64,000 nucleotides of DNA from Acidobacteriota bacterium (GTDB lineage Bacteria > Acidobacteriota > Holophagae > Thermotomaculales > Thermotomaculaceae). The notes beneath the pieces were generated by a model. That model was not told the DNA's origin. It did not search any database and saw nothing but the letters and a program-made list of their open reading frames with translations. The position numbers were made by a program, and so were the translations under genes. The stretch is taken from NCBI GenBank assembly GCA_036736005.1, contig DAINNF010000002.1, forward strand, positions 193 through 64,192, in the 5' to 3' direction. How positions within the stretch are numbered: the first letter of the stretch is position 1; each line of letters starts with the position of its first letter. Shown here piece by piece: positions 1-64,000 of the stretch.

Positions 1-675
1 ACAGTCAGCAACAACCCATACCCCAATCATCAATCGCCGGATCGGGCAGATCAGTCCGAATGTCCACCACTGCGGATTCTGCTTGTTGAAGACAATGAGG
101 GAGATGTACGGCTGGTGCGGGAATATATGAATACCTATCCATTCGCCTCGGTTGAACTGGTGGTTGCAGCTCGTCTGGACGGGGCGATTGAAAAGCTGCG
201 GAATCAGTCGATTGATTTGATCCTGATGGACCTGGGTCTTCCGGATGCGAACGGATTGGAAGCGCTGGAGACGCTGTTGAAACATCACATGTCCGTGCCG
301 ATTGTGGTGCTGACCGGAGTAGATGATTCAGAGGTCGCGTATGATGCGATCGGACTCGGTGCCCAGGAATATATCCCCAAACGGTATGTCAATGAACATA
401 ATCTGCACCGGTCGGTCCGGAATGCGCTGGAAAGATATCGGTTGGTCAAGCGGTTGGAGGAAGCACTGGACCGGGTCAAGCGACTGCAGGGTTTGATCCC
501 GATCTGTGCCAGCTGCAGAAAGATCCGCAACGACGAAGGGTTCTGGCAGGATGTGACGGTGTATGTCCGTGAACATGCGGACGTGGAGTTCAGCCACGGT
601 CTTTGTCCGGATTGCAAGAAGCAGTTGTATCCGGAGCTGTATCCGGATCAGAAAAAGGAACCGGACTCGAAGTGA
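1..675 (+). CDS. Response-regulator receiver (REC) protein with a C-terminal Cys4 module (IPICASCRKIRNDEGFW...SHGLCPDC); 5' end cut by the window edge
   Basis: Frame 1 is open from nt 1. It reads PPLRILLVEDNEGDVRLV, the REC N-terminus, upstream of the GTG at 115 used in the ORF track. LILMDLGLPDANG is the phospho-acceptor region. Stop at 673-675. Confidence 0.8.
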   Translation, partial: TVSNNPYPNHQSPDRADQSECPPLRILLVEDNEGDVRLVREYMNTYPFASVELVVAARLDGAIEKLRNQSIDLILMDLGLPDANGLEALETLLKHHMSVPIVVLTGVDDSEVAYDAIGLGAQEYIPKRYVNEHNLHRSVRNALERYRLVKRLEEALDRVKRLQGLIPICASCRKIRNDEGFWQDVTVYVREHADVEFSHGLCPDCKKQLYPELYPDQKKEPDSK

Positions 676-723
676 GCCCGGTTCTCCTCAAACGTGCCTG
701 TCGGTTGTGATCCTGCCGGCGGA

Positions 724-1542
724 TTATTTCTCCTCGAACATGTGAACATCCCGTTGCGGGAACGGAATCGTAATGTCGTTGGCATCAAAGGCCTCTTTGA
801 CCTTCTGGTGAATATCCCAGTAAATGTTCCAGTATTCCGGTGTCTGACACCATACCCGAACGGTGAAGTTGACCGAGCTGTCCGCCAGTTCGCCCACCGC
901 GATCAGGGGTGCCGGTTCGGTCAGGATACGGCTGTCCGCTTCTACGACGGAACGAATCAGAGACGCGGCTTTGTTCATATCGTCGTCATAGGAAATACCG
1001 AAGGTGAGGTCGATGCGGCGGGTTTCTTCCGCGGTGATGTTGACCAGGGTCCCTTCGGACAGGGGGCCGTTGGGAATGTAGACGCGGCGGTTGTCCGGTG
1101 TGTTGAGAATGGTGTGAAACACCTGGATCTGGACCACGTGTCCCACGTAGCCCTGGGCCTCGATCCAGTCGCCGACTTTGAAGGGTTTGACGAACAGGAT
1201 CATGACACCGCCCGCCAGGTTGGACAGGTTCCCTTTCAAAGCCAGGCCGATCGCAATACCGGCGGCACCGATTACCGCAACCAGTGAGTTGGTCTCAATG
1301 CCCAGAATGCCCGCTACGATGATCAGAACGATAATGCGCAGTACAATTCGGGTCAGACTGTTGAGGAAGGAGCGCAGACTTTCCTCCGCCTTGCTTTTGG
1401 TCAGGGCCTTGTCCAGAATACCGACGACAATGCGGACCAGCCAGAATCCCACAATCAGTGTAACAATTGCCATTATCAGGTCCGGGCCGTACTTCCTGGC
1501 CAGACCGATCAATTCATCTTTATAGTTCAGAATTTTATCCAT
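724..1542 (-). CDS. Small-conductance mechanosensitive channel, MscS family
   Basis: 272 aa with N-terminal TM helices followed by the MscS beta-domain signature (GNLSNLAGGVMILFVKPFKVGDWIE...VYIPNG). AAAGGAG RBS upstream. Confidence 0.85.
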   Translation of the reverse strand: MDKILNYKDELIGLARKYGPDLIMAIVTLIVGFWLVRIVVGILDKALTKSKAEESLRSFLNSLTRIVLRIIVLIIVAGILGIETNSLVAVIGAAGIAIGLALKGNLSNLAGGVMILFVKPFKVGDWIEAQGYVGHVVQIQVFHTILNTPDNRRVYIPNGPLSEGTLVNITAEETRRIDLTFGISYDDDMNKAASLIRSVVEADSRILTEPAPLIAVGELADSSVNFTVRVWCQTPEYWNIYWDIHQKVKEAFDANDITIPFPQRDVHMFEEK

Positions 1543-1659
1543 GTTTCAGACTCCTTTCGATACCGGTTGTTTTGAAAACTGATCTATATGGTATATGATT
1601 CACCTAAATCCGACAAGCGAGGTGCTGATTGGCGCCTTTCATGAAAGGAGAGCGGTGGT

Positions 1660-2382
1660 ATGAAACGAACCATTTTGACAGCCGGTATGGTGCTGGCGTT
1701 CATGGTAAGTGGGTTTTCTTCTGACAATGGATTCAAGGGAGATGCCTCTTTCGGGTTGTCCTCAACCGGTGGGAATTCGGATACGGCTTCCGTCAGTTTC
1801 ACGTTTACAGCGGACAGACAACTTTCGGAACGATACAAGTGGCTCAACAAGGGAAGCTATCTGTGGAGTGACTCGGACGGTGAAACCACGGCGGACCGGA
1901 CATCTCTGGAAACCCGATTGGAGTGGCATCCCCGCAAGCGGTTTTTCGGTTACGTGCAGACCGGGTACCTGCGGGACCAGTTCAAGGATTTTGACTACCG
2001 TGTGACACCCGGTGTCGGGGCCGGTTGGACCGTACTTGAGCGAAACGCAAAGTCACTGGATCTGACCCTGGGCCTGACCGGTGTGTTTACCGCCTACCGG
2101 GACAGCGGCGAGACCGAGTCCTATACGGCCGTTACCCTCGGAAATACGTTCAAGTGGAAAATTACGGATACGGCAGATTTCAGCCAGTCGCTTCGATTCA
2201 GTGCGGATATTTCGGAAATGGAGCGCTACTTCGTGGAGTTTGAAATGAGCCTGGCCGTTTCGATCAACACCCGATGGGGCCTGAAGGTCTCCTTTACAGA
2301 CAATTACGAAAGCCGTCCGCCTTCACCGGATATCAAGAAGAACGATACGGCATTGATCGCCGGAATCACGTATCGGTTCTGA
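1660..2382 (+). CDS. DUF481 (YdiY-like) outer-membrane beta-barrel protein
   Basis: Signal peptide, a GNSDT repeat motif, alternating beta-strand pattern, and a C-terminal ...KKNDTALIAGITYRF ending in an aromatic residue. Confidence 0.7.
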   Translation: MKRTILTAGMVLAFMVSGFSSDNGFKGDASFGLSSTGGNSDTASVSFTFTADRQLSERYKWLNKGSYLWSDSDGETTADRTSLETRLEWHPRKRFFGYVQTGYLRDQFKDFDYRVTPGVGAGWTVLERNAKSLDLTLGLTGVFTAYRDSGETESYTAVTLGNTFKWKITDTADFSQSLRFSADISEMERYFVEFEMSLAVSINTRWGLKVSFTDNYESRPPSPDIKKNDTALIAGITYRF

Positions 2383-2384
2383 AC

Positions 2385-2424
2385 ACACAAAAACAGGACC
2401 TCGGGGAGGTCTACCGAGGTCCTG
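2385..2424 (-). terminator. Intrinsic terminator, oriented for the minus strand
   Basis: 11-bp stem CAGGACCTCGG (2394-2404) / CCGAGGTCCTG (2414-2424) with a 9-nt loop. Only on the minus strand is it followed by TTTTTGTGT (2393->2385). Confidence 0.6.
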
Positions 2425-2558
2425 GTCATTGGGTCCCGTTGGAGAGGTGACGGAGGTCTAAACGTCATTGGTCGGAACCAGGTGTCTTTCATCGGGTGTC
2501 CCCCGCCTTCCGGAACTGGGGGCCGTCCAGTGGTTCGGGGAACCCCGTTCGACACGCT
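2387..2558 (-). ncRNA. Candidate sigma-54-dependent small RNA (~170 nt), family unknown
   Basis: Bounded by a consensus sigma-54 promoter (2569-2584) and the terminator at 2385-2424. It lies in a convergent intergenic gap. No ORF closes before the terminator. Confidence 0.4.
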
Positions 2559-2568
2559 TTTTATATAA

Positions 2569-2584
2569 TGCAAACCACGTGCCA
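2569..2584 (-). promoter_or_regulatory. Sigma-54 (RpoN) -24/-12 promoter
   Basis: The minus strand reads CTGGCACGTGGTTTGCAT, which is TGGCAC-N5-TTGCA with the correct GG-N10-GC spacing. An AT-rich tract lies immediately upstream (2585-2640). Confidence 0.6.
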
Positions 2585-2688
2585 GTTTCTTGAATTATCG
2601 TAAAATAAAGATAATACATAACATGACAAAATCTGTATAGAGCAGGAGTGCCAGTTTGGCGGTACTGGACGCAGGAATGGCCCGCCTG

Positions 2689-3522
2689 TCAGGCGCGGTC
2701 AAGCCCGGCAAGGATGCGGAGGACCGCGTTGGCCTGATGACCGGCTGTAACCATGACCCGTGGGGCCATGAGTCCGTTTCCCGGGCCTGCCGCAGAGACC
2801 AGGTCGCCGCACAGGACGATGTTTCGGGAAAGCTGTCTCGTTCGAATGTCATTGGCGGGATAGATACCGGCCAGTCCGGATGCCGTGACCAGATGACACC
2901 GTTCAAAGGCGGGACTGCTGAAAGCCTGCACAATCATCTGTTTGGACGCCACCGTGTCAAATGCCTCCACGACCACGTCGCAATCTTCAAAGATGCGCGC
3001 AAGATTGTCCGGTTCCAGTCTGTCCCGGTAACACCGGATGCTCACAAACGGATTGAAGCGATGAATGTTATCTTTCAGTGCGACGACCTTGAACCGTCCG
3101 ATGTCACATCGCTCATAGTGCTGGCGGTTCAGGTTTGTGGGATCGACGCGGTCATAATCGGCCAGTACCAGCGAACCGACTCCACTTCTGGCCAGGGCCA
3201 CAGCCACATGGGAGCCGAGTCCACCGCAACCGGCCACGCCGACGGTGGCGGACTGGAACTTTTCCGGCAGTTCCGGAGAGTGCCGCGCTGTCAGCAGGTC
3301 GTAAAAGACCTCCGGGCTTTCCGGTATATCAAACCCGACTGTGGTGATGCGGTCATTGTGGGACAGAAAGGTCTCTTCTTCTTCAGGAAGGTGGACCGGA
3401 TGACCGTTTCGAATGACGATCGGCGCGCTGTCTTCGCCCTGTTGGATCAGCAGGTCAATCAACGGCATGCCTTCCGGGACCCGGTGCACGGTACCGTTCA
3501 GCCGCACGTGGATGTCTTTCAT
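2689..3522 (-). CDS. ThiF-family E1-like adenylyltransferase with an N-terminal ThiS-like (ubiquitin-fold) domain
   Basis: The first ~65 aa resemble ThiS (HVRLNGTVHRVPEG...LSHNDRITTVGF) but lack a terminal GG. The E1 nucleotide-binding motif follows (VGVAGCGGLGSHVAVALARSGVGSLVLADYDRVDPTNLNRQ). Confidence 0.75.
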   Translation of the reverse strand: MKDIHVRLNGTVHRVPEGMPLIDLLIQQGEDSAPIVIRNGHPVHLPEEEETFLSHNDRITTVGFDIPESPEVFYDLLTARHSPELPEKFQSATVGVAGCGGLGSHVAVALARSGVGSLVLADYDRVDPTNLNRQHYERCDIGRFKVVALKDNIHRFNPFVSIRCYRDRLEPDNLARIFEDCDVVVEAFDTVASKQMIVQAFSSPAFERCHLVTASGLAGIYPANDIRTRQLSRNIVLCGDLVSAAGPGNGLMAPRVMVTAGHQANAVLRILAGLDRA

Positions 3523-3755
3523 CAGCCACCTCCGACAGGGATGTACAGAAAGACGTGATCACCGTCGGTCAACTGGTGTGACAGGCGGACTTCCACCCCG
3601 TTGACCACCGGAATGACATGCTGCCGGTGTTCGGGTCGCATCCCGAGTTCCCGGAGCAGTGTCTGGATGGGGGCGGCCTGCGGTGCGGTTACCGTGTCGC
3701 CGCTGCTTATGCCGTTCAATTGGAGAAAACCCGGAAATTCAAGGGTAATCTTCAT
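3522..3755 (-). CDS. ThiS/MoaD-family ubiquitin-like sulfur-carrier protein (C-terminal GG)
   Basis: 77 aa ending in ...DGDHVFLYIPVGGG. AGGAGGA RBS 6 nt upstream. Its stop codon overlaps the downstream E1 start by 1 nt. Confidence 0.75.
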   Translation of the reverse strand: MKITLEFPGFLQLNGISSGDTVTAPQAAPIQTLLRELGMRPEHRQHVIPVVNGVEVRLSHQLTDGDHVFLYIPVGGG

Positions 3756-3780
3756 GTATCGTCCTCCTGAGGGCCTTCAC

Positions 3781-3809
3781 ATTATCGGCAGTCGGGCACA
3801 AAAGTGCAA
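3781..3809 (-). promoter_or_regulatory. Sigma-70-type promoter for the ThiS-like/ThiF-like pair
   Basis: The minus strand reads TTGCAC (3809-3804), 17 nt, GATAAT (3786-3781), about 25 nt upstream of the ATG at 3755. Confidence 0.55.
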
Positions 3810-3880
3810 GTGTCAGCGGCTCAATTTGCGGGACCGTAGTCCGGACGGGTATCGAACCGAGTCCCGCAGGAAGCTGCGTC

Positions 3881-3910
3881 AAAAAGAAAGGAAGGAGCGG
3901 GGCTCCTTCC
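3881..3910 (-). terminator. Intrinsic terminator on the minus strand with no annotated gene upstream of it
   Basis: 9-bp stem GGAAGGAGC (3890-3898) / GCTCCTTCC (3902-3910), followed on the minus strand by TTTCTTTTT (3889->3881). Confidence 0.6.
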
Positions 3911-4123
3911 CGAATATGGGGTTATGGAGGTTTCGGTTCATGAAGCTTCTGGTAATGGGATGTTCAAAAGAGCGATTCGTTACAACGACGACCGGCCCGC
4001 TGGGGGGGCGGGCCGGTGTCAGCATGATGGGGTGTGAGGGTTAAGGAGGTCATGGTCCTCAGCACCAGTCTGATTCATTTCAGATCATCGAGGGGGGATG
4101 ATCGACGAATCAGCGGTTCACAT
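3881..4123 (-). ncRNA. Candidate structured small RNA (~240 nt), family unknown
   Basis: Lies between a sigma-54-like element (4134-4149) and the terminator at 3881-3910. Nested stems at 4070-4076/4107-4113 and 4083-4089/4097-4103; a 9-bp stem at 3992-4000/4008-4016. The longest ORFs are under 30 codons. Confidence 0.3.
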
Positions 4124-4133
4124 AGTTCTTGAA

Positions 4134-4149
4134 TGCCAGAGTCATGCCA
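4134..4149 (-). promoter_or_regulatory. Sigma-54-like -24/-12 element (imperfect)
   Basis: The minus strand reads TGGCATgactcTGGCA. GG-N10-GC spacing is kept, with one mismatch in each half relative to TGGCAC-N5-TTGCA. Confidence 0.3.
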
Positions 4150-4347
4150 GCTACGGAAGCCGGTAAAGCACCCTGATTCCGGGAATTGGTGGCCCATTCA
4201 TGCCGCTTTGGCATCCCGGTTGTGCCAGAATTGCATGGGTGCCCGGCGTGACACCCCAATTCTTGCGGGTTGTGCATAAGTGGTTTATGCTGGTTGTGAT
4301 CACATGATGATCTCACCTGCGGACACAATTGGCATGGGGAGGCATGT

Positions 4348-4908
4348 ATGACCGGACAGGTATCTGCCGAGCAGCAGCAACTTCTGTTGACGCTGGTCAG
4401 ACAGACCATTGAGCGGCGTCTCGGTATCCGGGAATCCGGGGATTCCGTGGATACGGATGATGCTTTCTTCGATACGGAGGAATTCGGATCGTTTGTTACC
4501 CTCCATGTACATGATGCATTGCGGGGCTGTATCGGCTACATCCAGCCTGTCGCACCGTTGAAGGAGCAGATCAGAATGTGTGCGGTGGCCGCTGCTTTTC
4601 AGGACCCCCGGTTCCCGCCGCTTACAGTTGCAGAATGGCCGGATGTGGAACTGGAAATCAGCCTGCTCTTTCCACCGGTTGCCGTGACGGATACGGAAGA
4701 GATTGTGATCGGGCGCGATGGGTTGATCGTTACAAAAGGAATTCGCAAGGGCCTACTGCTTCCTCAGGTTGCGACCGATTATGGATGGGATCTTGAAACG
4801 TTCCTGAATCAAACCTGCCGGAAAGCGGGGCTTCCCGAGCATGCCTGGCGGGAAGAAGGAACGCTGGTGGAACGCTTTCCTGCTTTTGTATTTGGAGAAT
4901 CAAATTGA
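4348..4908 (+). CDS. AMMECR1-domain protein (stand-alone, no signal peptide)
   Basis: RGCIGYIQPVAPL...FQDPRFPPL...LLPQVATDYGWDLETFLNQTCRKAGLP. GGGGAGG RBS. Confidence 0.85.
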   Translation: MTGQVSAEQQQLLLTLVRQTIERRLGIRESGDSVDTDDAFFDTEEFGSFVTLHVHDALRGCIGYIQPVAPLKEQIRMCAVAAAFQDPRFPPLTVAEWPDVELEISLLFPPVAVTDTEEIVIGRDGLIVTKGIRKGLLLPQVATDYGWDLETFLNQTCRKAGLPEHAWREEGTLVERFPAFVFGESN

Positions 4909-6320
4909 TCAAACCGGCTACGAAGATTGTGTGCACCATCGGTCCGGCCTGTGCTGACGCAGAGGTCATGTCCGCGATGATTGAGGCAGGGATGAGTATG
5001 GCCCGTCTCAACTGTTCCCATGGAACCCACGAGCAGATGGCGGAGTATGCGGATTTTGTCCGTGAGGCCTCCCGCCGGACAGGTGTTCCAGTGGGATTGA
5101 TGGCCGACCTGCAGGGCCCGAAGATCCGCGTGAGAGATCTGACCCGTCCCGGGATCGAGTTGACGGACGGCACCACGATCTGGATTGACCAGAACCCGGC
5201 TCCGGGAGATGAACGCAGAATTTCCGTCGACTATTCGGGTTTTGTGGGTGATGTCAAGATTGGCGACCCCGTTCTGATAGATGATGGCACCATTCGACTG
5301 GAGGTAACGGAGAAAGTATCGGATGCGGTCCGGTGTCGGGTCGTTCACGGCGGGGAACTGAAGCCCCATAAGGGCGTCAATCTGCCCGGGGTTGAATTGT
5401 CCATTCCATCTTTCACGAAAAAAGACGCAGCCGATCTGGATGCGGCGTTGCGTATCGGTGTGGACTTCGTGGCATTGTCTTTTGTTCGTCACCCGGACGA
5501 TATTCGTGAGCTTCGCCGACGAATCGGTGAATCCGATGTCCGTATTATCGCAAAGATTGAGCGACCGGAAGCATTGTCCCATATCGCGTCGATCATTCGT
5601 GAATCGGATGGCGTGATGGTGGCCCGGGGCGATCTGGGCATGGAGATTCCGTTGCAGCAGGTACCGGGCTGGCAGAAGCGGATCCTGCAACTGGCGTCGG
5701 AAGCCGGGCGATTTGCCATTACGGCCACCCAGATGCTGGATTCTATGGTAAAAGCGCCCACCCCGACGCGGGCGGAAGTTTCGGATGTGGCAAATGCGAT
5801 TCTGGATGGTACCGACGCGACCATGCTGTCCGGTGAGACGGCGGTGGGCGATTTCCCGGTGGAAACGGTAGCGACCATGGCGTCGGTGGCAAAGGAGGCT
5901 GAACAACTGGTTCGTCCGCTGGAACTGAAACACACGGAGATGCGGGACGGGGAACATGCAACCGACCGGGCGATAGCGGCGTCGGCTTCCATGATTGCCG
6001 CCATGGTCAGTGCCCGTTGCATTGCGGCGTTCACCGAATCCGGTTTTACGGCCCTGCTGATATCCAAGCAACGTCCGGGCGTCCCGATATTCGGCATTAC
6101 GCCTCATGAACGGGTCGCACGACAGTTGACCGCCTATCGGGGCGTTACGCCCATGCTGGCCGATCCGGAGGGCAGCACGGACCGGCTGTTTCAACTGGTT
6201 GCCGATAACCTTCGTTCAGAAGGACGTGTACGCAAAGGGGATCGTGTTGTGGTGACGATGGGGTTGCCGTTTGCCAGAAGAGGGACCACAAACCTGCTCC
6301 ATGTGATGGAGATCGAATGA
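4905..6320 (+). CDS. pyk: Pyruvate kinase
   Basis: TKIVCTIGPA...MARLNCSHG...KIERPEAL...VMVARGDLGMEIP...ATQMLDSM. The TTG start overlaps the upstream stop (TTGA). Confidence 0.95.
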   Translation: MIKPATKIVCTIGPACADAEVMSAMIEAGMSMARLNCSHGTHEQMAEYADFVREASRRTGVPVGLMADLQGPKIRVRDLTRPGIELTDGTTIWIDQNPAPGDERRISVDYSGFVGDVKIGDPVLIDDGTIRLEVTEKVSDAVRCRVVHGGELKPHKGVNLPGVELSIPSFTKKDAADLDAALRIGVDFVALSFVRHPDDIRELRRRIGESDVRIIAKIERPEALSHIASIIRESDGVMVARGDLGMEIPLQQVPGWQKRILQLASEAGRFAITATQMLDSMVKAPTPTRAEVSDVANAILDGTDATMLSGETAVGDFPVETVATMASVAKEAEQLVRPLELKHTEMRDGEHATDRAIAASASMIAAMVSARCIAAFTESGFTALLISKQRPGVPIFGITPHERVARQLTAYRGVTPMLADPEGSTDRLFQLVADNLRSEGRVRKGDRVVVTMGLPFARRGTTNLLHVMEIE

Positions 6321-7756
6321 TGACGTTCGTGCTGCTGGCGATTTCCGCTGTGCTGCTTGCGGCTTCGTTTGTCCCGTGGTTGTTCGGATTACCGGGTCTG
6401 CTTTTTCTGGTGCCCGCGATTGCGGCAGCCCGCCGGGAGTTGAGCTGGCAGCGACGGGTCCTGTGGGGTCTGATCTGGGGTGTCCTGATCTTCACGGCAA
6501 ACTTTTATTGGACCATTCATACCATGCACATTTATGGCCGGATGAGCATCTGGCTGTGCATACTCCTCTTCATACCGCTGGCCATTTATCAGATGGCGCC
6601 GTTCATTATCTGGTTTGTGTTCTACCGGAGCATGGAAAGTCGTCACCGGTTTCTGCCGGTCCTGGCGTTGCCGCTGCTGATCCGTCTGTTTCCCCTCGTG
6701 TTTCCGTATACCCTGGCTTCCGCCATATCGGTGAATCCCTTTCTGGTGCAGAGCGCGAGCATATGGGGCGAATGGGGACTGGATGCCATGATGGTACTGG
6801 CAGGGATATTGTTACTGGATTTCCGGCGGGAACGTTCTCGTCGGAACCTGGTCCGGATTGCTGTTCTGGCAGGTGTTTTCGTGGTCACCGGTATCGGAGG
6901 AATGGTTCAGTGGACACAGCGGAAAACAGATACCGTCAAATGCGTGGTTCTCCAACCCTGTGTACGGGACCTGGACAGCGAAGATGTCAAACGGAACCGG
7001 TTCTTCGGGACTGTCCGGGAAGCAAAAGGTCGTTGTACGGACGCTCTCGTAATTCTGCCGGAGTCGGCTGTGCCGGACTCCATTTCGGGGCGGGAGGATT
7101 TCTTTGATGTCATGTCGGAAATCCGTTCGGTACTGGACGCGCGGGCCATTCTGTTTAACGCGGTGGTATACCGGAACAACCGCTTGACCAATTCCGAATT
7201 CCTGCTCACCGAAAACGGGGGGCTGGAACAGTATGACAAACACCGGCTGATCCTGTTCGGGGAGCGCTTCCCGTTTTACAATCTCTTTCGGAAGCTGCCC
7301 ATTTACGCTGCAAATTTCGCAAATTTCTCTCCCGGACCCGGAGCCCGTTCCATGTCCACAGCGGATATGAAGCTGGGTACACCCATCTGTCTGGAAGGGA
7401 TTTATGAGGAATATGTGGCGGCATTGTCCGGCGGGAGTCACATGCTGATCAATCCGACTGATGATGAATGGTTCAACGGTCTTCATGCCACCTGGCTTCA
7501 TTTCAGCCAGGTTCGGATCAAGACGATTGCGAACCGGCGATGGCTGGTCCGGGCCGCCAATACGGGATACTCCGTGATTGTGGATGACCGGGGCCGCATT
7601 GTGGCGGACATTCCCGTTGAAACACCCGGTGTACTGGAGGCGGAGGTTCCTCAGATGGGCGGATCAACTGTTTTTCAGATCGTTGCGCCATATATGCGGT
7701 ACCTGTTCCTGGGTGGCGCGCTGCTGTTGTGGTGGCTGGGAAGACGGCGTTCATGA
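6317..7756 (+). CDS. lnt: Apolipoprotein N-acyltransferase
   Basis: Multi-TM N-terminus plus a C-N hydrolase domain (VILPESAVP...HRLILFGERFP...GTPICLEGIYEEY). ATGA overlap with pyk. Confidence 0.85.
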   Translation: MMTFVLLAISAVLLAASFVPWLFGLPGLLFLVPAIAAARRELSWQRRVLWGLIWGVLIFTANFYWTIHTMHIYGRMSIWLCILLFIPLAIYQMAPFIIWFVFYRSMESRHRFLPVLALPLLIRLFPLVFPYTLASAISVNPFLVQSASIWGEWGLDAMMVLAGILLLDFRRERSRRNLVRIAVLAGVFVVTGIGGMVQWTQRKTDTVKCVVLQPCVRDLDSEDVKRNRFFGTVREAKGRCTDALVILPESAVPDSISGREDFFDVMSEIRSVLDARAILFNAVVYRNNRLTNSEFLLTENGGLEQYDKHRLILFGERFPFYNLFRKLPIYAANFANFSPGPGARSMSTADMKLGTPICLEGIYEEYVAALSGGSHMLINPTDDEWFNGLHATWLHFSQVRIKTIANRRWLVRAANTGYSVIVDDRGRIVADIPVETPGVLEAEVPQMGGSTVFQIVAPYMRYLFLGGALLLWWLGRRRS

Positions 7757-8835
7757 GGCAACGGGCACTGGTTGCGGGCGCCCGGTTTCCGGATACCGAT
7801 CCTGCCACGCTGGAAGATCATCTCGATGAACTGGTCCGATTGCTCGACACACTGGGTGTGACGGCGGAGGGAATGGCCGTTCAGCGGATGGGACAGCCCC
7901 GCGCAGGAACATACTTCGGGCCCGGTTTCATCCGTTCAGAGATTGACCGGTTCCAGCCGGACCTGCTGGTGGCGGAGGCCAACCTTTCCCCGGCACAGGC
8001 ACGGAACCTGGAGGAAATTGCGGGCGTCCCGGTGATGGACCGCACCCAGGTGATTCTGGAGATTTTTGACCGCCATGCAAGAACCAAAGAGGCGCGCGTT
8101 CAGGTTGAGCTGGCGCAGTTGCGATACCGGAGAACCGGGTTGCGGCGCACCGATGACCAACTGGCCCAACAGGTCGGGGCCATCGGGGTGCGGGGCGGTA
8201 AAGGGGAAAAACGTATCGAACTGGACCGGCGGACGCTGGACAAGCGAATCGCCACCCTGAAGCGGGAGTTGAGAAAGATCGAAAAACAGCGCGAATTGAC
8301 GCTGAAGAAGCGGCGGGAGTCGTTCAGCGTGGCGTTGGTCGGGTATACCAATGCGGGCAAGTCCACCCTGCTGAACCGGTTGACTCGGGAACAGGTCCGC
8401 TCGGGCAACCGGCTTTTCGTGACACTGGACACCACCAGCCGGAAGTGGTTCCTGGCACCGGATGACTGGACCGTTCTTTCGGATACGGTGGGATTCATCC
8501 GCAACCTGCCTCATCTGCTGGTTGCCAGTTTCCGGTCCACCTTCGGGGTTGCGGATGCAGCTTCTGTGTTGATTCATGTTGCCGATCTGACCGCCGCGGA
8601 CATGCAGGAGCAGATTGATGTGGTACAGCAGACACTGCAGGAGATGGAACTGGACGATCGCCCCTTGCTGCTGGTATTCAACAAGTCGGATGCGGTGGAG
8701 CCTCGGACCGTGCAGCGTTTTCTCAACCTGTATCCCGGGTCGATTGCGGTATCGGCTCTGTCCGGAAGCGGTTTGGACGAACTGAAGACGCGCATATCGG
8801 AATGGAAATCCCGTTTTCCGGCCGTTCGAAGTTAG
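7753..8835 (+). CDS. hflX: GTPase HflX
   Basis: HflX N-domain followed by G motifs (VALVGYTNAGKSTLLNRLT, DTVGF, NKSD). I prefer the ATG at 7753 (ATGA overlap with the lnt stop) over the track start at 7729. Confidence 0.9.
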   Translation: MRQRALVAGARFPDTDPATLEDHLDELVRLLDTLGVTAEGMAVQRMGQPRAGTYFGPGFIRSEIDRFQPDLLVAEANLSPAQARNLEEIAGVPVMDRTQVILEIFDRHARTKEARVQVELAQLRYRRTGLRRTDDQLAQQVGAIGVRGGKGEKRIELDRRTLDKRIATLKRELRKIEKQRELTLKKRRESFSVALVGYTNAGKSTLLNRLTREQVRSGNRLFVTLDTTSRKWFLAPDDWTVLSDTVGFIRNLPHLLVASFRSTFGVADAASVLIHVADLTAADMQEQIDVVQQTLQEMELDDRPLLLVFNKSDAVEPRTVQRFLNLYPGSIAVSALSGSGLDELKTRISEWKSRFPAVRS

Positions 8836-8916
8836 TCAACCGGTTGCGCTTCCTCGATTCTGGACGACATTATCTGGTAAACTGAAGATCACCAGCATCA
8901 ATGGAGGATAAAATTC

Positions 8917-9663
8917 ATGTTCAAATTGAAAGGGAAACGCGCCATTGTGACAGGCGGAACGCGCGGAATCGGACGGGAAGTCTGTCGGATTCTGCACGAG
9001 AATGGAGCCGACGTCATGGCTTCCTATGCCAGCAACAGGGAAGCGGCCGATAGACTGGAGGCGGATTTTCCCGGGATTCATACGTTCGCAGGCGATCTGG
9101 GAGATGAGCTGACGGTTGAAGAGCTGGTCGCGACTGCCTATCAGAAGATGGGCGGCGTCGATATCCTGATCAACAATGCCGGCATCTGGAATTACCTGAA
9201 AGCCGGCAGTCTTCAGGTGGAAGTCTGGGACCACATGATTCGAAACAACCTGCGCTCTGTCTATCTGTTGACTGACCATGTAATTGCACGATGGCTGAAA
9301 GACGGGACAAAGGGGCGGATTGTGCATGTGGCTTCAACCGCCGGCCAGCGGGGAGAAGCGGAGCATGCCCACTATGCCGCTACCAAGGGAGCGATCATCT
9401 CATACACCAAGTCGCTCTCGTCCGAATTGGCCCCGAAGGGAATTATCACCAACTGTGTTGCACCCGGATGGGTGGACACAGAGATGAATACCGGTGTGTT
9501 TGCAGACAACGGACGTGAAACGGTGGCTGCGGGTATCCCGCTGGGACGGATCCCCACGGCGGAGGAGATTGCGTGGCCCATCATCTTTCTGGCTTCCGAA
9601 CTGGCGGCGGCCGTTACCGGTGAGATTTTTAACGTGAACGGGGGCAATGTCTTGTGCGGTTAG
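8917..9663 (+). CDS. SDR-family oxidoreductase (FabG-like)
   Basis: TGGTRGIG cofactor motif, NNAG, and the YAATKGA catalytic Tyr/Lys. Confidence 0.85.
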   Translation: MFKLKGKRAIVTGGTRGIGREVCRILHENGADVMASYASNREAADRLEADFPGIHTFAGDLGDELTVEELVATAYQKMGGVDILINNAGIWNYLKAGSLQVEVWDHMIRNNLRSVYLLTDHVIARWLKDGTKGRIVHVASTAGQRGEAEHAHYAATKGAIISYTKSLSSELAPKGIITNCVAPGWVDTEMNTGVFADNGRETVAAGIPLGRIPTAEEIAWPIIFLASELAAAVTGEIFNVNGGNVLCG

Positions 9664-9692
9664 TCCGCCGGGAATGTGATTCGGAGGGTTTT

Positions 9693-11681
9693 GTGAACCG
9701 TTTATCCGAAAAACCGATCTCCCACCGGCTGTCCGTCATCGTTGTTGCGATCATCCTTCTGCTGGGAGTCGTGTGTGTTCAGGCAGAAACGGCCGGGCTT
9801 GGCGCAGGGGACAATCTGAAAGAAAAGAACCGGGAAGCCGTGGCTCTGCTGGACACCGACCTGGACGCAGCCAGAGAACTGGCCCTCGCCATCGTGCAGG
9901 AAGCCGCTCGACGGGGGGACGTCCGTCAGGAAACAGTGGCGTATCGAACCATCGGCGTGGCCTATGTGTATGAAAACGACTTCAGGAGAGCGGGGGACTA
10001 TTTTGAACGGGCTCACGATCTCGCGGTGCGCAACCAGCTGGACGACCTGTTTCCCTCTCTGCTCAACAACCTGGGGGTGGCATACCGCTACCAGTCTGAT
10101 TACCGGAAAGCGTTGACGTACTTTCAGCAGGCCGCCGATCTCTTTGCAAAAACGGATCGGCCGATCATCCGGGCGCAGTCATTGTTCAATGCAGGTGCCT
10201 GTTATTACTACATGGGCGATTATGAGCACGCAATGGACAAATACCTGGAAGCCAGACGGATCTGGGAGGCCCAGAAACACAAGCCCGGGATTGCGATGGC
10301 GGCCAACGCGATTGCGGTTATCCATGATGAACTGAAGGAATTCGATGCGGCCCTGGAAGGGTATCAGCAATCGTTGAAACTGTTCAAGGAGCTGGGGGAT
10401 AAACGGGGCATGAGTGACCCGCTGAACAACCTGGGAATTCTCTATTACAGCTATCTCAATGATCTCGACACTTCGCTCCAATACCACGAACAAGCGTTGG
10501 AAATCCGACGGGAAACCGGAGACCGGCTGGGTGAGGCCATTTCGTTAAACAATATCGGAAACGTATACAGCGCGAAGGGAGATCTGGACAAGGCACTGCG
10601 TTATTATGTGGACGCGCTGAATATCAAAGAACAACTGGGTGAGAAGGCGGAAATTGCGGTCTCACTCAGGGACATTGGTGATGTGTACCGGGAACAGGGT
10701 GAATATGAACGCGCCATGGGTTATGCGCAGCGTTCACTTGAAGTAGCCAGAGAAGTGGGTGCGCAGAAGGATGTTCGAAGCGTGTTGCGTGATCTGTCCG
10801 ATATTTCCAGGGAGATGGGCAATTATCGCCAGGCTTATGACTACCGCGTCCAGTACGAGGATCTGGATGAATCACTGCGTGGGGAGGAGACATCCCGCAA
10901 AGTGGCCGAGATGATTGCGCGGGAGCGGCTCCACCAGCAGAAAGAACAGATTCGGGTGCTGGAACGTGAATCGGAGAATCGGAAAAATCTCCTGATGGTC
11001 ACCATTCTGGCTGCCTTTCTTTTGCTTCTGGTTGGGTTGGGGGTCTACCTGCAAAGTCGGATGCGCATGCGGATGAATCGGCAACTCCAGCAGAAAAACC
11101 AGCAGATTTCCGCACAGAAAGAAAAGCTGGAAACGCTCAACCGGATTCTGGAAGAGAAATCACAGGAATATTACGTCAGTTCCATTACCGACCCGTTGAC
11201 CGGTATTTTCAACCGGGCTTTCATTATGGAAGTGCTGGAACGGGAGTTGAAGCGGGCACAACGACATGGCGATCCCCTTTCTGTTGTCTTTCTTGACCTG
11301 GACCACTTCAAGTCCGTCAATGACAACCACGGACATGCCGTGGGAGATCTGGTGCTGCGGACCATTTCCCAGCGGGTGCTCCAGTCACTGCGACCGGAGG
11401 ATTATTTCGGCCGGTTTGGTGGAGAGGAATTTCTTCTGGTCCTTCCGGCAACACCGCTTGAAGGGGCGGTTCTGGTTGTGAAGCGCCTTCGGGAACTGGT
11501 ATCCAGAGACCCGGTGCTGGCGGGGGGCGTAGCGCTGAACATCACCCTGAGTGCAGGCATCACCCGGCTGGCCGGAGATCAGAGTGCCACGGCAAAGGAT
11601 CTGGTATCCCGTGCGGATCGTGCATTGTACAGGGCAAAAGAAAACGGCCGGGACCGGATCGAGGTTGATTCTGAAGAATAA
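9693..11681 (+). CDS. TPR-repeat, membrane-anchored diguanylate cyclase (GGDEF) with an intact I-site
   Basis: N-terminal TM, several TPR units, a coiled coil, a second TM, then GGDEF with RPED-YFGRF-GGEEF. GTG at 9693 is preceded by GGAGGG; the track start at 9654 is also possible. Confidence 0.85.
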   Translation: MNRLSEKPISHRLSVIVVAIILLLGVVCVQAETAGLGAGDNLKEKNREAVALLDTDLDAARELALAIVQEAARRGDVRQETVAYRTIGVAYVYENDFRRAGDYFERAHDLAVRNQLDDLFPSLLNNLGVAYRYQSDYRKALTYFQQAADLFAKTDRPIIRAQSLFNAGACYYYMGDYEHAMDKYLEARRIWEAQKHKPGIAMAANAIAVIHDELKEFDAALEGYQQSLKLFKELGDKRGMSDPLNNLGILYYSYLNDLDTSLQYHEQALEIRRETGDRLGEAISLNNIGNVYSAKGDLDKALRYYVDALNIKEQLGEKAEIAVSLRDIGDVYREQGEYERAMGYAQRSLEVAREVGAQKDVRSVLRDLSDISREMGNYRQAYDYRVQYEDLDESLRGEETSRKVAEMIARERLHQQKEQIRVLERESENRKNLLMVTILAAFLLLLVGLGVYLQSRMRMRMNRQLQQKNQQISAQKEKLETLNRILEEKSQEYYVSSITDPLTGIFNRAFIMEVLERELKRAQRHGDPLSVVFLDLDHFKSVNDNHGHAVGDLVLRTISQRVLQSLRPEDYFGRFGGEEFLLVLPATPLEGAVLVVKRLRELVSRDPVLAGGVALNITLSAGITRLAGDQSATAKDLVSRADRALYRAKENGRDRIEVDSEE

Positions 11682-11769
11682 GTGCCGCCGGGAACACCGG
11701 ATAACTTCTTTTCTATCTATGCGGTATGTTTTGCCGGACAAAAAACCTTACTTTTTTGTAAAAAACTTC

Positions 11770-11798
11770 TTGACATCAATTGGCACTGACCATATATT
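11770..11798 (+). promoter_or_regulatory. Near-consensus sigma-70 promoter with an AT-rich UP-like tract
   Basis: TTGACA (11770-11775), 17 nt, TATATT (11793-11798). Preceded by ACAAAAAACCTTACTTTTTTGTAAAAAAC. Confidence 0.6.
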
Positions 11799-11804
11799 GG
11801 GTAT

Positions 11805-11893
11805 AACAGGATTGCGTGAAAACGATTTCTTACCCCCCTTTTTCGTTGTTCAACGCATCATCGCCCGGGTTACCCCACCCGGGCTATTTTTTT
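11805..11893 (+). ncRNA. Candidate ~90-nt small RNA, family unknown
   Basis: Runs from the promoter at 11770-11798 to the terminator at 11863-11893. No plus-strand gene follows (asmA-like is antisense). No ATG lies within the unit. Confidence 0.4.
11863..11893 (+). terminator. Intrinsic terminator
   Basis: GCCCGGG (11863-11869) / CCCGGGC (11878-11884) with an 8-nt loop, then TATTTTTTT (11885-11893). Confidence 0.7.
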
Positions 11894-11910
11894 GCGTCCG
11901 GTTATGGCGA

Positions 11911-14043
11911 CTACTTGAACAGCTTCTTCAGGAGTTTCTTCTTCAGCTGATCGGCGGCGTCTTTGACAATACCCCCGGTATCCGGTTTCACGCTGGGTTT
12001 GCTCCAGGTTCCCGTCACGGTGAACGGGATTTCCACCGGTCCGCTTCCGGTCAGTTTCTTCAGCGTGCCGGGCAGACGCTCGCTTGTTTCCGCAGTCAGG
12101 TTGATTTTCGGTTTGAGGTCCAGATTGCCGGCCAATGAAAAGCGGCCGGTTGCCTGAATGGAAAGGGGTTCGGTTCTCAGGACCGGATCCCCTGTATAAA
12201 TCCATCCGTCTTCAACCGAAAAGGTGCTCTTGATTTCCTTTACCCGTTGTCCGGCCAGCTCCGTGTTGAGGATTTCGGATAGCTGCCGGAGAACCGGCGT
12301 GTCCCGAAGTCTGGTTTCGGAAAGAGAATAGTCCACAGATCCAGTCAGACCATCGCGGATCTGGTCCGTACGATTGCCACTTCCGCTGAGCGTAAACCGA
12401 AAGTCCGCAATACCCCCTTCCAGCGGAAGGCGCCACTTCAGGGTGTCTTTGGGCTTGATCTGTTTTCCATTTCCCGAAACGGTGAACCGGATGCCCTGTC
12501 CGTCAGGCTTGATGGTTGCCTTCATGTCCAGGTCACCGTCCATCACCCGGGCCCGGGTGAGATCGAATTGAACCCGATTGTCATCGGCCTGAAGACGGCC
12601 GTTCAGATCGAGTAGTTCGATGCCGTTGACCAGAAGCCGGTCCGCTGTAATCCCTATCCGATGTCTGACCCCTTCAAAATCGGGGTATGTGACCGGAATG
12701 GGTTCTGCTTGCGTTGCATGGTTCTTCTCTGATCCGTCTTCAACACGTGGCGTTTCTTTGTGGGTAGTAGCGGGCGGAATGGTGGCCCGGTGAATATGCA
12801 CTGCCAGTTCGGTTGTGGGATGATCGGAGAGAAAACTGCCGATTCCTCCCTGCACGGTGGCTTCAAGCCAGTCACCTTCCAGTCTGATTTCCGGTATCCG
12901 GATATCGGGACCCGATACCGACAGCTCACCCGTTACCGCCAGAGGGGGGATTCCTTCAGGGGATGCCTTTACCCGATCAAACTGCAACTGAACATCGGTG
13001 TTGGAACCGGAGATGCGGGCTTTGAGATCAGCCATGCCGTTCAGTGAGAGGGAGGGGGGGAAGGGCGACACGTCCGGTGGAATCAGTCTGGTCAGATCAG
13101 CAACGGGCAGCTCGTGTCCGGTCAGTTGAAGTTCGACCTCCGGTAACAGGTTTCCGCTTCCGGAAAAGAAGAGTTCGCCGATGGAACATTGGCCCTCGGA
13201 AAGCGTGATCTGATCCAGCTTATCGGAAGCGGTTCCGCTGAGGTTGATTTGGAATGGGATGTTTCCTTCGGGAAAACCGGGTTTCAATTCCATGGTCCGT
13301 GTTTCCATCTTCATGTTCCATGCGCGTCCGGATTTCTGCGGTTCAAGCGTCAGTTCAATGTCGGCTTCCAGCTGTGCAATGGGAAGAGGGGCGTCCATCA
13401 GTTCTGCAAGGGAAGCAATATCGGAAACGTCCAGCTCAGCCCGTAGCTTCTCCAGTTGCATCCGGTCATCGATATTACCGCTGACGATCAGACGGTTACC
13501 GGCGGATCCCGGTTGAAAGGAGCCGTCAAACACACCTTCCGGTGTTATCGAAAATTCGATCCCGTTGATCTGAACGGTTTGTCGGGGCCGCACCACCTCC
13601 AGTCTGCCGTTCAGAACGGTTATCAGTCCCACGGGTGGTTTTCCGGGTTCAGATGGCCCTGTGGTGGCGGGTTTATTCTGAGTGGACCCGCTTTTTTCCG
13701 GGCCCAATACCAGCCGGATATGGGGCTGAAGAATAGTGGCTTCCTTCAAGAAAAGCGTTCCGGTCAACAGCTTGAAATAGGACGGCTTCAATTGGATTTC
13801 AGCGGCGGTCATCGTGAAGCCTTCCGGTCCGGATACATCAAGGTCATGCAGGATAATGCCGCTGAACAGGGAGATCTCATGATTGGAGTAAGAGAGACTC
13901 CATCCGGTCCGGTTCTGTACCTGTTTGCTGATGAAGGACCGGATATCCCGGCTTTTCAGCATTTGATATCCCACCAGCGGGATAATGGTAACGACAAGGA
14001 CAAAGACCAGTAATGTGATCAGCAGAATCCGTTTGATTTTCAT
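11911..14043 (-). CDS. AsmA-family outer-membrane biogenesis protein
   Basis: 710 aa with an N-terminal anchor (KRILLITLLVFVLVV). Long beta-rich body with AsmA-like N- and C-terminal regions. Confidence 0.6.
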   Translation of the reverse strand: MKIKRILLITLLVFVLVVTIIPLVGYQMLKSRDIRSFISKQVQNRTGWSLSYSNHEISLFSGIILHDLDVSGPEGFTMTAAEIQLKPSYFKLLTGTLFLKEATILQPHIRLVLGPEKSGSTQNKPATTGPSEPGKPPVGLITVLNGRLEVVRPRQTVQINGIEFSITPEGVFDGSFQPGSAGNRLIVSGNIDDRMQLEKLRAELDVSDIASLAELMDAPLPIAQLEADIELTLEPQKSGRAWNMKMETRTMELKPGFPEGNIPFQINLSGTASDKLDQITLSEGQCSIGELFFSGSGNLLPEVELQLTGHELPVADLTRLIPPDVSPFPPSLSLNGMADLKARISGSNTDVQLQFDRVKASPEGIPPLAVTGELSVSGPDIRIPEIRLEGDWLEATVQGGIGSFLSDHPTTELAVHIHRATIPPATTHKETPRVEDGSEKNHATQAEPIPVTYPDFEGVRHRIGITADRLLVNGIELLDLNGRLQADDNRVQFDLTRARVMDGDLDMKATIKPDGQGIRFTVSGNGKQIKPKDTLKWRLPLEGGIADFRFTLSGSGNRTDQIRDGLTGSVDYSLSETRLRDTPVLRQLSEILNTELAGQRVKEIKSTFSVEDGWIYTGDPVLRTEPLSIQATGRFSLAGNLDLKPKINLTAETSERLPGTLKKLTGSGPVEIPFTVTGTWSKPSVKPDTGGIVKDAADQLKKKLLKKLFK

Positions 14044-14152
14044 GTTGCCTCCAACTTGCCTTCCATTATAGCAGTGACAGGGGCGGGGTGTCGCTCTGTT
14101 CGCGGTACTTTGATATCATGAAAAGAGACTACCTTATTGAATTGGAGTATCC

Positions 14153-15619
14153 ATGAATCGCGTTCAGTTTGCGGGTCGAATCGCCGGTCCTGTTCTCGCG
14201 TGCGTCATGTTGTTTCTCCCGGTTCCGGATGGACTTTCCGTTGCCGGCTGGCGTACAGCCATCGTTGCACTGTGGATGGCTGTCTGGTGGATGACCGAGG
14301 CGTTGCCCCTGGCCGCCACCTCCCTTCTGCCGCTGGTACTGTTCCCGTTCCTGGGCATTTTGCCCATGCGGCAGGCGGCGGCACCCTACGCTCACCATCT
14401 GATCTTTCTGTTTATGGGCGGGTTTCTCATTGCCCGCTCCATGGAACGGTGGGACCTGCACCGCCGGATTGCGCTGGGTACCGTACGTATGTTCGGATTC
14501 AGACCCCGGCGGATGGTACTGGGATTCATGGTGGCAACAGCATTTCTGTCCATGTGGGTGAGCAATACGGCAACCGCCATTATGATGGTTCCCATCGGGA
14601 TGGCCGTGCTGGGTCAGGGGGAAACGCGGCGCCGGAACGGTTCACTGGGTGTGGTCCTGATGCTGGGTATTGCATATTCAGCATCCATCGGCGGCATGGC
14701 CACAATCATCGGTACGCCGCCCAACACGGTGATGGTGGCCATGGTGGACAAACTGTTCGGCCAGACCATTACGTTTCTTCAGTGGATGCTGATCGGCGTG
14801 CCCCTCTCTCTGCTGATGCTGGTGACGACCTGGTGGTTGCTGACGCGGGTTCAGTTTCCGCTTCAGGACAGCGGCGTGATTGCCGGAGGGGATGCGCTGC
14901 TCAATGAACAGTCATCAATGGGGCCCATGACCCCCGCACAGAAGCGGATCGTGGCGGTTGGCGTGCTGGTGGCGTGTGGATGGATTTTCCGCGGCCTGGT
15001 GCACCTGGATTTTCTCAAGGGAGTGGAAGATGCCACCATCGCCATGACCGGTGCCATTCTCCTGTTTCTGATTCCTTCCGGAGATGAACGGGGCAGTTTC
15101 CTGTTGGATTGGGACACGGCCCGTACCATCCCGTGGGGGGTTATGCTCCTGTTCGGCGGCGGTCTGTCGCTGGCAGGTGCCTTCATGAAGAGCGGTCTCG
15201 CTGCGTGGATTGCAACGAAACTGTCCGTGCTTCAGGCGGCCGGCCCCGAGGTACTGATCATAGCGGTTGTGTTGCTGACCCTCTCTCTTACTGAATTGAC
15301 ATCCAACACGGCAACGGCCACCCTCTTTATTCCGCTGGTGGCCGGTCTGGGCATTGCAGTGGGTTCCCATCCGTACGTGATTATGTCCGGTACGGCCATT
15401 GCGGCTTCCTTTGCATTCATGTTGCCTGTGGCAACCCCGCCCAATGCGGTGGTTTTCGGAAGCGGAGAGGTCACCATCGGTCAGATGGTCCGGGCAGGCA
15501 TTCTGCTCAATCTGATCGGTGCCGTGATCAATGTTCTGGTGATCCTCTATCTGTTGCCCCTGGTGTGGGGGCTGGATCTCATGCAGGTACCGGATTGGGC
15601 CAGGATGATTGGAGGATAA
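14153..15619 (+). CDS. SLC13/DASS-family anion:sodium symporter
   Basis: 488 aa polytopic protein with the duplicated SNTAT(A) hairpin motifs (WVSNTATAIMM and ELTSNTATATLFIP). Confidence 0.85.
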   Translation: MNRVQFAGRIAGPVLACVMLFLPVPDGLSVAGWRTAIVALWMAVWWMTEALPLAATSLLPLVLFPFLGILPMRQAAAPYAHHLIFLFMGGFLIARSMERWDLHRRIALGTVRMFGFRPRRMVLGFMVATAFLSMWVSNTATAIMMVPIGMAVLGQGETRRRNGSLGVVLMLGIAYSASIGGMATIIGTPPNTVMVAMVDKLFGQTITFLQWMLIGVPLSLLMLVTTWWLLTRVQFPLQDSGVIAGGDALLNEQSSMGPMTPAQKRIVAVGVLVACGWIFRGLVHLDFLKGVEDATIAMTGAILLFLIPSGDERGSFLLDWDTARTIPWGVMLLFGGGLSLAGAFMKSGLAAWIATKLSVLQAAGPEVLIIAVVLLTLSLTELTSNTATATLFIPLVAGLGIAVGSHPYVIMSGTAIAASFAFMLPVATPPNAVVFGSGEVTIGQMVRAGILLNLIGAVINVLVILYLLPLVWGLDLMQVPDWARMIGG

Positions 15620-15624
15620 GACAA

Positions 15625-17844
15625 ATGCGTGGAGACACGCGCCGTCGTGCACTGCTGTTTCTCATGGTGTCGGTCGGTATGTCGGCATTGACGGTTCAAA
15701 CCGTATTGTTGCGGGAATTGATGGTGGTGAGCTGGGGGAATGAACTGGTGTTCGGCATCGGGTTTTCCTTCTGGCTCATCGGCGTTTTCTGCGGTGCCCT
15801 TTCCGGTTCGGTTATGCTCCGTTCCCGGGAGATTCCGTTCCGAACCACGTTGATGGTCATTTCCGCTTTGCCTGTTCTGGGTATTGTGGGTACGGCATGG
15901 ATCCGTTGCCTGCATCTGACGGGGGGGACACCGGCCGGTCAACTGCCGTCATACGGTGTGGTAGCAGCCGTTGCCGGACCGGCGTTTCTGATTGCTGCGG
16001 TACCGGTTGGATTGACATTTCCTTTTCTGGTGGCCTTGCTGCAGCAACAGTCTGATGGAGCGTCCCGTGAGTCTGCAACACCGGTGTATGTCTCCGAAGC
16101 AATCGGGTCATGCCTGATGGCGCTTCTACTCAGCATGGTCCTGCTGGGTCATGTCTCTTCCATGACACTGATCGCCGGCACCGGTTGCCTGGTGATTCCG
16201 GTTACGGTGTTTTCACCTTATCGAACGGACCGGACTGTGTTTGCGGGAATGATCCTGTTCGCTGCAGTTCTGATCGTGCTGCCGTTGCTGCTGGGAAGAT
16301 GGAGCGAGGACAGGCGATGGCAATCGGTATCGGCAGGGGATCGGATTACCGAGCGGGAAACGCCCTACCAGTTGTTGTCACTGGGCAAGCTGGGCGGTCA
16401 ATATCAACTGATGTCCAATGGCCGGATACAGGACGTATTTCCCGACCGGGTTTCGGAACGGCTCATGGTTGCGGGGCTCCATGCCCAGTGCCCGGATGCC
16501 CGACGCATCCTGATTGTCGGGCCTGTTCCCCAGTCTCTGGAGACCAACATGAGGTCGGCGTTTTCGGCTGAGCTGATTTCCGTGGTCCTTGACGGACAGA
16601 TGAACCGGATGATGGCATCCGGAAGTGATTCAGTGAACGGGGGTGACGATGCCGCCTGCCGGCGCATCACCGGCGATGTGCGTGCCATGCTGCGTGAGCC
16701 TCAGGCGCGCGGATTCGATGACCTGGACCTGGTTGTTCTGCACGGGTCGGAACCGACGGGGACGCTGGGCAATCGACTGTTGACCGTTGAATTCATGCGA
16801 CACCTGTCGACCGCCATGAGCCGGAGCGGGGTACTGGCGGTTTCTCTGCCCGACACCGTGAACTATACGGCGGGAGACATCGCCGGTGTCGGATCTCTCA
16901 TCGCATCAACGGTACAAACCGCATTTCCCCACGTTCTGATCGTTCCCGGTACGCCCCACTGGTTGTATGCCTCCCGTTCCGGCCGGAAACTGGTGACGGA
17001 ACAGGAGGAAATTGTCCGCCGCATCCGAATGCTGGGACGGGACTGGCGCCGGGAAGCGCTGATGGCAGGGGGCGATTATCAACCGGACCGAATCAAACAG
17101 ATAAATGAATCAATGGTCGGTCGCGAGGAACAAACCAATCGGGATGACAGACCGGTTCTGCTCAGCCGATATGCACGGCTGACGGGATGGTATACAGGGA
17201 GCGGGATGTCTGTTCTGCTGGATATGCTGAACCGTCTGCCGTGGATATGGATGATACTGCCGCTGATGCTGATGGGGATTGCACTGTCGGGCGGAAAGCG
17301 GGTCCGGTTGTACATGCCCGTTGGAATCCTGGGGTTTACTGCTATGTCCGTCGTCCTGCTGCTGGTCTACATGTTTCAGGTTCAGGCGGGCTCGGTTTAC
17401 CGACAGATCGCGCTTCTCAGCGGGCTGTTCATGGCAGGCCTTCCGATGGGTGCATGGATGATCCGCCGGCGGCAGCGAAACGAAACGGAACATCCGTTTC
17501 TTTCCCTTCGTACCCCGCTACTGCTGATGATGACCCTGTCGGCGGTGCTCTTGATGGTCTGGCATTCCGGAAACACGAACAGCATCCTGCTTCTCATCAT
17601 CAGTGCCTGTTGCGGGATTGTGTCCGGAACGGTATTCCCCGTTGCGGTGCACCATGTCCGGCAGCTGGAAGAGAACGTTGCCGTGGGATCGGGGCTGGTG
17701 GATGCGTTCGATCATCTGGGGGGCGCAGTGGGAGCATTGCTGGTTGCGTCCTTTCTGATCCCGGGGCTGGGCGTCAGTGGTTCGCTGTTACTGATGATCG
17801 CCGTGTCGGGTATTGGACTGATTGCCGCCGGGGGCCATCGTTGA
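15625..17844 (+). CDS. Polytopic membrane protein with a central spermidine-synthase-like domain whose SAM-binding glycine motif is degenerate
   Basis: TM-rich N- and C-terminal thirds. The central domain has RILIVGPVPQSL where GxGxG is expected, plus LDLVVLHGSEPTGTLGNRLLTVEFM. ATG at 15625 lies 5 nt after the upstream stop. Confidence 0.6.
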   Translation: MRGDTRRRALLFLMVSVGMSALTVQTVLLRELMVVSWGNELVFGIGFSFWLIGVFCGALSGSVMLRSREIPFRTTLMVISALPVLGIVGTAWIRCLHLTGGTPAGQLPSYGVVAAVAGPAFLIAAVPVGLTFPFLVALLQQQSDGASRESATPVYVSEAIGSCLMALLLSMVLLGHVSSMTLIAGTGCLVIPVTVFSPYRTDRTVFAGMILFAAVLIVLPLLLGRWSEDRRWQSVSAGDRITERETPYQLLSLGKLGGQYQLMSNGRIQDVFPDRVSERLMVAGLHAQCPDARRILIVGPVPQSLETNMRSAFSAELISVVLDGQMNRMMASGSDSVNGGDDAACRRITGDVRAMLREPQARGFDDLDLVVLHGSEPTGTLGNRLLTVEFMRHLSTAMSRSGVLAVSLPDTVNYTAGDIAGVGSLIASTVQTAFPHVLIVPGTPHWLYASRSGRKLVTEQEEIVRRIRMLGRDWRREALMAGGDYQPDRIKQINESMVGREEQTNRDDRPVLLSRYARLTGWYTGSGMSVLLDMLNRLPWIWMILPLMLMGIALSGGKRVRLYMPVGILGFTAMSVVLLLVYMFQVQAGSVYRQIALLSGLFMAGLPMGAWMIRRRQRNETEHPFLSLRTPLLLMMTLSAVLLMVWHSGNTNSILLLIISACCGIVSGTVFPVAVHHVRQLEENVAVGSGLVDAFDHLGGAVGALLVASFLIPGLGVSGSLLLMIAVSGIGLIAAGGHR

Positions 17845-17893
17845 CGAAATGGCAGACCGGCTTTACATTGAAAAGTAGTTCTGGAGGTGCGGG

Positions 17894-19408
17894 ATGAAAT
17901 GGTTTGGTTCACTGATCTGTCTGATCGGGGCCGTGGCTGCCTTGGCCGGTCCGGATGCCGGGACGGTCCGTCCCTATCTTCAGACAGGTACCTGGTATCC
18001 GGCTGATCCCGTTGTGTTGACCACCCAACTGGACAGGATGATTGCCGGTGATGCGGACCATGCGGACGCTCTCATCCGGGGGATGGTGGTTCCCCATGCC
18101 GGACTTGCCTATTCCGGACCCACGGCGGGTCGTGCATACCGGTTGCTTCGGGGTCAACAGGTTGACCGGGTGATCATTCTGGGAGTGGCCCATCGGAAAC
18201 GAATGCGGGGTGCCTGCCTGTCTACATTTGAATTCAACGAAACGCCGCTGGGACGCATCCGGGTGGACCGTGCTGTTGTGACCCGTCTGTCCGGTCAACC
18301 CGGGTTTGAACTGGATAACAATGCCATGGTGATGGAACATTCGATTGAAAATCAGTTGCCTTTTCTCCAACGCGTGCTGGGGAACCGGGATTACGAGATC
18401 GTTCCGATTCTGGTGGGACATCTGGACGCTTCGCTGCAGCGACAACTGGTGTCCGCGATCCGACCGTTTGTGACGGAGCGTACGGTGGTTATCGCCAGTT
18501 CCGATCTGACCCATTACGGGAAGAATTACGGATTCACCCCGTTTGAAACAGATGTGCCGGAACAGATCATGAAACTGGACATGGGACTGGTGGATGCATT
18601 GATGCGGAAAGACTCGACAGCCCTGTTGGAATACCGGCGAAAGACCGGAATTACCGCATGCGGAATCATGCCCATGGCAATTCTCTGTGATCTGATGAAG
18701 CCGCTTCCGGTAACGGGCCGTCTTGTCGGATACAGCCGTTCCGGTGATCGTGACGGCAATTATCAACTGAGTGTCAGTTATGGGGCAGTCGTATTCGAAG
18801 CGGAGGCGACGGGAGACAAAATGAACAGGGAAAACAAAGGTGCTTTGGAGGACCTGACCGGGGAGGAGCAGACCGTTCTGCTGAAACTGGCACGGGAAAC
18901 GCTGAACCGGGAATTGCGGGGCGAGAAGATGGAAATCAATCCCGCGGATTATCCGGAGAAACTGCAGGAACCCCGCAGTGTGTTTGTGACCCTCCGTGAG
19001 GAAGGCCGCTTGCGGGGGTGCATCGGAAATCTGGGGGACCCGGCACCGCTTGTCCAGAGCGTGCGGGACTATGCCATCAAGGCGGCACTGGAAGATCCGC
19101 GATTTCCGCCGGTTTCTTTCGAAGAACTGCAGAAGATCAGTATTGAGATTTCCGTGATGACACCCCTCAAAGAGATTCCCCACTACCGTCTGATCCGGCT
19201 CGGAGTGGACGGTGTCGTGATTCGAAACGGGTATCGCGGGGCGGTTTATCTTCCCCAGGTGGCGACCGAAACCGGATGGAGTCTGGACACGTTTCTGACC
19301 AATCTGTGCCGTAAAGCCGGTCTTCCGGATGATGCATACCGGTTGCCGGACACCCGGTTCCAGGTGTTCCAGGCGGACGTTTTCCAGGAGAAATCGGACA
19401 AGCCATGA
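17894..19408 (+). CDS. Fusion of AmmeMemoRadiSam system protein B (Memo-like) and protein A (AMMECR1), with an N-terminal signal peptide
   Basis: MKWFGSLICLIGAVAALAG signal. Memo motifs VPHAGLAYSG, ILGVAHR, SSDLTHYG. AMMECR1 motifs RGCIGNLG, LEDPRFPPV, YLPQVATETGW. Confidence 0.85.
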   Translation: MKWFGSLICLIGAVAALAGPDAGTVRPYLQTGTWYPADPVVLTTQLDRMIAGDADHADALIRGMVVPHAGLAYSGPTAGRAYRLLRGQQVDRVIILGVAHRKRMRGACLSTFEFNETPLGRIRVDRAVVTRLSGQPGFELDNNAMVMEHSIENQLPFLQRVLGNRDYEIVPILVGHLDASLQRQLVSAIRPFVTERTVVIASSDLTHYGKNYGFTPFETDVPEQIMKLDMGLVDALMRKDSTALLEYRRKTGITACGIMPMAILCDLMKPLPVTGRLVGYSRSGDRDGNYQLSVSYGAVVFEAEATGDKMNRENKGALEDLTGEEQTVLLKLARETLNRELRGEKMEINPADYPEKLQEPRSVFVTLREEGRLRGCIGNLGDPAPLVQSVRDYAIKAALEDPRFPPVSFEELQKISIEISVMTPLKEIPHYRLIRLGVDGVVIRNGYRGAVYLPQVATETGWSLDTFLTNLCRKAGLPDDAYRLPDTRFQVFQADVFQEKSDKP

Positions 19409-20385
19409 ACAGCCGGCGCGCTTTTCTGGGACGCCTGGCGGGCGGTATGGCCGGGCTGGCATTGTCCCGTTTCTTTCCACCATTGCTGGCGGCAGCCGGT
19501 GAACAGGAAAGCCGGGTAGTGGAGGTTCGGGACGAGGGCTTGATACGGGTCGGTCACGATGTTGATGTTCAGACAGCATTCCGTCTGTTGAACAGCGGCA
19601 TGAAACGACTCACCGGCAGAGATTCTGCGGAAACGGCCTGGCGTTCGCTGTTTCACAGGCAGGACAAAGTGGGGATCAAACTGAGCTGTCTGCCCGGTTT
19701 GCCGCTTTCGTCCTGCAGAGGTGTGGTGATGGCCATTGTGGATGGGCTGCGTCTCGCGGGTGTCCCGGCAGAGAGGATCATCATCTGGGAGCGGACAGGA
19801 CGGGAACTGGAAGCGGCCGGCTTCAAACTCTCCCGAAAAGGATTGCGCGTGATGGGAACAGACATGTTCACCGACGGTGGCTATTCCCGTGATATCGAGT
19901 TTGCGGGGAGCGTGGGCACCTGTTTCAGCATGATCATGGAAGAGGTCACCGCCTTGATCAATGTCCCCGTGCTGAAAGATCACGATATTGCGGGTTTGTC
20001 TGCAGGCATGAAGAACTTCTATGGTGCGATCTACAACCCCAACAAGTATCACGGGAACGGCTGCAGCCCTTACGTGGCGGAATTGTCGACCCACCGGTTT
20101 ATCCGGGACCGGCTGCGGCTCATCGTGCTGGATGCCACCCGGATTCAGCTGCAGAACGGTCCGGCATTTGATTCCCGATATGCGGATGAGTACGGTGGAC
20201 TGATCATCGGAACCGATCCGGTGGCGGTGGACACCGTGGGATTGAAACTTCTGGAGTCTGAGCGCCAGGTCCGGGAACTGAAGACATTGCGGGAAACAGG
20301 ACGCAGCCCCCGCTATCTGCCGGAGGCGGAGAAGTTGAAACTGGGACACATGAAGGAGACCTGGATTGACCACATCACCCTTTGA
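19405..20385 (+). CDS. DUF362-domain protein with a twin-arginine signal
   Basis: MNSRRAFLGRLAGGMAGLAL matches the Tat motif. DUF362 core VGIKLSC...VPVLKDHDIAGLSAGMKNFYG. ATGA overlap with the upstream gene. Confidence 0.75.
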   Translation: MNSRRAFLGRLAGGMAGLALSRFFPPLLAAAGEQESRVVEVRDEGLIRVGHDVDVQTAFRLLNSGMKRLTGRDSAETAWRSLFHRQDKVGIKLSCLPGLPLSSCRGVVMAIVDGLRLAGVPAERIIIWERTGRELEAAGFKLSRKGLRVMGTDMFTDGGYSRDIEFAGSVGTCFSMIMEEVTALINVPVLKDHDIAGLSAGMKNFYGAIYNPNKYHGNGCSPYVAELSTHRFIRDRLRLIVLDATRIQLQNGPAFDSRYADEYGGLIIGTDPVAVDTVGLKLLESERQVRELKTLRETGRSPRYLPEAEKLKLGHMKETWIDHITL

Positions 20386-21481
20386 CCGGTGTACAAGGCG
20401 CACGTTTATCCGGGGGACGGCATCCATGGCTCTGGGACTGGCCTGTGCGGGACCGTTACTGGCCGGTGAAACATGGGATGTGGAAGCGTCCTGCTATGAA
20501 AAACTGGAGGACCGGAAGATCAAATGCAAGCTCTGTCCCCATGAATGCCAGGTGGCGGACCGGGAACGGGGGACATGCGGTGTACGGGAGAACCGCAACG
20601 GAGTCTATCATACGCTGGTGTACGGTCAGATCTGTGCTGCACATGTGGATCCCATTGAAAAGAAGCCGTTGTATCATTACAAACCCGGTGTGCGGGCGTT
20701 TTCCATCGCCGCGCCCGGCTGCAATTTCATCTGTAAATTCTGTCAGAACTGGGAAATTTCGCAGAAACGGCCGGAACAGTTGAAAACGGTCAAAACCTCG
20801 CCTGAAGCGCTTGTCCGGCAGGTGCAGCAGCAGCGCGTTCCGGTAATGGCCCACACCTATACGGAGCCGGTTGTATTCTTTGAGTTCATGCGGGACTGTG
20901 CCCGGATCGGACAATCCAGGAATATCCCGAATGTCATGATTTCAAACGGTTTCATTCAGCAGGAACCGATGAAAGAGCTCTGCCGGTATCTGGGAGCAGT
21001 GAAAATCGATCTGAAAGCGTTCACGGAATCATTTTACCGGGATGTGTGTGGCGGCAGTCTCAAACCGGTGCTGGAAACGCTGAAAACGGTGAAGGAAGCG
21101 GGCGTCTGGTTGGAGATTGTGGTTCTGGTAATCCCCACGTTGAACGACGATCCGGATGAGATCCGTCAGATGAGTCGATGGATTGTCCAGGAACTGGGCC
21201 CGGATGTGCCCCTGCACTTCACCCGTTACCACCCTACGTTCATGATGCAGAACATTCCGCCCACCCCGCCGGAGACATTGTTCCGATGCTGGGACATTGC
21301 AAAAGCGCAGGGGCTGAACTATGTGTACCTCGGAAACATGTTGTCCGACAAAGAGAACACGATGTGCCCGGCCTGTGGTCACCTGTTGATTGAGCGGGCC
21401 GGTTTTGTGGCGGATAAGTCGGGGATGCGGGGCAACTGCTGCCGTAATTGCGGAGCGGTGATTCCCGGTGTGTTCAGTTGA
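20366..21481 (+). CDS. AmmeMemoRadiSam system radical SAM enzyme with a twin-arginine signal
   Basis: CTRRTFIRGTASMALGLACAGPLLAG is Tat-like. CKLCPHECQVADRERGTCGVREN. Radical SAM CNFICKFCQNW. C-terminal CPACG...CCRNCG. Confidence 0.85.
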   Translation: MTTSPFDRCTRRTFIRGTASMALGLACAGPLLAGETWDVEASCYEKLEDRKIKCKLCPHECQVADRERGTCGVRENRNGVYHTLVYGQICAAHVDPIEKKPLYHYKPGVRAFSIAAPGCNFICKFCQNWEISQKRPEQLKTVKTSPEALVRQVQQQRVPVMAHTYTEPVVFFEFMRDCARIGQSRNIPNVMISNGFIQQEPMKELCRYLGAVKIDLKAFTESFYRDVCGGSLKPVLETLKTVKEAGVWLEIVVLVIPTLNDDPDEIRQMSRWIVQELGPDVPLHFTRYHPTFMMQNIPPTPPETLFRCWDIAKAQGLNYVYLGNMLSDKENTMCPACGHLLIERAGFVADKSGMRGNCCRNCGAVIPGVFS

Positions 21482-21500
21482 TGGTAAGGTGCCGGTACCT

Positions 21501-24500
21501 TCAGGTCTGACGCAGGGCATCTGCGATGGCACGGGTCAACGTTGCCGAGGTAAAGGGTTTTTCCACAAACCGTACGGAATGGTCTGCCGGTCCGCGGTTG
21601 GCCATGATTTCTTCACTGTATCCGGACATGAAAACGGCGGGCAATGCCGCTATCCGTTTCTTCAATTCCTGGTACAGGGCGGGGCCGTTCATGTCCGGCA
21701 TCACGACGTCAGTCAGCAGCAGATCAAACGGCTCCGATTCGGTTTCAACATGTTTGATGGCCTCGAGTGGATTGGCGATATCGGTGACCCGGTAGCCGAA
21801 GTCTTCCAGCAGTGAGCGGGCCAGGTTGCGTACATCGTTATTGTCTTCAACCAGCAGGATGCGCTCACCGTTTCCCGGCATCGGTTTCAGTGCGGGAAGC
21901 TCTTCATCCCGGACCGGAGTCGCAGTTGACGGAATATACGTGCGGAAAATGGCGCCCATTCCCGGTTCACTGTATACACGGATGGTTCCCTTGTGCTGTT
22001 TCACGATGCCGTACACAACCGCCAGTCCCAATCCTGTCCCCCGGCCGCGCTCTTTTGTGGTGAAAAACGGTTCGAATATTCGATTAACGGTAGCCGTTTC
22101 CATCCCTCTGCCGTTGTCCTCCACGGTCAGAACTGCGTATGTACCCGGAGCCAGCGCGGGATCCGGAACGTCTTCTTTCGAGAAGGACCGTACATCCGTG
22201 CTGATGCCGATCCGGCCGTCATTATCCAGTGCGTCCCGGGCGTTGATCACGAAATTGATGATGATCTGCTCCAGTTGTGTACGGTCGGCGTCCACCCAGA
22301 TGGGATCTTTTGCACAGGAAATATTGATGGCAATACTGGCGGGAATGGTGCGACGGATCATGGATTCCATTTCCCGGATCAATCCATTGAGATCCACCGT
22401 CTCCATCCGTAACACCTGTTTCCGGCTGTAGGCCAGCATCTGCTGGACCAGTTTTCGGGCGGAGTCGGCCGCCCGTTGAATCATATGAAGCCGTGTCTTC
22501 ATTTCATCCGGCAGATCCGGCGTATCGAGCAACAATTCCACGTAGCCCAGTACCGGTGTCAGGAGGTTGTTGAAATCATGGGCGATACCACCCGCAAGCT
22601 GACCCACCGACTCCAGACGCTGTGTCTGCACCAGTTTCTCTTCCAGCTCTTTCTGGTGGGTCATATCCTCAATGATGCCCTCATAACAGACGATGGAGCC
22701 ATTTTCATCTGTAATGGTCCGGTTATGGTTCCTGACCCAGATGCGTTTCCCGTCCAGACGAAGCAACTGAAATTCATCCAGTACACCCTCCGGATTGGCG
22801 TCCAGGAGTTTCAGATGCCGATCCCGCGCTTCTTTATCCGGATAGAAATCCAGAACCTGCCGGTGCAACAGATCATCCACGTTCTCCGCCCCGAGAATCT
22901 CCGCCAGTGTGGGGTTGGCAAAAATGAACCGGCTGTCGGGTGTTGTGCGATAGAGTCCAAGCGGCAGCTGGTCTGCCAGTTCCCGGTATCGGGATTCACT
23001 TTCCCGAAGCGCCTGTTCCGCCTTCTTTCGGGCGATCACGGCGGCGATCTGGTTGGAGGCGGTTTCCAGGAGACTCAGGTGTTCTTCCGTAAACCGGTTG
23101 GGATCGTCGTAGCTTTGAAGAAGCATCACGGCAAACGGTTTGTCATCGAAACGAAGGGGAATTGCCATGCATTGCAGGATCGGTTGGCCGATGATTCTGG
23201 CTTCCCCGTTCTTGACCATCTGCTCAAGAGCTTCCCTGCCAATCAGAACCGCTTTTCCGGTTTGTCGGACATGTTCCGTGAGGGTGCCTGCAGCGGCGTA
23301 TTGAAGATTGGTAAAATCTTCGCGGCCGGTGGCATAAACGCCGTTAAACGTCCGGGTTTCGGGGTCATATTCGTTCACATAGAACTCCGAGGCGTCCATG
23401 ACACCCTGAAGCACATCCTGAATACGCCGGTACAGGTCTGTGGTATTCGTGGCCCGGCCGGCTTCTTCGGAAATCCGGAGAATGAGGTTGCGGACCTGGT
23501 CGGCTTCTTTTCTGGCGGAGATTTCAAAAATGAACCCCTCGATCGCTTCGGCTTTGCCTTCCCGGTCATAAACAGCGACACCCTGTTCCCACACCCACCG
23601 GGCTTGCCCCTGGCGGTCTTTGATCCGATATTCCATCTGAAACGGCTTTCCGTCTGCAATCGCGGTTTGAACGGCTTCCCACACCCGCTGTCGGTCTGAT
23701 GGATGGATCAATTCTGCATACGATGCCGCCTTGTTGCCGATCAAATCCTCCGGTGCATAGCCGGTCAGGTCCCGGCATCCCGGACTCACCATCATCATGG
23801 TCCAGTCCCGGTCATTCAGGCAGCGGTAGGCAATGCCCGGCAGATTCTCCAGCAGCGTGGTCCACAGCCGCTGCTGTTCTTCAAATGCCTGCCGGGATTG
23901 GACCAGTTCATGGTGATGACGGGTGCGTTGGTGACGCCAGTACAGCAGGATCAGTGCCGCGGACAGTATCACAAGGGTTCCGGTCAGGACGGCCACATAC
24001 CAGTACCAGGACTCTACCGGGCGGACAACCTCATCCAGATCGATTTTGGTTATCAGAAACCAGGGTGTATCCGGCACCGGTGCGACGTAGGCAAGTACGT
24101 AGTGGCCGCGGTAATCGGTGCCTTCAACCGGTCCAACGGTCCCGGAGACGGCCATTACAGCAGGGAGCTGGATTCTGTTTCGGGGCACACGGAGTGTCAG
24201 GGCACTCTCCGGCTGATGACGGAGATCATTCAGGAACACGATATTGTCTCCCTCGGTCCGGACCAGCAGAGATTCTGCTGTCTCACTGGGTACCGACCAT
24301 TTGAGGAAGAGGGGAAACAGGTCCCGGCTGACATTTTCAATGGCCACCAGATACAGCGGTGTTTCCAACTGATCCTGCAAAACAGGTGCGATGATCGCGA
24401 TATGAACGCCGTATTGGTCATTTCTGTGAATGGGGCTGAACCAGGCACCTTTTTCCGGACTCAAATCGTGCAGAATCGCATCCATTTCAGTGGATTCCAG

Positions 24501-24896
24501 ATGGGTATCCTCGAACGCGCCAAAACGTATTTTCTGTTCCTGGTCCACAATGACCAGATTCCTGAAATTTTCTGTCAGGCAAATTGATTTCAGCCAGGCC
24601 CTGATGGCTTCTTCCGAACCGGTGTCTCCGGACCCGGCCTGTTTCAATTGGCTCTTCAAAAAGGGGGACATGCGCAACAGTTCCATGGTCTGGATGTGCT
24701 GTTCCCGCCACTCCCGGATCTGTCGGGTTTTCAGGCCATTCACGGCTTCCAGTTGATTGTACTGGTCCCGGATAACCGTAGCGGTCTGATGACGGTAGAT
24801 GAGAGCGGCGATGGCGGACAATCCCACGGTAACGAATACAAAAATGAGCAGCAGCACCCACGGAACCCGTACCGGATGTTCAGAACGATTTTTCAT
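21501..24896 (-). CDS. Hybrid sensor histidine kinase (double-Cache-like periplasmic domain, PAS, GAF, PAS, HisKA, HATPase, REC)
   Basis: TM, ~280-aa extracytoplasmic domain, TM. H-box [12 protein letters not shown]-boxes DNGRGM and GTGLGLAVVYG. C-terminal REC ([13 protein letters not shown]). Confidence 0.9.
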   Translation of the reverse strand: MKNRSEHPVRVPWVLLLIFVFVTVGLSAIAALIYRHQTATVIRDQYNQLEAVNGLKTRQIREWREQHIQTMELLRMSPFLKSQLKQAGSGDTGSEEAIRAWLKSICLTENFRNLVIVDQEQKIRFGAFEDTHLESTEMDAILHDLSPEKGAWFSPIHRNDQYGVHIAIIAPVLQDQLETPLYLVAIENVSRDLFPLFLKWSVPSETAESLLVRTEGDNIVFLNDLRHQPESALTLRVPRNRIQLPAVMAVSGTVGPVEGTDYRGHYVLAYVAPVPDTPWFLITKIDLDEVVRPVESWYWYVAVLTGTLVILSAALILLYWRHQRTRHHHELVQSRQAFEEQQRLWTTLLENLPGIAYRCLNDRDWTMMMVSPGCRDLTGYAPEDLIGNKAASYAELIHPSDRQRVWEAVQTAIADGKPFQMEYRIKDRQGQARWVWEQGVAVYDREGKAEAIEGFIFEISARKEADQVRNLILRISEEAGRATNTTDLYRRIQDVLQGVMDASEFYVNEYDPETRTFNGVYATGREDFTNLQYAAAGTLTEHVRQTGKAVLIGREALEQMVKNGEARIIGQPILQCMAIPLRFDDKPFAVMLLQSYDDPNRFTEEHLSLLETASNQIAAVIARKKAEQALRESESRYRELADQLPLGLYRTTPDSRFIFANPTLAEILGAENVDDLLHRQVLDFYPDKEARDRHLKLLDANPEGVLDEFQLLRLDGKRIWVRNHNRTITDENGSIVCYEGIIEDMTHQKELEEKLVQTQRLESVGQLAGGIAHDFNNLLTPVLGYVELLLDTPDLPDEMKTRLHMIQRAADSARKLVQQMLAYSRKQVLRMETVDLNGLIREMESMIRRTIPASIAINISCAKDPIWVDADRTQLEQIIINFVINARDALDNDGRIGISTDVRSFSKEDVPDPALAPGTYAVLTVEDNGRGMETATVNRIFEPFFTTKERGRGTGLGLAVVYGIVKQHKGTIRVYSEPGMGAIFRTYIPSTATPVRDEELPALKPMPGNGERILLVEDNNDVRNLARSLLEDFGYRVTDIANPLEAIKHVETESEPFDLLLTDVVMPDMNGPALYQELKKRIAALPAVFMSGYSEEIMANRGPADHSVRFVEKPFTSATLTRAIADALRQT

Positions 24897-24916
24897 GACT
24901 CCCCCGACGTGCTTCT

Positions 24917-24944
24917 ATTATACAGAAAAGGGGGTTGGCTGCAA
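24917..24944 (-). promoter_or_regulatory. Sigma-70-type promoter for the 21501-24896 kinase
   Basis: The minus strand reads TTGCAG (24944-24939), 16 nt, TATAAT (24922-24917). Confidence 0.5.
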
Positions 24945-24974
24945 ATCAGGAGGCGGATGGGTTGGTCACCCGGA

Positions 24975-27275
24975 TCAGGAATCGCCCTTTGGGGATTTCT
25001 GTTCCAGGATGTAGCGGACGGCTTTCAGTAGTTCATCCGGTCCGAACGGTTTGGGCAGCAGTGCCAGTTGGTCCTCGTTGAGAACCTCGGCCTGGAGGGA
25101 ATCGTCCGTATGACCGCTGGTGAACAGCACGCAAATGTGCGGCCAGTGAGCGCGAATTTTCCTGTACAGTTGCTGTCCGCCCATATTGGGCATGATCACA
25201 TCCAGGATGGCCAGATCGGTCTGCCGGGCTTCACGATCCAGAATGGAAAGGGCTTCTGTCCCATCGGAGGCGGAAAGGACGGTGTAACCGGCACGGCGCA
25301 GAATGGATATCCCCGTTTCCCGAACAGCGGGGTCGTCCTCCACAAGCAGAATCTGTTCGGCACCCCTGCTTTTCTGTGGGAGCGTATCGGAGGAAGGGAC
25401 CGCTTCGGTTGATGATCCGGTACCGGAGGCTGGCAGATAGACTTGAAACAGGGTTCCGGCATCCACTTCACTCTTGACGGTAATGGTTCCCCGGTGCTGC
25501 CGGATAATGCCGTACACGGTGGCAAGGCCCATTCCGGTCCCTTTCCCCGGACCCTTGGTGGTGAAGAACGGTTCAAAGATATGTTCCAGGACATCCGGAG
25601 ACATGCCGCAACCGTTGTCCCGTACCGAAAGAAGAACGTAATTACCGGGAACCAGTCCTTCCAGTTGCAGAACTTCTTTCGATGTAAGTGTCACCGGCCG
25701 GCAATCAATGGCGATTTCCCCACCCTCCGGCATGGCGTCCCGTGCGTTGATGCAGAGGTTCAACAACACCTGGTTGATTTGTCCCGGATCTGCCAGTACG
25801 GGTTGCAGGTCAGGTCGAGACGCATAGCTGACTTTGACATTTTCCGGGATGGTCCTTCGGATCATCTGCAATGTCTCCTGGATCTGTTTGTCCAGACTCA
25901 GCTCCCGACGATCCAGGTGTTGCCGCCGACCGAAAGCCAGCAGTTGTCGCGTCAACTCGGCTGACCGTTTGGCGGCATGGCGAATTTCCTGCAAGTTTGG
26001 TGTGATATCGGCGCCCCGTTTATAGTTCAGTTCGGCAAATTCGGTGCCCCCGATGATAACTGTCAGCATATTGTTGAAATCATGTGCGATACCGCCTGCA
26101 AGTTGACCGACCGCTTCCATTTTGTGCGACTGGCGGATTTCCTCTTCCATCCGGATTCGATTCGTGATGTCTTCCAGTGTCTGGATGACCTGCCGGACCT
26201 CTCCACTGGAATCCCGAATCGGGCTGGCTACGATACGGCAGGTCATTTGCCGCCCGTTTTCCAGATGGAAAATCTGGATATCTTCATGGCGTTGGCCATC
26301 CTGCGCCGCAGCGGTGACCAGACATCCGGGACAGGGAGAATCTGCTTCTTCGCGGTTGTAAATCTTCTGGCATTTGAGTGGATTCTGGGGGTCCATGTCC
26401 GGGAACCATGTCTGTGCGGTTCTGTTTGCCTCCAGGATGGTGCAATGCGTGTCCATCAGAACAACACCCACGTTCAGATTGTCGATCATGGTCTTGAACT
26501 TGGTTTCCGATTCGGCCAGCCGTTTTCGTGCCTTTTCAATTTCGGTGGTGTCCCGACACGCATAGAGATAGGATGCACCCTGAATGTTCACGCACTGGGC
26601 GTTGATCAGGAGCACTTTCTCCTGACCATGTTTGTCGTGGATGGTGCAACTGTAGTTGGAAACCGGGCTGTCTATGGTCGGTAACGGGCATTTCTCTGCC
26701 TGTTGTCCCATCAGGGCCCTCAGTGAGCCCTTTTCCATGGCTTCTTCCGCTGTCCAGCCGAATGCGTTGGAGAAGTTTTTGCATACAAAGGTGAATGTTC
26801 CGTCTCGTTTTGTCATGAACACGGCATCACTGATACTGTTCAAGGTCAGCCGATACAATTCTTCGCTTTGTTTGAGTTGATATTCATACTCGTTTCGTTG
26901 CAGGGCATATCGGATCGCACGAACCAGGGCGTCCGTGTCAAACTGTCCTTTGGCCAGGTAATCCTGGGCCCCCCGGCGCAGGAACTCCATTGCATATTCC
27001 GGATCGCCCACACCGGTCAGAACGATAATGGGGATGTCCGGGTGGGCCGCCTGGATACCGGTCAGCGAGTCCATGCCGTCCGAGTCCGGCAGATTCAGGT
27101 CCAGCAGAACGGCATCAAAGGACCCGTCATCCAGTTGTTGCACCCCCTCGGAAAGACGTTCCGCATGGACGAGTTCAAACCCGGAGATTTCGGACAGCAT
27201 TTCCCGGATCAGGCGGGCGTCCCCGGGGTTGTCTTCAATCAATAAAACCCTGGTTGATGCGGGATCGTGGTTCAT
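24975..27275 (-). CDS. Hybrid histidine kinase, REC-PAS-PAS-HisKA-HATPase-REC (cassette 2, B-type)
   Basis: N-terminal REC ([10 protein letters not shown]...[12 protein letters not shown]). H-box [12 protein letters not shown]-terminal REC ([13 protein letters not shown]). ATGA overlap with the upstream RR gene. Confidence 0.9.
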
Positions 27276-27736
27276 TCTTCATGCTTACCGTTGCTGGGGA
27301 GTTTGACAATGGACAACCAGAAATCTTCAATGGACCGGACCACCTTGGCGAATTGATCCAGGTCAATGGGCTTTGTAATATAACAATTGGCATAGTTTTC
27401 ATACGTGCTGATGATGTCCTCATCTGCCTTGGAGGTTGTCAGGATCACCACCGGAATTTTGCGCAGTTCCGGGTGTGCCTTCACTTCCTTCAGTACCTGC
27501 CGGCCGTCTTTCTTGGGCAGGTTCAGGTCCAGCAGGATCAGGTCGGGTGTCACGGCATCCGTATATTTCCCCCGTTTCAGGAGAAATTCCATGGCCTGTT
27601 CACCGTCCGTTACCAGGTCAACCCGGTTGCGGATCTTACTTTCCTTCAATGCTTCCATTGCCAGTCGTGCATCCCCTGCACTGTCTTCCACCAGCAGGAG
27701 ATCGATGATTTTGATATTGTCCATTCCATCATTCAT
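27272..27736 (-). CDS. Single-domain response regulator, Rcp1-like (cassette 2)
   Basis: [10 protein letters not shown]...[13 protein letters not shown]...TKP...[10 protein letters not shown] prefer the ATG at 27736 (GGAGG 5 nt upstream) over the track start at 27760. Confidence 0.85.
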
Positions 27737-30700
27737 TGGAACCTCCCTGTTCTTTTGCAAGCGGCAGGGTGAAACAAAACGTCGATCCCACTCCCGGCTC
27801 GCTTTCTACCCATATCGTGCCTCCCAGACGCTCGACGATTCGTTTGCACACCGCCAGACCGATTCCCGTTCCGGGGAATTCGGAGCGGGTATGCAGTCGT
27901 TTGAAAATGACAAAAATCTGCTCCGCGTACTGGAGATCCATGCCGATACCGTTGTCCCGTACGGCGAAGGTTACTGTTTCCCCATCTTCCTGAACCGAGA
28001 TATGAATCCGGGGAGTTTCTTCTCCATGAAACTTGATGCCGTTGCTGATCAGGTTCTGAAACAGCATGACCAGTTGGGAGAAATCTCCCATCACAACCGG
28101 GAGATTGTCGTTGGTGATGATGGCCTGGTGTTCATTGATCGTTTCCGATAGGTTGACCAGCACATGTCCCATGACACTCTGTACGGATACCGGGTTCGGT
28201 TCTTTTCCCCGTGTTGTGATCCGGGAATAGGTGAGCAGGTCCTGGATGAGGCGCTGCATCCGGTTGGCGCCATCCACCGCAAAGTGAATAAAGTCCTTTG
28301 CGTCGTCATCCAGCTTGTCTTTGTAGCGCTTTTCCAGCAACTGGGTATAGCTGGATACCATGCGCAGGGGCTCCTGCAGATCATGGGAGGCCACATAGGC
28401 AAACTGTTCCAGCTCCCTGTTGGACGTCTCCAGCTTCTCATTCAGTGTCCGAAGTTCGGTTTCAATCTCTTTCAGGTTGCCGACATCCAGACCCATGCCG
28501 ATCAGGAACGGTTCGCCCTCTATCTCAAACAGTTTTCCGTTGAACAGATAAGGCGTCGCGGTCCCGTCCCTGTGGACAAAATCCGCCTCCACAACCGCTT
28601 CCCCTTCCACAAATACCCGTTGCATGGCTGCCGCGATGTTTTCGATGTCTTCTCCGCGGAACAGTTCGGTGGCCTTCATCTGTTTCAGGTCGTCGGCATC
28701 ATATCCGGTGGCCTTTTCAAACCGGCTGTTCCAACGGGCGAACGTGCCGTCGGTCCGGATCTGGTAAAACACGCCGGGCAGCGCATCCAGGACCGAATCG
28801 GTAATTGTCCGTTCCCGTTCTGCGATTGCCTGGATTTGTTTCAGTTCACTGATGTCCGTCAGACTGACCAGCACCTGGCCATGATCTGCACCGGGTCGGG
28901 GGAATGACATCTTCAACAGAACAGTGAAGCGGTCCCCGTTCACTTTGTTCAACAACATTTCCGTCTCATAAACCGTTTTGCACGCCGCCAGTGCCGCCAG
29001 TTCCCCGATGAATCCGGGCAACGTGTCCGGTGTATTGAATACCGTTTCCAATGACTGGAGCATCTTATCTTTGCTTTTTGCACCGAACATTTCCAGAGTC
29101 TCGGAATTGACATCGTTGATCACCACGTGCTGCAGGCATTCCCGTACCAGGTCCATGTGTGATGTGAAATACCCGTGGAAATCCGTATCCGTCGGTAGAT
29201 TCAACCCCCGGATGATTGCAATGACGGCGGTCCAGTCCTCGTCCCAGAGCGAGATGGGGACGTTTTCATAAAGAGAACGGAATCGTCTTTCACTTTCCTT
29301 CAGGGAGATGGTTCGCAGTTCCACAAGGTCTTCCAGATGTTGCTTATGCAGCAGAAGCTCGCGGGTTCGTTCTCTGGATGTCTGAGCGAACCGGACGGCC
29401 AGTGCAGCCAGGAGGGCCATCAGAAGCCCCGCTCCGAGCATCAGAACATCCCGGATCAGTTGACTGGCATCGGTCAGTGCACGTCCCGGTGTGACGGCAA
29501 TGGTCCATTTTCGGTCACCCGGCAGATGGATAACGGATTCTTCCACCGGAATGCCCCGGGTTGCGCTCCAGTCTCCCTCTTCCAGTATCAGGCGATTGTT
29601 CTCCAGAATGCGGAACACAAACTGATCCTGCTGGGTTTTCACAATGGTGGGGATGAAATTATCCAGGTCCACCACCCCCAGCATGAAACCACCGGGTTCG
29701 TGGCGAACCGTGATGGGGACGATTACATCGAAACCCCGGCCCCCCTGCAGAATGTCTACCACCGGGGTCACAACGGGGATGTTTTCTTCTCTGGCCATTT
29801 CGAGAATAGGCCGTCGGTGGGTGTTGTCCGACAGATTCAACCCCAGCACCATATCATTGTCTGCTTCCGGTTCCACCCATCGGACCACAAAATCCGGGTC
29901 CACCCATTCCATCGCCACCAGTCCCGGGAAATCACCCAGATGGGCACGGGCATCCGCTCGCCAGTACGGTTCCTGTAACGCCTCACGGAGTTCCCATCGA
30001 TGGCTCATGCGCTTCAATGCATTTGCCAGGTCCTGTACCCTGATTTCGACGGCTTCTGCAAGTCCCCGTGCGGTGGTGCGGGTCAATTCGTGGAGTCGTT
30101 CATGGTCACGGGCTTCCTGCGCCTGCCAGATAATCACGGAAGCGGTCAGAAACAACAACGCAAAGGACACAGGCAACCAGTTGATGAATCGTCTCCTGTC
30201 CCGGTGAACACGGATCCAGGAAAGGGATAGCAGACCGGTTCCCAGGACGACAAATCCGGCGGAGGTATGAACCGCCATCCGTGTCATCTTCCCCCAGCCG
30301 TAGGCGGTATGTAGACCGCTGATATAACCGCCGAACGCGGTGAGGCCCAGGGCAATGACCACGGTGGATAGCACGCCGCAGAAAAAGGTCCGTCTGTTGC
30401 CGGGTTTTTTCCCGTTGAGCAAGAGCATGGCTGTTGCAGACAACAGGAAGCAGAGTGCCGTATTGGGTGCCATCCGTCCGGGATGGGAGGTTTGAACCGT
30501 GATGTAGTGTTCCATGAACAACTGGTCGATATGCAGGCCGATGCCGGCGCTGTATTCAATCAGCGTCAGAAGTCCGATCAAACCGGCAATGGCGGCTGCA
30601 GTAGCGCCCGTTTGCCGCCGCCCGGCAGCCAGCAGAAGCAAAGCCGCACCACACAGCAGGAAGCCCAATGCGGTGTTGAACTGCATGGGAACGAAGGTGG

Positions 30701-30851
30701 GCAGAACCTGGATCAGGGTGGGCTGATGGGTGAACCAGCCGATCAACACCAGGACGCCCATGATGGTGACGAGGAGACCGCAGGCGAGGATCAGCGGATG
30801 AATATATACCTGAGCGGTTTCCGGTGCGGTCGATCCTTCCTGCTCCACCAT
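27729..30851 (-). CDS. Sensor histidine kinase with a multi-TM N-terminal domain, an extracytoplasmic domain, PAS domains and a phytochrome-type HisKA (cassette 2, A-type)
   Basis: Repeated M(x)(x)NTAL(x)FLL membrane motifs, ~230-aa loop domain, TM. H-box [17 protein letters not shown]...[15 protein letters not shown]. Confidence 0.85.
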
Positions 30852-30927
30852 CCCATCCCTTCCTGTATGATTCAGCCGGAAAGCGGCCGATCCCTAAGTT
30901 CTCTGGCTGCTGAACGACATCTGACGC

Positions 30928-33687
30928 TCAACCGGCGTCATCCAATGCCTTACGGACAGACTGAATCAGTTCCGAAATGGTGAACGGTTTGTGAAGGAGA
31001 TGCTGCTCCTCACCCGTTCCCCCGTGTTCTTCAATCACGTCTGCCGTGTACCCCGACATGAACAGGGTGTGGATATCGGGGCGCAACGTCTTTACCTGTT
31101 CCTGGAGTTGCCGTCCGTTCATTTCGGGCATCACCACGTCGGTTAACAGCAGATCGATGGTTTCCGGATGGGACTTTGCGATATCGAGTCCGCGGGCAGG
31201 TGAGTCGGCAGTCAGGATGGTGTACCCATGCATCTCCAACGCACGTGTGGCCACATCCAGCACTTCCCGTTCATCTTCCACAATGAGAATGGTCTCACCA
31301 CCCTCGAAACTGTCTCCCTGGTGTTCCGGATCGGTTTCGCTACAGCACGAATCGGTTGCGCGGGGAAAGAACAGATGAAACGTGGTGCCTTCGCCCGGCT
31401 TGCTGTCCACCCGGATGGTTCCGCCGCTCTGCTGAACGATACCGAACACCGTACTGAGTCCAAGCCCCGTTCCCTTGCCTTCTTCCTTGGTGGTAAAGAA
31501 GGGTTCGAAGATCCGGGCACAGGTTTCTTCGTCCATTCCGCATCCGTTGTCCCGGACACTGATTTCCACATAATCTCCCGGCGTGATCGACACGGGTTCC
31601 ATGCGATTCTGTTGGGTGTGGGCCACATTCCGAGTACTGATGGATATGCCGCCGGTTCCGGTGATGGCGTCCCTGGCATTGATACAGAGGTTGGCCAGAA
31701 TCTGGTCAATCTGGGAGGGGTCTGCTGAGACGTTCCACAGGTCGTTTTCCGGTTTGAATTCCAGCGTGATGTGTTCTCCGATCAGTCGGTTGAGCATTTT
31801 GAGATTGCCGTCAATCAGCTCATTCAGATTCACAATCTTCGGTTCGATATCCTGTTTTCTGGAAAATGCCAGCAACTGGCGGGTCAGGTTGGCCGACTTG
31901 GTTGCCGCTTCCAGTATGCGTCTGATCTGATCCTGTACCGGGTGGTTATCCGGAAGGCGGGCAGCGGCCATTTCGCTGTAGCCCAGAATCACGTTCAGCA
32001 TATTGTTGAAGTCATGGGCGACACCGCCTGCCAGCCGGCCCACTGCTTCCATCTTCTGGGCCTGCTGCAGTTCTTTCTGAATCAGCAGCTGTTGCTGCTC
32101 CATTTCTTTCCGTTCGGTGAGATCGTGGGAAACACCCTGAATGGCAACGGGCTTCTGATCCGCATCCCTCAGAATCTGTCCGCGGATTTCCACCGGAATC
32201 GGGCTGCCGTCTTTTCGTATCAGGGTAGTTTCCAGCAGGACGCCGGAATGGTTTTCCAGATTCTTCAGTTCATGTTGAATAACACCCATGATCTGCATCC
32301 GACTCTCGTTATCGCAGAAAATGTCCATGCTTGAGCCGATAATCTCTTCGGGTGTGTATCCAAACATGCGTTGAACGGCCGGGTTGATGTAGGTGACGAT
32401 CCGGTCCATGTCCATTTGCCAGATGCAGTCCAGGGTGTTTTCGGCCAGCAGTCGATATTTGCTTTCCCGTTCCGCCAGAGCCAGCCGCTGGGTAATTTCT
32501 TTGTGGATATCCTGCGTGGTACCGCGCAGGGTAGCAGGTCTGCCGTCCGGACCGGTTTCCACTTCGCATACGGAATTCGCCCAGCGCAGCGTGCCGTCCG
32601 GTCGCTTCAGACGGAACTGCACGTTGTAGCCCGTACCATCCGATATGGCTCGTCTGACGGCCCTGTCAATCAGCGGCCAGTCATCCGGATGGATGTAGGG
32701 CTCATGGGCTTCCCACGAGGATGGTTCCCCCTGTTCCGGGTCCAGCCCGAAAATACAGAACATGTGTGGGGACCAGCTTGGTTTTCCGGTTGCCACATCA
32801 AATTCCCAGGAGCCGATGTCTGCCATATGTTGGGCTTTATTCAGTTCCGCATTCAACCGCTCCAGTTCCTTTTTCTGTTGGACGGATTCCGTGATGTCCA
32901 TGACGTTGGTCACAAAGTGCCGCGGGTTGCCATGGTCGTCACGGATCAGAATGGTGTGAATATCGGCCCACACGACTTCGCCGTTTTTCCGGATGTATCG
33001 TTTCTCGAAACGGGCCTGATCGAGATGGGAAGCATTCAGCTTCTGTATGATGGCATTGGAGAGTTCTTTGTCGTCCGGATGGGTGATGTCGACAAAACCA
33101 CGTCCCGTTATCTCCATCCGGTCGTATCCCGTCAATTCAGCGAAAGCATCATTCACCTCAAGAAACGATCCGTTCATGCTCACGATTGCTTTGCCGATGT
33201 TGGATTTTTCGAACATTTCCCGGAACCGGATTTCACTTTCTTTCAAGGCCTCAATGGCATTGCGACGCTCCATCTCAATCCGTTGATTTTCCAGCACCTT
33301 CAGAATGATGTGGGGCAGGGAGCGGATATGGCTGGCGGTCTTGATGGCATAATCGGCGGCACCGGACCGCATGGCTTCCACCGCAATTTCTTCCGAGCCG
33401 GTACCGGTTACGATCAGAACGGGAAGGTCCGGGTATCTGTTCTTCACAAACTCCAGTACCTGCAGGCCGTTGAATCCCAGTATGTTGAAATCACTGAGGA
33501 TCAGATCCCATTTGTCTCCGGCATCCAGCAGCGACTCGAATTGTTCACGACTTTCGGCCAGGGTGAGGGTAAAATCCGCTTCGGCCTGTTCCAGGGCGTC
33601 CTTTACCAGTTCGCGATCGTGGGGGTTGTCATCAATATAGAGAATGCGGATAGACGGGTGGTCGGTATTATCCATTTGGGGCTCCAT
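30928..33687 (-). CDS. Hybrid histidine kinase, REC-PAS(x4)-HisKA-HATPase-REC (cassette 1, B-type)
   Basis: N-terminal REC ([10 protein letters not shown]...[13 protein letters not shown]). H-box [12 protein letters not shown]-terminal REC ([13 protein letters not shown]). Confidence 0.9.
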
Positions 33688-34144
33688 TCATCGGGGGTTT
33701 GACATTCAGGGTCAACCAGTATTCGCCCACTTTCTGGACCACACCGATAAATTCGTGAAAACTGACGGGTTTCACCAGATAGCTGTTGGCGCCGCTGTCA
33801 TAACTCATCACCCGGTCTCCTTCGTTCTGCGAGGAGGTCAGGATCACGACCGGGATGCGCTTCAGAACAGGCTGTTGTTTGATCTGTTTGAGGATGTCAT
33901 GACCATCCACGCCCGGCAGTTTCAGGTCCAGCAGAATCAGGTCGGGAAGCGGGTGTTCTTTGCGGTCGGTAAATGTTCCCCTTCCCATCAGATAGTCCAG
34001 TGCTTCAGTGCCGGTTTCAATCACGTGGATATCGTTTGTGAGATTCACCTGCTCGAAGGCGTCCAGCGTCAATTGAATGTCATGGGGGTTGTCTTCGATC
34101 AGCAGAATGGAGGCGGGCTCCGCCATTCGTTGGAGATGGTCCAT
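33668..34144 (-). CDS. Single-domain response regulator, Rcp1-like (cassette 1)
   Basis: ILLIEDNPHD...LILLDLKLPGVDG...VKP...YWLTLNVKPP. GAGGGGGG RBS. Confidence 0.85.
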   Translation of the reverse strand: MDHLQRMAEPASILLIEDNPHDIQLTLDAFEQVNLTNDIHVIETGTEALDYLMGRGTFTDRKEHPLPDLILLDLKLPGVDGHDILKQIKQQPVLKRIPVVILTSSQNEGDRVMSYDSGANSYLVKPVSFHEFIGVVQKVGEYWLTLNVKPPMNGAPNG

Positions 34145-34194
34145 ATGAATTCCCCCCTCAGGTTATGAGACCGTTGACGAAACGTATTCCAATA

Positions 34195-37014
34195 TTAAGA
34201 TTTATTGAATTTTATCGTAAATATCGCTCCTCTGTCAATGTCCGAGTCAACGGTCACTTCGGCGTTCATCAGGGAGGCCGCTTTCCGCACCAAGCCCAGT
34301 CCGATTCCGGTACCCGGATACCGGGATTGGGGATGGAGCCGTTGAAAGATGTCAAAAATCTTTTCATGGTGTTCCGGGGGTATTCCGATTCCATTGTCGA
34401 CGACATGGATCAGCGGGCCATTTGTCCCTTTTTCCCATCGGATGGTCACGTCGGGAGTCCGGTCCGGTGGTTGGTAGGTCAGCGCGTTTTCAATCAGGTT
34501 GGAGAAGATGACCTTGATCAGTGTCCGGTCTCCTTCCACGGCGGGCAGGTCGTCCGGGAAGGTGATGTTTGCGCGGGTACGGGAAAGCCGGGCTTCCAGG
34601 GATGCAATGACTTCCCTCAACAACGGGCTCAGCTGGATAAGTTCCTGGCGGACAGCCGATTTTCCCAGTCTGGAATAGGCCAGCAGGTCTTCAATCAGGA
34701 TGTGCATATGATCACTGGCTTCCACAATGTTGTCGAAATACTTCTGCCCTTTGTCAGGAAGATGCTCAGCAAATCGTTCCCGGATGATTTCGGCAAACCC
34801 CTGGATGGCCCGCAGCGGGGCCTTCAGGTCATGGGATACCGAATAGGCAAAGGCCTCCAGTTCCCGGTTGGCCAGTTCCAGTTTCCGGGTCCGTTGTCTG
34901 ACCCTCAGTTCCAGTGCTTCGTTGAGTTTCCGAAGCTCCTCCTCCATCCGGACCCGCTGGGTAATGTCGGTGACCGTGCAGGCAAACCGGCCCGGTGCCG
35001 GCCGGAACGCCGTGACCAGGAAGTGGGCGTCCAGTGCACCGCTCGGGGCATCAAACGAAATCGATTCACCGGTCTTGACCACTTCCCCGTACCGTTCAAT
35101 CCAGTAGTCCTCTGTCTCCGGCAATGCCTCCTTCACCCGCCGGCCGAGGATCTGGTCTGCTTTCAGTCCCGTCATCCGTTCAAAAGCGGGATTGACATTC
35201 AGGAAACGGTAGTCAACGGGATTTCCTGTCTCATCGAATATCATTTCGTGAATGGCAAACCCCTCCTCCATATTTTCAAACAGCATGCGGAATTTCTCTT
35301 CGCTCTCTACCAGTTGGAGGCGGGCGTTATACTGGTCGGTGATATCCCGGGCACTGGCATAAACAAACTTGCCTGCCGGACGGGACCGCCATTCGATCCA
35401 GCGCCAGGTGCCGTCTTTGTGCCGGTAGCGGTTGATGAATCCGTCGACTTCCTCACCCTGTCCCTGTTGCTCGAGAGCCCGGATGGTGGCTTTCCGGTCG
35501 TCCGGATGGACCAGGTCCAGGAATGGTCTGCCTTCCAGATCCCTGGTCTTGTACCCAAGTGTCCGTTCCCATACGGGATTCAGCCGGATAAAATTACCGT
35601 CCAGATCCGCGATACAGAACAGGTCAATGTTGATATCGAAAAAATCCGCCACCTGTTTCCGGGCTTCCGTCAATTCCGTGATGTCTTCGAAGATCACACA
35701 GAAACGGTCCGGTGATTCCCAGGGCCGGTATACATTGCAATGATAATGCTTCTTCGTCGGACCATGGTAGAGGTCAAATGTCTGGCTGATACCGGTGGTT
35801 GCAGTCCGTCCGTAGCGTTCAATCCACTCCGGTTCGGTGTCCGGCCAGATCTCATGCACGGTCTTTCCCTCCACTTCTTCCAGTTTCACCCCGGTGATTT
35901 CTTCATATGCCCGGTTGATATAGACAAACCGGTAGCTGACAAAAATTCCTTCATCATCGAATACGGATTCGAACAGCACAAACGCATTGAGCATGGAATC
36001 CAGCATGGCGGCCTGTTCTTTTTCCCGCGCGAACAGGGACTCCAACGCCTGTTGTTTTTCGGTGGTATCTTCATACAGGGCAACCACCTTCCCGTCCGGC
36101 AACCGGTAAACATGATTCTCCACCCATTCCATGATCCGGTCGTCTTCATATTTGCTGAGCGGCAGGATCTCGGAATTTCCCGACTCCCAGACCCGCCGCA
36201 GAACATCCAGCAGGCCGATATTCCGAACGCCGGGAAACACCTCGGTGACGCGCTTCCCCCGGATTTCCTGCAACGTGACCCGGCTCATTTTCTGGCCGGT
36301 TTCGTTTATGTCGACAATGATAAAGTCGTTTCCGTTCTCAACGGCTTCATATACGGCCACGCCGCTCCCGATGGAATTAAACAGCTGTTTGTACTGGGCG
36401 GCGATCTGCTGAACGGCCTTTTCACGGATACGGATCTCCTGTTCGGAGAAAAAGGCCTGTTCGGCGATGGTCAGGAGTCTGCCCATTGCAGCCGTTGCGG
36501 CCGGCATGATCAGCAGGACGGGCAACCACATCCGTTGGATTACGGCAAGTCCGACAGGCCAGGGGATCAGCAGTTGGCAGCCCAGCATGGTGATATGGGT
36601 GGCGGTTCCAATGCCGAACAGTTGGAGTGCATTCAGCCGGAAGGGCTCATTGCTGACAATGCGCCGGAACAGGAGTCCCAGCATGGTGCAGCACCATATG
36701 GTTCCCAACCCGGCCCACATGCCGGCTCCCCCCAGCCAGACGCGATAAGCACCGGCCATCAGGATGGAAATGGCTGAAACAATACCACCTCCGAAGAGTC
36801 CCGCAAGTGTCAGAATGATGGACCGGCCGTCAAAGATAATGCCGGGCGCATAGTGGAATGGACTCATCATGCCCAGTACACTGATACCTCCGAACATCAG
36901 ACCGGAGATGAGCCGGTTCCATCTGGGGTAGTTGTTACGGAAGCGTATCGTCAACGTGTAAAACGCCACCAGCGAGATCAGAAGCGTCACGTTGTGAACG
37001 ATCTGGGTGAACAT
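34195..37014 (-). CDS. Sensor histidine kinase with a 5TMR-LYT-type membrane domain, multiple PAS domains and a phytochrome-type HisKA (cassette 1, A-type)
   Basis: GIIFDGRSIIL motif in the TM bundle. H-box VSHDLKAPLRAI. FQRLH...YPGTGIGLGLV. I prefer the ATG at 37014 (GGAGGTG 6 nt upstream); the 61 extra codons in the track ORF are Pro/Arg-rich. Confidence 0.85.
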   Translation of the reverse strand: MFTQIVHNVTLLISLVAFYTLTIRFRNNYPRWNRLISGLMFGGISVLGMMSPFHYAPGIIFDGRSIILTLAGLFGGGIVSAISILMAGAYRVWLGGAGMWAGLGTIWCCTMLGLLFRRIVSNEPFRLNALQLFGIGTATHITMLGCQLLIPWPVGLAVIQRMWLPVLLIMPAATAAMGRLLTIAEQAFFSEQEIRIREKAVQQIAAQYKQLFNSIGSGVAVYEAVENGNDFIIVDINETGQKMSRVTLQEIRGKRVTEVFPGVRNIGLLDVLRRVWESGNSEILPLSKYEDDRIMEWVENHVYRLPDGKVVALYEDTTEKQQALESLFAREKEQAAMLDSMLNAFVLFESVFDDEGIFVSYRFVYINRAYEEITGVKLEEVEGKTVHEIWPDTEPEWIERYGRTATTGISQTFDLYHGPTKKHYHCNVYRPWESPDRFCVIFEDITELTEARKQVADFFDINIDLFCIADLDGNFIRLNPVWERTLGYKTRDLEGRPFLDLVHPDDRKATIRALEQQGQGEEVDGFINRYRHKDGTWRWIEWRSRPAGKFVYASARDITDQYNARLQLVESEEKFRMLFENMEEGFAIHEMIFDETGNPVDYRFLNVNPAFERMTGLKADQILGRRVKEALPETEDYWIERYGEVVKTGESISFDAPSGALDAHFLVTAFRPAPGRFACTVTDITQRVRMEEELRKLNEALELRVRQRTRKLELANRELEAFAYSVSHDLKAPLRAIQGFAEIIRERFAEHLPDKGQKYFDNIVEASDHMHILIEDLLAYSRLGKSAVRQELIQLSPLLREVIASLEARLSRTRANITFPDDLPAVEGDRTLIKVIFSNLIENALTYQPPDRTPDVTIRWEKGTNGPLIHVVDNGIGIPPEHHEKIFDIFQRLHPQSRYPGTGIGLGLVRKAASLMNAEVTVDSDIDRGAIFTIKFNKS

Positions 37015-37281
37015 GTTTTCACCTCCGGGTCGAAACGGATACGGATGTCTTTCGGTTGCTGGTATGGGTTGTTGTCTGTTTCCAGTGTATACCGTTTCCT
37101 TTGGAACCACAACAGCAGCCGGACCGTTCCATGCGGCTCCGGTGGCGGGCCTGTTGCCCGGTACCGTTCTTTCCGGTGGACGGGAAACATGGTTCATGTG
37201 CTAGACTGAAGACACCTAATACAATGAATTGAATCATATTCAGCGACCGGAACGGGCTTGATGTGAAAGAAAGGGCATGGC

Positions 37282-39684
37282 ATGGAAAAGGATCACAGCG
37301 GTAAATCCGGAAAGCCAGGCAGGGGTGAGACGGTAGCGGATCTTCGCAAGCGTATATCCGACCAGGAAGCGGAACTGGAGGCGTTGAAAAGACTGTCCGA
37401 TTCCCATTCGCTTTCCGAGCATCTCTATCAGATTCTCTCCTACAGCACCAACCTGTTTTACCGCCATACACCTGATCATGTACTGACCTATTTGAGTCCC
37501 CAATCCATCGATTTTCTGGGATATCTGCCGGAGCAGGCCATGGTGCGATGGACCGAATTTGCTACGGACAATCCCATCAACGAAATCGGCTTTCAGAACA
37601 CGGTCCGGGCCATTGAAACCGGCGAGGCCCAGCCGCCATATGAGTTGGAGTTACGGCGTCGGGACGGCACCATTATCAATGTGGAGGTCCGGGAAGCGCC
37701 GGTCGTCGAAAATGGAAGAACAGTCGCCATTGTGGGTTCCCTGACCGATATCACCGAACGGAAGAAAGTTCAGGCGGCATTGGAACAAAGCGAACAGACA
37801 TTCCGCAGCATTATTGAAAAAGCCCCCTTCGCAATCTATACGTATGAATTACAGGAAGATAATCGCCTCGTTTTTTCGGGCTACAACCCTGCTGCAAACC
37901 GGAAAGTCGGTACGGACAACAGCCGGTTCCTGGGCATGACCATCGAGGATGCGTTTCCACTGCTTGCGGAGACGGAACTGCCGGATCGCTACCGAAAAGC
38001 CGCAAGGGATGGTGAAGATTGGTACTGCCGGGAGTTTGCTTACGACCACGGAGATATTCACGGAGTCTTCGAGGTCTACGTGTTCCAGATGTCTCCCGGC
38101 ATGGCGGCGGTCATGTTCAACAATATTACGGAACGGAAAGGGATGGAACAGGCACTCAGGGATAATGAGGAGAAGTACCGCCTGCTGGTGGAAAACCAGA
38201 ATGACCTGGTGGTGAAAGTGGACACCGAAGGACGATTCCTGTTCGTGAGTCCCTCTTATTGCGAGTTGTTCGGGAAGACGGAAGCAGAACTGCTGGGGCA
38301 GACGTTCCTTCCGCTGGTGCATGAGGATGACCGGGAACTGACGGAGACGGCAATGGAAGCGTTGTACGAGCCCCCCTACAGGTGTTATGTGGAACAGCGG
38401 GCGTTAACCAGGCATGGCTGGCGATGGCTGGCCTGGTCCGACCGGTCCGTACTGGATGAGGATGGAAACATCATCGCCATTGTGGGCGTGGGACGGGATA
38501 TTACGCAGCAGAAACGCCTGGAACAGGAACGGATGCAGTTGGAGGATCAGCTTCGGCAGTCCCAGAAAATGGAGGCCATCGGAAACCTGGCGGGCGGTGT
38601 CGCCCATGACTTCAACAACCTGCTGCAGGTGATCAACGGATATACCGAACTGGCGCTGTCACGGATGGATAATGAACATCCGTCGCGGGAGGCGCTGGAG
38701 CAGGTGACCCGGGCCGGGAATCGGGCGGCGGACCTGGTGGGTCAGTTGCTGGCATTCGGTCGCCGTACCATGATGCAACCCGCGCCGGTAAGTCTGAACC
38801 GGGTGCTGGACGAGTCTACCCGGATGCTGCGTCGGATCATCGGAGAACACATTGAATTGCAGTTCAACCCGGACCCGACTCTTACGGCGATTCAGGCGGA
38901 TCGGGGGATGCTGGAGCAGGTGCTGATGAATCTGTGCGTGAATGCCCGGGATGCGATGCCCGACGGGGGAACACTGCGAATTTCCACGACGGCGGTAGAA
39001 TTCAATCAGGCGGTATCCATGGGACCGGGGCCTGAAATTCAGGGGCATTTCGCGTTGCTGCAGGTGGAGGATACCGGAATCGGCATGGAGGAAGCCGTTG
39101 CACAGCGGATATTTGAGCCGTTTTTTACCACCAAAGATGTGGGGCAGGGTACCGGACTGGGGCTGGCCATGGTATACGGCATTGTCAAACAGCACGACGG
39201 ATACATCTACTGCCACACGGAAAAGGGAACGGGCACACGGTTTGATATTTATCTCCCTGTCATTGAAGATGCCGTTGAACAGGACAAGTCGGTCATGGAG
39301 CATCGGGAGATGAGTGGCCATGAGACCATTCTGCTGGCAGAAGATGAGGAGATGGTTCGAACAGTCGCTGCCGAGATGCTGGAATCGGCCGGCTATCAGG
39401 TGCTGCTCGCCAACGACGGTGAAGAAGCTGTCCGGGTCTTCCGGGCCAACCAATCATATATTCAACTGGTTGTGATGGATGTACTGATGCCCAACCTGAC
39501 GGGTACGCGTGCCTGGCAGAAAATGAAAGAGCTTGGCGCGAACATTCCCGTACTTTTTATCAGCGGATACAGCGAGGACAAAATACGGGAAGACATTCCC
39601 GGTGGTGAGCGTTGCCTGATTCAGAAGCCGTTTGATCGGAAGGTGTTGCTTGCCAAGGTGCAGGAAGCGCTGAGGAGAGCGTAA
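37282..39684 (+). CDS. Hybrid histidine kinase (coiled coil, PAS x3, HisKA, HATPase, REC)
   Basis: H-box [17 protein letters not shown] and [12 protein letters not shown]-terminal REC ([13 protein letters not shown]). Confidence 0.9.
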
Positions 39685-40134
39685 GGCCAGGACTGGTTGG
39701 GCTGCGGCATCTTTTTCGTCCTGGCCGCGTTGCGGTCCTCCTTGGAATGCTCATGTACCCGCTTACGTACACGGCGCTTCCGCGTCGGTCCGCGCCTTGC
39801 CAGGACAAAAAATCTTCTCGCAGTTCGAACCGGGGCCAAATCGATCTGTTACGTGTTACCCATCACCCATCACGTTTGTGTCCTTTGTCTCCGTCGAAAA
39901 CTCCGCGCCAGTTGCAACGCAACATCATGCCAATCAAGTCGCCACATGAGCTTTTTGGCGTCATTGATTTACCAATTATATCTATTCGACGGGAACTTTG
40001 TCTGTTTCTTGCTGAACACTGAACACTGTATACTTTATACTTCTGTCTGGGCGCTCGCTCCGCTTCAAGTCCCTCAAGGTATGTTCAGATGAATTGTCGA
40101 TGAGTGGGTCAAGTATTGAGTGGGCACAAAAAAA

Positions 40135-40210
40135 TGGCTCCGGAGGAGGGACTTGAACCCCCGACAAAGTGGTTAACAGCCACCTGCTCTACCAACTGAG
40201 CTACTCCGGA
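40135..40210 (-). tRNA. tRNA-Asn (anticodon GTT), CCA encoded
   Basis: The reverse complement folds as a 76-nt cloverleaf: TCCGGAG-TA-GCTC-AGTTGGTA-GAGC-A-GGTGG-CTGTTAA-CCACT-TTGTC-GGGGG-TTCAAGT-CCCTC-CTCCGGA-G-CCA. Seven T follow directly (40134->40128). Confidence 0.95.
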
Positions 40211-40228
40211 ACCCGTCAAGCGAAACGA

Positions 40229-40257
40229 ATGGTATCAAATCGCTGAAAACGCGTCAA
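40229..40257 (-). promoter_or_regulatory. Possible sigma-70-type promoter for tRNA-Asn
   Basis: The minus strand reads TTGACG (40257-40252), 17 nt, TACCAT (40234-40229). It overlaps the stop codon of the upstream DUF302 gene. Confidence 0.35.
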
Positions 40258-40751
40258 TCGGTTTTTTGACTCAGCAGTTTTTCCAGAATTTCCTGTTCTG
40301 TTTCTTCTACTTTACCCATGGCGTCTTTGATGACGCCACCGAATATCCGGGACATCAGTCCAACATTCATTTTGGCAATGATGACCCGTCCGTCCGATGT
40401 TTCGTATATACTCCAGGAGCAGGGCATGATGGCGGACATTCTGGGGCTGTCTTCCAGCACGCGTCGTGCCATGGCAGGGTTGCACAGGAAGTAAGTGACC
40501 ATCCGGTTGATATTGCCCGGGGCCTGGTTTTTTTCATCCAGTTTGGCATACATGTCCAGCATGTCCATGGGCATACCCCAGCCCTGTTCCTTGTATTGGG
40601 GAACCAGCGCTTCGAACCGGGCACGGGTTTCTTCAAAACTGTATGGGCTTTCAACGGTTGCGATCATCCGGCTTTTCATAAGGGATACCATGATCAAACC
40701 GGCACCGATGATCCCGATGATCAATCCGATAATCAGACCTGTTGCGTTCAT
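40254..40751 (-). CDS. DUF302-domain protein with an N-terminal TM anchor
   Basis: LIIGLIIGIIGAGLIMV anchor. DUF302 core ...TYFLCNPAMARRVLEDSPRMSAIMPCSWSIYETSDGRVII. Confidence 0.7.
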   Translation of the reverse strand: MNATGLIIGLIIGIIGAGLIMVSLMKSRMIATVESPYSFEETRARFEALVPQYKEQGWGMPMDMLDMYAKLDEKNQAPGNINRMVTYFLCNPAMARRVLEDSPRMSAIMPCSWSIYETSDGRVIIAKMNVGLMSRIFGGVIKDAMGKVEETEQEILEKLLSQKTD

Positions 40752-40866
40752 ATTGCCTCCTTGGTCCGGGCTGCGCGCAGCATCTGCCCGTTTCCTGTTA
40801 TTCGGCGGATAGGATGCCGTTTCTGCGGGTCCGGTTACAGAACCGTGCCTGTGAGCGCCGGTTTGT

Positions 40867-43503
40867 CTATTTTGCTTTCGCCCAGTTGGTACCGGTGGCG
40901 GTATTCACCGCCAGGGGCACGCTCAGGTCCATCACTCCGGTCATATGGGCGGTGACCAGATCCCGTAATGCGTCCACCTGGTCTTCTTTCACCTCGAAAA
41001 CCAGCTCGTCATGGACCTGGAGAATCATGGCGGCGGTAAGGCTCGATTCAGCCAGTGCGTGGTGGATCCGGATCATGGCCAGCTTGATGATATCGGCGGC
41101 GGTACCCTGGATCGGGGTATTGACTGCGATCCGTTCCGCGGCCTGCCGGAGATTGCCGTTCTTGCTGTTGATGTCGGGGACCGTACGCTTCCGTCCGAAA
41201 AGAGTGGAAATATAGCCGTTTTCCCGGGTACTCTCGATGGTATGGTCAATGAAACGCCGGACCGCGGGCATCCGTTCGAAATAGTGTTCAATGAATTCCC
41301 GGGCTTCCCCCACCGGAATGCCCAGTTCCCGTGCCATGGAAAATTCCCGCTTACCGTACACCACACCAAAATTGATTGCCTTGGCGCGGGTGCGGAGTTC
41401 CGGTGTTACGTCTTCCGGTTCGACGCCGAACAGTTCCCGTGCCGTCCGTGCATGAATATCTTCCCCTTCGCGGAAGGCCCGTGTGAGTGTTTCATCTTCC
41501 GATAAATGTGCCAGTACCCGCAGTTCCACCTGGCTGTAATCGGCTGCCAGGAGCACCATCCCTTCCGGGGCGACAAACGCTTCCCGGATCCGCTGACCTT
41601 CGGAGGTCCGGATGGGGATATTCTGCAAATTGGGGTTGGAGGAGGAAAGCCTGCCGGTGGCGGCGACGGTCTGGTTATAAGAGGTGTGGATGCGCCCGGT
41701 TTTCGGATGGATCAGCTCGGGTAATGCATCAACATAGGTAGACTTCAGTTTGGCGAACATCCGGTAATCCACCACCAGCCGTGCAATCTCATGATCGGTT
41801 GCCAGTTCTTCCAAGACTTCGTGGCTGGTGGAATAGTTTTTTGTTTTCTTCGTCCGCCTCACCACCGGGAGTCCCATCTTGTCAAACAGGATGGTGCCCA
41901 GTTGCTTCGGTGAATTGATGTTGAACTCGGTCCCCGCCTCCCGGTAGATCGCAGTTTCCAGATCGTCCAGTTTGCCGGCGAATTCTTCCGAAAGCGACTG
42001 GAGAAAATCCCGGTCTACACGGATTCCGTGACGTTCCATATCGCCCAGTACCGGAACCAGGGGGGCTTCAATGTCCTGATAGAGTCCGGTCAGTCCCTGG
42101 GTTTCCATCTGTGGCTCAAAGTGAGCGGCCAGCTGCCAGGCGACGTCGGAGTCCTCGCAGGCATACCGGTAGACATCTTCCGCTTTCAGATCACAGAAGC
42201 TTCCGTCCCCCACCAGTTCCTTGTAGGTGATGGTATTGCGCCCCAGAAACCGGGGTGCCAGATCATCAAGACTGTGCTGTCGTAATGTGGCATCCAGCAG
42301 GTAGGACTGAATCATGGAATCGCGTAGAACACCGCGCAGGGTGATCCCGAAGGCCTGGAGTACTTCGTACTCATACTTGAGGTTGTGCCCCACCTTGACG
42401 ATGTCGGGATCTTCCAGCATCGGTTTCAGTTCATTCAGAATGTCTTGCGGTTCGAGTACCGGGGTACCTTCGGAGAGAAACGGGATATAGACCGCTTCAT
42501 GGGCGTTCCAGCAAAGTGATATGCCGGCCAGCCGGGGAGATACGGTGTCCAGATCACAGGTTTCGAAGTCAAACGCGAACCGGTTGTGTTTCTTCAATTC
42601 CCCGATGGCGGCATCCGCTTCTTCCCGTGAGGCTGCCATGCGGTATCGGTCTTCCGGGGCGGGCGAGTCTTCCGCTCCCAGCTCTTTCAGCAGGGACTGG
42701 AAATTCAGTTTCCGGAGTACCGGCGCGATGGCTTCCGGCTCGGGGGGCGTGTACGTCCAGGCGTCCGGCTTGAACGGGATGTCGGCATCCCGTTTCAGCG
42801 TAACCAGGTCCAGGGAGAGGCGGACATTATCACGGCTTTCCTCCAGGTTCTCCCGTTTTTTCCCTTTGATATCTTCCAGATTCTCATAAATGCCGTCAAT
42901 GCTGCCGTACTGCGTGATGAGCTGAATGGCAGTCTTGGGGCCGATTCCCTTTGCTCCCGGAATATTGTCCGAACTGTCCCCCATCAGGGCGAGTACCTGT
43001 GCCACCTTTTCCGGTTCCACACCGAACGTTTCCTTCACGCCCGCCGCGTCCAGAATCCGGTCTTCCTTTCGGGGATCCAGGATATAGACGCCCTCTTCTA
43101 CGAGCTGGAACAGATCTTTGTCCGAAGTGACGATGTACACGTCGTACCCCTCTTCACGTCCCTGTTCCGCCATTACGGCAATCAGGTCGTCCGCCTCCAG
43201 TCCCGGTTGCTCCAGTTCGGGAATTGCGAAAGCTGCCGTCACTTCGTGAATCAGCGGAATCTGATCCCGGAGATCATCCGGCATCTTGGCCCGGTTGGCC
43301 TTGTACTCCGGATACATCTCGTGGCGGAATGTGGGCCCCTTTGAATCGAAAACGGCCACCACTGCTTCCGGCCGATGCTGGTCGATCAGGCGCATCAGGA
43401 TTCGTGTAAATCCGTACACGGCATTGTTGCTCAGATTCCGGATCGCGTAATAGGACCGGAAAATGTGGGCATAGGCATCAATAATGAACAGTTTGCGCGC
43501 CAT
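40867..43503 (-). CDS. polA: DNA polymerase I
   Basis: 5'-nuclease (LFIIDAYAHIFRSYYA), 3'-5' exonuclease and polymerase motifs (LLAADYSQVELRVLAH, RTRAKAINFGVVYG, LQVHDELVFE). The ATG at 43503 has GGGAG 7 nt upstream. Confidence 0.95.
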   Translation of the reverse strand: MARKLFIIDAYAHIFRSYYAIRNLSNNAVYGFTRILMRLIDQHRPEAVVAVFDSKGPTFRHEMYPEYKANRAKMPDDLRDQIPLIHEVTAAFAIPELEQPGLEADDLIAVMAEQGREEGYDVYIVTSDKDLFQLVEEGVYILDPRKEDRILDAAGVKETFGVEPEKVAQVLALMGDSSDNIPGAKGIGPKTAIQLITQYGSIDGIYENLEDIKGKKRENLEESRDNVRLSLDLVTLKRDADIPFKPDAWTYTPPEPEAIAPVLRKLNFQSLLKELGAEDSPAPEDRYRMAASREEADAAIGELKKHNRFAFDFETCDLDTVSPRLAGISLCWNAHEAVYIPFLSEGTPVLEPQDILNELKPMLEDPDIVKVGHNLKYEYEVLQAFGITLRGVLRDSMIQSYLLDATLRQHSLDDLAPRFLGRNTITYKELVGDGSFCDLKAEDVYRYACEDSDVAWQLAAHFEPQMETQGLTGLYQDIEAPLVPVLGDMERHGIRVDRDFLQSLSEEFAGKLDDLETAIYREAGTEFNINSPKQLGTILFDKMGLPVVRRTKKTKNYSTSHEVLEELATDHEIARLVVDYRMFAKLKSTYVDALPELIHPKTGRIHTSYNQTVAATGRLSSSNPNLQNIPIRTSEGQRIREAFVAPEGMVLLAADYSQVELRVLAHLSEDETLTRAFREGEDIHARTARELFGVEPEDVTPELRTRAKAINFGVVYGKREFSMARELGIPVGEAREFIEHYFERMPAVRRFIDHTIESTRENGYISTLFGRKRTVPDINSKNGNLRQAAERIAVNTPIQGTAADIIKLAMIRIHHALAESSLTAAMILQVHDELVFEVKEDQVDALRDLVTAHMTGVMDLSVPLAVNTATGTNWAKAK

Positions 43504-43643
43504 ATATTCTCCCTGCAGACGATTTTGCAACGGCTTTCCGTTTGTAATGGTCCGGTTTTGTATGGTCCGGCAAAAATCATAACACAGCAGGGGCGGTGTG
43601 TTACAATGCCGGTGGTTTGAATACGGATGGAGAGGCTGTCTTT

Positions 43644-44519
43644 ATGAAACAGAATCTGGTGGCACTGGTCGGCACAGGAACCATTGCACAGGGGATTGCG
43701 CTGACACTGGCCCGGCACGCACTGGACGTCATCATGTACGATGACAGTCAGCAGGCGTTGGATAGTGCGCTTGAAGGTATTGCGAATTCAATTGATCGTG
43801 AAATTGACAAATGGGGAATGACGGAGAGCGAAAAGCGCGCATCGTTGAGCCGGATCGATACCACCACGGTAAAAGCCGACCTGGCCCAGGCCTCGGTATT
43901 TTTTGAATCCAAGGGCGTCAAGCTGGAAGAAAAACGTGAGTTGATGGCCAAACTGGACAACCTCAGCGATGACGAAGCACTGCTGATCATGACCACCACC
44001 ACCATCGGTGTGACCGAGGTTTCACAGGTACTGAAGCAGCCGGACCGGCTGATCGGTCTTCATTTTCTGCACCCGGTGTACAAGGTTCCGGTTGTGGAGG
44101 TGGTCAAGGGTCTTCACACCTCCGCCCAGACGGTTGATGAAACACGCGCACTGCTCAGTGATCTGGATCGGGAATATATCGAGGTCTTTGAATATCCGGG
44201 ATATGTAACCACCCGTGTCATTCTGCCGCTGCTCAATGAAGCCATGCATGTACTGATGGAGGGACTGGCAACTGCCGATGATATTGACAAGGCGATCCGT
44301 CTCGGTTTCGACCTGTCCATGGGGCCGCTGGCCCTGTCGGATTTTATCGGGCTGGACACGCTCCTGGGATGGATGGAGTCGCTTCACCGGGAACTGGGTG
44401 AACCCAAATACCGGGCATGTCCGTTGTTGCGCCGTATGGTGCGGGAACAGAAGTTGGGTGTCAAGACCGGAGAAGGATTCTTCAAATATGACAAGGATGG
44501 AAAGCGGGTGTATGCATGA
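43644..44519 (+). CDS. hbd: 3-hydroxyacyl-CoA (3-hydroxybutyryl-CoA) dehydrogenase
   Basis: VALVGTGTIAQGIA Rossmann motif. HFLHPVYKVPVVEVV. C-terminal domain KLGVKTGEGFFKY. ATG at 43644 with a GGAGAGG RBS. Confidence 0.8.
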   Translation: MKQNLVALVGTGTIAQGIALTLARHALDVIMYDDSQQALDSALEGIANSIDREIDKWGMTESEKRASLSRIDTTTVKADLAQASVFFESKGVKLEEKRELMAKLDNLSDDEALLIMTTTTIGVTEVSQVLKQPDRLIGLHFLHPVYKVPVVEVVKGLHTSAQTVDETRALLSDLDREYIEVFEYPGYVTTRVILPLLNEAMHVLMEGLATADDIDKAIRLGFDLSMGPLALSDFIGLDTLLGWMESLHRELGEPKYRACPLLRRMVREQKLGVKTGEGFFKYDKDGKRVYA

Positions 44520-45727
44520 TCATCCTCACATTGAACTGCGGTTCCTCGAGCGTCAAGTATCAGCTGATTGACACGAAAAACCAGAAGAAACTGGCCAAAG
44601 GGAGCGTGGAACGGATCGGGATGGCGTCGTCCATCGTTTCTATCGTAACCTCCGGCGGACAGGACAAGAAACTGACCCGGGAAATTCTGGACCACACCAT
44701 GGCCATTAACGCCATCATGGAATTGCTGGTGGACCCCAACCTGAAGGTGATCAACTCCTATGACCAGATCGACGCGGTCGGTCATCGGGTGGTGCATGGT
44801 GGGGAAGAGTTCAAAGGTTCCATGTTGATCGACAAGCCGGTCAAGGACAAGTTGAAAGAGAATATCAAACTGGCACCGCTGCACAATCCGCCCAACCTGA
44901 AGGGGATCGAAGCAGCCGAACGGGCCTTGCCGGACAAACCCCATGTCGGCGTGTTCGATACGGCATTTCATTCCACCATGCCGGCCCATGCGTACATTTA
45001 TCCCATTCCGTACGTATTCTACAAGCGGTACCAGATCCGCCGCTACGGTTTCCACGGAACGTCCCACCGGTATGTGTCCAATCAACTGACTGAATTTTAC
45101 AAGGACGGGGCAAAAGGAAAAAAGGTGGTGACCGCTCATATCGGGAACGGTGCCTCCATGGCGGCGATCATGGATGGGAAGTCAGTAGATACGACAATGG
45201 GCTTCACGCCGCTGGAAGGGCTGGTGATGGGCAGCCGTTGCGGGGACATTGACCCGGCGATCATTCTATATATTATGAACCTGCAGGATCTGTCCAAGCA
45301 TGAGGCGGATTCGCTGCTGAACAAGCACAGCGGTCTGATTGGCATTTCCGGTATCTCCAGCGACTGCAGGGACCTGGAAGAAGAGATGGAGCAGGGGAAT
45401 GAACGGGCGAAACTGGCCCTGGAGATCTACTGCTACCGGATCCGGAAATATATCGGTTCCTATGCCGCGGCCATGGGCGGCCTGGACGCGGTCATTTTCA
45501 CCGCCGGCGTTGGCGAAAACAGTTCATATGTTCGGGAAAAGGTCTGTGAAGACTTGAAATTCCTGGGTATCGAACTGGACAAGACCAAGAACAGCCGGCG
45601 GGCCAAGAAAGCACGGAAGATCAGTTCCGAGAACTCGGCCGTGGATGTATTTGTCATCCCCACCGACGAGGAACTGGTCATTGCGATGGACACGGAAAAA
45701 ATCGTAAAGGAGAGCGTAACAACATGA
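44516..45727 (+). CDS. ackA: Acetate kinase
   Basis: ILTLNCGSSSVKYQL...GHRVVHGG...FDTAFH...RRYGFHGTSH...IPTDEE. ATGA overlap with hbd. Confidence 0.95.
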   Translation: MIILTLNCGSSSVKYQLIDTKNQKKLAKGSVERIGMASSIVSIVTSGGQDKKLTREILDHTMAINAIMELLVDPNLKVINSYDQIDAVGHRVVHGGEEFKGSMLIDKPVKDKLKENIKLAPLHNPPNLKGIEAAERALPDKPHVGVFDTAFHSTMPAHAYIYPIPYVFYKRYQIRRYGFHGTSHRYVSNQLTEFYKDGAKGKKVVTAHIGNGASMAAIMDGKSVDTTMGFTPLEGLVMGSRCGDIDPAIILYIMNLQDLSKHEADSLLNKHSGLIGISGISSDCRDLEEEMEQGNERAKLALEIYCYRIRKYIGSYAAAMGGLDAVIFTAGVGENSSYVREKVCEDLKFLGIELDKTKNSRRAKKARKISSENSAVDVFVIPTDEELVIAMDTEKIVKESVTT

Positions 45728-47037
45728 GAAAACTGATTGTCATCGGCCTGATCCTGATGGCGGGAAGCCTGGCTCACGGAGAGAGCATGTTTCTGGTGGA
45801 CCAGGGAGCATCGGGGACGGCGACTTCCGGTATCCAGACAGCATCTGTGGCGGACGGTTCAGCACTTTTTTACAATCCGGCCCAGCTCAGTACAGTCAAT
45901 ACCTTTGATCTTCAGCTGACGGGCAGTGTGCTGTTTCCCAGTCTGGCTTACTCCACCCGTTCCGGCAATACCTACAACGGGTCCAAGAAGGTCCTGACAC
46001 CGGGCAGCCTGTTCCTGACCATACCGGTGTCCGATCGGGTGACAATCGGAGTTGGTGCGACAACACCGGTGATGGGAGACAATAGCTGGAAGGCATCTTT
46101 TCCGGGGCGATTCTCCGGTTCCCGGTATAAGGTAACGGCCAACACCATTTCGGTTGGTGCCGGTTTCCGGTTGGGAGCACGGGCCCGTGTCGGTCTCAGT
46201 GCCGACTTCAGCCGGGCATCCCTGATCTATGAGAACCGTCTGGTCACCGATTACTTTGACATTATCGGTGGAGATGAACATTATCTCGGGCTGTACGAGG
46301 CGAAAGCCGGCATTGACGGGTCCGAAACCGCATCCGGTTTCACAGCCGGTTTCAGTGTGGACCTGACTCCCCGCTGGACCGTGTCCATGGTATACAAGAC
46401 CAAGCAGGAGTTTGACTTTGATGCGCTGCCGGTTGAATTTTCCCAGATGACCCTGCTGAATGTCCCCAATGCTGTTGCGTCCTTTGAACGTGAATTTTCT
46501 GAAGCGGATACCATCAGCACGGTTTTTGATATTCCGGCATCCGGTTCGATCGGTGTGGCGTTCAAACCGAACAACCGTTGGGTGATTGAAATCGACTATT
46601 CAGTTATGATGTTCTCTGATGCGCGTCCGTACTTTTTTGATTATGCCGTTGATTCGGATTCCATTGTCGATCGGGGTATGACGGCTCCCTGGAAAGACAT
46701 GGATGTGTACGGAATGTCGTTGAACTACAAGGCAACAAAAGAAATCACGCTGATGGGTGGTTTGCGCTACGCATCCGACGTCATTCCGTTTGATGATCTC
46801 ACCTCGATTGATCCATCCGGGGAGAAGTTCTGGTTGTCACTGGGGATGAGTAAACTGGATGAGGGAAACGGCTGGAGCTTTGCATTGTTGTTCAAGACCT
46901 ATCGGGATGAAACCGTGAATTACCAGGAGTACGCAATCAATCCGACGGTTCCCGGCAGACTCGAGCCCATGGATTCGCCGGGTCAGTATGACCGCCATTT
47001 CATGGGATTTTCGTTCAGTTATCACATCCGGTTCTAA
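45724..47037 (+). CDS. FadL/OmpP1/TodX-type outer-membrane transport protein
   Basis: Signal peptide, N-terminal hatch motif (...SVADGSALFYNPAQLS), beta-barrel periodicity, C-terminal FSFSYHIRF. ATGA overlap with ackA. Confidence 0.7.
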   Translation: MRKLIVIGLILMAGSLAHGESMFLVDQGASGTATSGIQTASVADGSALFYNPAQLSTVNTFDLQLTGSVLFPSLAYSTRSGNTYNGSKKVLTPGSLFLTIPVSDRVTIGVGATTPVMGDNSWKASFPGRFSGSRYKVTANTISVGAGFRLGARARVGLSADFSRASLIYENRLVTDYFDIIGGDEHYLGLYEAKAGIDGSETASGFTAGFSVDLTPRWTVSMVYKTKQEFDFDALPVEFSQMTLLNVPNAVASFEREFSEADTISTVFDIPASGSIGVAFKPNNRWVIEIDYSVMMFSDARPYFFDYAVDSDSIVDRGMTAPWKDMDVYGMSLNYKATKEITLMGGLRYASDVIPFDDLTSIDPSGEKFWLSLGMSKLDEGNGWSFALLFKTYRDETVNYQEYAINPTVPGRLEPMDSPGQYDRHFMGFSFSYHIRF

Positions 47038-47065
47038 CCGTCACAACATCGAAATGTATCGATTG

Positions 47066-47088
47066 CCCCCGCCGATGCGGGGGTTTTT
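47066..47088 (+). terminator. Intrinsic terminator after the hbd-ackA-OMP operon
   Basis: CCCCCGC (47066-47072), CGAT loop, GCGGGGG (47077-47083), then TTTTT. Confidence 0.75.
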
Positions 47089-48181
47089 ATTTGGCCGAAT
47101 GACGTCGGATCTTCTGCCTCAGTCTGTTTCTTCTGTGCTGAAGGGATTCCCTCCGGCGCCTGTTCAGGCCCGACCGGTTGAGAAGCATTTCGGTCAGATT
47201 CAGGGCCGCTTGATAGTCCCGCCGGTCATGTTCATGGTATTTTGCCAGTTCTTCTCCGGCCTCCACCGTATCCTGCTGTGTCCACAATGCTGCCGCTTCC
47301 CGGCGGCTTCCCATTCGTTTCAGTGCCCGGGCGTGCAATCGTCCGGCCTCTGCAACCAGTGACCCGGATGCAGATTCAATGGACGCATGTTTCAGCATCT
47401 CGCAGCATTCCCGGTCGGCCCCGGCCTGGAAGAGTTTTCGCGCCATGGCCAGGCGGAAATGGGGATTATCCATTCGCAGGCAGCCCGAGGCCAGCCGTTG
47501 CAGCAGGTAGGCCAGGGATACGATGTCCTGTAGATTGTGCCGCAGAACCTGCCGGATCTGCCCCCGGCCCCGGCCCATGAGATAATCCCGGTAAACGGCC
47601 GGAACCAAAGCACCGGGCAGATCTCCCTGGCGCCGGATACCCAGTATATGGTTTTCCACGTCTCCCAGTCTGAATTGAGGCATGCGGTGCCGCCAGACGG
47701 AACGGGCGGCGTGGAGAAGATCGGGCGTTTCCAGTTCCGGTTCATCAAACCGGTTCAGGATATACCGGTTCATGAGCAACGGGATGTCAAATGATTTTCC
47801 GTTGTAGGTGACCACGACCGGCCGTTCGCCGAAGATCTCATACAGTGCCTGGAGCAGACGGGGTTCCATCGCAGGGGTGCCGATGAAATACTGATGTACC
47901 GTCAACCCGTCGGGTCCCGGAAGGCCGATGCCTGCCTGAAAAATAAGGCTGCCCGCCCCGCCCGAAAGCCCGGTGGTTTCGGTATCGAAAAAGCAGATGC
48001 GGGAGAGAGGTCCACGAACCCCGGATAACCGGTAGAGTGCGTCCGAGAAAGGCACCCGGTCTTCCGGGAACGGTACCTGATGAGTGGTCAGGAATGGAAC
48101 TTCTTCTTTGGGTGCGCCCGGTTTTTTCTGTGCAAAGGGCCGTCCTGAAGCGTTTCGGAGATTGCTGAAATCTACCGCCAT
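47087..48181 (-). CDS. RNase H-like (YprB-type DEDD exonuclease fold) protein with a helical-repeat C-terminus
   Basis: ICFFDTETTGLSG...VVVTYNGKSFDIPLL...LRHNLQDIVSL. The C-terminal ~130 aa is TPR-like. Confidence 0.6.
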   Translation of the reverse strand: MAVDFSNLRNASGRPFAQKKPGAPKEEVPFLTTHQVPFPEDRVPFSDALYRLSGVRGPLSRICFFDTETTGLSGGAGSLIFQAGIGLPGPDGLTVHQYFIGTPAMEPRLLQALYEIFGERPVVVTYNGKSFDIPLLMNRYILNRFDEPELETPDLLHAARSVWRHRMPQFRLGDVENHILGIRRQGDLPGALVPAVYRDYLMGRGRGQIRQVLRHNLQDIVSLAYLLQRLASGCLRMDNPHFRLAMARKLFQAGADRECCEMLKHASIESASGSLVAEAGRLHARALKRMGSRREAAALWTQQDTVEAGEELAKYHEHDRRDYQAALNLTEMLLNRSGLNRRRRESLQHRRNRLRQKIRRHSAK

Positions 48182-49038
48182 GTTCCGATCCGCTGTCCCA
48201 TCAGGACCCGGTCTCCTGTCCTTACCGTGAGTTCGAGTGCTCCCGGTTTGAAGAAGAGAATGACAGTGGACCCCATCCGGAAATATGCCAGTTCGTCCCC
48301 CATATTTCCCGTATCCTGATCCAGCGGAATGGTGGACGATGTCCGACGACCCCGCCTGTTCGTTTCAAAATCGGAAAGTGTCAGGCCGATACGCCCCACA
48401 TTCAGGGCCCCCACCAGTGCCATTGCCAGGGTGTGTCTGTCGTCGGACAATTGAAGCAGAATCCGTTCATTCCGGGTCATGACCCGGGGAAATGTGTTCA
48501 CGGAAAAAGCGTTGACGGGATAGAGTTTTCCCGGCTGATAGCGTGCTTCGGTGATCCGTCCGCTGATCGGGAAATGGATCCGGTGATAGTCACGGGGGGA
48601 GAGATACAACTGGACATAGGTTCCATTGCGGTACCGCTCTTCCGCCTCACCGTCGGTCATCAGATCGGCGACTGCATACGGGCTGCCTTTGATCTGAAAC
48701 GCGCAGCTATTTTCGTCAATTTCTCCCGCGGTCATTACCAGGGCATCTACCGGTGACACCACGTTTCCGGTTCCGGTCTGGATCGGCCGGCTTCCCGGTT
48801 TCAGGCGCCGGATGAAAAAATCACCCAGGGAGGCATAATTCATCGGATCCTGTTCGACTTCCTGTGTCTCAATGTCGAACATGCGGATATACCGGCGGAT
48901 GACCCACTTCACAAGGAACCGGGGTCTACGCAGATCCGCCAGTTTTCCGAACAGACGCGAGATTATTCGATGGGAGAGCAGCTTTAGTATGGCGGACCGG
49001 AAATAATCAGACAGCGTCATAGCAGGGCGGTCAGACAT
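48172..49038 (-). CDS. psd: Phosphatidylserine decarboxylase proenzyme
   Basis: YHRIHFP motif and the self-cleavage site FRMGSTVILFF. Confidence 0.9.
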   Translation of the reverse strand: MSDRPAMTLSDYFRSAILKLLSHRIISRLFGKLADLRRPRFLVKWVIRRYIRMFDIETQEVEQDPMNYASLGDFFIRRLKPGSRPIQTGTGNVVSPVDALVMTAGEIDENSCAFQIKGSPYAVADLMTDGEAEERYRNGTYVQLYLSPRDYHRIHFPISGRITEARYQPGKLYPVNAFSVNTFPRVMTRNERILLQLSDDRHTLAMALVGALNVGRIGLTLSDFETNRRGRRTSSTIPLDQDTGNMGDELAYFRMGSTVILFFKPGALELTVRTGDRVLMGQRIGTWR

Positions 49039-49900
49039 GGTTCAACGCCCGGAAGAGCTCGTCTGCCATGTAGGAACTGCGGACAAGCGGGCCTGCGAAC
49101 ACCTGTGAAAAGCCCACTTGGCGGGCCATCTGTTCCAGCTCCTGGAATTCCTCGGGGGAATAGTAATGCCGGACCGGAACGTTGGCTGTGGTGGGCCTGA
49201 GGTACTGGCCGATGGTCAGGATGGAGACGCCACTGGTATGGAGATCATTCATCAGTTTCTCCAGTTCTTCCCGGGTTTCTCCCAGCCCGACCATGAAGCC
49301 GGATTTAACAGGGATACTCGTGGTGTCTGCGGCTCGCTTCAAGACAGCCAGCGACTGCTCATATCGACCACCTGGCCGGATGTTTTCATACAGGGACGGC
49401 ACCATTTCGACGTTATGGTTGAACACATCGATGGGAGAAGCCAGAACCGAATCCAATGCGTCCAGGTTGCCGTTGAAATCGCTGGTCAGAACTTCGACCC
49501 GGACACCGGCGATATTCCGGATTGCTTCCACTGTGGCAATCAGATGGGCGGCACCCCCATCCGGCAGATCGTCACGGGTCACCATGGTTAAGACGGCGTA
49601 CCGGATCTCCAGTTCACGGACGGTATCCGCAACCCGTTCCGGTTCGCGGGAGTCGGGTGGGGCCGGTCTTCCGCTTTCCACCGAGCAGAAACCGCAGTTG
49701 CGTGTGCAGACATTTCCCAACAGCAGGAAGGTCGCGGTTCCCTTCTGAAAGCAGGTCCCGCGGTTGGGACAACGGGCCGATTCACACACGGTATGCAGGT
49801 GCTGACCCCGAAGGGTCTTTTTCATCCGGTGAAGGTCTCTGAGGTTGATCTTCTCCTTCCGGATCCAGTCCGGAAGCCGTTTTACATCTGGACGATCCAT
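49031..49900 (-). CDS. lipA: Lipoyl synthase
   Basis: CESARCPNRGTC auxiliary cluster and the radical SAM CTRNCGFCSV motif. C-terminal RSSY. Confidence 0.95.
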   Translation of the reverse strand: MDRPDVKRLPDWIRKEKINLRDLHRMKKTLRGQHLHTVCESARCPNRGTCFQKGTATFLLLGNVCTRNCGFCSVESGRPAPPDSREPERVADTVRELEIRYAVLTMVTRDDLPDGGAAHLIATVEAIRNIAGVRVEVLTSDFNGNLDALDSVLASPIDVFNHNVEMVPSLYENIRPGGRYEQSLAVLKRAADTTSIPVKSGFMVGLGETREELEKLMNDLHTSGVSILTIGQYLRPTTANVPVRHYYSPEEFQELEQMARQVGFSQVFAGPLVRSSYMADELFRALNHV

Positions 49901-50508
49901 GGCTTGATTCTATCTTCCCTGCGGATTTTCTCCGCTACTTTGGTTGCCTGTTCCCGGGTGGAGAACACGCCGATGCGCACCTTATACAGGGTACGCCCCC
50001 GTTCACGGGTTTCCAGCAGGTAGACGTTGTATCCTTTCCGTTCGAATTTCTGTTTCAGGGTTTCTGCCGATCCTTTCAAAGGTGTGGCGGTCAGTTGAAT
50101 ATAGTATGTGCTGTCATTCTCTTTCTTCTGTGGCGGTCGGGTTTCGGTTTTCTGTTTCTGTGTTGTGGCGGCCGGTTTGGGCTCCGGTTGTGTGGGTGTT
50201 GATACGGATTCCGGTTCCGTACCGACATGTGTGCGGGTTGTTTCCGGTTCATCAATGATGGGTTCAACCAGGTCTGACGGCATGGTTTCAGACTGACCGG
50301 CGGTCATTTCAGTGTCCCGGGGTGTTTCCGCAGACATGATTTCCGTTTCATTGACGACCGGAACCGGTCCGTTCAGTTGCTGGTCATCGCGGGGCGCATG
50401 CGAGCAGACCCAGATGCCCAGCAGAAAAGTGAAAACGGAGAAAACCAGTGCACCAACCAGAAACCAGGTGTAGACGGGAATATCAGTCCGCTCTTTCATG
50501 GGTGCCAA
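49882..50508 (-). CDS. SPOR-domain membrane protein
   Basis: N-terminal TM, a Pro/Thr/Glu-rich linker, and a C-terminal SPOR fold (YYIQLTAT...YKVRIGVFSTREQATKVAEKI). Confidence 0.75.
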   Translation of the reverse strand: MAPMKERTDIPVYTWFLVGALVFSVFTFLLGIWVCSHAPRDDQQLNGPVPVVNETEIMSAETPRDTEMTAGQSETMPSDLVEPIIDEPETTRTHVGTEPESVSTPTQPEPKPAATTQKQKTETRPPQKKENDSTYYIQLTATPLKGSAETLKQKFERKGYNVYLLETRERGRTLYKVRIGVFSTREQATKVAEKIRREDRIKPWIVQM

Positions 50509-51580
50509 CCTTTTCCTTTAATTCAGCCATGGCCGGTTTGCCCAGCACCCGGCCCGTTTCCACTATAAAAGCTTTCAGTAGCTGCTGCAACATCCTTTCG
50601 GTTTCAGGAATCCGTTCCGACGCGGGGATGGGATAGACGTTGCGATACAGGAGTTCGAAATCCATGAATCCATAGTTGTTGAGGTCCAGTCCCCGAAGCC
50701 GTTCGCCGTGCTCCGCTTCCAGACGGTTCAATGCACCCTCCTGTACGATGGCAAAGGCGTCCCCGTTTTTCTCCGTCAGGAAATGGTAGATGGTCTGGAA
50801 CGGTTCGTTGAATTTCCGAAGCAGATCTTCCAGATGAAATTCGATTTCCTGTTCAGACATCTGCTGATCATGGGGACGGGCCATATTCAGGAATCCGCAA
50901 TAGGCCAGGCCGGCAAGTACCTGAAGGGTGTTGAATTCCGGCAGTGTGCTGAAACTGCAAATGGCCGATACGGTGTTGCGGCCATTGATCCACTCCAGTA
51001 TGGACTGTTCTTCCACGTCCATTTCCAGTACCCGGAAGACGGCTTCTTCGCTGTCCCGGTAAGCGGGCACCACATCGCCGTCCGGCATGATCTGCCTCAC
51101 CAGCGACAGGTGCTGGTAGCGGCGGATCCCGTTGTAGATCAGCCGCCTTGGATCCATATACAGCTCCATCGGAAGGGCATCCGGGTTTTCCGGTTTGAGA
51201 AATGCGTACCGTCCCCGTTTGGTCCGAAAAAGCGTACTGCCCAGGTCCAGAATGTAGGCCGTTAACCCATGGAGCAGTTCTTCATAGGACACAAAGCCCA
51301 GTTTAACCAGGAGTGCACCGAGACGTTCGCCGGTTTCGTTCATGCGCGCCGAGGCTTCGCGGTATTGTTCCCAGGTGATGGTGTTCTTGTAGAGGAGGTG
51401 TTCGCCGAATCGCTCATCGGGATCGGAAGACGATATGAAAGACACCTTGCCTTCCCCGTAGTGGATCCGCAGCGCCCGGTTTCCCGATTTGAACAGCAGG
51501 ACACAGCTCAGTTGCTGTTCCAGTGGTGCCTTCAGCAGACCGGGCAGTTCCAGATGGGTGAAATCTCCTTTAACGTCCAT
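50483..51580 (-). CDS. DUF4388-domain protein
   Basis: The N-terminus reads GDFTHLELPGLLKAP...LLFKSGNRALRIHYGEGKVSFISS...FGEHLLYKNTITWEQY, typical of the DUF4388/PatA-N fold. Confidence 0.6.
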   Translation of the reverse strand: MDVKGDFTHLELPGLLKAPLEQQLSCVLLFKSGNRALRIHYGEGKVSFISSSDPDERFGEHLLYKNTITWEQYREASARMNETGERLGALLVKLGFVSYEELLHGLTAYILDLGSTLFRTKRGRYAFLKPENPDALPMELYMDPRRLIYNGIRRYQHLSLVRQIMPDGDVVPAYRDSEEAVFRVLEMDVEEQSILEWINGRNTVSAICSFSTLPEFNTLQVLAGLAYCGFLNMARPHDQQMSEQEIEFHLEDLLRKFNEPFQTIYHFLTEKNGDAFAIVQEGALNRLEAEHGERLRGLDLNNYGFMDFELLYRNVYPIPASERIPETERMLQQLLKAFIVETGRVLGKPAMAELKEKVGTHERAD

Positions 51581-51603
51581 CGGTTCCTTTCCTTGCAGGT
51601 TTC

Positions 51604-51633
51604 ATAACAAAACGGGGCGTGAGAGCACGCCCC
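51604..51633 (-). terminator. Intrinsic terminator after the NfeD-stomatin pair
   Basis: The minus strand reads GGGGCGTG-CTCT-CACGCCCC (51633->51614), followed by GTTTTGTT. Confidence 0.7.
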
Positions 51634-51659
51634 GGTCTTGCTCATTTTTTCTGACAGAA

Positions 51660-52424
51660 TCAGGAGTTCTTTTTTGCGTCCCGCTTTTCCATGAAGAAGT
51701 CGAGTAACTCCAATGGAAGGGGGAACACAATGGTGGAATTCCGTTCCGTCGCGATTTCCGTGAGTGTCTGAAGGTAACGCAACTGCAGCGTAATGGGAGA
51801 ACGTTCCATGACATGGGAGGCTTCGGCCAGTTGCTTGGACGCCTGGAATTCACCGTCCGCATGGATGATCTTCGCCCGCTTTTCACGTTCCGCTTCGGCC
51901 TGACGTGCCATGGCCCGTTGCATGGATTCGGGCAGGTCCACATGTTTCACTTCAACGGCAGACACCTTGATTCCCCACGGGTCGGTATGCTTGTCCAGAA
52001 TGTCCTGCAGATGAATATTCAATTTTTCCCGGTCACTGAGCAGTTCATCCAGTTCCACCTGGCCCAGTACGCTTCTCAGTGTGGTCTGAGCGAGCTGGGA
52101 AGTGGCCATCAGGTAGTTTTCCACTTCAATTACCGCCTTGATCGGTCCCAGCACACGGAAGTAGATAACCGCGTTGACTTTCACCGATACGTTGTCCTTG
52201 GTGATGATGTCCTGCGGCGGTACATCCAGCACCACGGTACGGGTGCTGATCCGGACCATACGGTCGATGGGTTTGAACACAAAAATCAGTCCCGGTCCCT
52301 TGGGTTCTTTCAATACACGGCCCAGTCGGAAAATGACACCGCGTTCATATTCCGCCAGTATCTTCACGCATGAGATGAAGTACAGCACCAGCAGAACAAT
52401 CACGACATACAGAGGGTTTCCCAT
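51660..52424 (-). CDS. SPFH/band-7 (stomatin-like) protein
   Basis: N-terminal anchor plus the SPFH core ([12 protein letters not shown]...[17 protein letters not shown]...) and an Ala/Glu-rich coiled coil. Confidence 0.9.
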
Positions 52425-53750
52425 CTATTCTTCCTCCTTTACGGGTTTGACAACCAGTTTCATGTTGCGGATTTCCAATACCTGGACGGCTTGTCCCCGG
52501 GTGACCGGGTTCTGTGTGACCGCGTCCCAGTACTCTCCGTTTACAAAAATCTTGCCTTTCCGGTCAAAATCCCCGGCGGCGGTTCCTTCCATTCCCACCA
52601 GCATTTCCTGCCCGGCCATGGGCCGGTTCATGTGGGCTTTGATCACGAGACGTACCAGGAGAATGACCAGTGCGGCAAATCCCAGTGACAGAATCACAAT
52701 GGTCCACGGGGATATGGCGAGTCCCGGAAGATCCCGTTTAAACAGCATGGCGGATCCGATAATCATGGATATGATTCCTCCTATGGTCAGAAAACCATAA
52801 CTGACGATTTTTAGTTCCAGCGCGAACAGGATAACCGCCAGAATGATGAACAGAATTCCGGCGAAGTTGACCGGCAGAATCTTGGTTGCGTAGAAGAAGA
52901 GGATCAGACAGATGGCGCCGAACAGGCCCGGGAATACCACGCCAGGACTCTTCAGTTCGATGAAAATGCCGATGATACCGGCGAGGAACAGAAGATAGAC
53001 CAGTTCGGGCGATGCCAGTTTACTCAGCAACTGTTCTCTGAACGAATAGTCATATTCCGTAATCTCAATATCTTCGGGGGTTCCCAGATCCAGCTCGGGG
53101 TGCAGCGTTCCCAGCTGGGAAATCAGATCCTGCACCGATTCCGCTGTCAGGTCAATCAATCCCAGATCGAGACATTCGGCTGCCGACCAGGCCTTGCTTT
53201 CCCGGACGGCTTTTTCCGCCACATCCACAGGACGGTTCCGTTTCTCGGCGATGGATCGCATGAAGGCTGCCGTGTCTTCCACGGCTTTTTCTCCCATCAC
53301 ATCTTTCTGTTGTGTCGTGTCCTTATCTTTTTCCGGCTGTTGCTGGAACATCGGCATGGCGGAAACCGGATGTGCCGCTCCGGCATTCGTGCCCGGTGTC
53401 ATGGCCGGAAAATCGGATGACAGCAGGATAAAAAACCCTGCCGATGCGGCCCGGCTGCCGGTCGGATGAACGTACACACACACGGGGATTTCGGAAGACA
53501 TAATGGCCGATGTGATATCCCGGGTAGATGTCAGCAGTCCGCCCGGTGTGTTCAGCATGATAATGACCAGAGTGGCACTTTTTTCTTCGTTGATCCGTTT
53601 CAGGTGTTCCTGGATAAACTCGGCCGATACCGGCTGAATGGTGTCGTTGACATGCAGGACTGCCACATCGGCAGCATGCAGTCCAGTTGCCCAACCGGTA
53701 ACCAGGAACGATACGATCAGAACGGGGATCAGTTTGCGATATCTTTTCAT
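52425..53750 (-). CDS. NfeD-family membrane-bound ClpP-class serine protease
   Basis: Signal peptide, ClpP-like domain (TPGGLL...GSRAASAGFFI), a TM bundle and a C-terminal OB domain. It abuts the stomatin start codon. Confidence 0.85.
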   Translation of the reverse strand: MKRYRKLIPVLIVSFLVTGWATGLHAADVAVLHVNDTIQPVSAEFIQEHLKRINEEKSATLVIIMLNTPGGLLTSTRDITSAIMSSEIPVCVYVHPTGSRAASAGFFILLSSDFPAMTPGTNAGAAHPVSAMPMFQQQPEKDKDTTQQKDVMGEKAVEDTAAFMRSIAEKRNRPVDVAEKAVRESKAWSAAECLDLGLIDLTAESVQDLISQLGTLHPELDLGTPEDIEITEYDYSFREQLLSKLASPELVYLLFLAGIIGIFIELKSPGVVFPGLFGAICLILFFYATKILPVNFAGILFIILAVILFALELKIVSYGFLTIGGIISMIIGSAMLFKRDLPGLAISPWTIVILSLGFAALVILLVRLVIKAHMNRPMAGQEMLVGMEGTAAGDFDRKGKIFVNGEYWDAVTQNPVTRGQAVQVLEIRNMKLVVKPVKEEE

Positions 53751-53802
53751 GAGCCCATTATATTCCCTTCCCGCGGCTTTTTAAATGGTCAACCGGACCG
53801 GC

Positions 53803-55710
53803 TCAAACATGTTTCAGCCGGTCATACACCTGCCGGATACGGGGCATGGCGTCCCGGAATGCCGCGATCACATCCGGGTCGAAATGCGTACCGGCGTCCT
53901 TTTCCAATTCAACCACCGCTTCTTCCACCGTCCACGGTTCTTTATAGGGTCGGCGGGAGGTGAGTGCGTCAAACACATCAGCGGCCGTTACGATCCTGGC
54001 CGCCAGGGGAATCTCCTTGCCGGACAGTCCGTGCGGGTAGCCGGATCCATCGAATTTCTCGTGATGGTATTCCGCGATATCAATCGCCACCTTGAAAATG
54101 GAGTTTCCCTGATGCTTGACCTGTTCCTGCACACGGCGGAGGACCGCACCGCCAATGGCGGGATGCTGCTTCATGGCACCCCATTCATCCGGATTCAACC
54201 GTCCGGGTTTCAGGAGGACCTGGTCCGGGACGCCGACTTTTCCAATGTCATGCATGGGAGCAAACCGGCGTATGTCCCCGGGGAGATCGGGTGTCACGGC
54301 CGGTTCATCCGGGTATATCCGGATGTAGGATGCGGCAATGAAACTGGCATACATGGACATGCGGATCAGATGGTCGCCGGTTTCCGGGTCGCGGTTTTCA
54401 GCCAGCTTGGCGAGTCCTTCCACAACTGCGACGATCAGGTTTTCGGCAATCACGGTCCGGTCGATGATCCGGGCCACCTGACCGGCCAGGCTTTCCATGA
54501 AAATCCGGTCTTCCTGCTGGTAGGCGATCGGCTGACGGCTGGCGATGACCAGTGCTGACGGATAATCGGGGTTGGTGTTGAGCGGAAGGATCATGGCAGA
54601 CTGCAGACCAACCTCTATCAGTCGGTTCAATAATGGCCGGGAACCCGGCGTTTTTGCCTGTTCTTCCAGATTTTCCATAATGACGGGATGAGGGGATTGG
54701 AGGATTTCGTCCGGCAGACACCGGTCTGAAGTTTCCTCCGCTTCCGGTTCCGGGACTGAAATGGATCCGTCAGGAGCAGCGGAAACCCGGACACAGCCGT
54801 CCGGCCGGAAAGAGATCAGCATAGCCCAGTCCAGCGGCAGGAACGAGCGAAACTCACGACACACCACATCCATGGTTTCCTTGAGGGTCAACCCCCGGTT
54901 AATCCGCTCGGTCATCCGAAAGACTGCGTTGAGACGGGAGGACAGTGCGTTGAATCCCCGTGTCATTTCGGTCAATTCATCATTTCCCTGTTCCGGGACC
55001 TGGTATCCATACTCGCCGTTTGTGACCCGTTTGAATCCGCCGGTCGTTTGTTGCAGCGGTTTCAGCACCCGGGAGGTCAGCAGAAACAGGAGCAGTACCA
55101 TCAACAGAAAACCGGCAGTGATGGATACGATATTCCAGATCCGGATGCTGGCCAGCTTGTGTTCCATCATCCCCTGAAACGCCGTGGTCAGTTCCTTTGC
55201 AGACTGAACCAGCACGGGAGACCTGTCCCGGACGAAGCGTGCGGCTGCCTCCAGGCTTGAATTTCCCGATTCTCCCAGGGCATCGTTGAATCCGGATCGG
55301 AACCATTCCCAGTCTTCTGCGGCAAGGTCCAGCTGATTGCGGGATTGTTTGTCCCAACTGCATTTCAGCTCATCATCCCGCCCCGTCAACTCGGGAGACA
55401 GCTGTCGTTTCTTGAATCCTTCAATAATCTTGCTGTACCGGTCCATTCGGTTGCGCATCCCGTTGAGGAACGGCTCGGCTGCCGGATTCGATGTCTTGTC
55501 TGTTCCGACAGAACTCTGCAGATATTGTTCAGCGGATGCCCCCAGTTCATGGCTGATCACCCGCAGCTGTCCGGACAGGTTCAGGATCGCATAGTCATGT
55601 TTGCGCAGGTCAATCAGATACAGGGTATACGCTGATGATATGGCAAGGACCGTGAATAGTGCCACAATGGCCGCCGGAAGCCGAAAACGAAGACTGGCGG
55701 GAAAACGCAT
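53803..55710 (-). CDS. HD-GYP c-di-GMP phosphodiesterase with a PilJ/NarX-type periplasmic sensor, HAMP and GAF domains
   Basis: AILNLSGQLRVISHEL (P-box-like), TM, HAMP, GAF-like region, HDIGKVGVP...HHEKFDGSGYPHGL. Confidence 0.85.
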   Translation of the reverse strand: MRFPASLRFRLPAAIVALFTVLAISSAYTLYLIDLRKHDYAILNLSGQLRVISHELGASAEQYLQSSVGTDKTSNPAAEPFLNGMRNRMDRYSKIIEGFKKRQLSPELTGRDDELKCSWDKQSRNQLDLAAEDWEWFRSGFNDALGESGNSSLEAAARFVRDRSPVLVQSAKELTTAFQGMMEHKLASIRIWNIVSITAGFLLMVLLLFLLTSRVLKPLQQTTGGFKRVTNGEYGYQVPEQGNDELTEMTRGFNALSSRLNAVFRMTERINRGLTLKETMDVVCREFRSFLPLDWAMLISFRPDGCVRVSAAPDGSISVPEPEAEETSDRCLPDEILQSPHPVIMENLEEQAKTPGSRPLLNRLIEVGLQSAMILPLNTNPDYPSALVIASRQPIAYQQEDRIFMESLAGQVARIIDRTVIAENLIVAVVEGLAKLAENRDPETGDHLIRMSMYASFIAASYIRIYPDEPAVTPDLPGDIRRFAPMHDIGKVGVPDQVLLKPGRLNPDEWGAMKQHPAIGGAVLRRVQEQVKHQGNSIFKVAIDIAEYHHEKFDGSGYPHGLSGKEIPLAARIVTAADVFDALTSRRPYKEPWTVEEAVVELEKDAGTHFDPDVIAAFRDAMPRIRQVYDRLKHV

Positions 55711-55854
55711 ATGAAACTCCTGTACGGGACCCGGATGATTGTCCGTTCCCGTCTATTACCGGTATGATGTCGGATTTTATTCAGCATAGCACAGGAAAAG
55801 CCCGATTCTAAACTCCGACAGCGTACGATTGTGTCTGAATACCGTATCAACAGA

Positions 55855-55888
55855 TGAAAAAACCGGCCCATCAATCGATCGGCCGGTT
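55855..55888 (-). terminator. Intrinsic terminator after the NYN-domain gene
   Basis: The minus strand reads AACCGGCC-GATCGATTGATG-GGCCGGTT, followed by TTTTTC. Confidence 0.65.
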
Positions 55889-55911
55889 CCGGGTTTCGTT
55901 GGTTTGTCCGC

Positions 55912-56670
55912 TCAGCGGTCTCCGTTGGTTTTTTTCCGGGTGTCCCGGATATAGACGGATTTCCCGGGTGTATTGTCCGTGCTGCGTTCATCAATATCGA
56001 ACAACCGGGAAGCCCGAATCAGTTCCCCCAGCTTCTTGTACCCGTAGTTGCGCGGGTCGAATTCCGGTGCCTGGTTGGCTACGTGCTGTCCTACATTGCC
56101 CAGATAGGCCCAGCCGGACTCGTCTGCGGAAGCATCCACGGCGTTCCGCAGCATGTTCACCAGTTTGGTGTCCCCCTTGAGGGCATTGGAACCCCTCTTC
56201 TTGGCTTTTGAAACCGCGTCGTCATCTTTCCTGAGAATCTCGGTATAGATGAATTTGTCACACGCACCAACGAACGGTTTGGGTGTTTTGCTTTCGCCGA
56301 ATCCCAGAACCATCAGTCCGGCTTCCCGGATCCGGGAGGCCAGCCGTGTGAAATCGCTGTCGCTGGAAACGATACAGAAGCCGTCAAGCCGCTCGGTATA
56401 CAGTAAATCCATGGCATCAATGATCATGGCACTGTCGGTCGCGTTCTTTCCGACGGTGTATCCGAACTGCTGAATCGGTTGAATGGCATATTCCAGAAGC
56501 AATTCTTTCCAGCTCTTGAGCCGGGGGTCGGTCCAGTCTCCATAAATACGTTTGACAGAGGCGACGCCGTACTTGGCAATCTCTGCCATCAGATCTTCAA
56601 TAATGGAAGGCTGTGCGTTATCCGCGTCAATCAGTACAGCCAGTTTGTTCTGTGCACCATCCTGTGCCAT
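55912..56670 (-). CDS. NYN-domain (LabA-like) protein with a C-terminal OST-HTH/LOTUS domain
   Basis: LAVLIDADNA...VKRIYGDW...GKNATDSAMIIDAMD...CIVSSDSDFTRLASRIRE. C-terminal ...GWAYLGNVGQHV...FDPRNYGYKKLGELI. The ATG at 56670 has GGAGGG upstream. Confidence 0.8.
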   Translation of the reverse strand: MAQDGAQNKLAVLIDADNAQPSIIEDLMAEIAKYGVASVKRIYGDWTDPRLKSWKELLLEYAIQPIQQFGYTVGKNATDSAMIIDAMDLLYTERLDGFCIVSSDSDFTRLASRIREAGLMVLGFGESKTPKPFVGACDKFIYTEILRKDDDAVSKAKKRGSNALKGDTKLVNMLRNAVDASADESGWAYLGNVGQHVANQAPEFDPRNYGYKKLGELIRASRLFDIDERSTDNTPGKSVYIRDTRKKTNGDR

Positions 56671-56691
56671 GTTTCCCTCCAGTCCGTCTTC

Positions 56692-56719
56692 ATTGTAGCC
56701 GTTTCCCGCGGAAGTGCAA
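56692..56719 (-). promoter_or_regulatory. Sigma-70-type promoter for the NYN gene
   Basis: The minus strand reads TTGCAC (56719-56714), 16 nt, TACAAT (56697-56692). A second tandem TTGCAC lies at 56725-56720. Confidence 0.5.
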
Positions 56720-56864
56720 GTGCAAGCGACAGGTGGCATCTTTACAAACTGTTACACGCGGGAAATCGCCCGGCAATAAGAACCTGGAATGATATACTCG
56801 AAGGCACTTGAAATGAAGCTTTCTGGACTCGAAACGGCGTTGTCCGGGAGGGGAGGCGACCAGA

Positions 56865-57572
56865 ATGTCTGAACCGGTGAAAAGAGTAAAGGACCGGTTA
56901 TTGATTATTGATGACGATGTCAATCTGAATGAACTGCTGGAGTCCTACCTTTCCGATTTTGGATTCAGTGTGAAGGCCATATCAGATCCGGTGGCGGCGG
57001 TCCGTTATCTGAACGAGGATGCGGTTGATCTCGTTGTACTGGATGTGATGATGCCCGTCATGGATGGATTTGAAGTATTGCGGAAGATTCGGGAACGGCT
57101 GAACGTGCCCGTCATCATGCTGACCGCCCGTGGCGATGTAACGGATCGCATCGTAGGTCTGGAACTGGGGGCGGACGATTATCTGCCCAAGCCATTTGAA
57201 CCACGGGAGCTTGTGGCAAGGATCCGATCGGTACTGAAACGGTTCGACGGCAGTTCATCCGTTGGGGGGGAAATTGTAAAGACGCCCGGTGGTATCGAAC
57301 TGGAACCCGACAGACGCGAGGTCCGTCTGGACGGGGGTGTGCTGGACCTGACCACGATGGAATTCGATTTGTTGCACCTGATGATCCGCAAGAGGGGCCG
57401 GGTACTCAGTCGGGATTACCTGATGGAAAGTCTCAAGGGATATGAGTGGGAAACCTATGACCGGTCCATTGACGTGGCGGTCAGCCGGTTGCGTCACAAA
57501 CTGGATGACGATCCGACCACACCCCGGTTCATCAAGACCGTCCGGGGTGTCGGCTACATGTTCGTGGGTTGA
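56865..57572 (+). CDS. OmpR/PhoB-family response regulator
   Basis: REC (LLIIDDD...LVVLDVMMPVMDG...KPF) plus a winged helix (LTTMEFDLLHLM...IKTVRGVGYMF). Confidence 0.9.
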   Translation: MSEPVKRVKDRLLIIDDDVNLNELLESYLSDFGFSVKAISDPVAAVRYLNEDAVDLVVLDVMMPVMDGFEVLRKIRERLNVPVIMLTARGDVTDRIVGLELGADDYLPKPFEPRELVARIRSVLKRFDGSSSVGGEIVKTPGGIELEPDRREVRLDGGVLDLTTMEFDLLHLMIRKRGRVLSRDYLMESLKGYEWETYDRSIDVAVSRLRHKLDDDPTTPRFIKTVRGVGYMFVG

Positions 57573-57578
57573 TTTTTT

Positions 57579-58889
57579 ATGAGAAGTATCACGATTAAGT
57601 TGTATCTGGCAGCCATAGTTGCTGCGTCAATTATTACCGTCCTGTTGATCGCGTTCTTTTTTGTACGTCACCAGGAACGGCGTCTGAGTGTGCTCAATCC
57701 GAGGGAAGCCGGTCTGGCCATATTTCTGGTTCGGGAAATTGAACAGAGCCCGGACCAGGAGACGGTAGATCGACTGGCCGAGAATTTCGGGTTATTTATC
57801 CGGTACGAAGGTCCTGAAGGCGCCATACAGAGCAACCCGGACTTCTTCCAGTCGCCACGGTTTCTGCAGCTGGAACGCCGAAAGCGACCGCAACGGCAAT
57901 CCCGTCGCGATCGTCGGTTTCAGATCCAGGATATGGATCTGCTGATGGATGACCATGATCCGGTTGGATTTGATATCCGGATTGCAGACCGGCGTTATGT
58001 ATTCGTCAAAGATATTGAGACGGATAAGACCCGCAGGATGGCCTTTCTGGTAGCGGTCCTGGTACTGACCGTTCTGGGAGGTCTGGGCTTTCTGGTCAAA
58101 CGTTGGCTGGCGGATCCCCTGCGAAAACTGGAGGATGCGATCCGGATGTTTCCCCGAAGAATGGAACAGGAGATGGAGTCGCTGCCCCATGCGACCGGAG
58201 ACCTGAAACGCCTGTTCGATGCATTTTCCGATATGAAACAGCAGGTGAGGGAAGCGTTGGATGATCGGGACCGCCTGCTCCGGGATGTAAGCCATGATCT
58301 CAAGTCGCCCATGACACGTATGCGCGTTGCGGTGGAACTGCTTCCCCCTTCGGATTCCCGCGACCGGATTCTCGCCGACCTTGAAGATCTGGGCCGGCTG
58401 GTGAACCGTATACTGGAATCCAGACAACTGAACGGCGTGACCTTGACCACGCTGGACATGCGGAAGGAACTCACGGACTATCTGGACCGACGGATGCTTT
58501 CGGAAGATATCCGACTCCACGGGGAAGAATCATTTGCTTTTTCCGGAGACCGGGACCATCTCTGGCGCGTGTTTGACAATCTGATGGACAACTCACGGGC
58601 ATATGCGGACATCGAGAAGGGGCTGGATATCACGGTCAAGCGAAAGGGTAATCTGGGATTGATCCGGTTTCGTGATCATGGAGAAGTACTGTCCACCGAG
58701 GTCGTCAATCGGATCTTCGAACCGTTTTTCCGAGCGGATCCTTCCCGAAGGCAGGATGGCGTGCGGGCTTACGGTCTGGGTCTTGCGATCTGCCGTGGGG
58801 TTGTCAATGAAATGAAGGGAAACATCCAGGCAAGGCCGGCAACCGGTGGCGGGCTCGAGGTAGACATTCTCTTTCCGGTCATCGATTGA
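57579..58889 (+). CDS. Sensor histidine kinase (TM-periplasmic-TM-HAMP-HisKA-HATPase), partner of the OmpR-type regulator
   Basis: H-box VSHDLKSPMTRM, N-box DNLMDNSRAYA, G-box YGLGLAICRGVV. Confidence 0.9.
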   Translation: MRSITIKLYLAAIVAASIITVLLIAFFFVRHQERRLSVLNPREAGLAIFLVREIEQSPDQETVDRLAENFGLFIRYEGPEGAIQSNPDFFQSPRFLQLERRKRPQRQSRRDRRFQIQDMDLLMDDHDPVGFDIRIADRRYVFVKDIETDKTRRMAFLVAVLVLTVLGGLGFLVKRWLADPLRKLEDAIRMFPRRMEQEMESLPHATGDLKRLFDAFSDMKQQVREALDDRDRLLRDVSHDLKSPMTRMRVAVELLPPSDSRDRILADLEDLGRLVNRILESRQLNGVTLTTLDMRKELTDYLDRRMLSEDIRLHGEESFAFSGDRDHLWRVFDNLMDNSRAYADIEKGLDITVKRKGNLGLIRFRDHGEVLSTEVVNRIFEPFFRADPSRRQDGVRAYGLGLAICRGVVNEMKGNIQARPATGGGLEVDILFPVID

Positions 58890-58899
58890 TCAAGAAGAA

Positions 58900-58935
58900 G
58901 GGCGCCCGAATCCAGGCGCCCTGTTCGTTGTTTCT
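58900..58935 (+). terminator. Probable terminator hairpin between convergent genes
   Basis: GGGCGCC (58900-58906) / GGCGCCC (58915-58921), followed by TGTTCGTTGTTTCTCGTT. Confidence 0.45.
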
Positions 58936-58949
58936 CGTTGTTGAATCGG

Positions 58950-59519
58950 TCAGAACGTGATTTCGATCTTCGATGTCAGGTCCGGTTTTCCTTCCGGTAC
59001 GATTTGCAGAACAGCGGTGTCCCCTTTTTCTATTCCCGGGTTCTTGAAATAGAGCTTGGTTCGCAGTCCCTGTTTCCAGTTTACCGTGGCTTCTTCAGCA
59101 GGCACGAAAGACTGATTCCGGGCAGGGAAAAAATCCACCCGTTTCTGATAATCAAAACGGGACATCTGGGACGGGAATACGTGTTCCGTCTCCTTGGAGA
59201 GGATGGTCAGATCCATGACATCCTGGTTATAGTTGGTACGCAATTCCTTGAGAGACGGCAGTGCAATCTTCTGGCCTTTGTAAATGAGCGTGAAAGACGC
59301 ACGGTTGAGGGTTGCGGTGATTCCATGGTCACCACCGATGTATGCAACCAGTGGCAGATAACCTTTGGAAAGCCGCTTCGCCGCTACTGAGGCATTTACG
59401 GCGATCATGAGCGGGTGGTCGGTGTCGATATACGAATAGTTGCCCAGATGCCTCGTTTCCGCCAGGGCGGAAGTGCTCAGCCCGATCACAATTAAAAAGC
59501 TCAATAACAATCGTTTCAT
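58950..59519 (-). CDS. Hypothetical secreted protein
   Basis: MKRLLLSFLIVIGLSTSALA signal. GGAGGA RBS before the ATG at 59519. I recognise no family motif. Confidence 0.55.
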   Translation of the reverse strand: MKRLLLSFLIVIGLSTSALAETRHLGNYSYIDTDHPLMIAVNASVAAKRLSKGYLPLVAYIGGDHGITATLNRASFTLIYKGQKIALPSLKELRTNYNQDVMDLTILSKETEHVFPSQMSRFDYQKRVDFFPARNQSFVPAEEATVNWKQGLRTKLYFKNPGIEKGDTAVLQIVPEGKPDLTSKIEITF

Positions 59520-59642
59520 GACGTCCTCCTTCATCAGTCAATTGTTGTGCATAAATCTTGCAACATTCATACCGTTGAATTGTCACCTGGAGTGGAAGCG
59601 TGAGATGGATCACGAGTATGCAGAAGACCAGGGGCGGTCATA

Positions 59643-59670
59643 TTGCAATATGTGCAGAATCGGTTATACT
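59643..59670 (+). promoter_or_regulatory. Sigma-70-type promoter for the cytochrome c3 gene
   Basis: TTGCAA (59643-59648), 16 nt, TATACT (59665-59670). Confidence 0.5.
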
Positions 59671-59696
59671 GTGACCGAGCACAAAGGAGGGTACAT

Positions 59697-60050
59697 ATGA
59701 AGAGAATCGTTTCTTTCGCAATGGCGATCGCGTTCATTCTGGGCGTGACGCTGGTTCTGGCCGCAGATGCGCCGGAAACCGTTACGATCAAGGCAAACGA
59801 AAAGAAGCAGGTTGAATTCCCGCACAAGGTTCATGCTGACAAGTATGAATGCAACACGTGCCATCATAAGATGGAAGCGGGTGCAACCCCGGCTGCATGC
59901 ACCACCTGTCACCAGAAGACAGACGGTGATGCACCGAAGCGCATGACGGCATTCCACAGCAAGACCGCTGCCATGTCCTGTGTTGGATGCCACAAGAAGG
60001 AAGGCGGAAAAGCTCCTGTCAAATGTCTGGAGTGCCATCCCAAGAAGTAA
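59697..60050 (+). CDS. Tetraheme cytochrome c3 (class III)
   Basis: 117 aa with a signal peptide and four CXXCH motifs (CNTCH, CTTCH, CVGCH, CLECH) plus distal His residues (FPHKVH, CHH, FHSK). AGGAGGG RBS before the ATG at 59697. Confidence 0.9.
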   Translation: MKRIVSFAMAIAFILGVTLVLAADAPETVTIKANEKKQVEFPHKVHADKYECNTCHHKMEAGATPAACTTCHQKTDGDAPKRMTAFHSKTAAMSCVGCHKKEGGKAPVKCLECHPKK

Positions 60051-60073
60051 CCGCTCTGCAGTTGAACAAACAG

Positions 60074-60102
60074 AAACCCCCGGGAATTCCCGGGGGTTTT
60101 TT
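60074..60102. terminator. Bidirectional intrinsic terminator
   Basis: A perfect 20-nt palindrome CCCCCGGGAATTCCCGGGGG (60077-60096) flanked by AAA and TTTTTT, between convergent genes. Confidence 0.8.
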
Positions 60103-60125
60103 GCGTGTGTTTGTTCAGCAGTCGT

Positions 60126-61751
60126 TCAGTTCACGACGGCTGTCCGGTTTGTCGGGCTGGTGAGGATACCGGTCAGTTGTCGAATCTGTTCCATGTCGGA
60201 TGGGCCGGCTGTTCCGCCGTTCAATTTAAAGTTGTACCGGACACGGAGTCGATTTCCGTCCATGGTCCACTTCACCTCGCTGGCCCCCCACTTGTTGGAG
60301 ACAGACCCGGCTGCGGGTATTGTCATGTTTGTTCCATCTTTCAGAACCAGTACCACGTCTACAACCAGTTCACAGTCGCCGGGTACCGTCAGGATGTTGC
60401 ACCAGAGACTGTTCCGGGCCAGTGTGCCGGTATCAAACAGGGCATCCGGGAGATTCGCCAGTTCAACTGTCTTTTCCGGATTGGCCATGCTGGCGGAGAC
60501 GCTTGCCATTACATGGTGACCGTCCTTGAGGTCGATTGCAGGGTCCGAGAACGTCATCCCCTGAATCGGAACAAGTGAACGGATTTCCGGACCGGTGCCG
60601 GCGGCCTGCACATTGATGGAAACGTCTCCGTTGAATCCTTCTTCTTTCTGTTTCAGTTCACCACCGATCACGACACGATAGACATCCGGGGATGCCGGAC
60701 GTGTCCCGATGAGCGGCATACAGGACATGTTGCCGGGCTGGAAACTGTCCGGATATACCGGGGATCCACACACCACGGCATAGTGCGGACTGTCCATCAG
60801 CGGATGTCCGTCCAGCGTATAGTCCGTCAAAATGACGGTGTGCTTGATTCCATACCGGGTAAATAGGACGGAGGCCACTGCGACCTTTTCGAAATCAGTG
60901 GCATACCCGGACTGGAGAATCCGGTCTACGGGTCGAAGCGCATAACCGACCAGGCTCCCGTCCAGGTGCACGGTGTCCAGCCGGGTGGACAAAAGGTCCC
61001 GAACCGCTTCGCGAACGATCGGGGCAACAGAGTCCGGATTCAGGGAGAGGGTCTTCAGAGTGTGGGAGAGGTCCTGATCCTTCCACGCTGCGGTGATGAT
61101 GTCCTGCAGCGACTGAATCGGGTCTTTCAGTTGGATTGCAATGAAAGCCCGGTGTGTCGGTTTGTCAAATATGCCACCCGAAAGAACAGGCTTCTGTTCC
61201 TGGACGGAATACGTGTTTCCGGATTCAACAATATTGCCGTTCAGAATGACGGGGCATCCCATGTCGTTTTCAATCGTGACGGACTTTTCTAGAATGGGAT
61301 ACCGGTCCGCCATCCATTCGATCAGGACCAGCCGGTGCGGTTTCAGGTCCGTGGTTTTGTACTCAAAATGAACCCTGCATCCCGGTTCCAGTCCGGTGTG
61401 CGAAACCATCATTTCCCGTATGCCGGAAAAATCCGGTGCATGCTGGACCGCGTAAGGGGTCTGTACCAGTTTTGCGTTCTCCGGCATTGGCACTTCTGTC
61501 CCGTCCTTCTGGATGGTGACGGATTTCAGGATATCCACTTTTTCCAGTTCCGGATTGAAGCTGTAAAACCACTCTCCCAGTGACCGGAGCGAACGGAAAC
61601 TGTTCAATTGGACAACCCGGTCTACGTGGCGGGTAACGCGTCCGTCCGCGTCCACATGAATGGTTACGTTTTCGGAGAGGATCACGACAGGGTCGGACGC
61701 TGCAGCGAAAGTACCGCATACCAACAGGATGAGTATCAGTAGTTTTCTCAT
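60126..61751 (-). CDS. Secreted DUF3857-like / transglutaminase-like paralog lacking the catalytic Cys
   Basis: Signal peptide. The N-terminal region resembles its upstream neighbour. SGYATDFEKVAVASVL sits where the neighbour has QGVCKDKASMLITFL. Confidence 0.55.
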   Translation of the reverse strand: MRKLLILILLVCGTFAAASDPVVILSENVTIHVDADGRVTRHVDRVVQLNSFRSLRSLGEWFYSFNPELEKVDILKSVTIQKDGTEVPMPENAKLVQTPYAVQHAPDFSGIREMMVSHTGLEPGCRVHFEYKTTDLKPHRLVLIEWMADRYPILEKSVTIENDMGCPVILNGNIVESGNTYSVQEQKPVLSGGIFDKPTHRAFIAIQLKDPIQSLQDIITAAWKDQDLSHTLKTLSLNPDSVAPIVREAVRDLLSTRLDTVHLDGSLVGYALRPVDRILQSGYATDFEKVAVASVLFTRYGIKHTVILTDYTLDGHPLMDSPHYAVVCGSPVYPDSFQPGNMSCMPLIGTRPASPDVYRVVIGGELKQKEEGFNGDVSINVQAAGTGPEIRSLVPIQGMTFSDPAIDLKDGHHVMASVSASMANPEKTVELANLPDALFDTGTLARNSLWCNILTVPGDCELVVDVVLVLKDGTNMTIPAAGSVSNKWGASEVKWTMDGNRLRVRYNFKLNGGTAGPSDMEQIRQLTGILTSPTNRTAVVN

Positions 61752-61752
61752 G

Positions 61753-63726
61753 TTATTCCTCCTCGTATCCGATCCGGAACCAGCTGTCTGCGCTTGTCTG
61801 GTAGTCGGATATGACGGTCGCCACGTTGTTCCAGGCTTCTGCCGGATACACCCGTTTCTTCAACGTCATGGTCATCATGGTATGGATTGCCCGTTCCTCA
61901 GGCTGAACCGATAACCTTAAATCAGCATATTCTCCGGTTACCGGTTCCACAACCGGCAGAGTTGAGAGGGCCGTGTTTACGGATTCCGGCAGACGAATCG
62001 TTTCATCTATGGTGATCAGTTTTGTACAACGGGTACGGAAACCGTAGTTTCGTTCACCCGCTTTCCAGCGTCCCCCCAGTTCATAGTTCACAGGATCTTC
62101 GCGGGGCAGCATCAGCGAGAGAGAGCGGAATACGGCTCCGTCCGGTGTCACGGTGGCGAAAGCGGGGATCTCCACATCCATGGTGATCTTCATCGGTTTC
62201 GAAATGTCCCACGGATCCTGATATTTCAGGTTTTTGACGATGGCACCGGGATACGTGCCGGTAATCAGGGAGATGAAATAGGCATCGGCCTGGGATTTGT
62301 AGTCCCCCTGTGTGTACCGGCGGATCCGGGCGTCTGTCTGTCCTTCCGCGGATATCTGGATGTTTCCGCTCAAGGTGCCCAGCTTATCCAGTTTGAACTG
62401 GGAACGAATCCGGTAATAGTGTTTTTCCGGTGGGGAATATGGAGTGGTCTTCAACGGTTGCCCTTCTTTGTAACCGATCAGATACTGCTGTTCCTGCTCG
62501 GCGGAAGACCATTGTTCACGGACCCATGGAACCCAGGTGGGGTCCAGCATCCGGAAGGTACCGTCATCCTGCCTCAGCGCAACCACGCAATGGTTGAAAT
62601 GGTCTGCGGGGAAATCTTCAATCCGGGCACCCGCCATGGTCATTGCAGGGTAGGCGTCAAAACCGGCTGCCCGCAGGAATGTGATCAACATGCTGGCTTT
62701 GTCCTTACATACACCCTGCCGATCGGTGTAGTTCATATCAGCAGGATGGAGGGTATACCCTTCTCCTTCGCCCATTGTCAAACCGGAATAACGAATGTAG
62801 TGGGCGACCCAGTGATTAAGGACATCGATTTTTTCATCGTCTGTCTTGCAGTTGGCAACCAGTTCGTCCACTTTCGCTTTGATTTCCGGCGTGTAATTGA
62901 ATGCAAAATCTTCGTTGACGCCGTAAAACCACTCGGACTTGTCTTTCCAGGACACCGTGGTGGAGATCAGCAGTTTTGCGCAAACGTCTGAGATATCCAC
63001 CATGTGGGGTTCCCGCTTGACCGGTTCGATATCGGACTTGGTGAAGGTATATCGCATGCCATAATCGGTGAACTCGGACATCGGGGTGACTTCTCCGTGG
63101 AAGAAGCGGTACTGAATCGGTTTCCCCTGGGGAAGTTCCACGCTGTACTGTTTGTATAGAATCGGTTGAAATCCCTGGAAATGCACGATGTCGTAGAATT
63201 GTCCCTTCATGGGCGGCTGGAAACGACTTTCGTCCGAAGCTTCCCCTGCCGGTTCGTCCAGCAGTGCATAGGAGAATCCCTTCCGCCTGACCGTGTACGT
63301 CACCACATCTCCCGGATTCAGCAATCCGAAGGGAATGGATATGCGTATGTTGGGCCAGTAGATAGCCCGTGCCGGTTGCGGGTATGTGCGGACCGTATCC
63401 AGCGGAATTTCGGTCTTGTCACCGTTTGCGTGGATCACCGAAGCCCGGGTCACCTCCTGTATCTGAGTCAGGGGATCGTAGAAGAACGAGACTGTGTGAT
63501 GATCCCGGCATCCCGAATGATTCAACATTTTGATAGCCCTTGTTTCCAGCACTTCGGTCATGCCGGAAGGGGCGACTTTGACGTCGGTCTCTTCCATCAG
63601 GACAACGGCATCATAGGTACCGCGGTACTGATCGGCCCGGACGGATAACGTCGCAATGTCGGGCCCCGCGAAGGCTGCGGCAGTCCAGATCAGGCCCGCC
63701 AGAAGCAGTGTGAATGCACGTTTCAT
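61753..63726 (-). CDS. Secreted DUF3857-domain transglutaminase-like cysteine protease/cross-linking enzyme
   Basis: MKRAFTLLLAGLIWTAAAFA signal (ATG at 63726, GGAGGA RBS). Cys-His-Asp core: QGVCKDKA...NHCVVAL...MLDPTW. Confidence 0.7.
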   Translation of the reverse strand: MKRAFTLLLAGLIWTAAAFAGPDIATLSVRADQYRGTYDAVVLMEETDVKVAPSGMTEVLETRAIKMLNHSGCRDHHTVSFFYDPLTQIQEVTRASVIHANGDKTEIPLDTVRTYPQPARAIYWPNIRISIPFGLLNPGDVVTYTVRRKGFSYALLDEPAGEASDESRFQPPMKGQFYDIVHFQGFQPILYKQYSVELPQGKPIQYRFFHGEVTPMSEFTDYGMRYTFTKSDIEPVKREPHMVDISDVCAKLLISTTVSWKDKSEWFYGVNEDFAFNYTPEIKAKVDELVANCKTDDEKIDVLNHWVAHYIRYSGLTMGEGEGYTLHPADMNYTDRQGVCKDKASMLITFLRAAGFDAYPAMTMAGARIEDFPADHFNHCVVALRQDDGTFRMLDPTWVPWVREQWSSAEQEQQYLIGYKEGQPLKTTPYSPPEKHYYRIRSQFKLDKLGTLSGNIQISAEGQTDARIRRYTQGDYKSQADAYFISLITGTYPGAIVKNLKYQDPWDISKPMKITMDVEIPAFATVTPDGAVFRSLSLMLPREDPVNYELGGRWKAGERNYGFRTRCTKLITIDETIRLPESVNTALSTLPVVEPVTGEYADLRLSVQPEERAIHTMMTMTLKKRVYPAEAWNNVATVISDYQTSADSWFRIGYEEE

Positions 63727-63823
63727 GGTTCCTCCAAAACTGAAATCAGTGAGATAAGATCTATCAACCATCCTACAGCTATACGGATGGATGCGGTTAC
63801 TGTTTGGACCCTTCTCCGGTGGG

Positions 63824-64000
63824 TCAGCCCTGCAGGGCCTGTTCCCATTCCGTTTCCCGGAAGCCGACCAGGACCTTGTCGTTTGTGACCAGAACGGGTC
63901 GCTTTACCAGCATGCCGTCGGACGCCAGGATATCCAGGAGCTCGGCGTGCGTAGCGGACGGAATCCGTTCTTTCAGGTCCAGTTCGCGGTATTTTCTGCC
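63824..64000 (-). CDS. ArsC/Spx-family protein (C-terminal 58 codons; 5' end outside the window)
   Basis: The minus-strand frame reads ...ELLDILASDGMLVKRPVLVTNDKVLVGFRETEWEQALQG-stop (stop at 63826-63824). Too short to appear in the ORF track. Confidence 0.55.
   Translation of the reverse strand, partial: GRKYRELDLKERIPSATHAELLDILASDGMLVKRPVLVTNDKVLVGFRETEWEQALQG

Follow-up and report, generated by a model that had tools for sequence, protein, structure and literature searches.

Genomic context and promoter of RNA-1

The 64-kb stretch of Acidobacteriota DNA analysed here (the window) contains a gap between two convergent genes, encoding a DUF481 protein and a ThiF-like protein, for which a sequence-only reading had proposed a sigma-54-dependent small RNA. 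The bordering genes converge as had been described, and both are supported by Pfam matches. The features of the region, in window coordinates, are:

1660-2382, plus strand: DUF481 gene, Pfam-supported
2386-2558, minus strand: RNA-1, sRNA of ~173 nt, counted from a predicted +1 near 2558 up to the last base of the U-run, delimited by the conservation boundary and without a conserved ORF
2386-2424, minus strand: intrinsic terminator with an 11-bp stem (2424..2414/2404..2394), loop UAGACCUCC (2413..2405) and a U-run from 2393
2432-2479, minus strand: middle domain, stem GGUUCCG/CGGGACC around a G-poor loop (RNAalifold helix 3)
2441-2448, minus strand: motif ACCUCUCC, invariant in 6/6 copies
2452-2458, minus strand: GACCUCC copy 1 in the middle-domain loop, ACCUCC being invariant in all copies
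2482-2555, minus strand: 5' hairpin domain with invariant apical loop GCCCCCAG and a C-run at 2522..2518 (RNAalifold helices 1-2)
2569-2584, minus strand: P1, sigma-54-type -24/-12 promoter TGGCAC-GTGGT-TTGCA, the sole exact consensus match in the window
2585-2648, minus strand: AT-rich spacer from the upstream box to P1, GC 28-30%
2649-2661, no strand assigned: upstream dyad box CGCCA-AAC-TGGCA, candidate enhancer-binding-protein site, kept in 6/6 loci
2689-3522, minus strand: ThiF gene, Pfam-supported

The minus strand from 2585 to 2568 reads CTGGCACGTGGTTTGCAT. Within it, P1 (TGGCACGTGGTTTGCA, 2584..2569) fully matches the consensus YTGGCACG-N4-TTGCW, with the GG at 2583-2582 and the GC at 2571-2570 separated by exactly 10 nt, as had been claimed. 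No other exact match to TGGCAC-N5-TTGCW occurs on either strand of the 64 kb, the number expected from base composition being ~0.06 per window. Further sigma-54-like near-matches at 40456, 42245 and 59958, and an N4-spaced one near 59850, were rejected because they lie inside or antisense to coding sequences. When P1 was compared among the six loci in which RNA-1 is found, the GG-N10-GC signature and TGCATT in the -12 region were invariant in all of them, while the surroundings and the 5-nt spacer diverged, the latter being altered in four of the five relatives (variants GTGGT, GGGCT, GCCGT, GCAAT, and GACTC).

The AT-rich tract described upstream of P1 is also real: GC content is 28-30% in windows covering 2575-2649, compared to 55% for the whole window. 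Its sequence is unconserved (38-43% identity between clades), yet it is AT-rich in all homologues. No IHF consensus was seen in it by eye. Immediately upstream, at about -91 to -103 from the predicted start site, lies a box that matches TGCCA-N3-TGGCA with one mismatch and retains 77-100% identity in 6/6 loci, compared to ~40% in its flanks. It is separated from the -24 element by 76-77 nt in one clade and by 67-69 nt in the other, a difference of approximately one helical turn. At two mismatches, the dyad is not rare in itself (45 occurrences found, 34 expected); given its position and conservation, the box is a candidate activator site with a putative function. From the promoter sequence and its conservation, we consider it likely that RNA-1 is sigma-54-dependent. 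Neither rpoN nor a gene for an enhancer-binding protein was found within the 64-kb window, which likewise contained no GAFTGA, RpoN-box, or Walker motifs; an NCBIfam search of 20 large ORFs revealed histidine kinases and no AAA+ activator.

Conservation, boundaries, and non-coding status of RNA-1

The arrangement of thiS-thiF followed by the RNA element was found at the same place in five related contigs, whose ThiF proteins are from 82% down to ~50% identical to that of the window. RNA-1 lies on the thiF strand, 3' of thiF, in 6/6 loci. In four of the five loci with full-length RNA-1, the terminator is followed by an opposite-strand DUF481 gene; in L010, a co-oriented mscS gene lies 130 nt past RNA-1. 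The resulting set comprises five full and one partial sequences that fall into two clades. RNA-1 is known from these six contigs only, and we know of no cultured host. Its conservation in five independent contigs puts the feature, judged from sequence, far beyond chance. The RNA gene is absent where ThiF relatives directly precede an aldo-keto reductase gene ("Acidobacteria bacterium" MAGs; L009, L011-13, L017-24), and a synteny check showed that it is also absent from the loci of DUF481 relatives (L005, L006). A search with nhmmer, using the RNA-1 alignment, of the window and all 25 loci retrieved no paralogue.

Conservation delimits the element sharply. RNA-1 is 98% identical within the clade (to L003) and 66-70% identical to the distant clade, whereas between-clade identity is 31-46% in the stretch separating the -12 element from the RNA, and the spacer DNA is scrambled (36-43%). 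The onset of conservation lies only a few bases from the predicted start site, and the first conserved stem begins 13-16 nt past the C of the -12 element, which fits the expected start site 12 nt downstream. The start site (~2558) and the 3' end are nevertheless predictions. The 11-bp hairpin of the sequence-only reading was confirmed 134 nt downstream of P1, with arms at 2394-2404 and 2414-2424 that are 100% complementary and enclose a 9-nt loop. The U-run TTTTTGTGTGTT follows the hairpin on the minus strand only, as had been stated, and in all RNA-1 loci a U-run is present on the RNA strand only. Among homologues, the terminator stem carries two compensatory pairs (G-C to A-U and U-A to C-G) and one G-U intermediate.

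As had been noted, the frame that begins with the ATG at 2492 (RNA nt 67) stays open up to the terminator. Both L002 and L003, however, have ATT in place of this ATG, the frame is shifted among homologues by indels of 1 nt and 2 nt, and the two clades would encode unrelated peptides. The homologues share no start, stop, or frame. Thus, the indels and the loss of the ATG exclude a conserved coding frame, and a small-protein reading of RNA-1 was rejected on these grounds. The proposal of a stand-alone sRNA of ~170 nt is therefore supported by an intergenic unit of ~173 nt with its own predicted promoter, a terminator on the same strand, and no conserved frame, and we regard it as very likely that RNA-1 is a real stand-alone sRNA gene.

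Predicted fold and loop motifs

The minimum free energy of RNA-1 was -70.4 kcal/mol (z = -2.2), and homologues had z values of -3.4 and -4.4. In the consensus structure, 96.5% of cells were paired, and six pairs (eight cells) had changed on both sides. The covariation score was 0.185, compared to 0.112 for shuffled alignments, and was reached by one of 500 shuffles; when the 3' partners were slid by 1-3 columns, pairing fell to 33-56%. These figures come from five sequences in two clades and, since the sequences are so few, the covariation is suggestive rather than statistically decisive; to this extent the hairpins of RNA-1 are kept with compensatory changes. The 5' domain is identical between clades at 41 of ~45 core positions, and being mostly invariant, neither supports nor contradicts the fold. 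In the middle domain, the pair at columns 83:126 covaries, and the loop contains 2-4 G per 31-33 nt in all homologues.

The loops carry C/U-rich motifs that are predicted to be mostly unpaired. Predicted unpaired probabilities were 0.67-0.98 for GACCUCC copy 1, 0.39-0.97 for ACCUCUCC, and 0.96-0.98 for the invariant GACCUCC of the terminator loop, the mean for the molecule being 0.36-0.44. Each RNA-1 molecule is thus predicted to expose three to four similar motifs.

A sibling RNA upstream of thiS

P1 had been described as an orphan promoter. This description is not strictly true, given the conserved upstream box and, 1.6 kb off beyond thiSF, a sibling promoter with its own RNA. The features of the second locus are:

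3880-3983, minus strand: third module, interpretable as a separate RNA-3 or as the long form of RNA-2, with AACCUCC and an intrinsic terminator
3984-4123, minus strand: RNA-2, sibling sRNA of ~140 nt, conserved in four loci
4134-4149, minus strand: P2, second sigma-54-type promoter TGGCAT-GACTC-TGGCA, identified by pattern match and conservation
4201-4235, no strand assigned: two dyad boxes upstream of P2, at 4201-4213 (TGCCGCTTTGGCA) and 4223-4235 (TGCCAGAATTGCA), in plus-strand letters

P2 (TGGCATGACTCTGGCA, 4149..4134) differs from the consensus by one mismatch, in the -12 box, and is located upstream of RNA-2, which itself lies upstream of thiS. The relaxed pattern TGGCAY-N5-TKGCA has two exact matches in the window, P1 and P2, compared to 0.18 expected. 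The architecture of P2 is kept in L004, L025, and L010, and GG-N10-GC is present in 4/4 RNA-2 loci, among which there is no consistent -10 box. Both dyad boxes are conserved in four loci and each has one mismatch to TGCCA-N3-TGGCA, the same motif as that of the P1 box. Their centres are 22 bp apart in the window (20-22 bp across loci), and they lie at about -83 and -105, the RNA-1 box being at about -95.

RNA-2 carries CAUGACCUCCU in a hairpin loop, with GACCUCC at 4051..4045 (predicted unpaired probability 0.73-0.83), and ends in a hairpin, CCGGCCCGC/GCGGGCCGG, at 4016..3992. The other clade has UUUUGU after this hairpin, whereas the window has a U-poor tail (UCGUCGUUGU), and readthrough may therefore occur there. 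The third module contains ACCUCC at 3931..3926 and a terminator stem at 3911..3889 followed by a U-run; the terminator loop in the other clade is (U/C)ACCUCUC. Between-clade alignment of the third module is poor, and a promoter for it was not established.

GACCUCC is the sole 7-mer common to all copies of RNA-1 and RNA-2. Three of the ten occurrences of GACCTCC in 128 kb of strand lie within the 313 nt of these two RNAs. Since the RNAs have the same promoter type, upstream boxes, and GACCUCC loop, they probably belong to one regulon. Neighbouring genes have GGAG/GGAGG Shine-Dalgarno (SD) sequences. Searches of the window for GGAGGTC/GGAGAGGT revealed no motif at any start codon, and RNAduplex runs on 45 crude gene starts in the window named no target, the energies being dominated by long loop-rich artefacts.

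Searches for known families and further members

A search of the region 2300-2750 against Rfam 15 returned no match at the gathering threshold, and relaxing the cut-off to E<=10 brought up nothing meaningful. In particular, the Qrr, GlmY/GlmZ, and Pxr models gave no match at E<=10 in this region or at E<=5 in four homologous loci. The sole Rfam model with even weak matches was ar14 (RF02344), which scored 13.6 bits on the RNA strand of RNA-1 and 25.4 bits in the RNA-3 region of L010, both far below its gathering score of 58.8. The view that the RNA resembles no known family stands as far as Rfam matches are concerned, but has to be amended in one respect: the repeated unpaired GACCUCC/ACCUCUCC motifs constitute a recognisable, anti-SD-like signature.

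Pattern scans of sequence collections added no further family members. A genome-contig scan with GTTCCCCGAACC-N8-12-CCCCAGTTCC gave two matches (Thermoclostridium and a Gemmatimonadota MAG), which were rejected because they lie inside coding DNA and have the look of a conserved protein motif; this pattern was too strict, since L010 has GTTTCCCGAACC. A metagenome-contig scan with CGAACC-N3-GGAC-N-GCCCCCAGTT, a pattern to which every one of the six known copies conforms, yielded three matches that were rejected as chance occurrences in coding DNA. The latter scan missed even the JGI contig of L004, and the absence of matches therefore says little about the rarity of the family. Scans of viral contigs gave no matches. 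The negative outcome thus applies to strict patterns and to genome and metagenome collections that evidently do not hold the known contigs.

Alternative explanations

That a genuine RNA is made here, but from a sigma-70-type promoter overlapping the apparent sigma-54 elements, with (C/T)TGGCA as the -35 element and the AT-rich stretch past TTGCA as the -10 element, is suggested by L025, where the near-consensus TTGGCA-16 nt-TATAAT predicts the same start site, and by the A/T-rich segment (TATATA, TATAAT, TAAGAT, or similar) found just past the -12 element in 6/6 loci. The -10-like hexamers, however, stand at variable distances of 12-16 nt from the -35-like box, mostly too short, and several have no final T. 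TGCATT would be mere spacer in such a promoter, yet it is as invariant as GG-N10-GC is exact, and P2 shares the latter signature without a consistent -10 box. A conserved dyad ~70 bp upstream and an AT-rich spacer are, moreover, the layout of an enhancer-dependent promoter, and we find sigma-70 control very improbable. RNA-1 might instead be mainly a 3'-UTR product of thiS-thiF, generated by readthrough to the terminator at 2424..2386 and processing, the sigma-54 match being secondary. The position of RNA-1 on the thiF strand and the lack of an intrinsic terminator between the thiF stop (2689) and RNA-1 are consistent with this route. A processed 3' UTR, however, needs neither a promoter nor an upstream box, and these are what is conserved in an otherwise unconserved thiF-RNA spacer, while such an RNA is missing beside the ThiF relatives that directly precede an aldo-keto reductase gene. 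We judge a mainly 3'-UTR origin improbable; since many 3'-UTR sRNAs have internal promoters, both routes can also coexist.

Other alternatives concern what the transcript does. RNA-1 could be a protein sponge whose C/U-rich loops and 5' hairpin titrate an RNA-binding protein, in the manner of CsrB/RsmZ (CsrA) or CrcZ (Hfq/Crc), the last of which is likewise sigma-54-dependent. The several similar motifs per molecule, their presence in sibling RNAs, and a conservation of the 5'-domain sequence beyond the needs of the helix alone are compatible with such a role. No candidate binding protein is encoded beside the RNAs in any locus, however, and the motif is the anti-SD core, for which the established precedent is direct pairing with mRNA (PMC4615179, PMC10746234); a sponge appears unlikely. 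A small protein, read from the ATG at 2492 or a GTG at 2555, or a cis-acting leader or attenuator for mscS, is scarcely credible. The frame of the window is open from nt 4 as well as from nt 67, but it is disrupted in the relatives as described above; the co-oriented mscS gene of L010 would suit a leader, but past the strong terminator the opposite-strand DUF481 gene comes next in most loci.

Proposed mechanism and implications

The best explanation of the locus, in our view, is that RNA-1 is an independently transcribed regulatory RNA of an uncultured Acidobacteriota lineage. The account as a whole, in which a regulatory sRNA with a sigma-54-type promoter and a sibling acts through anti-SD pairing, seems to us probable. 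According to this model, an enhancer-binding protein would bind the TGCCA-N3-TGGCA-like dyad at about -95, DNA looping would be permitted by the AT-rich spacer, and the activator would remodel sigma-54 RNA polymerase on TGGCAC-N5-TTGCA. Transcription would start near 2558 and stop at the 11-bp hairpin and U-run (2424..2386). The transcript would fold into the strongly conserved 5' hairpin, whose apical loop is a C5 run, a middle stem around the G-poor loop with ACCUCC and ACCUCUCC, and the GACCUCC-loop terminator. Its unpaired C/U-rich motifs would mimic the anti-SD core of 16S rRNA and pair with ribosome-binding sites of the GGAGG(UC) type, blocking translation of target mRNAs upon the signal that activates the enhancer-binding protein. 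The ribosome-like GACCUCC in loops of both RNAs suggests that they probably silence mRNAs at ribosome-binding sites. Taken by itself, action of RNA-1 through anti-SD base-pairing has, we estimate, about an even chance of being correct. An anti-SD seed is unspecific by nature, and the very high sequence conservation of the 5' hairpin is unaccounted for by a pure seed-pairing model.

A more far-reaching and speculative version is that the two to three RNAs flanking thiSF are sigma-54/enhancer-controlled mimics of the 16S rRNA 3' tail that put a broad brake on SD-led translation, the 5' hairpin docking a protein. Here, unpaired anti-SD copies would flood the cell rather than regulate a few targets. 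We regard this version as a long shot; if true, it would represent a mode of global translational control undescribed for sigma-54 regulons or Acidobacteriota.

Under the preferred reading, that of sibling sRNAs controlled from sigma-54-type promoters, the locus is a compact, computationally recognisable module, with a common candidate activator site and a common anti-SD seed, from which a covariance model can be built and a regulon search launched in Acidobacteriota MAGs. Acidobacteriota are a large, mostly uncultured phylum of soils and sediments, and to our knowledge their post-transcriptional regulation is essentially unstudied; no description of a sigma-54-dependent sRNA from Acidobacteria turned up in full-text literature searches.

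Comparison with known small RNAs

The characterised sigma-54-dependent sRNAs known to us are a handful (Qrr, GlmY, Pxr, CrcZ, NrsZ, and NfiS), all from Proteobacteria or Myxococcota. Among them, Pxr (Myxococcus), CrcZ (activated by CbrB), and NrsZ and NfiS (activated by NtrC) are enhancer-dependent. GlmY (with GlrR) is described as sigma-54-dependent in PMC7073468 and PMC3844500. RNA-1 resembles these five RNAs in being non-coding, in its intrinsic terminator, and, presumably, in its enhancer-dependent sigma-54 transcription. However, it matches none of them in Rfam, none of them has GACCUCC loops, and GlmY and CrcZ are protein decoys with different motifs.

In Gram-positive bacteria, RsaE/RoxS and 6C RNA carry several unpaired C-rich motifs that pair, where studied, with G-rich ribosome-binding sites. 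RNA-1 has C-rich loops as well, including the invariant C5 apical loop, but the Gram-positive RNAs are unrelated to it in sequence, have sigma-70-type promoters, belong to other phyla, and give no Rfam match.

With respect to loop motifs, a close parallel is found in the alphaproteobacterial cuckoo-type sRNAs (cuckoo, ar14, NfeR1, and CcsR), of which CcsR is RpoHI/HII-dependent. These RNAs have two to four hairpins, each with a C/U-rich anti-SD-like motif in its loop, occur in multiple, often neighbouring copies in which the stems vary and the loop motif is fixed, and are proposed to act by occluding ribosome-binding sites (PMC4615179, PMC10746234). RNA-1 and RNA-2 share with them the anti-SD-like motif in hairpin loops, the multiple copies, and the fixed loop motif. 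The motif itself differs, since the loops of cuckoo/ar14 are CCUCCUCCC, which is absent here, and those of RNA-1 are GACCUCC, ACCUCUCC, and GACCUCCCC. RNA-1 is further distinguished by its large extra 5' domain and its Acidobacteriota host. The promoters also differ, being of the sigma-54 type at RNA-1 and RNA-2, whereas that of NfeR1 is without a sigma-54 signature (PMC10746234).

In its regulatory layout, the locus is reminiscent of Qrr1-5 of Vibrio, which are controlled by LuxO and sigma-54. Both sets consist of stand-alone sRNAs with a sigma-54-type promoter, an upstream site, and an intrinsic terminator, and in both, several sibling genes carry one conserved seed under what would be the same regulator. 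The LuxO site, TTGCA-N3-TGCAA, and the TGCCA-N3-TGGCA candidate described here are both dyads of 5-N3-5 layout. Otherwise the two differ: there is no similarity in sequence or structure and no match to the Rfam Qrr model, Qrr RNAs are ~100 nt long compared to 173 nt for RNA-1 and 140 nt for RNA-2, and the seed and the phylum are different. The Qrr-like layout of several siblings, one sigma-54 activator, and one seed appears to have arisen independently, and RNA-1 and RNA-2 are best read as a new family of a known kind of sRNA.

Results

RNA-1 and its promoter

All features described in the sequence-only reading of this locus are present at its coordinates. As claimed, the minus strand at 2585..2568, CTGGCACGTGGTTTGCAT, carries a sigma-54 consensus (core TGGCAC-GTGGT-TTGCA at 2584..2569; promoter P1), and P1 lies between convergent genes coding for DUF481 (1660-2382, plus strand) and ThiF (2689-3522, minus strand). 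The reported AT-rich tract has 28-30% GC at 2575-2649, compared with 55% overall. The hairpin was confirmed as a perfect 11-bp inverted repeat (arms 2394-2404 and 2414-2424, 9-nt loop), followed by a T-run on the minus strand only. The distance from the predicted start of RNA-1, the predicted sRNA, near 2558, to this downstream repeat is 134 nt. P1 is the sole exact TGGCAC-N5-TTGCW match on both strands of the 64-kb window, where ~0.06 are expected from base composition. No rpoN or enhancer-binding protein genes were found within the 64-kb window. Two sigma-54-like near-matches, TGGCAGCGGTCTTGCT and, with N4 spacing, TGGCACGTGTTGCA, fall within 59845-59973 (minus strand), antisense in a small multihaem cytochrome c gene (59643-60050, plus strand), and are probably by-products of CxxCH-rich coding sequence.

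A scan of the whole window with Rfam 15 at the gathering threshold yielded one tRNA elsewhere and no other match. The assignment of RNA-1 to no known family held up in a permissive scan of 2300-2750, which gave no meaningful match; the best weak match on the RNA-1 strand was ar14, at 13.6 bits (gathering score 58.8).

Conservation of the RNA-1 locus

Window proteins were matched in one NCBI contig only, plus short Logan contigs. The closest relatives of the window DNA polymerase I show 66-71% identity to it; two of them are from 'Acidobacteria bacterium' MAGs (67%), and identity to Thermotomaculum hydrothermale is 57%. DNA polymerase I thus places the organism among uncultured Acidobacteriota. 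By looking up contigs encoding ThiF and DUF481 homologues, we collected five loci that match the window in gene order.

Related RNA-1 loci (source; protein identity to the window)
L002: Logan; ThiF 82%; contig ends within RNA-1
L003: Logan; DUF481 85%
L004: JGI; ThiF 50%, DUF481 56%
L025: Logan; ThiF 52%
L010: ENA; ThiF 54%; without DUF481, co-oriented mscS after RNA-1

L010 (region 5962-7086) lacks the DUF481 gene, and a co-oriented mscS follows RNA-1 at a distance of 130 nt. In the window, L004 and L025, DUF481 lies on the opposite strand between RNA-1 and mscS; the order AMMECR1-PK / thiSF / RNA / (DUF481) / mscS is otherwise kept. The element is absent where similarly distant ThiF relatives directly precede an aldo-keto reductase gene. 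Pattern scans of large genome and metagenome contig collections returned only chance matches in coding DNA, so that the family comprises six contigs at present. Since a metagenome scan with a pattern fitting L004 (JGI 3300010350) exactly did not return the L004 contig, the searchable JGI collection is incomplete, and the negative metagenome scans are weak evidence. The 5'-domain pattern was matched by GTTCCCCGAACC...CCCCAGTTCC inside coding regions of L007 (3142-3175) and L008 (362-395), a Thermoclostridium genome and a Gemmatimonadota MAG; the same short stretch occurs in both, and looks like a conserved protein motif mimicking the RNA-1 pattern by chance.

The six RNA-1 loci form two clades, window/L002/L003 and L004/L025/L010. 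In their alignment, TGGCA(C/T) and (T/A/C)TGCATT are kept at P1, and the -24/-12 element proved to be conserved with exact GG-N10-GC geometry in six of six loci, its 5-base spacer varying (GTGGT, GGGCT, GCCGT, GCAAT, GACTC).

Between-clade identity (window to members of the other clade, per segment)
thiF stop to upstream box: 36-41%
13-nt upstream box: 77-85%
Box to -24: 38-43%
-12 to RNA-1: 31-46%
Inside RNA-1: 66-70%

The steps in conservation thus fall at the predicted promoter, start site and terminator, and of all the evidence this agreement speaks most strongly for the promoter serving RNA-1. The first conserved stem (GUCGA...) starts 13-16 nt past the -12 C in the six-locus alignment, which fits the 5' end expected if sigma-54 transcription began 12 nt downstream. 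Between the window and L003, RNA-1 is 98% identical, and the DUF481 proteins only 85%.

Structure and non-coding status of RNA-1

A consensus fold was computed with RNAalifold from the five full-length RNA-1 sequences.

Domains of RNA-1
Long 5' hairpin: 8-nt apical loop, the invariant (G/A)GCCCCCA
Middle stem GGU.CCG/CGG.ACC: encloses a G-poor loop of about 35 nt
Terminator: third domain

The middle-domain loop has only 2-4 G in 31-33 nt. The hairpins are kept in the relatives: 96.5% of cells are paired, and six pairs differ on both sides. Two of these belong to the terminator (G-C to A-U and U-A to C-G, L003 having a G-U intermediate). The covariation score was 0.185 (shuffles 0.112; 1 of 500 reached 0.185). 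When the 3' partners were shifted by 1-3 columns, pairing fell to 33-56%. Single-sequence folds were more stable than shuffled ones (z = -2.2, -3.4 and -4.4). The covariation, drawn from five sequences in two clades, is supportive of the fold but not decisive. The primary sequence of the 5' domain is conserved at 41 of about 45 core positions; much of this domain is invariant and hence uninformative on pairing.

The ATG of the frame at 2492 reads ATT in L002 and L003. RNA-1 contains a 1-nt insertion in L002 and 2-nt and other indels in the other clade, and the open frames that are left differ between clades and encode unrelated peptides. A small protein or an mscS leader is excluded by the indels and by opposite-strand DUF481 in four of the five full loci. 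RNA-1 is very probably a real sRNA gene.

We consider RNA-1 likely to be sigma-54-dependent. A sigma-70 promoter overlapping the sigma-54 elements could be drawn in L025, where TTGGCA-16 nt-TATAAT runs across them, but in the other loci -10-like boxes are weak and 12-16 nt away, the TGCATT block, a mere spacer under the sigma-70 reading, is invariant, and the second promoter described below has no consistent -10 box; transcription from such a promoter is very improbable. Readthrough from thiF may add to the RNA-1 pool, as a terminator is absent between the two, but it leaves the conserved promoter and upstream box unexplained.

A predicted sibling RNA upstream of thiS

In a permissive Rfam scan of homologous loci, ar14 and Hrs13 scored below threshold in the AMMECR1-thiS gap. 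This gap was read and aligned across four loci (window, L004, L025 and L010).

Features of the gap and thiS
4223-4235 and 4201-4213: P2 upstream boxes, each with one mismatch to the dyad TGCCA-N3-TGGCA
4149..4134, minus strand: P2, sigma-54-type promoter TGGCATGACTCTGGCA, GG-N10-GC in four of four loci
4123..3984, minus strand: RNA-2, predicted sRNA of ~140 nt, conserved in the window, L004, L025 and L010
4016..3992, minus strand: RNA-2 end hairpin CCGGCCCGC/GCGGGCCGG
3983..3880, minus strand: third module, with an ACCUCC motif, between RNA-2 and thiS (L010 4583-4705; L025 882-1000)
3911..3889, minus strand: third-module intrinsic terminator, plus U-run
3809-3804 and 3786-3781, minus strand: thiS sigma-70-like promoter, TTGCAC, 17 nt, GATAAT
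3522-3755, minus strand: ThiS, preceding ThiF

P1 and P2 are the only exact TGGCAY-N5-TKGCA matches in the window (two, against 0.18 expected). The RNA-2 end hairpin is followed by UUUUGU in the other clade and by a U-poor tail in the window. The third module may be an RNA of its own or belong to a readthrough form of RNA-2; within it, TTGTAAC...GCATC, an invariant pair separated by 17 nt, may act as a weak sigma-70 promoter. Its terminator loop in the other clade is (U/C)ACCUCUC, and in L010 the module matches ar14 at 25.4 bits, short of the gathering score. The thiS promoter reads TTGACG-17-CATAAT in L025 and L010. Rfam detected no TPP riboswitch anywhere in the window, so the thiS-thiF pair may lie outside classical thiamine control.

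A box at 2649-2661, upstream of P1, has the same motif as the P2 boxes. The centres of the latter are 22 bp apart in the window and 20 bp in the other clade; the P1 box is 76-77 nt from the -24 element in one clade versus 67-69 nt in the other, a difference of about one helical turn. At two mismatches, TGCCA-N3-TGGCA is common in the window (45 found, 34 expected), so the case rests on conservation and recurrence at both promoters, not on statistics. A dyad box, an AT-rich spacer and GG-N10-GC follow one another at two promoters, a layout conserved across deep divergence and described as enhancer-dependent sigma-54 architecture (Bush and Dixon 2012, as cited in PMC10746234).

At 21501-39684, six genes in a row code for large PAS/hybrid histidine kinases (766-1131 aa), with CckA/VirA-like matches all below curated cut-offs; no partner enhancer-binding response regulator was found in the window. 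A TPR-GGDEF protein is encoded at 9654-11681.

A shared loop motif

GACCUCC is the only 7-mer that all copies of RNA-1 and RNA-2 share; apart from it, the two sequences show no relationship. Every third-module copy has ACCUCC too, and this hexamer forms the core of the anti-Shine-Dalgarno tail of 16S rRNA. GACCTCC occurs 10 times in 128 kb of strand, three of them within the 313 nt of RNA-1 and RNA-2. In RNA-1, the middle loop carries ACCUCC (GACCUCC in the window), with the invariant ACCUCUCC nearby, and the terminator loop carries GACCUCC; in RNA-2, CAUGACCUCCU is located in an 18-nt hairpin loop. The predicted unpaired probability of the motifs is 0.39-0.98, mostly >0.7, with molecule-wide means of 0.36-0.44. 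Neighbouring genes in the RNA-bearing genomes use GGAG/GGAGG Shine-Dalgarno sequences. A search for mRNA targets within the 64-kb window identified none.

Discussion

The earlier interpretation, a stand-alone sigma-54-driven sRNA, is supported and can be extended to a small regulon of sibling sRNAs, which would have in common a candidate activator site and an anti-SD-like seed. The sigma-54 layout, the anti-SD-like loops and the precedent of the cuckoo/ar14 sRNAs together lead to the proposal that an activator would switch on RNA-1 and RNA-2 via sigma-54, and that the C/U-rich loops of both RNAs would then pair with ribosome-binding sites of target mRNAs. We give anti-SD pairing an even chance of being the mode of action; the main alternative, that the RNAs act as a protein sponge, appears unlikely.

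No report of a sigma-54-dependent sRNA from Acidobacteria turned up in full-text literature searches. The RNAs are a clean, testable find in an unstudied phylum, though a cultured host is not known. The closest functional precedent is the cuckoo/ar14/NfeR1/CcsR sRNAs, likewise anti-SD loop sRNAs, which have two to four hairpins, each showing CCUCCUCCC, and for which occlusion of ribosome-binding sites has been proposed or demonstrated (PMC4615179, PMC10746234). With Qrr, RNA-1 and RNA-2 share the arrangement of sigma-54-driven sibling sRNAs. By membership tests, however, they belong to neither Qrr nor cuckoo/ar14, and they constitute a new RNA family of a kind already known rather than a conceptually new one.

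Follow-up and report, generated by a model that had tools for sequence, protein, structure and literature searches.

Can a radical SAM (rSAM) enzyme work outside the cytoplasm? The question is raised by a gene cluster of the AmmeMemoRadiSam type from an Acidobacteriota bacterium, in which, according to an earlier note, every component carries an export signal. If exported, the enzyme would operate in a compartment for which we know of no source of SAM, its co-substrate, or of low-potential reductant, its usual electron donors being absent from what is known there. It is argued below that the locus probably encodes an extracytoplasmic, periplasm-facing AmmeMemoRadiSam system. The window, i.e. 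the whole stretch of 64,000 nucleotides that was analysed, also encodes Lnt and an AsmA-like protein, which indicates a diderm cell possessing a periplasm. Calls of export and topology were based on motifs, hydropathy and K/R counts, using scripts of our own.

Organization of the gene cluster

Translation and profile matches confirmed the open reading frames, N-termini and families proposed earlier. Three frames lie on the plus strand, 17894-19408 (504 aa), 19405-20385 (326 aa) and 20366-21481 (371 aa, TTG start), and the clustered genes exceed the cut-offs of all three system models, TIGR04335, TIGR04336 and TIGR04337. The two gene overlaps described at 19405 and 20366 are both real: the ATGA at 19405-19408 combines the stop of the 504-aa frame with the DUF362 start, and the DUF362 and rSAM frames share 20 nt (20366-20385). 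The features of the cluster are the following:

17894..19408, plus strand: Memo (AmmeMemoRadiSam protein B) fused to AMMECR1 (protein A), 504 aa; TIGR04336, TIGR04335, PF01875 and PF01871 matches
17894..17947, plus strand: Sec-type signal peptide MKWFGSLICLIGAVAALA, read from the translation
19405..20385, plus strand: DUF362 protein, 326 aa, with twin-arginine motif and LarA-like fold; PF04015 match, AF2/Foldseek
20352..20359, plus strand: Shine-Dalgarno sequence GAAGGAGA of the rSAM TTG start, 7 nt 5' of TTG 20366
20366..21481, plus strand: AmmeMemoRadiSam radical SAM enzyme, 371 aa, TTG start, N-terminal Tat-type signal; TIGR04337
20393..20467, plus strand: rSAM Tat signal, core T10-R11-R12-T-F-I-R16, then an 18-residue uncharged h-region from G17 to G34; translation and alignment
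20720..20743, plus strand: radical SAM cluster motif C119-x3-C123-x2-C126 (GCNFICKFC), conserved at 81 of 81 surveyed loci

A signal-less AMMECR1 paralog is also present in the window (4348-4908), in which no second rSAM enzyme and no signal-less Memo were found.

Export signals on the three proteins

The claim that each component bears an export signal holds at the level of sequence, with a Sec-type signal on Memo-AMMECR1 and twin-arginine motifs on DUF362 and rSAM. In the fusion, Memo-like protein B covers residues 29-301 (TIGR04336, 201 bits) and AMMECR1 residues 328-497 (TIGR04335, 170 bits). The Memo match begins beyond the signal peptide, which is composed of a Lys2 n-region, a 15-residue hydrophobic core and small residues at -3 and -1; A-L-A followed by G is a possible signal peptidase I site. 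Orthologous fusions in about 25 other genomes, at as many loci with signal-bearing rSAMs, likewise have Sec-type or lipoprotein-type N-termini. The fusion itself was correctly recognized but is not peculiar to the exported form, as Bacteroidales loci (L040, L071, L075) encode Memo-AMMECR1 fusions devoid of a signal.

The rSAM enzyme matches TIGR04337 with 349.9 bits (cut-off 220) from residue 44 onwards, leaving an N-terminal extension of 43 residues. Its public annotation begins at an internal ATG (351 aa), so that the RR motif is missed. Three close relatives (L082, L083, L084) share both the TTG and the GGAGG without change and have GTG or ACG in place of the window's internal ATG 20426; for the twin Arg, synonymous codons are used among close relatives (AGG CGC versus CGA CGG). 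This comparison indicates that translation begins at TTG 20366, and Met 20426, for which a check had been proposed, is not better supported, its codon not being kept. An alignment of 36 sequences shows no variation at R11, R12 and F14, and an RR motif with at least 12 uncharged residues occurs in 110 of 120 homologs. As an AxA cleavage site is not evident in the signal, it may stay as an anchor. All 11 conserved Cys residues of the family are kept (C54/57/61/71, C119/123/126, C334/337/359/362).

The DUF362 motif reads S3-R4-R5-A-F-L-G (R4R5 at 19414-19419), and an N-terminal RRx-hydrophobic pattern is present in 114 of 120 homologs (109-114 for the canonical motif with an uncharged stretch behind it). 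The h-region is broken by Arg22, leaving 11 uncharged residues, in the window lineage only (P0121-P0124). For both families most of the homologs failing the RR test are shorter gene calls. Orthologs retain motif and extension, so that the sequence checks proposed in the earlier note and carried out here all favour its reading, and the N-terminal RR signals are far beyond chance.

The predicted DUF362 fold resembles LarA lactate racemase and LarA-like nickel-pincer nucleotide enzymes. The top Foldseek PDB matches of its AF2 model (pLDDT 89.8) are all enzymes of this type, with probability 1.0, E about 1e-5 and TM 0.45-0.48 against LarA structures, and a sequence-level search of PDB entries gave no match. 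Pfam clan CL0471 contains both DUF362 and LarA_N (DUF2088) (PMC11770544). The protein differs from LarA by its Pfam family, a length about 100 residues shorter and its Tat motif. Since a single Cys is invariant, an Fe-S cluster is unlikely.

Covariation of the signals across genomes

A survey of 80 genomes from more than 15 phyla yielded 81 loci, 55 signal-bearing (40 of them Tat-type) and 26 signal-less. Across this set, signal-bearing rSAMs co-occur with signal-bearing Memo-AMMECR1 fusions: the fusion has a signal at 25 of 25 loci whose rSAM has one, and at L040, L071, L073 and L075 both lack it. At L032 and L035 a Tat-type rSAM stands beside a signal-less AMMECR1. In a tree built from the catalytic domain only, the signal-bearing rSAMs form one large clade, with 4 Fitch changes versus 22 in shuffles; few independent events lie behind the locus association statistics, which are therefore phylogenetically confounded. 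The DUF362 gene, previously regarded as an insertion among the system genes, is instead a conserved Tat-motif partner, found at 14 of 40 Tat-type loci and at none of the 41 others.

The sister lineage has an rSAM with a Sec-type signal, accompanied by a DsbD/CcdA-like membrane protein at 13 of 15 loci. The same type of partner occurs at one of 40 Tat-type loci (L024, itself a doubtful Tat call) and at 0 of 26 signal-less loci. Independent logic points the same way: Sec-type rSAMs would cross the membrane unfolded with free cysteines, and pairing with a thiol-reductant transporter of the DsbD/CcdA type would fit export. We know of no mechanism, for these Sec-type relatives, of Fe-S insertion outside the cytoplasm. 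Some rSAM relatives consist of one N-terminal signal or anchor, no further TM segment, a domain of a typically extracytoplasmic kind, then rSAM; the domains ahead of rSAM are FMN_bind (P0255, P0257), CBM11 (P0250) and a beta-propeller (P0248). Further rSAM relatives carry a fused DsbD_2, or NapH-like together with FMN_bind modules for electron transfer; PMC8238504 treats proteins of the FMN_bind and NapH-like types as electron-transfer modules outside the cytosol.

A membrane partner with a spermidine-synthase fold

The gene upstream of the cluster adds a further component:

15565..17844, plus strand: polytopic membrane protein, 759 aa from GTG 15565; hydropathy, hhalign, AF2/Foldseek

The public annotation of this protein starts at ATG 15625 (739 aa). 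Hydropathy gives about 14 TM segments, arranged as 6 TM, TM7, a spermidine-synthase-fold domain of about 310 aa, TM8 and 6 TM, the two 6-TM blocks at the ends being homologs of one another by hhalign (probability 98.8%, E 5e-17). The AF2 model has a pLDDT of 79, and its top 50 Foldseek PDB matches are all aminopropyltransferases (TM-score on target 0.62-0.69). This SpeE-fold domain is predicted to face the periplasm because of the 6+1/1+6 TM layout and the positive-inside rule, K/R counts placing it on the K/R-poor side in 31 of 32 homologs.

Homologs of the 14-TM protein are found at 33 of 55 signal-bearing rSAM loci versus 2 of 26 signal-less ones. Signal-bearing rSAMs have in it a conserved partner, which makes the system larger than the three proteins first noted. 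The window copy is weak: it reaches only 66.6 bits with PRK03612, far below the family cut-off, matches nothing in Pfam, and its glycine-rich nucleotide loop is degenerate or lost. Of the homologs, 8 of 8 match PF01564. The protein shares the SpeE fold and an N-terminal TM block with membrane-anchored spermidine synthases (PRK03612 / COG4262, "fused MFS/spermidine synthase"). Unlike in these, two homologous 6-TM repeats flank its SpeE domain, which is predicted periplasmic, the gene is linked to AmmeMemoRadiSam genes, and the window loop is degenerate.

Proposed export and its alternatives

A conserved export signal on every protein implies an rSAM enzyme working outside the cytoplasm. The routes would match the cargo, with Tat motifs on the Fe-S or cofactor-type proteins and a Sec signal on Memo-AMMECR1. 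The rSAM would be folded and loaded with Fe-S clusters in the cytoplasm before crossing the inner membrane through Tat; the LarA-fold DUF362, which probably acquires an organic or metal cofactor there, would follow the same path, and the cofactor-free Memo-AMMECR1 would cross unfolded via Sec. Once exported, the proteins would work jointly on the periplasmic side of the inner membrane, beside the 14-TM MFS-like protein whose central domain, of a SAM- or dcSAM-binding type, would also be periplasmic, and the substrate modified would be periplasmic or membrane-embedded. As for SAM and electrons, the enzyme might use those carried across with it, for one or few turnovers such as the maturation of Memo-AMMECR1, which translational coupling may provide in matching amounts; or it might be resupplied through the membrane partner.

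The supply problem vanishes if the radical chemistry precedes export. The rSAM would modify a partner, e.g. DUF362 or its cofactor, with cytoplasmic SAM and flavodoxin or ferredoxin, and leave via Tat in a folded complex, being outside only a scaffold or spent passenger. Tat does move folded complexes; DUF362 is itself a Tat candidate, translationally coupled to rSAM, with a fold that serves a complex, tethered cofactor elsewhere; and the signal-less AMMECR1 at L032 and L035 is compatible with hitch-hiking. There is also a known case: in the HXS antiphage system the rSAM acts in the cytoplasm and the effector that it matures is exported by Tat (PMC13128918). Several observations nevertheless make this sequence of events unlikely. 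The defining partner, Memo-AMMECR1, has a Sec signal at about 25 loci and would cross unfolded and separately, so that it could meet the rSAM outside only. The sister-lineage rSAM, with its own Sec-type signal and DsbD_2 partner, could not act before export. DUF362 is present at just 14 of 40 Tat-type loci, and the FMN_bind, NapH-like and DsbD_2 fusions suggest electron supply across the membrane.

Alternatively, the N-termini might be only membrane tethers, or remnant Tat signals without function, keeping the catalytic domains at the cytoplasmic face beside the membrane protein, where cytoplasmic SAM would be used. Remnant Tat motifs are known on cytoplasm-facing enzymes such as NarG, the rSAM signal has no obvious AxA site, and a SAM- or dcSAM-binding SpeE domain would also suit the cytoplasm; moreover, in a TM-rSAM-Memo-AMMECR1 fusion (P0263) basic residues after the TM helix suggest an N-out, C-in orientation. 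We judge this improbable, as the full consensus S/T-RR-x-F-L/I-K is kept across phyla, beyond mere hydrophobicity, and basic residues ahead of the h-region give N-in, C-out. The Memo-AMMECR1 signals are of the classical cleavable Sec or lipoprotein type, by the positive-inside rule the SpeE-fold domain would be external, and in fused relatives CBM11 and FMN_bind domains precede the rSAM. If the proteins were cytoplasmic, it would be hard to see why DsbD_2 accompanies the Sec-type loci but not the Tat-type ones.

Dual localisation by alternative initiation, with TTG 20366 giving an exported form and a downstream start (ATG 20426; GTG in relatives) a cytoplasmic active one, seems very improbable. 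An in-frame ATG or GTG does lie at or beside codon 21 in all four close relatives and is chosen by gene callers (350-351 aa), a G-rich stretch precedes ATG 20426 by about 9 nt, and the signal-less AMMECR1 paralog could serve the cytoplasmic form. Against this, codon 20426 is not kept as ATG, the Met21 form would start with a bare hydrophobic h-region, distant homologs have no conserved start after the RR motif, and the window contains neither a signal-less Memo nor a second rSAM. Over-extended gene calls with chance RR motifs can practically be dismissed: the internal start of the public annotation would fit them, but the signals covary among components, the signal-bearing rSAMs form a distinct clade, and the conserved extension, RR motif, Shine-Dalgarno sequence and TTG refute an artefactual N-terminus.

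Relation to known systems

The locus resembles the AmmeMemoRadiSam system (TIGR04335, TIGR04336, TIGR04337) in the clustering of the three families and in every conserved rSAM Cys. It departs from the parent, for which we know of no established biochemical function, by export signals on every component, fused A and B proteins, an rSAM clade of its own and two extra conserved partners, the Tat-motif DUF362 and the 14-TM SpeE-fold protein. Memo-AMMECR1-rSAM contexts were reportedly treated by Burroughs et al. in 2019 (cited in PMC7159879). A search of accessible papers found no description of an exported AmmeMemoRadiSam system; this signal-bearing version is apparently widespread and undescribed.

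No rSAM enzyme shown to be exported was found in the searched literature, and none is known to us. Among exported Fe-S or cofactor enzymes, RdhA with its NapH/NosR-like flavoprotein PceC, hydrogenase small subunits and the DMSO-reductase family are comparable, being cofactor-loaded with a twin-arginine signal and a dedicated membrane partner; relatives of the window rSAM are fused to NapH-like and FMN_bind modules of this PceC/NosR type. Membrane electrons suffice for these enzymes, whereas an rSAM also needs SAM and a very low-potential electron. HXS likewise brings together an rSAM enzyme and a Tat signal and acts in the periplasm, but there the signal is on the substrate and here on the rSAM itself. 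NCBIfam glycyl-radical activase models match the window rSAM weakly, far below their cut-offs, and these activases are cytoplasmic, without a signal and without the N-terminal and C-terminal 4-Cys motifs of the AmmeMemoRadiSam rSAM family. By sequence, the solved rSAM fold nearest to the window enzyme is that of one such activase, the pyruvate formate-lyase activating enzyme (PDB 3c8f; E 3e-8).

Composition of the gene cluster

The components of the AmmeMemoRadiSam system are clustered in the window as contiguous, overlapping genes (17894-21481), as follows.

17894-19408, + strand: Memo-AMMECR1 fusion, 504 aa (TIGR04336 and TIGR04335)
19405-20385, + strand: DUF362 protein, 326 aa (PF04015)
20366-21481, + strand: radical SAM enzyme (rSAM), 371 aa, TTG start (TIGR04337)

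The translation of these three genes gave exactly the reading frames and N-termini quoted in the earlier note, and the overlaps that it described are real (ATGA at 19405; 20 nt at 20366-20385). The fusion of Memo-like protein B and AMMECR1 protein A into one 504-aa protein was borne out by both NCBIfam models, where TIGR04336 covers residues 29-301 with 201.1 bits (cut-off 26) and TIGR04335 covers residues 328-497 with 170 bits (cut-off 99). The Memo and AMMECR1 parts are also matched by PF01875 and PF01871, respectively. The rSAM reaches 349.9 bits with the NCBIfam model TIGR04337 (cut-off 220), in a match that starts at residue 44 and therefore leaves an N-terminal extension of 43 residues. 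It is also matched by PF04055 (69 bits), its CX3CX2C motif (C119/C123/C126) is invariant, and its conserved cysteines, 11 in all, are distributed over three metal-site motifs. For the DUF362 protein, PF04015 is the sole family match in NCBIfam and Pfam. By every testable defining feature, this locus is an AmmeMemoRadiSam system, which differs from the known one in its localisation signals, its fusion and its partners. The limits of the operon did not emerge from a search of 13900-21700 for promoters and terminators, whose numbers were those expected by chance.

Export signals of the three proteins

The twin-arginine motif attributed to the rSAM is complete (T-R-R-T-F-I-R, residues 10-16) and is followed by an h-region of 18 uncharged residues; the 11 cysteines in metal-site motifs fit a Tat cargo, which has to be folded or loaded with its cofactor before it leaves the cytoplasm. 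The check proposed on the orthologs was equally favorable. The top 120 rSAM homologs, at 57-90% identity, come from Acidobacteriota, Aminicenantes, Chrysiogenia and MAGs. In 110 of them, an RR-x-hydrophobic motif followed by at least 12 uncharged residues precedes the start of the conserved domain, EAxYYxKL...CxLCPHxC. Most of the ten homologs without a passing signal are shorter gene calls, and R11, R12 and F14 are invariant in an alignment of 36 rSAM sequences.

The Tat signal claimed for the DUF362 protein stands only in part. Its motif is present (S-R-R-A-F-L-G, residues 3-9) and RR is kept in 114/120 homologs, 109/120 combining it with the uncharged stretch, but the h-region of the window protein is broken by Arg22, which leaves only 11 uncharged residues ahead of it where about 12-20 are expected. 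The same interruption accounts for the four RR-bearing proteins failing the h-region rule, namely that of the window and the three most closely related to it, and it is a real weakness for a Tat reading of the window protein. The Sec-type N-terminus reported for Memo-AMMECR1 was read by inspection as a signal of the signal peptidase I type: in MK-WFGSLICLIGAVAAL-A(-3)L A(-1), then G, a basic n-region and a hydrophobic core are followed by small residues at positions -3 and -1. Equivalent signals can be observed on the orthologous fusions of about 25 loci.

A CxxC motif (e.g. TTCALCSLPL) is conserved within the Tat h-region of many rSAM homologs from Acidobacteriota and Aminicenantes (P0011, P0012, P0015, P0021, P0029, P0031 and others). 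Such a CxxC-bearing 'signal' may have a second role, for instance in metal binding or proofreading.

Start codon of the radical SAM enzyme

In the public annotation the rSAM is a 351-aa protein starting at ATG 20426, and the RR motif is thereby lost. This alternative start, which the earlier note had proposed to check, is not favored. The GAAGGAGA sequence sits 7 nt 5' of TTG 20366, and TTG and GGAGG are both invariant in the close relatives L082, L083 and L084, whose proteins are 82-90% identical and whose reading frame is open throughout. The position of ATG 20426 is occupied by GTG or ACG in these relatives. Taken together, these observations support TTG 20366 as the start. Furthermore, the arginine codons of the RR pair differ synonymously among the close relatives (AGG CGC versus CGA CGG), which, along with the conservation of the start site, argues for purifying selection on the RR motif.

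Gene calls from internal ATG or GTG codons (350-351 aa) that cut off the twin-arginine n-region were found in the window (20366-20428), in L082 (2206-2268) and in L084. The same truncation probably lies behind most of the apparently signal-less close rSAM homologs of 332-351 aa, and the hiding of the rSAM signal by truncated public gene calls is probably recurrent in many genomes.

Distribution of the signals in 80 loci

The comparison was extended to 80 rSAM loci, one per GTDB species, from more than 15 phyla. They were classified with our own ORF and phmmer scripts, and antisense 'shadow' ORF families arising from BLAST clustering were left out. About 40 rSAMs have Tat-type N-termini with RR, or KR/RK, as judged by eye and with a looser rule which admits these variants as well as RR-x-F-S/N/T. 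Another 15 carry Sec-type signals or anchors without RR (Omnitrophota, Planctomycetota, Verrucomicrobiota, Chlamydiae and others), and in 26 the extension is absent (Methanosarcinales, several Desulfobacterota, Bacteroidales and others). The eleven conserved cysteines are kept in all three classes. The signals of the partners follow those of the rSAM: where Memo and AMMECR1 are encoded at the locus of a signal-bearing rSAM, they are fused and bear a Sec or lipoprotein signal in 25/25 loci, and at the signal-less loci L040, L071, L073 and L075 Memo and AMMECR1 are without signal as well. L031 and L051 are the exceptions to this pairing.

In a neighbour-joining tree built from the catalytic domains alone, the signal-bearing rSAMs form one large clade, and only 4 Fitch changes are required for the signal, versus a mean of 22 after shuffling. 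Since this clade is single, the putatively exported form is an old, maintained subfamily, and for the same reason the tests of partner association reported below reflect few independent events.

The signal-less Bacteroidales rSAMs (L040, L071, L073, L075) nest within the signal-bearing clade beside L067 and L077, two Bacteroidales enzymes with KR-type Tat-like motifs, a position which suggests a secondary loss of export. In two MAGs of Syntrophobacterales and Thermodesulfobacteriota (L032, L035), a Tat-type rSAM adjoins a separate, signal-less AMMECR1 gene, an arrangement that may correspond to Tat hitch-hiking or to a mixed architecture. Finally, CxLCPHxC reads CxxCH, followed by an insertion, in a Tat-type sub-clade (L033, L044, L047, L057, L074, L079). 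Its reading as a heme-c attachment site is not supported, the motif being aligned with the CxxCPHxC of the family, in the N-terminal Cys cluster of the enzyme.

The DUF362 partner

The DUF362 gene was regarded at first as an insertion among the genes of the system. This view could not be maintained, as DUF362 adjoins the rSAM in 14/40 Tat-type loci versus 0/41 others (p = 1e-5, reflecting few independent events). Its AF2 model (pLDDT 89.8) is matched by Foldseek to LarA and LarA-like nickel-pincer enzymes (PDB 7s91, 6d6z, 9eia and 5huq) with a probability of 1.0, E values of 1e-5 to 1e-3 and TM scores of 0.45-0.48. DUF362 and LarA_N (DUF2088) belong to one Pfam clan (PMC11770544); for the DUF362 protein itself Pfam gives PF04015 only and no LarA_N membership, and PDB sequence and profile searches returned nothing meaningful and no LarA match. 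For the cofactor-tethering Lys and the Ni-binding or catalytic His of LarA, the invariant residues K191, H193, K203, K214 and H216 would be the candidates, and the motifs K-D-H-D and N-P-N-K-x-H are conserved as well. The protein may bind a cofactor, and the LarA-like fold suggests that this cofactor is loaded before Tat export. A role as Fe-S electron carrier was discarded: a single cysteine is invariant, so that DUF362 would not be an Fe-S protein.

A membrane partner with a spermidine-synthase fold

The gene at 15565-17844 directly precedes that of Memo-AMMECR1, and homologs of its product are present in 33/55 signal-bearing loci versus 2/26 signal-less ones, L031 and L051 (Fisher p = 7e-6, again with few independent events). 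The AmmeMemoRadiSam system, as seen through this gene linkage, is thus larger here than first described, with an extra membrane protein among its components. This protein has about 14 TM segments, arranged as 6 TM, TM7, a soluble domain (residues 244-557), TM8 and 6 TM. By hhalign (98.8%, E 5e-17), the two blocks of 6 TM, one at each end, are homologous to each other. With its AF2 model (pLDDT 79) as query, the top 50 Foldseek matches in the PDB are all aminopropyltransferases or spermidine synthases (TM-score on target 0.62-0.69), in alignments of about 280-300 columns. These matches assign the domain to the SpeE fold, in which an N-terminal beta domain is combined with a Rossmann domain.

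PF01564 is passed by 8/8 homologs from other phyla; the window copy has no Pfam match and scores 66.6 bits with PRK03612 (cut-off 472). Comparison of the family consensus (LLIGGGAGG...VELD...DGRRFL...NLPDP) with the window sequence (LIVGPVPQSL...VVLD...TGDVRAML...HGSEP) shows that the glycine-rich dcSAM/SAM loop is lost and that the acidic residues are partly kept. In homologs such as L012 and L037 the GGGAGG loop is intact. In 32 homologs, the short loops on the side of the soluble domain contain 164 K/R in 151 loops, versus 467 K/R in 182 loops on the opposite side; by the positive-inside rule, the SpeE-fold domain is predicted to lie outside the cytoplasm in 31/32 of them.

One homolog of 1263 aa (P0396) is fused to NapH-like Fer4_5 and FMN_bind modules. 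Through this fusion, the transfer of electrons across the membrane would be tied directly to the membrane partner.

Sec-type relatives and domain fusions

A DsbD_2 membrane protein (PF13386) adjoins the rSAM in 13/15 Sec-type loci (L025, L026, L028, L030, L034, L037, L039, L041, L048, L053, L064, L072 and L078) and in 0/26 signal-less ones (p = 4e-12, few independent events being involved). Among the Tat-type loci, DsbD_2 occurs only in L024, which is itself doubtfully Tat-type. If the membrane is really crossed, this split is the expected one, DsbD_2 accompanying the Sec-type enzymes and not the Tat-type ones. A Tat-type rSAM would cross folded, with its clusters already in place. A Sec-type rSAM would cross in the unfolded state, its eleven cysteines being free, and like the apocytochromes c it would require a thiol reductant of the CcdA kind. 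Such an 11-Cys Fe-S enzyme would have to receive its clusters after Sec export.

Domain fusions were surveyed in 150 rSAM representatives clustered at 50% identity. In several of them, one N-terminal signal or anchor is followed by an extra domain and then by the rSAM, with no TM segment in between; the extra domain is FMN_bind (P0255, P0257), CBM11 (P0250) or a beta-propeller (P0248). Further representatives have DsbD_2 (P0244, P0273) or DsbD_2/FMN_bind/NapH-like Fer4_5 modules (P0252, P0260, P0270) as fusion partners. FMN_bind and NapH-like proteins are extracytosolic, trans-membrane electron-transfer devices (PMC8238504).

Two proteins (P0256, P0263) combine Memo, AMMECR1 and rSAM in one polypeptide after an N-terminal hydrophobic segment. 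Ten others, of about 1000-1150 aa and without signals, are rSAM-AMMECR1-Memo fusions in that order (P0297, P0307, P0345, P0351, P0353, P0356, P0360, P0362, P0375, P0387). The latter would place all three activities in one cytoplasmic polypeptide, unlike the putatively exported multi-protein form.

A probable extracytoplasmic AmmeMemoRadiSam system and its alternatives

Radical SAM enzymes are regarded as strictly cytoplasmic, since they depend on SAM, on a donor of low-potential electrons and on the assembly of Fe-S clusters. A clade conserved in several phyla, with export signals on the rSAM and on all its partners, challenges this view. An extracytoplasmic system is the best-supported reading of the locus, and we consider it rather probable. 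The rSAM and the DUF362 protein would cross by Tat and Memo-AMMECR1 by Sec, and their common site of action would be the periplasmic side of an MFS-like protein with an outward SpeE-fold domain. The family memberships, the signals and their covariation, the rSAM start codon, the partners and the folds are directly established, whereas export itself, the topology, the substrate and the way in which SAM and electrons are supplied are inferred.

Two modes of supply are favored. The enzyme could perform one or a few turnovers on the SAM and the electron carried across, which would fit a role in maturing its Memo-AMMECR1 partner; translational coupling may supply the latter in matching amounts. Alternatively, SAM and electrons could be resupplied through the membrane protein. 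A more complete scheme is put forward tentatively and with some doubt. The rSAM, exported by Tat or, in the sister lineage, by Sec, would be catalytically active in the periplasm. The MFS-like protein, with its periplasmic SpeE-fold nucleotide-binding domain, would be dedicated to the delivery of SAM or a derivative, and the reducing modules would be lineage-specific: the LarA-fold DUF362 protein in the window, and elsewhere DsbD_2, FMN_bind or NapH-like ones. If true, no extracytoplasmic pathway of radical SAM chemistry would precede this one, and the substrate of Memo and AMMECR1, which are universally conserved, would probably be a lipid or a component of the envelope.

Radical chemistry in the cytoplasm before co-export appears unlikely. 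A role of the N-termini as a cytoplasm-facing membrane tether we hold to be quite unlikely. Dual localisation by alternative starts would call on a codon such as ATG 20426, which is not conserved, and is very improbable. An annotation artefact is effectively refuted by the conservation of the signals.

The conservation of Memo and AMMECR1 extends from bacteria to humans, and both are linked to disease. For the old problem of their role, an exported version associated with a polytopic membrane protein narrows the substrate candidates to molecules found on both sides of the membrane, for example lipids, isoprenoids or envelope components. Burroughs et al. (2019) reportedly provide a comparative genomics of Memo-AMMECR1 contexts. 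In the literature searched, neither an exported radical SAM enzyme nor signals in AmmeMemoRadiSam were found described, an earlier mention being possible. In its proposed mode of action, the window system comes closest to Tat-exported cofactor enzymes, for example the reductive dehalogenases with their NapH/NosR-like partner PceC. In the HXS system the Tat signal is on the substrate, whereas here it is on the rSAM (PMC13128918). The observation is real and conserved, it concerns a system larger than described, and it is surprising enough to justify experiments.

Neighboring genes

Other genes around the cluster were considered as components. The DASS transporter encoded at 14153-15619 was rejected, as its synteny is limited to L084, the nearest relative, and was found in 0/80 genomes. 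Toward the end of the cluster run two large convergent genes:

21501-24896, - strand: hybrid PAS/GAF histidine kinase/response regulator
24975-27275, - strand: hybrid PAS/GAF histidine kinase/response regulator

The first is syntenic in L084, and similar kinases can be observed in L020 and L046. These downstream kinases were not retained, no consistent linkage being found elsewhere among the compared loci. A further AMMECR1 gene is located at some distance:

4348-4908, + strand: stand-alone AMMECR1 without signal peptide, 186 aa (TIGR04335, 167.8 bits)

It is directly followed by genes for pyruvate kinase (4905-6320), Lnt (6317-7756) and HflX (7729-8835). As this AMMECR1 is signal-less, the genome would possess a cytoplasmic paralog beside the putatively exported fusion.
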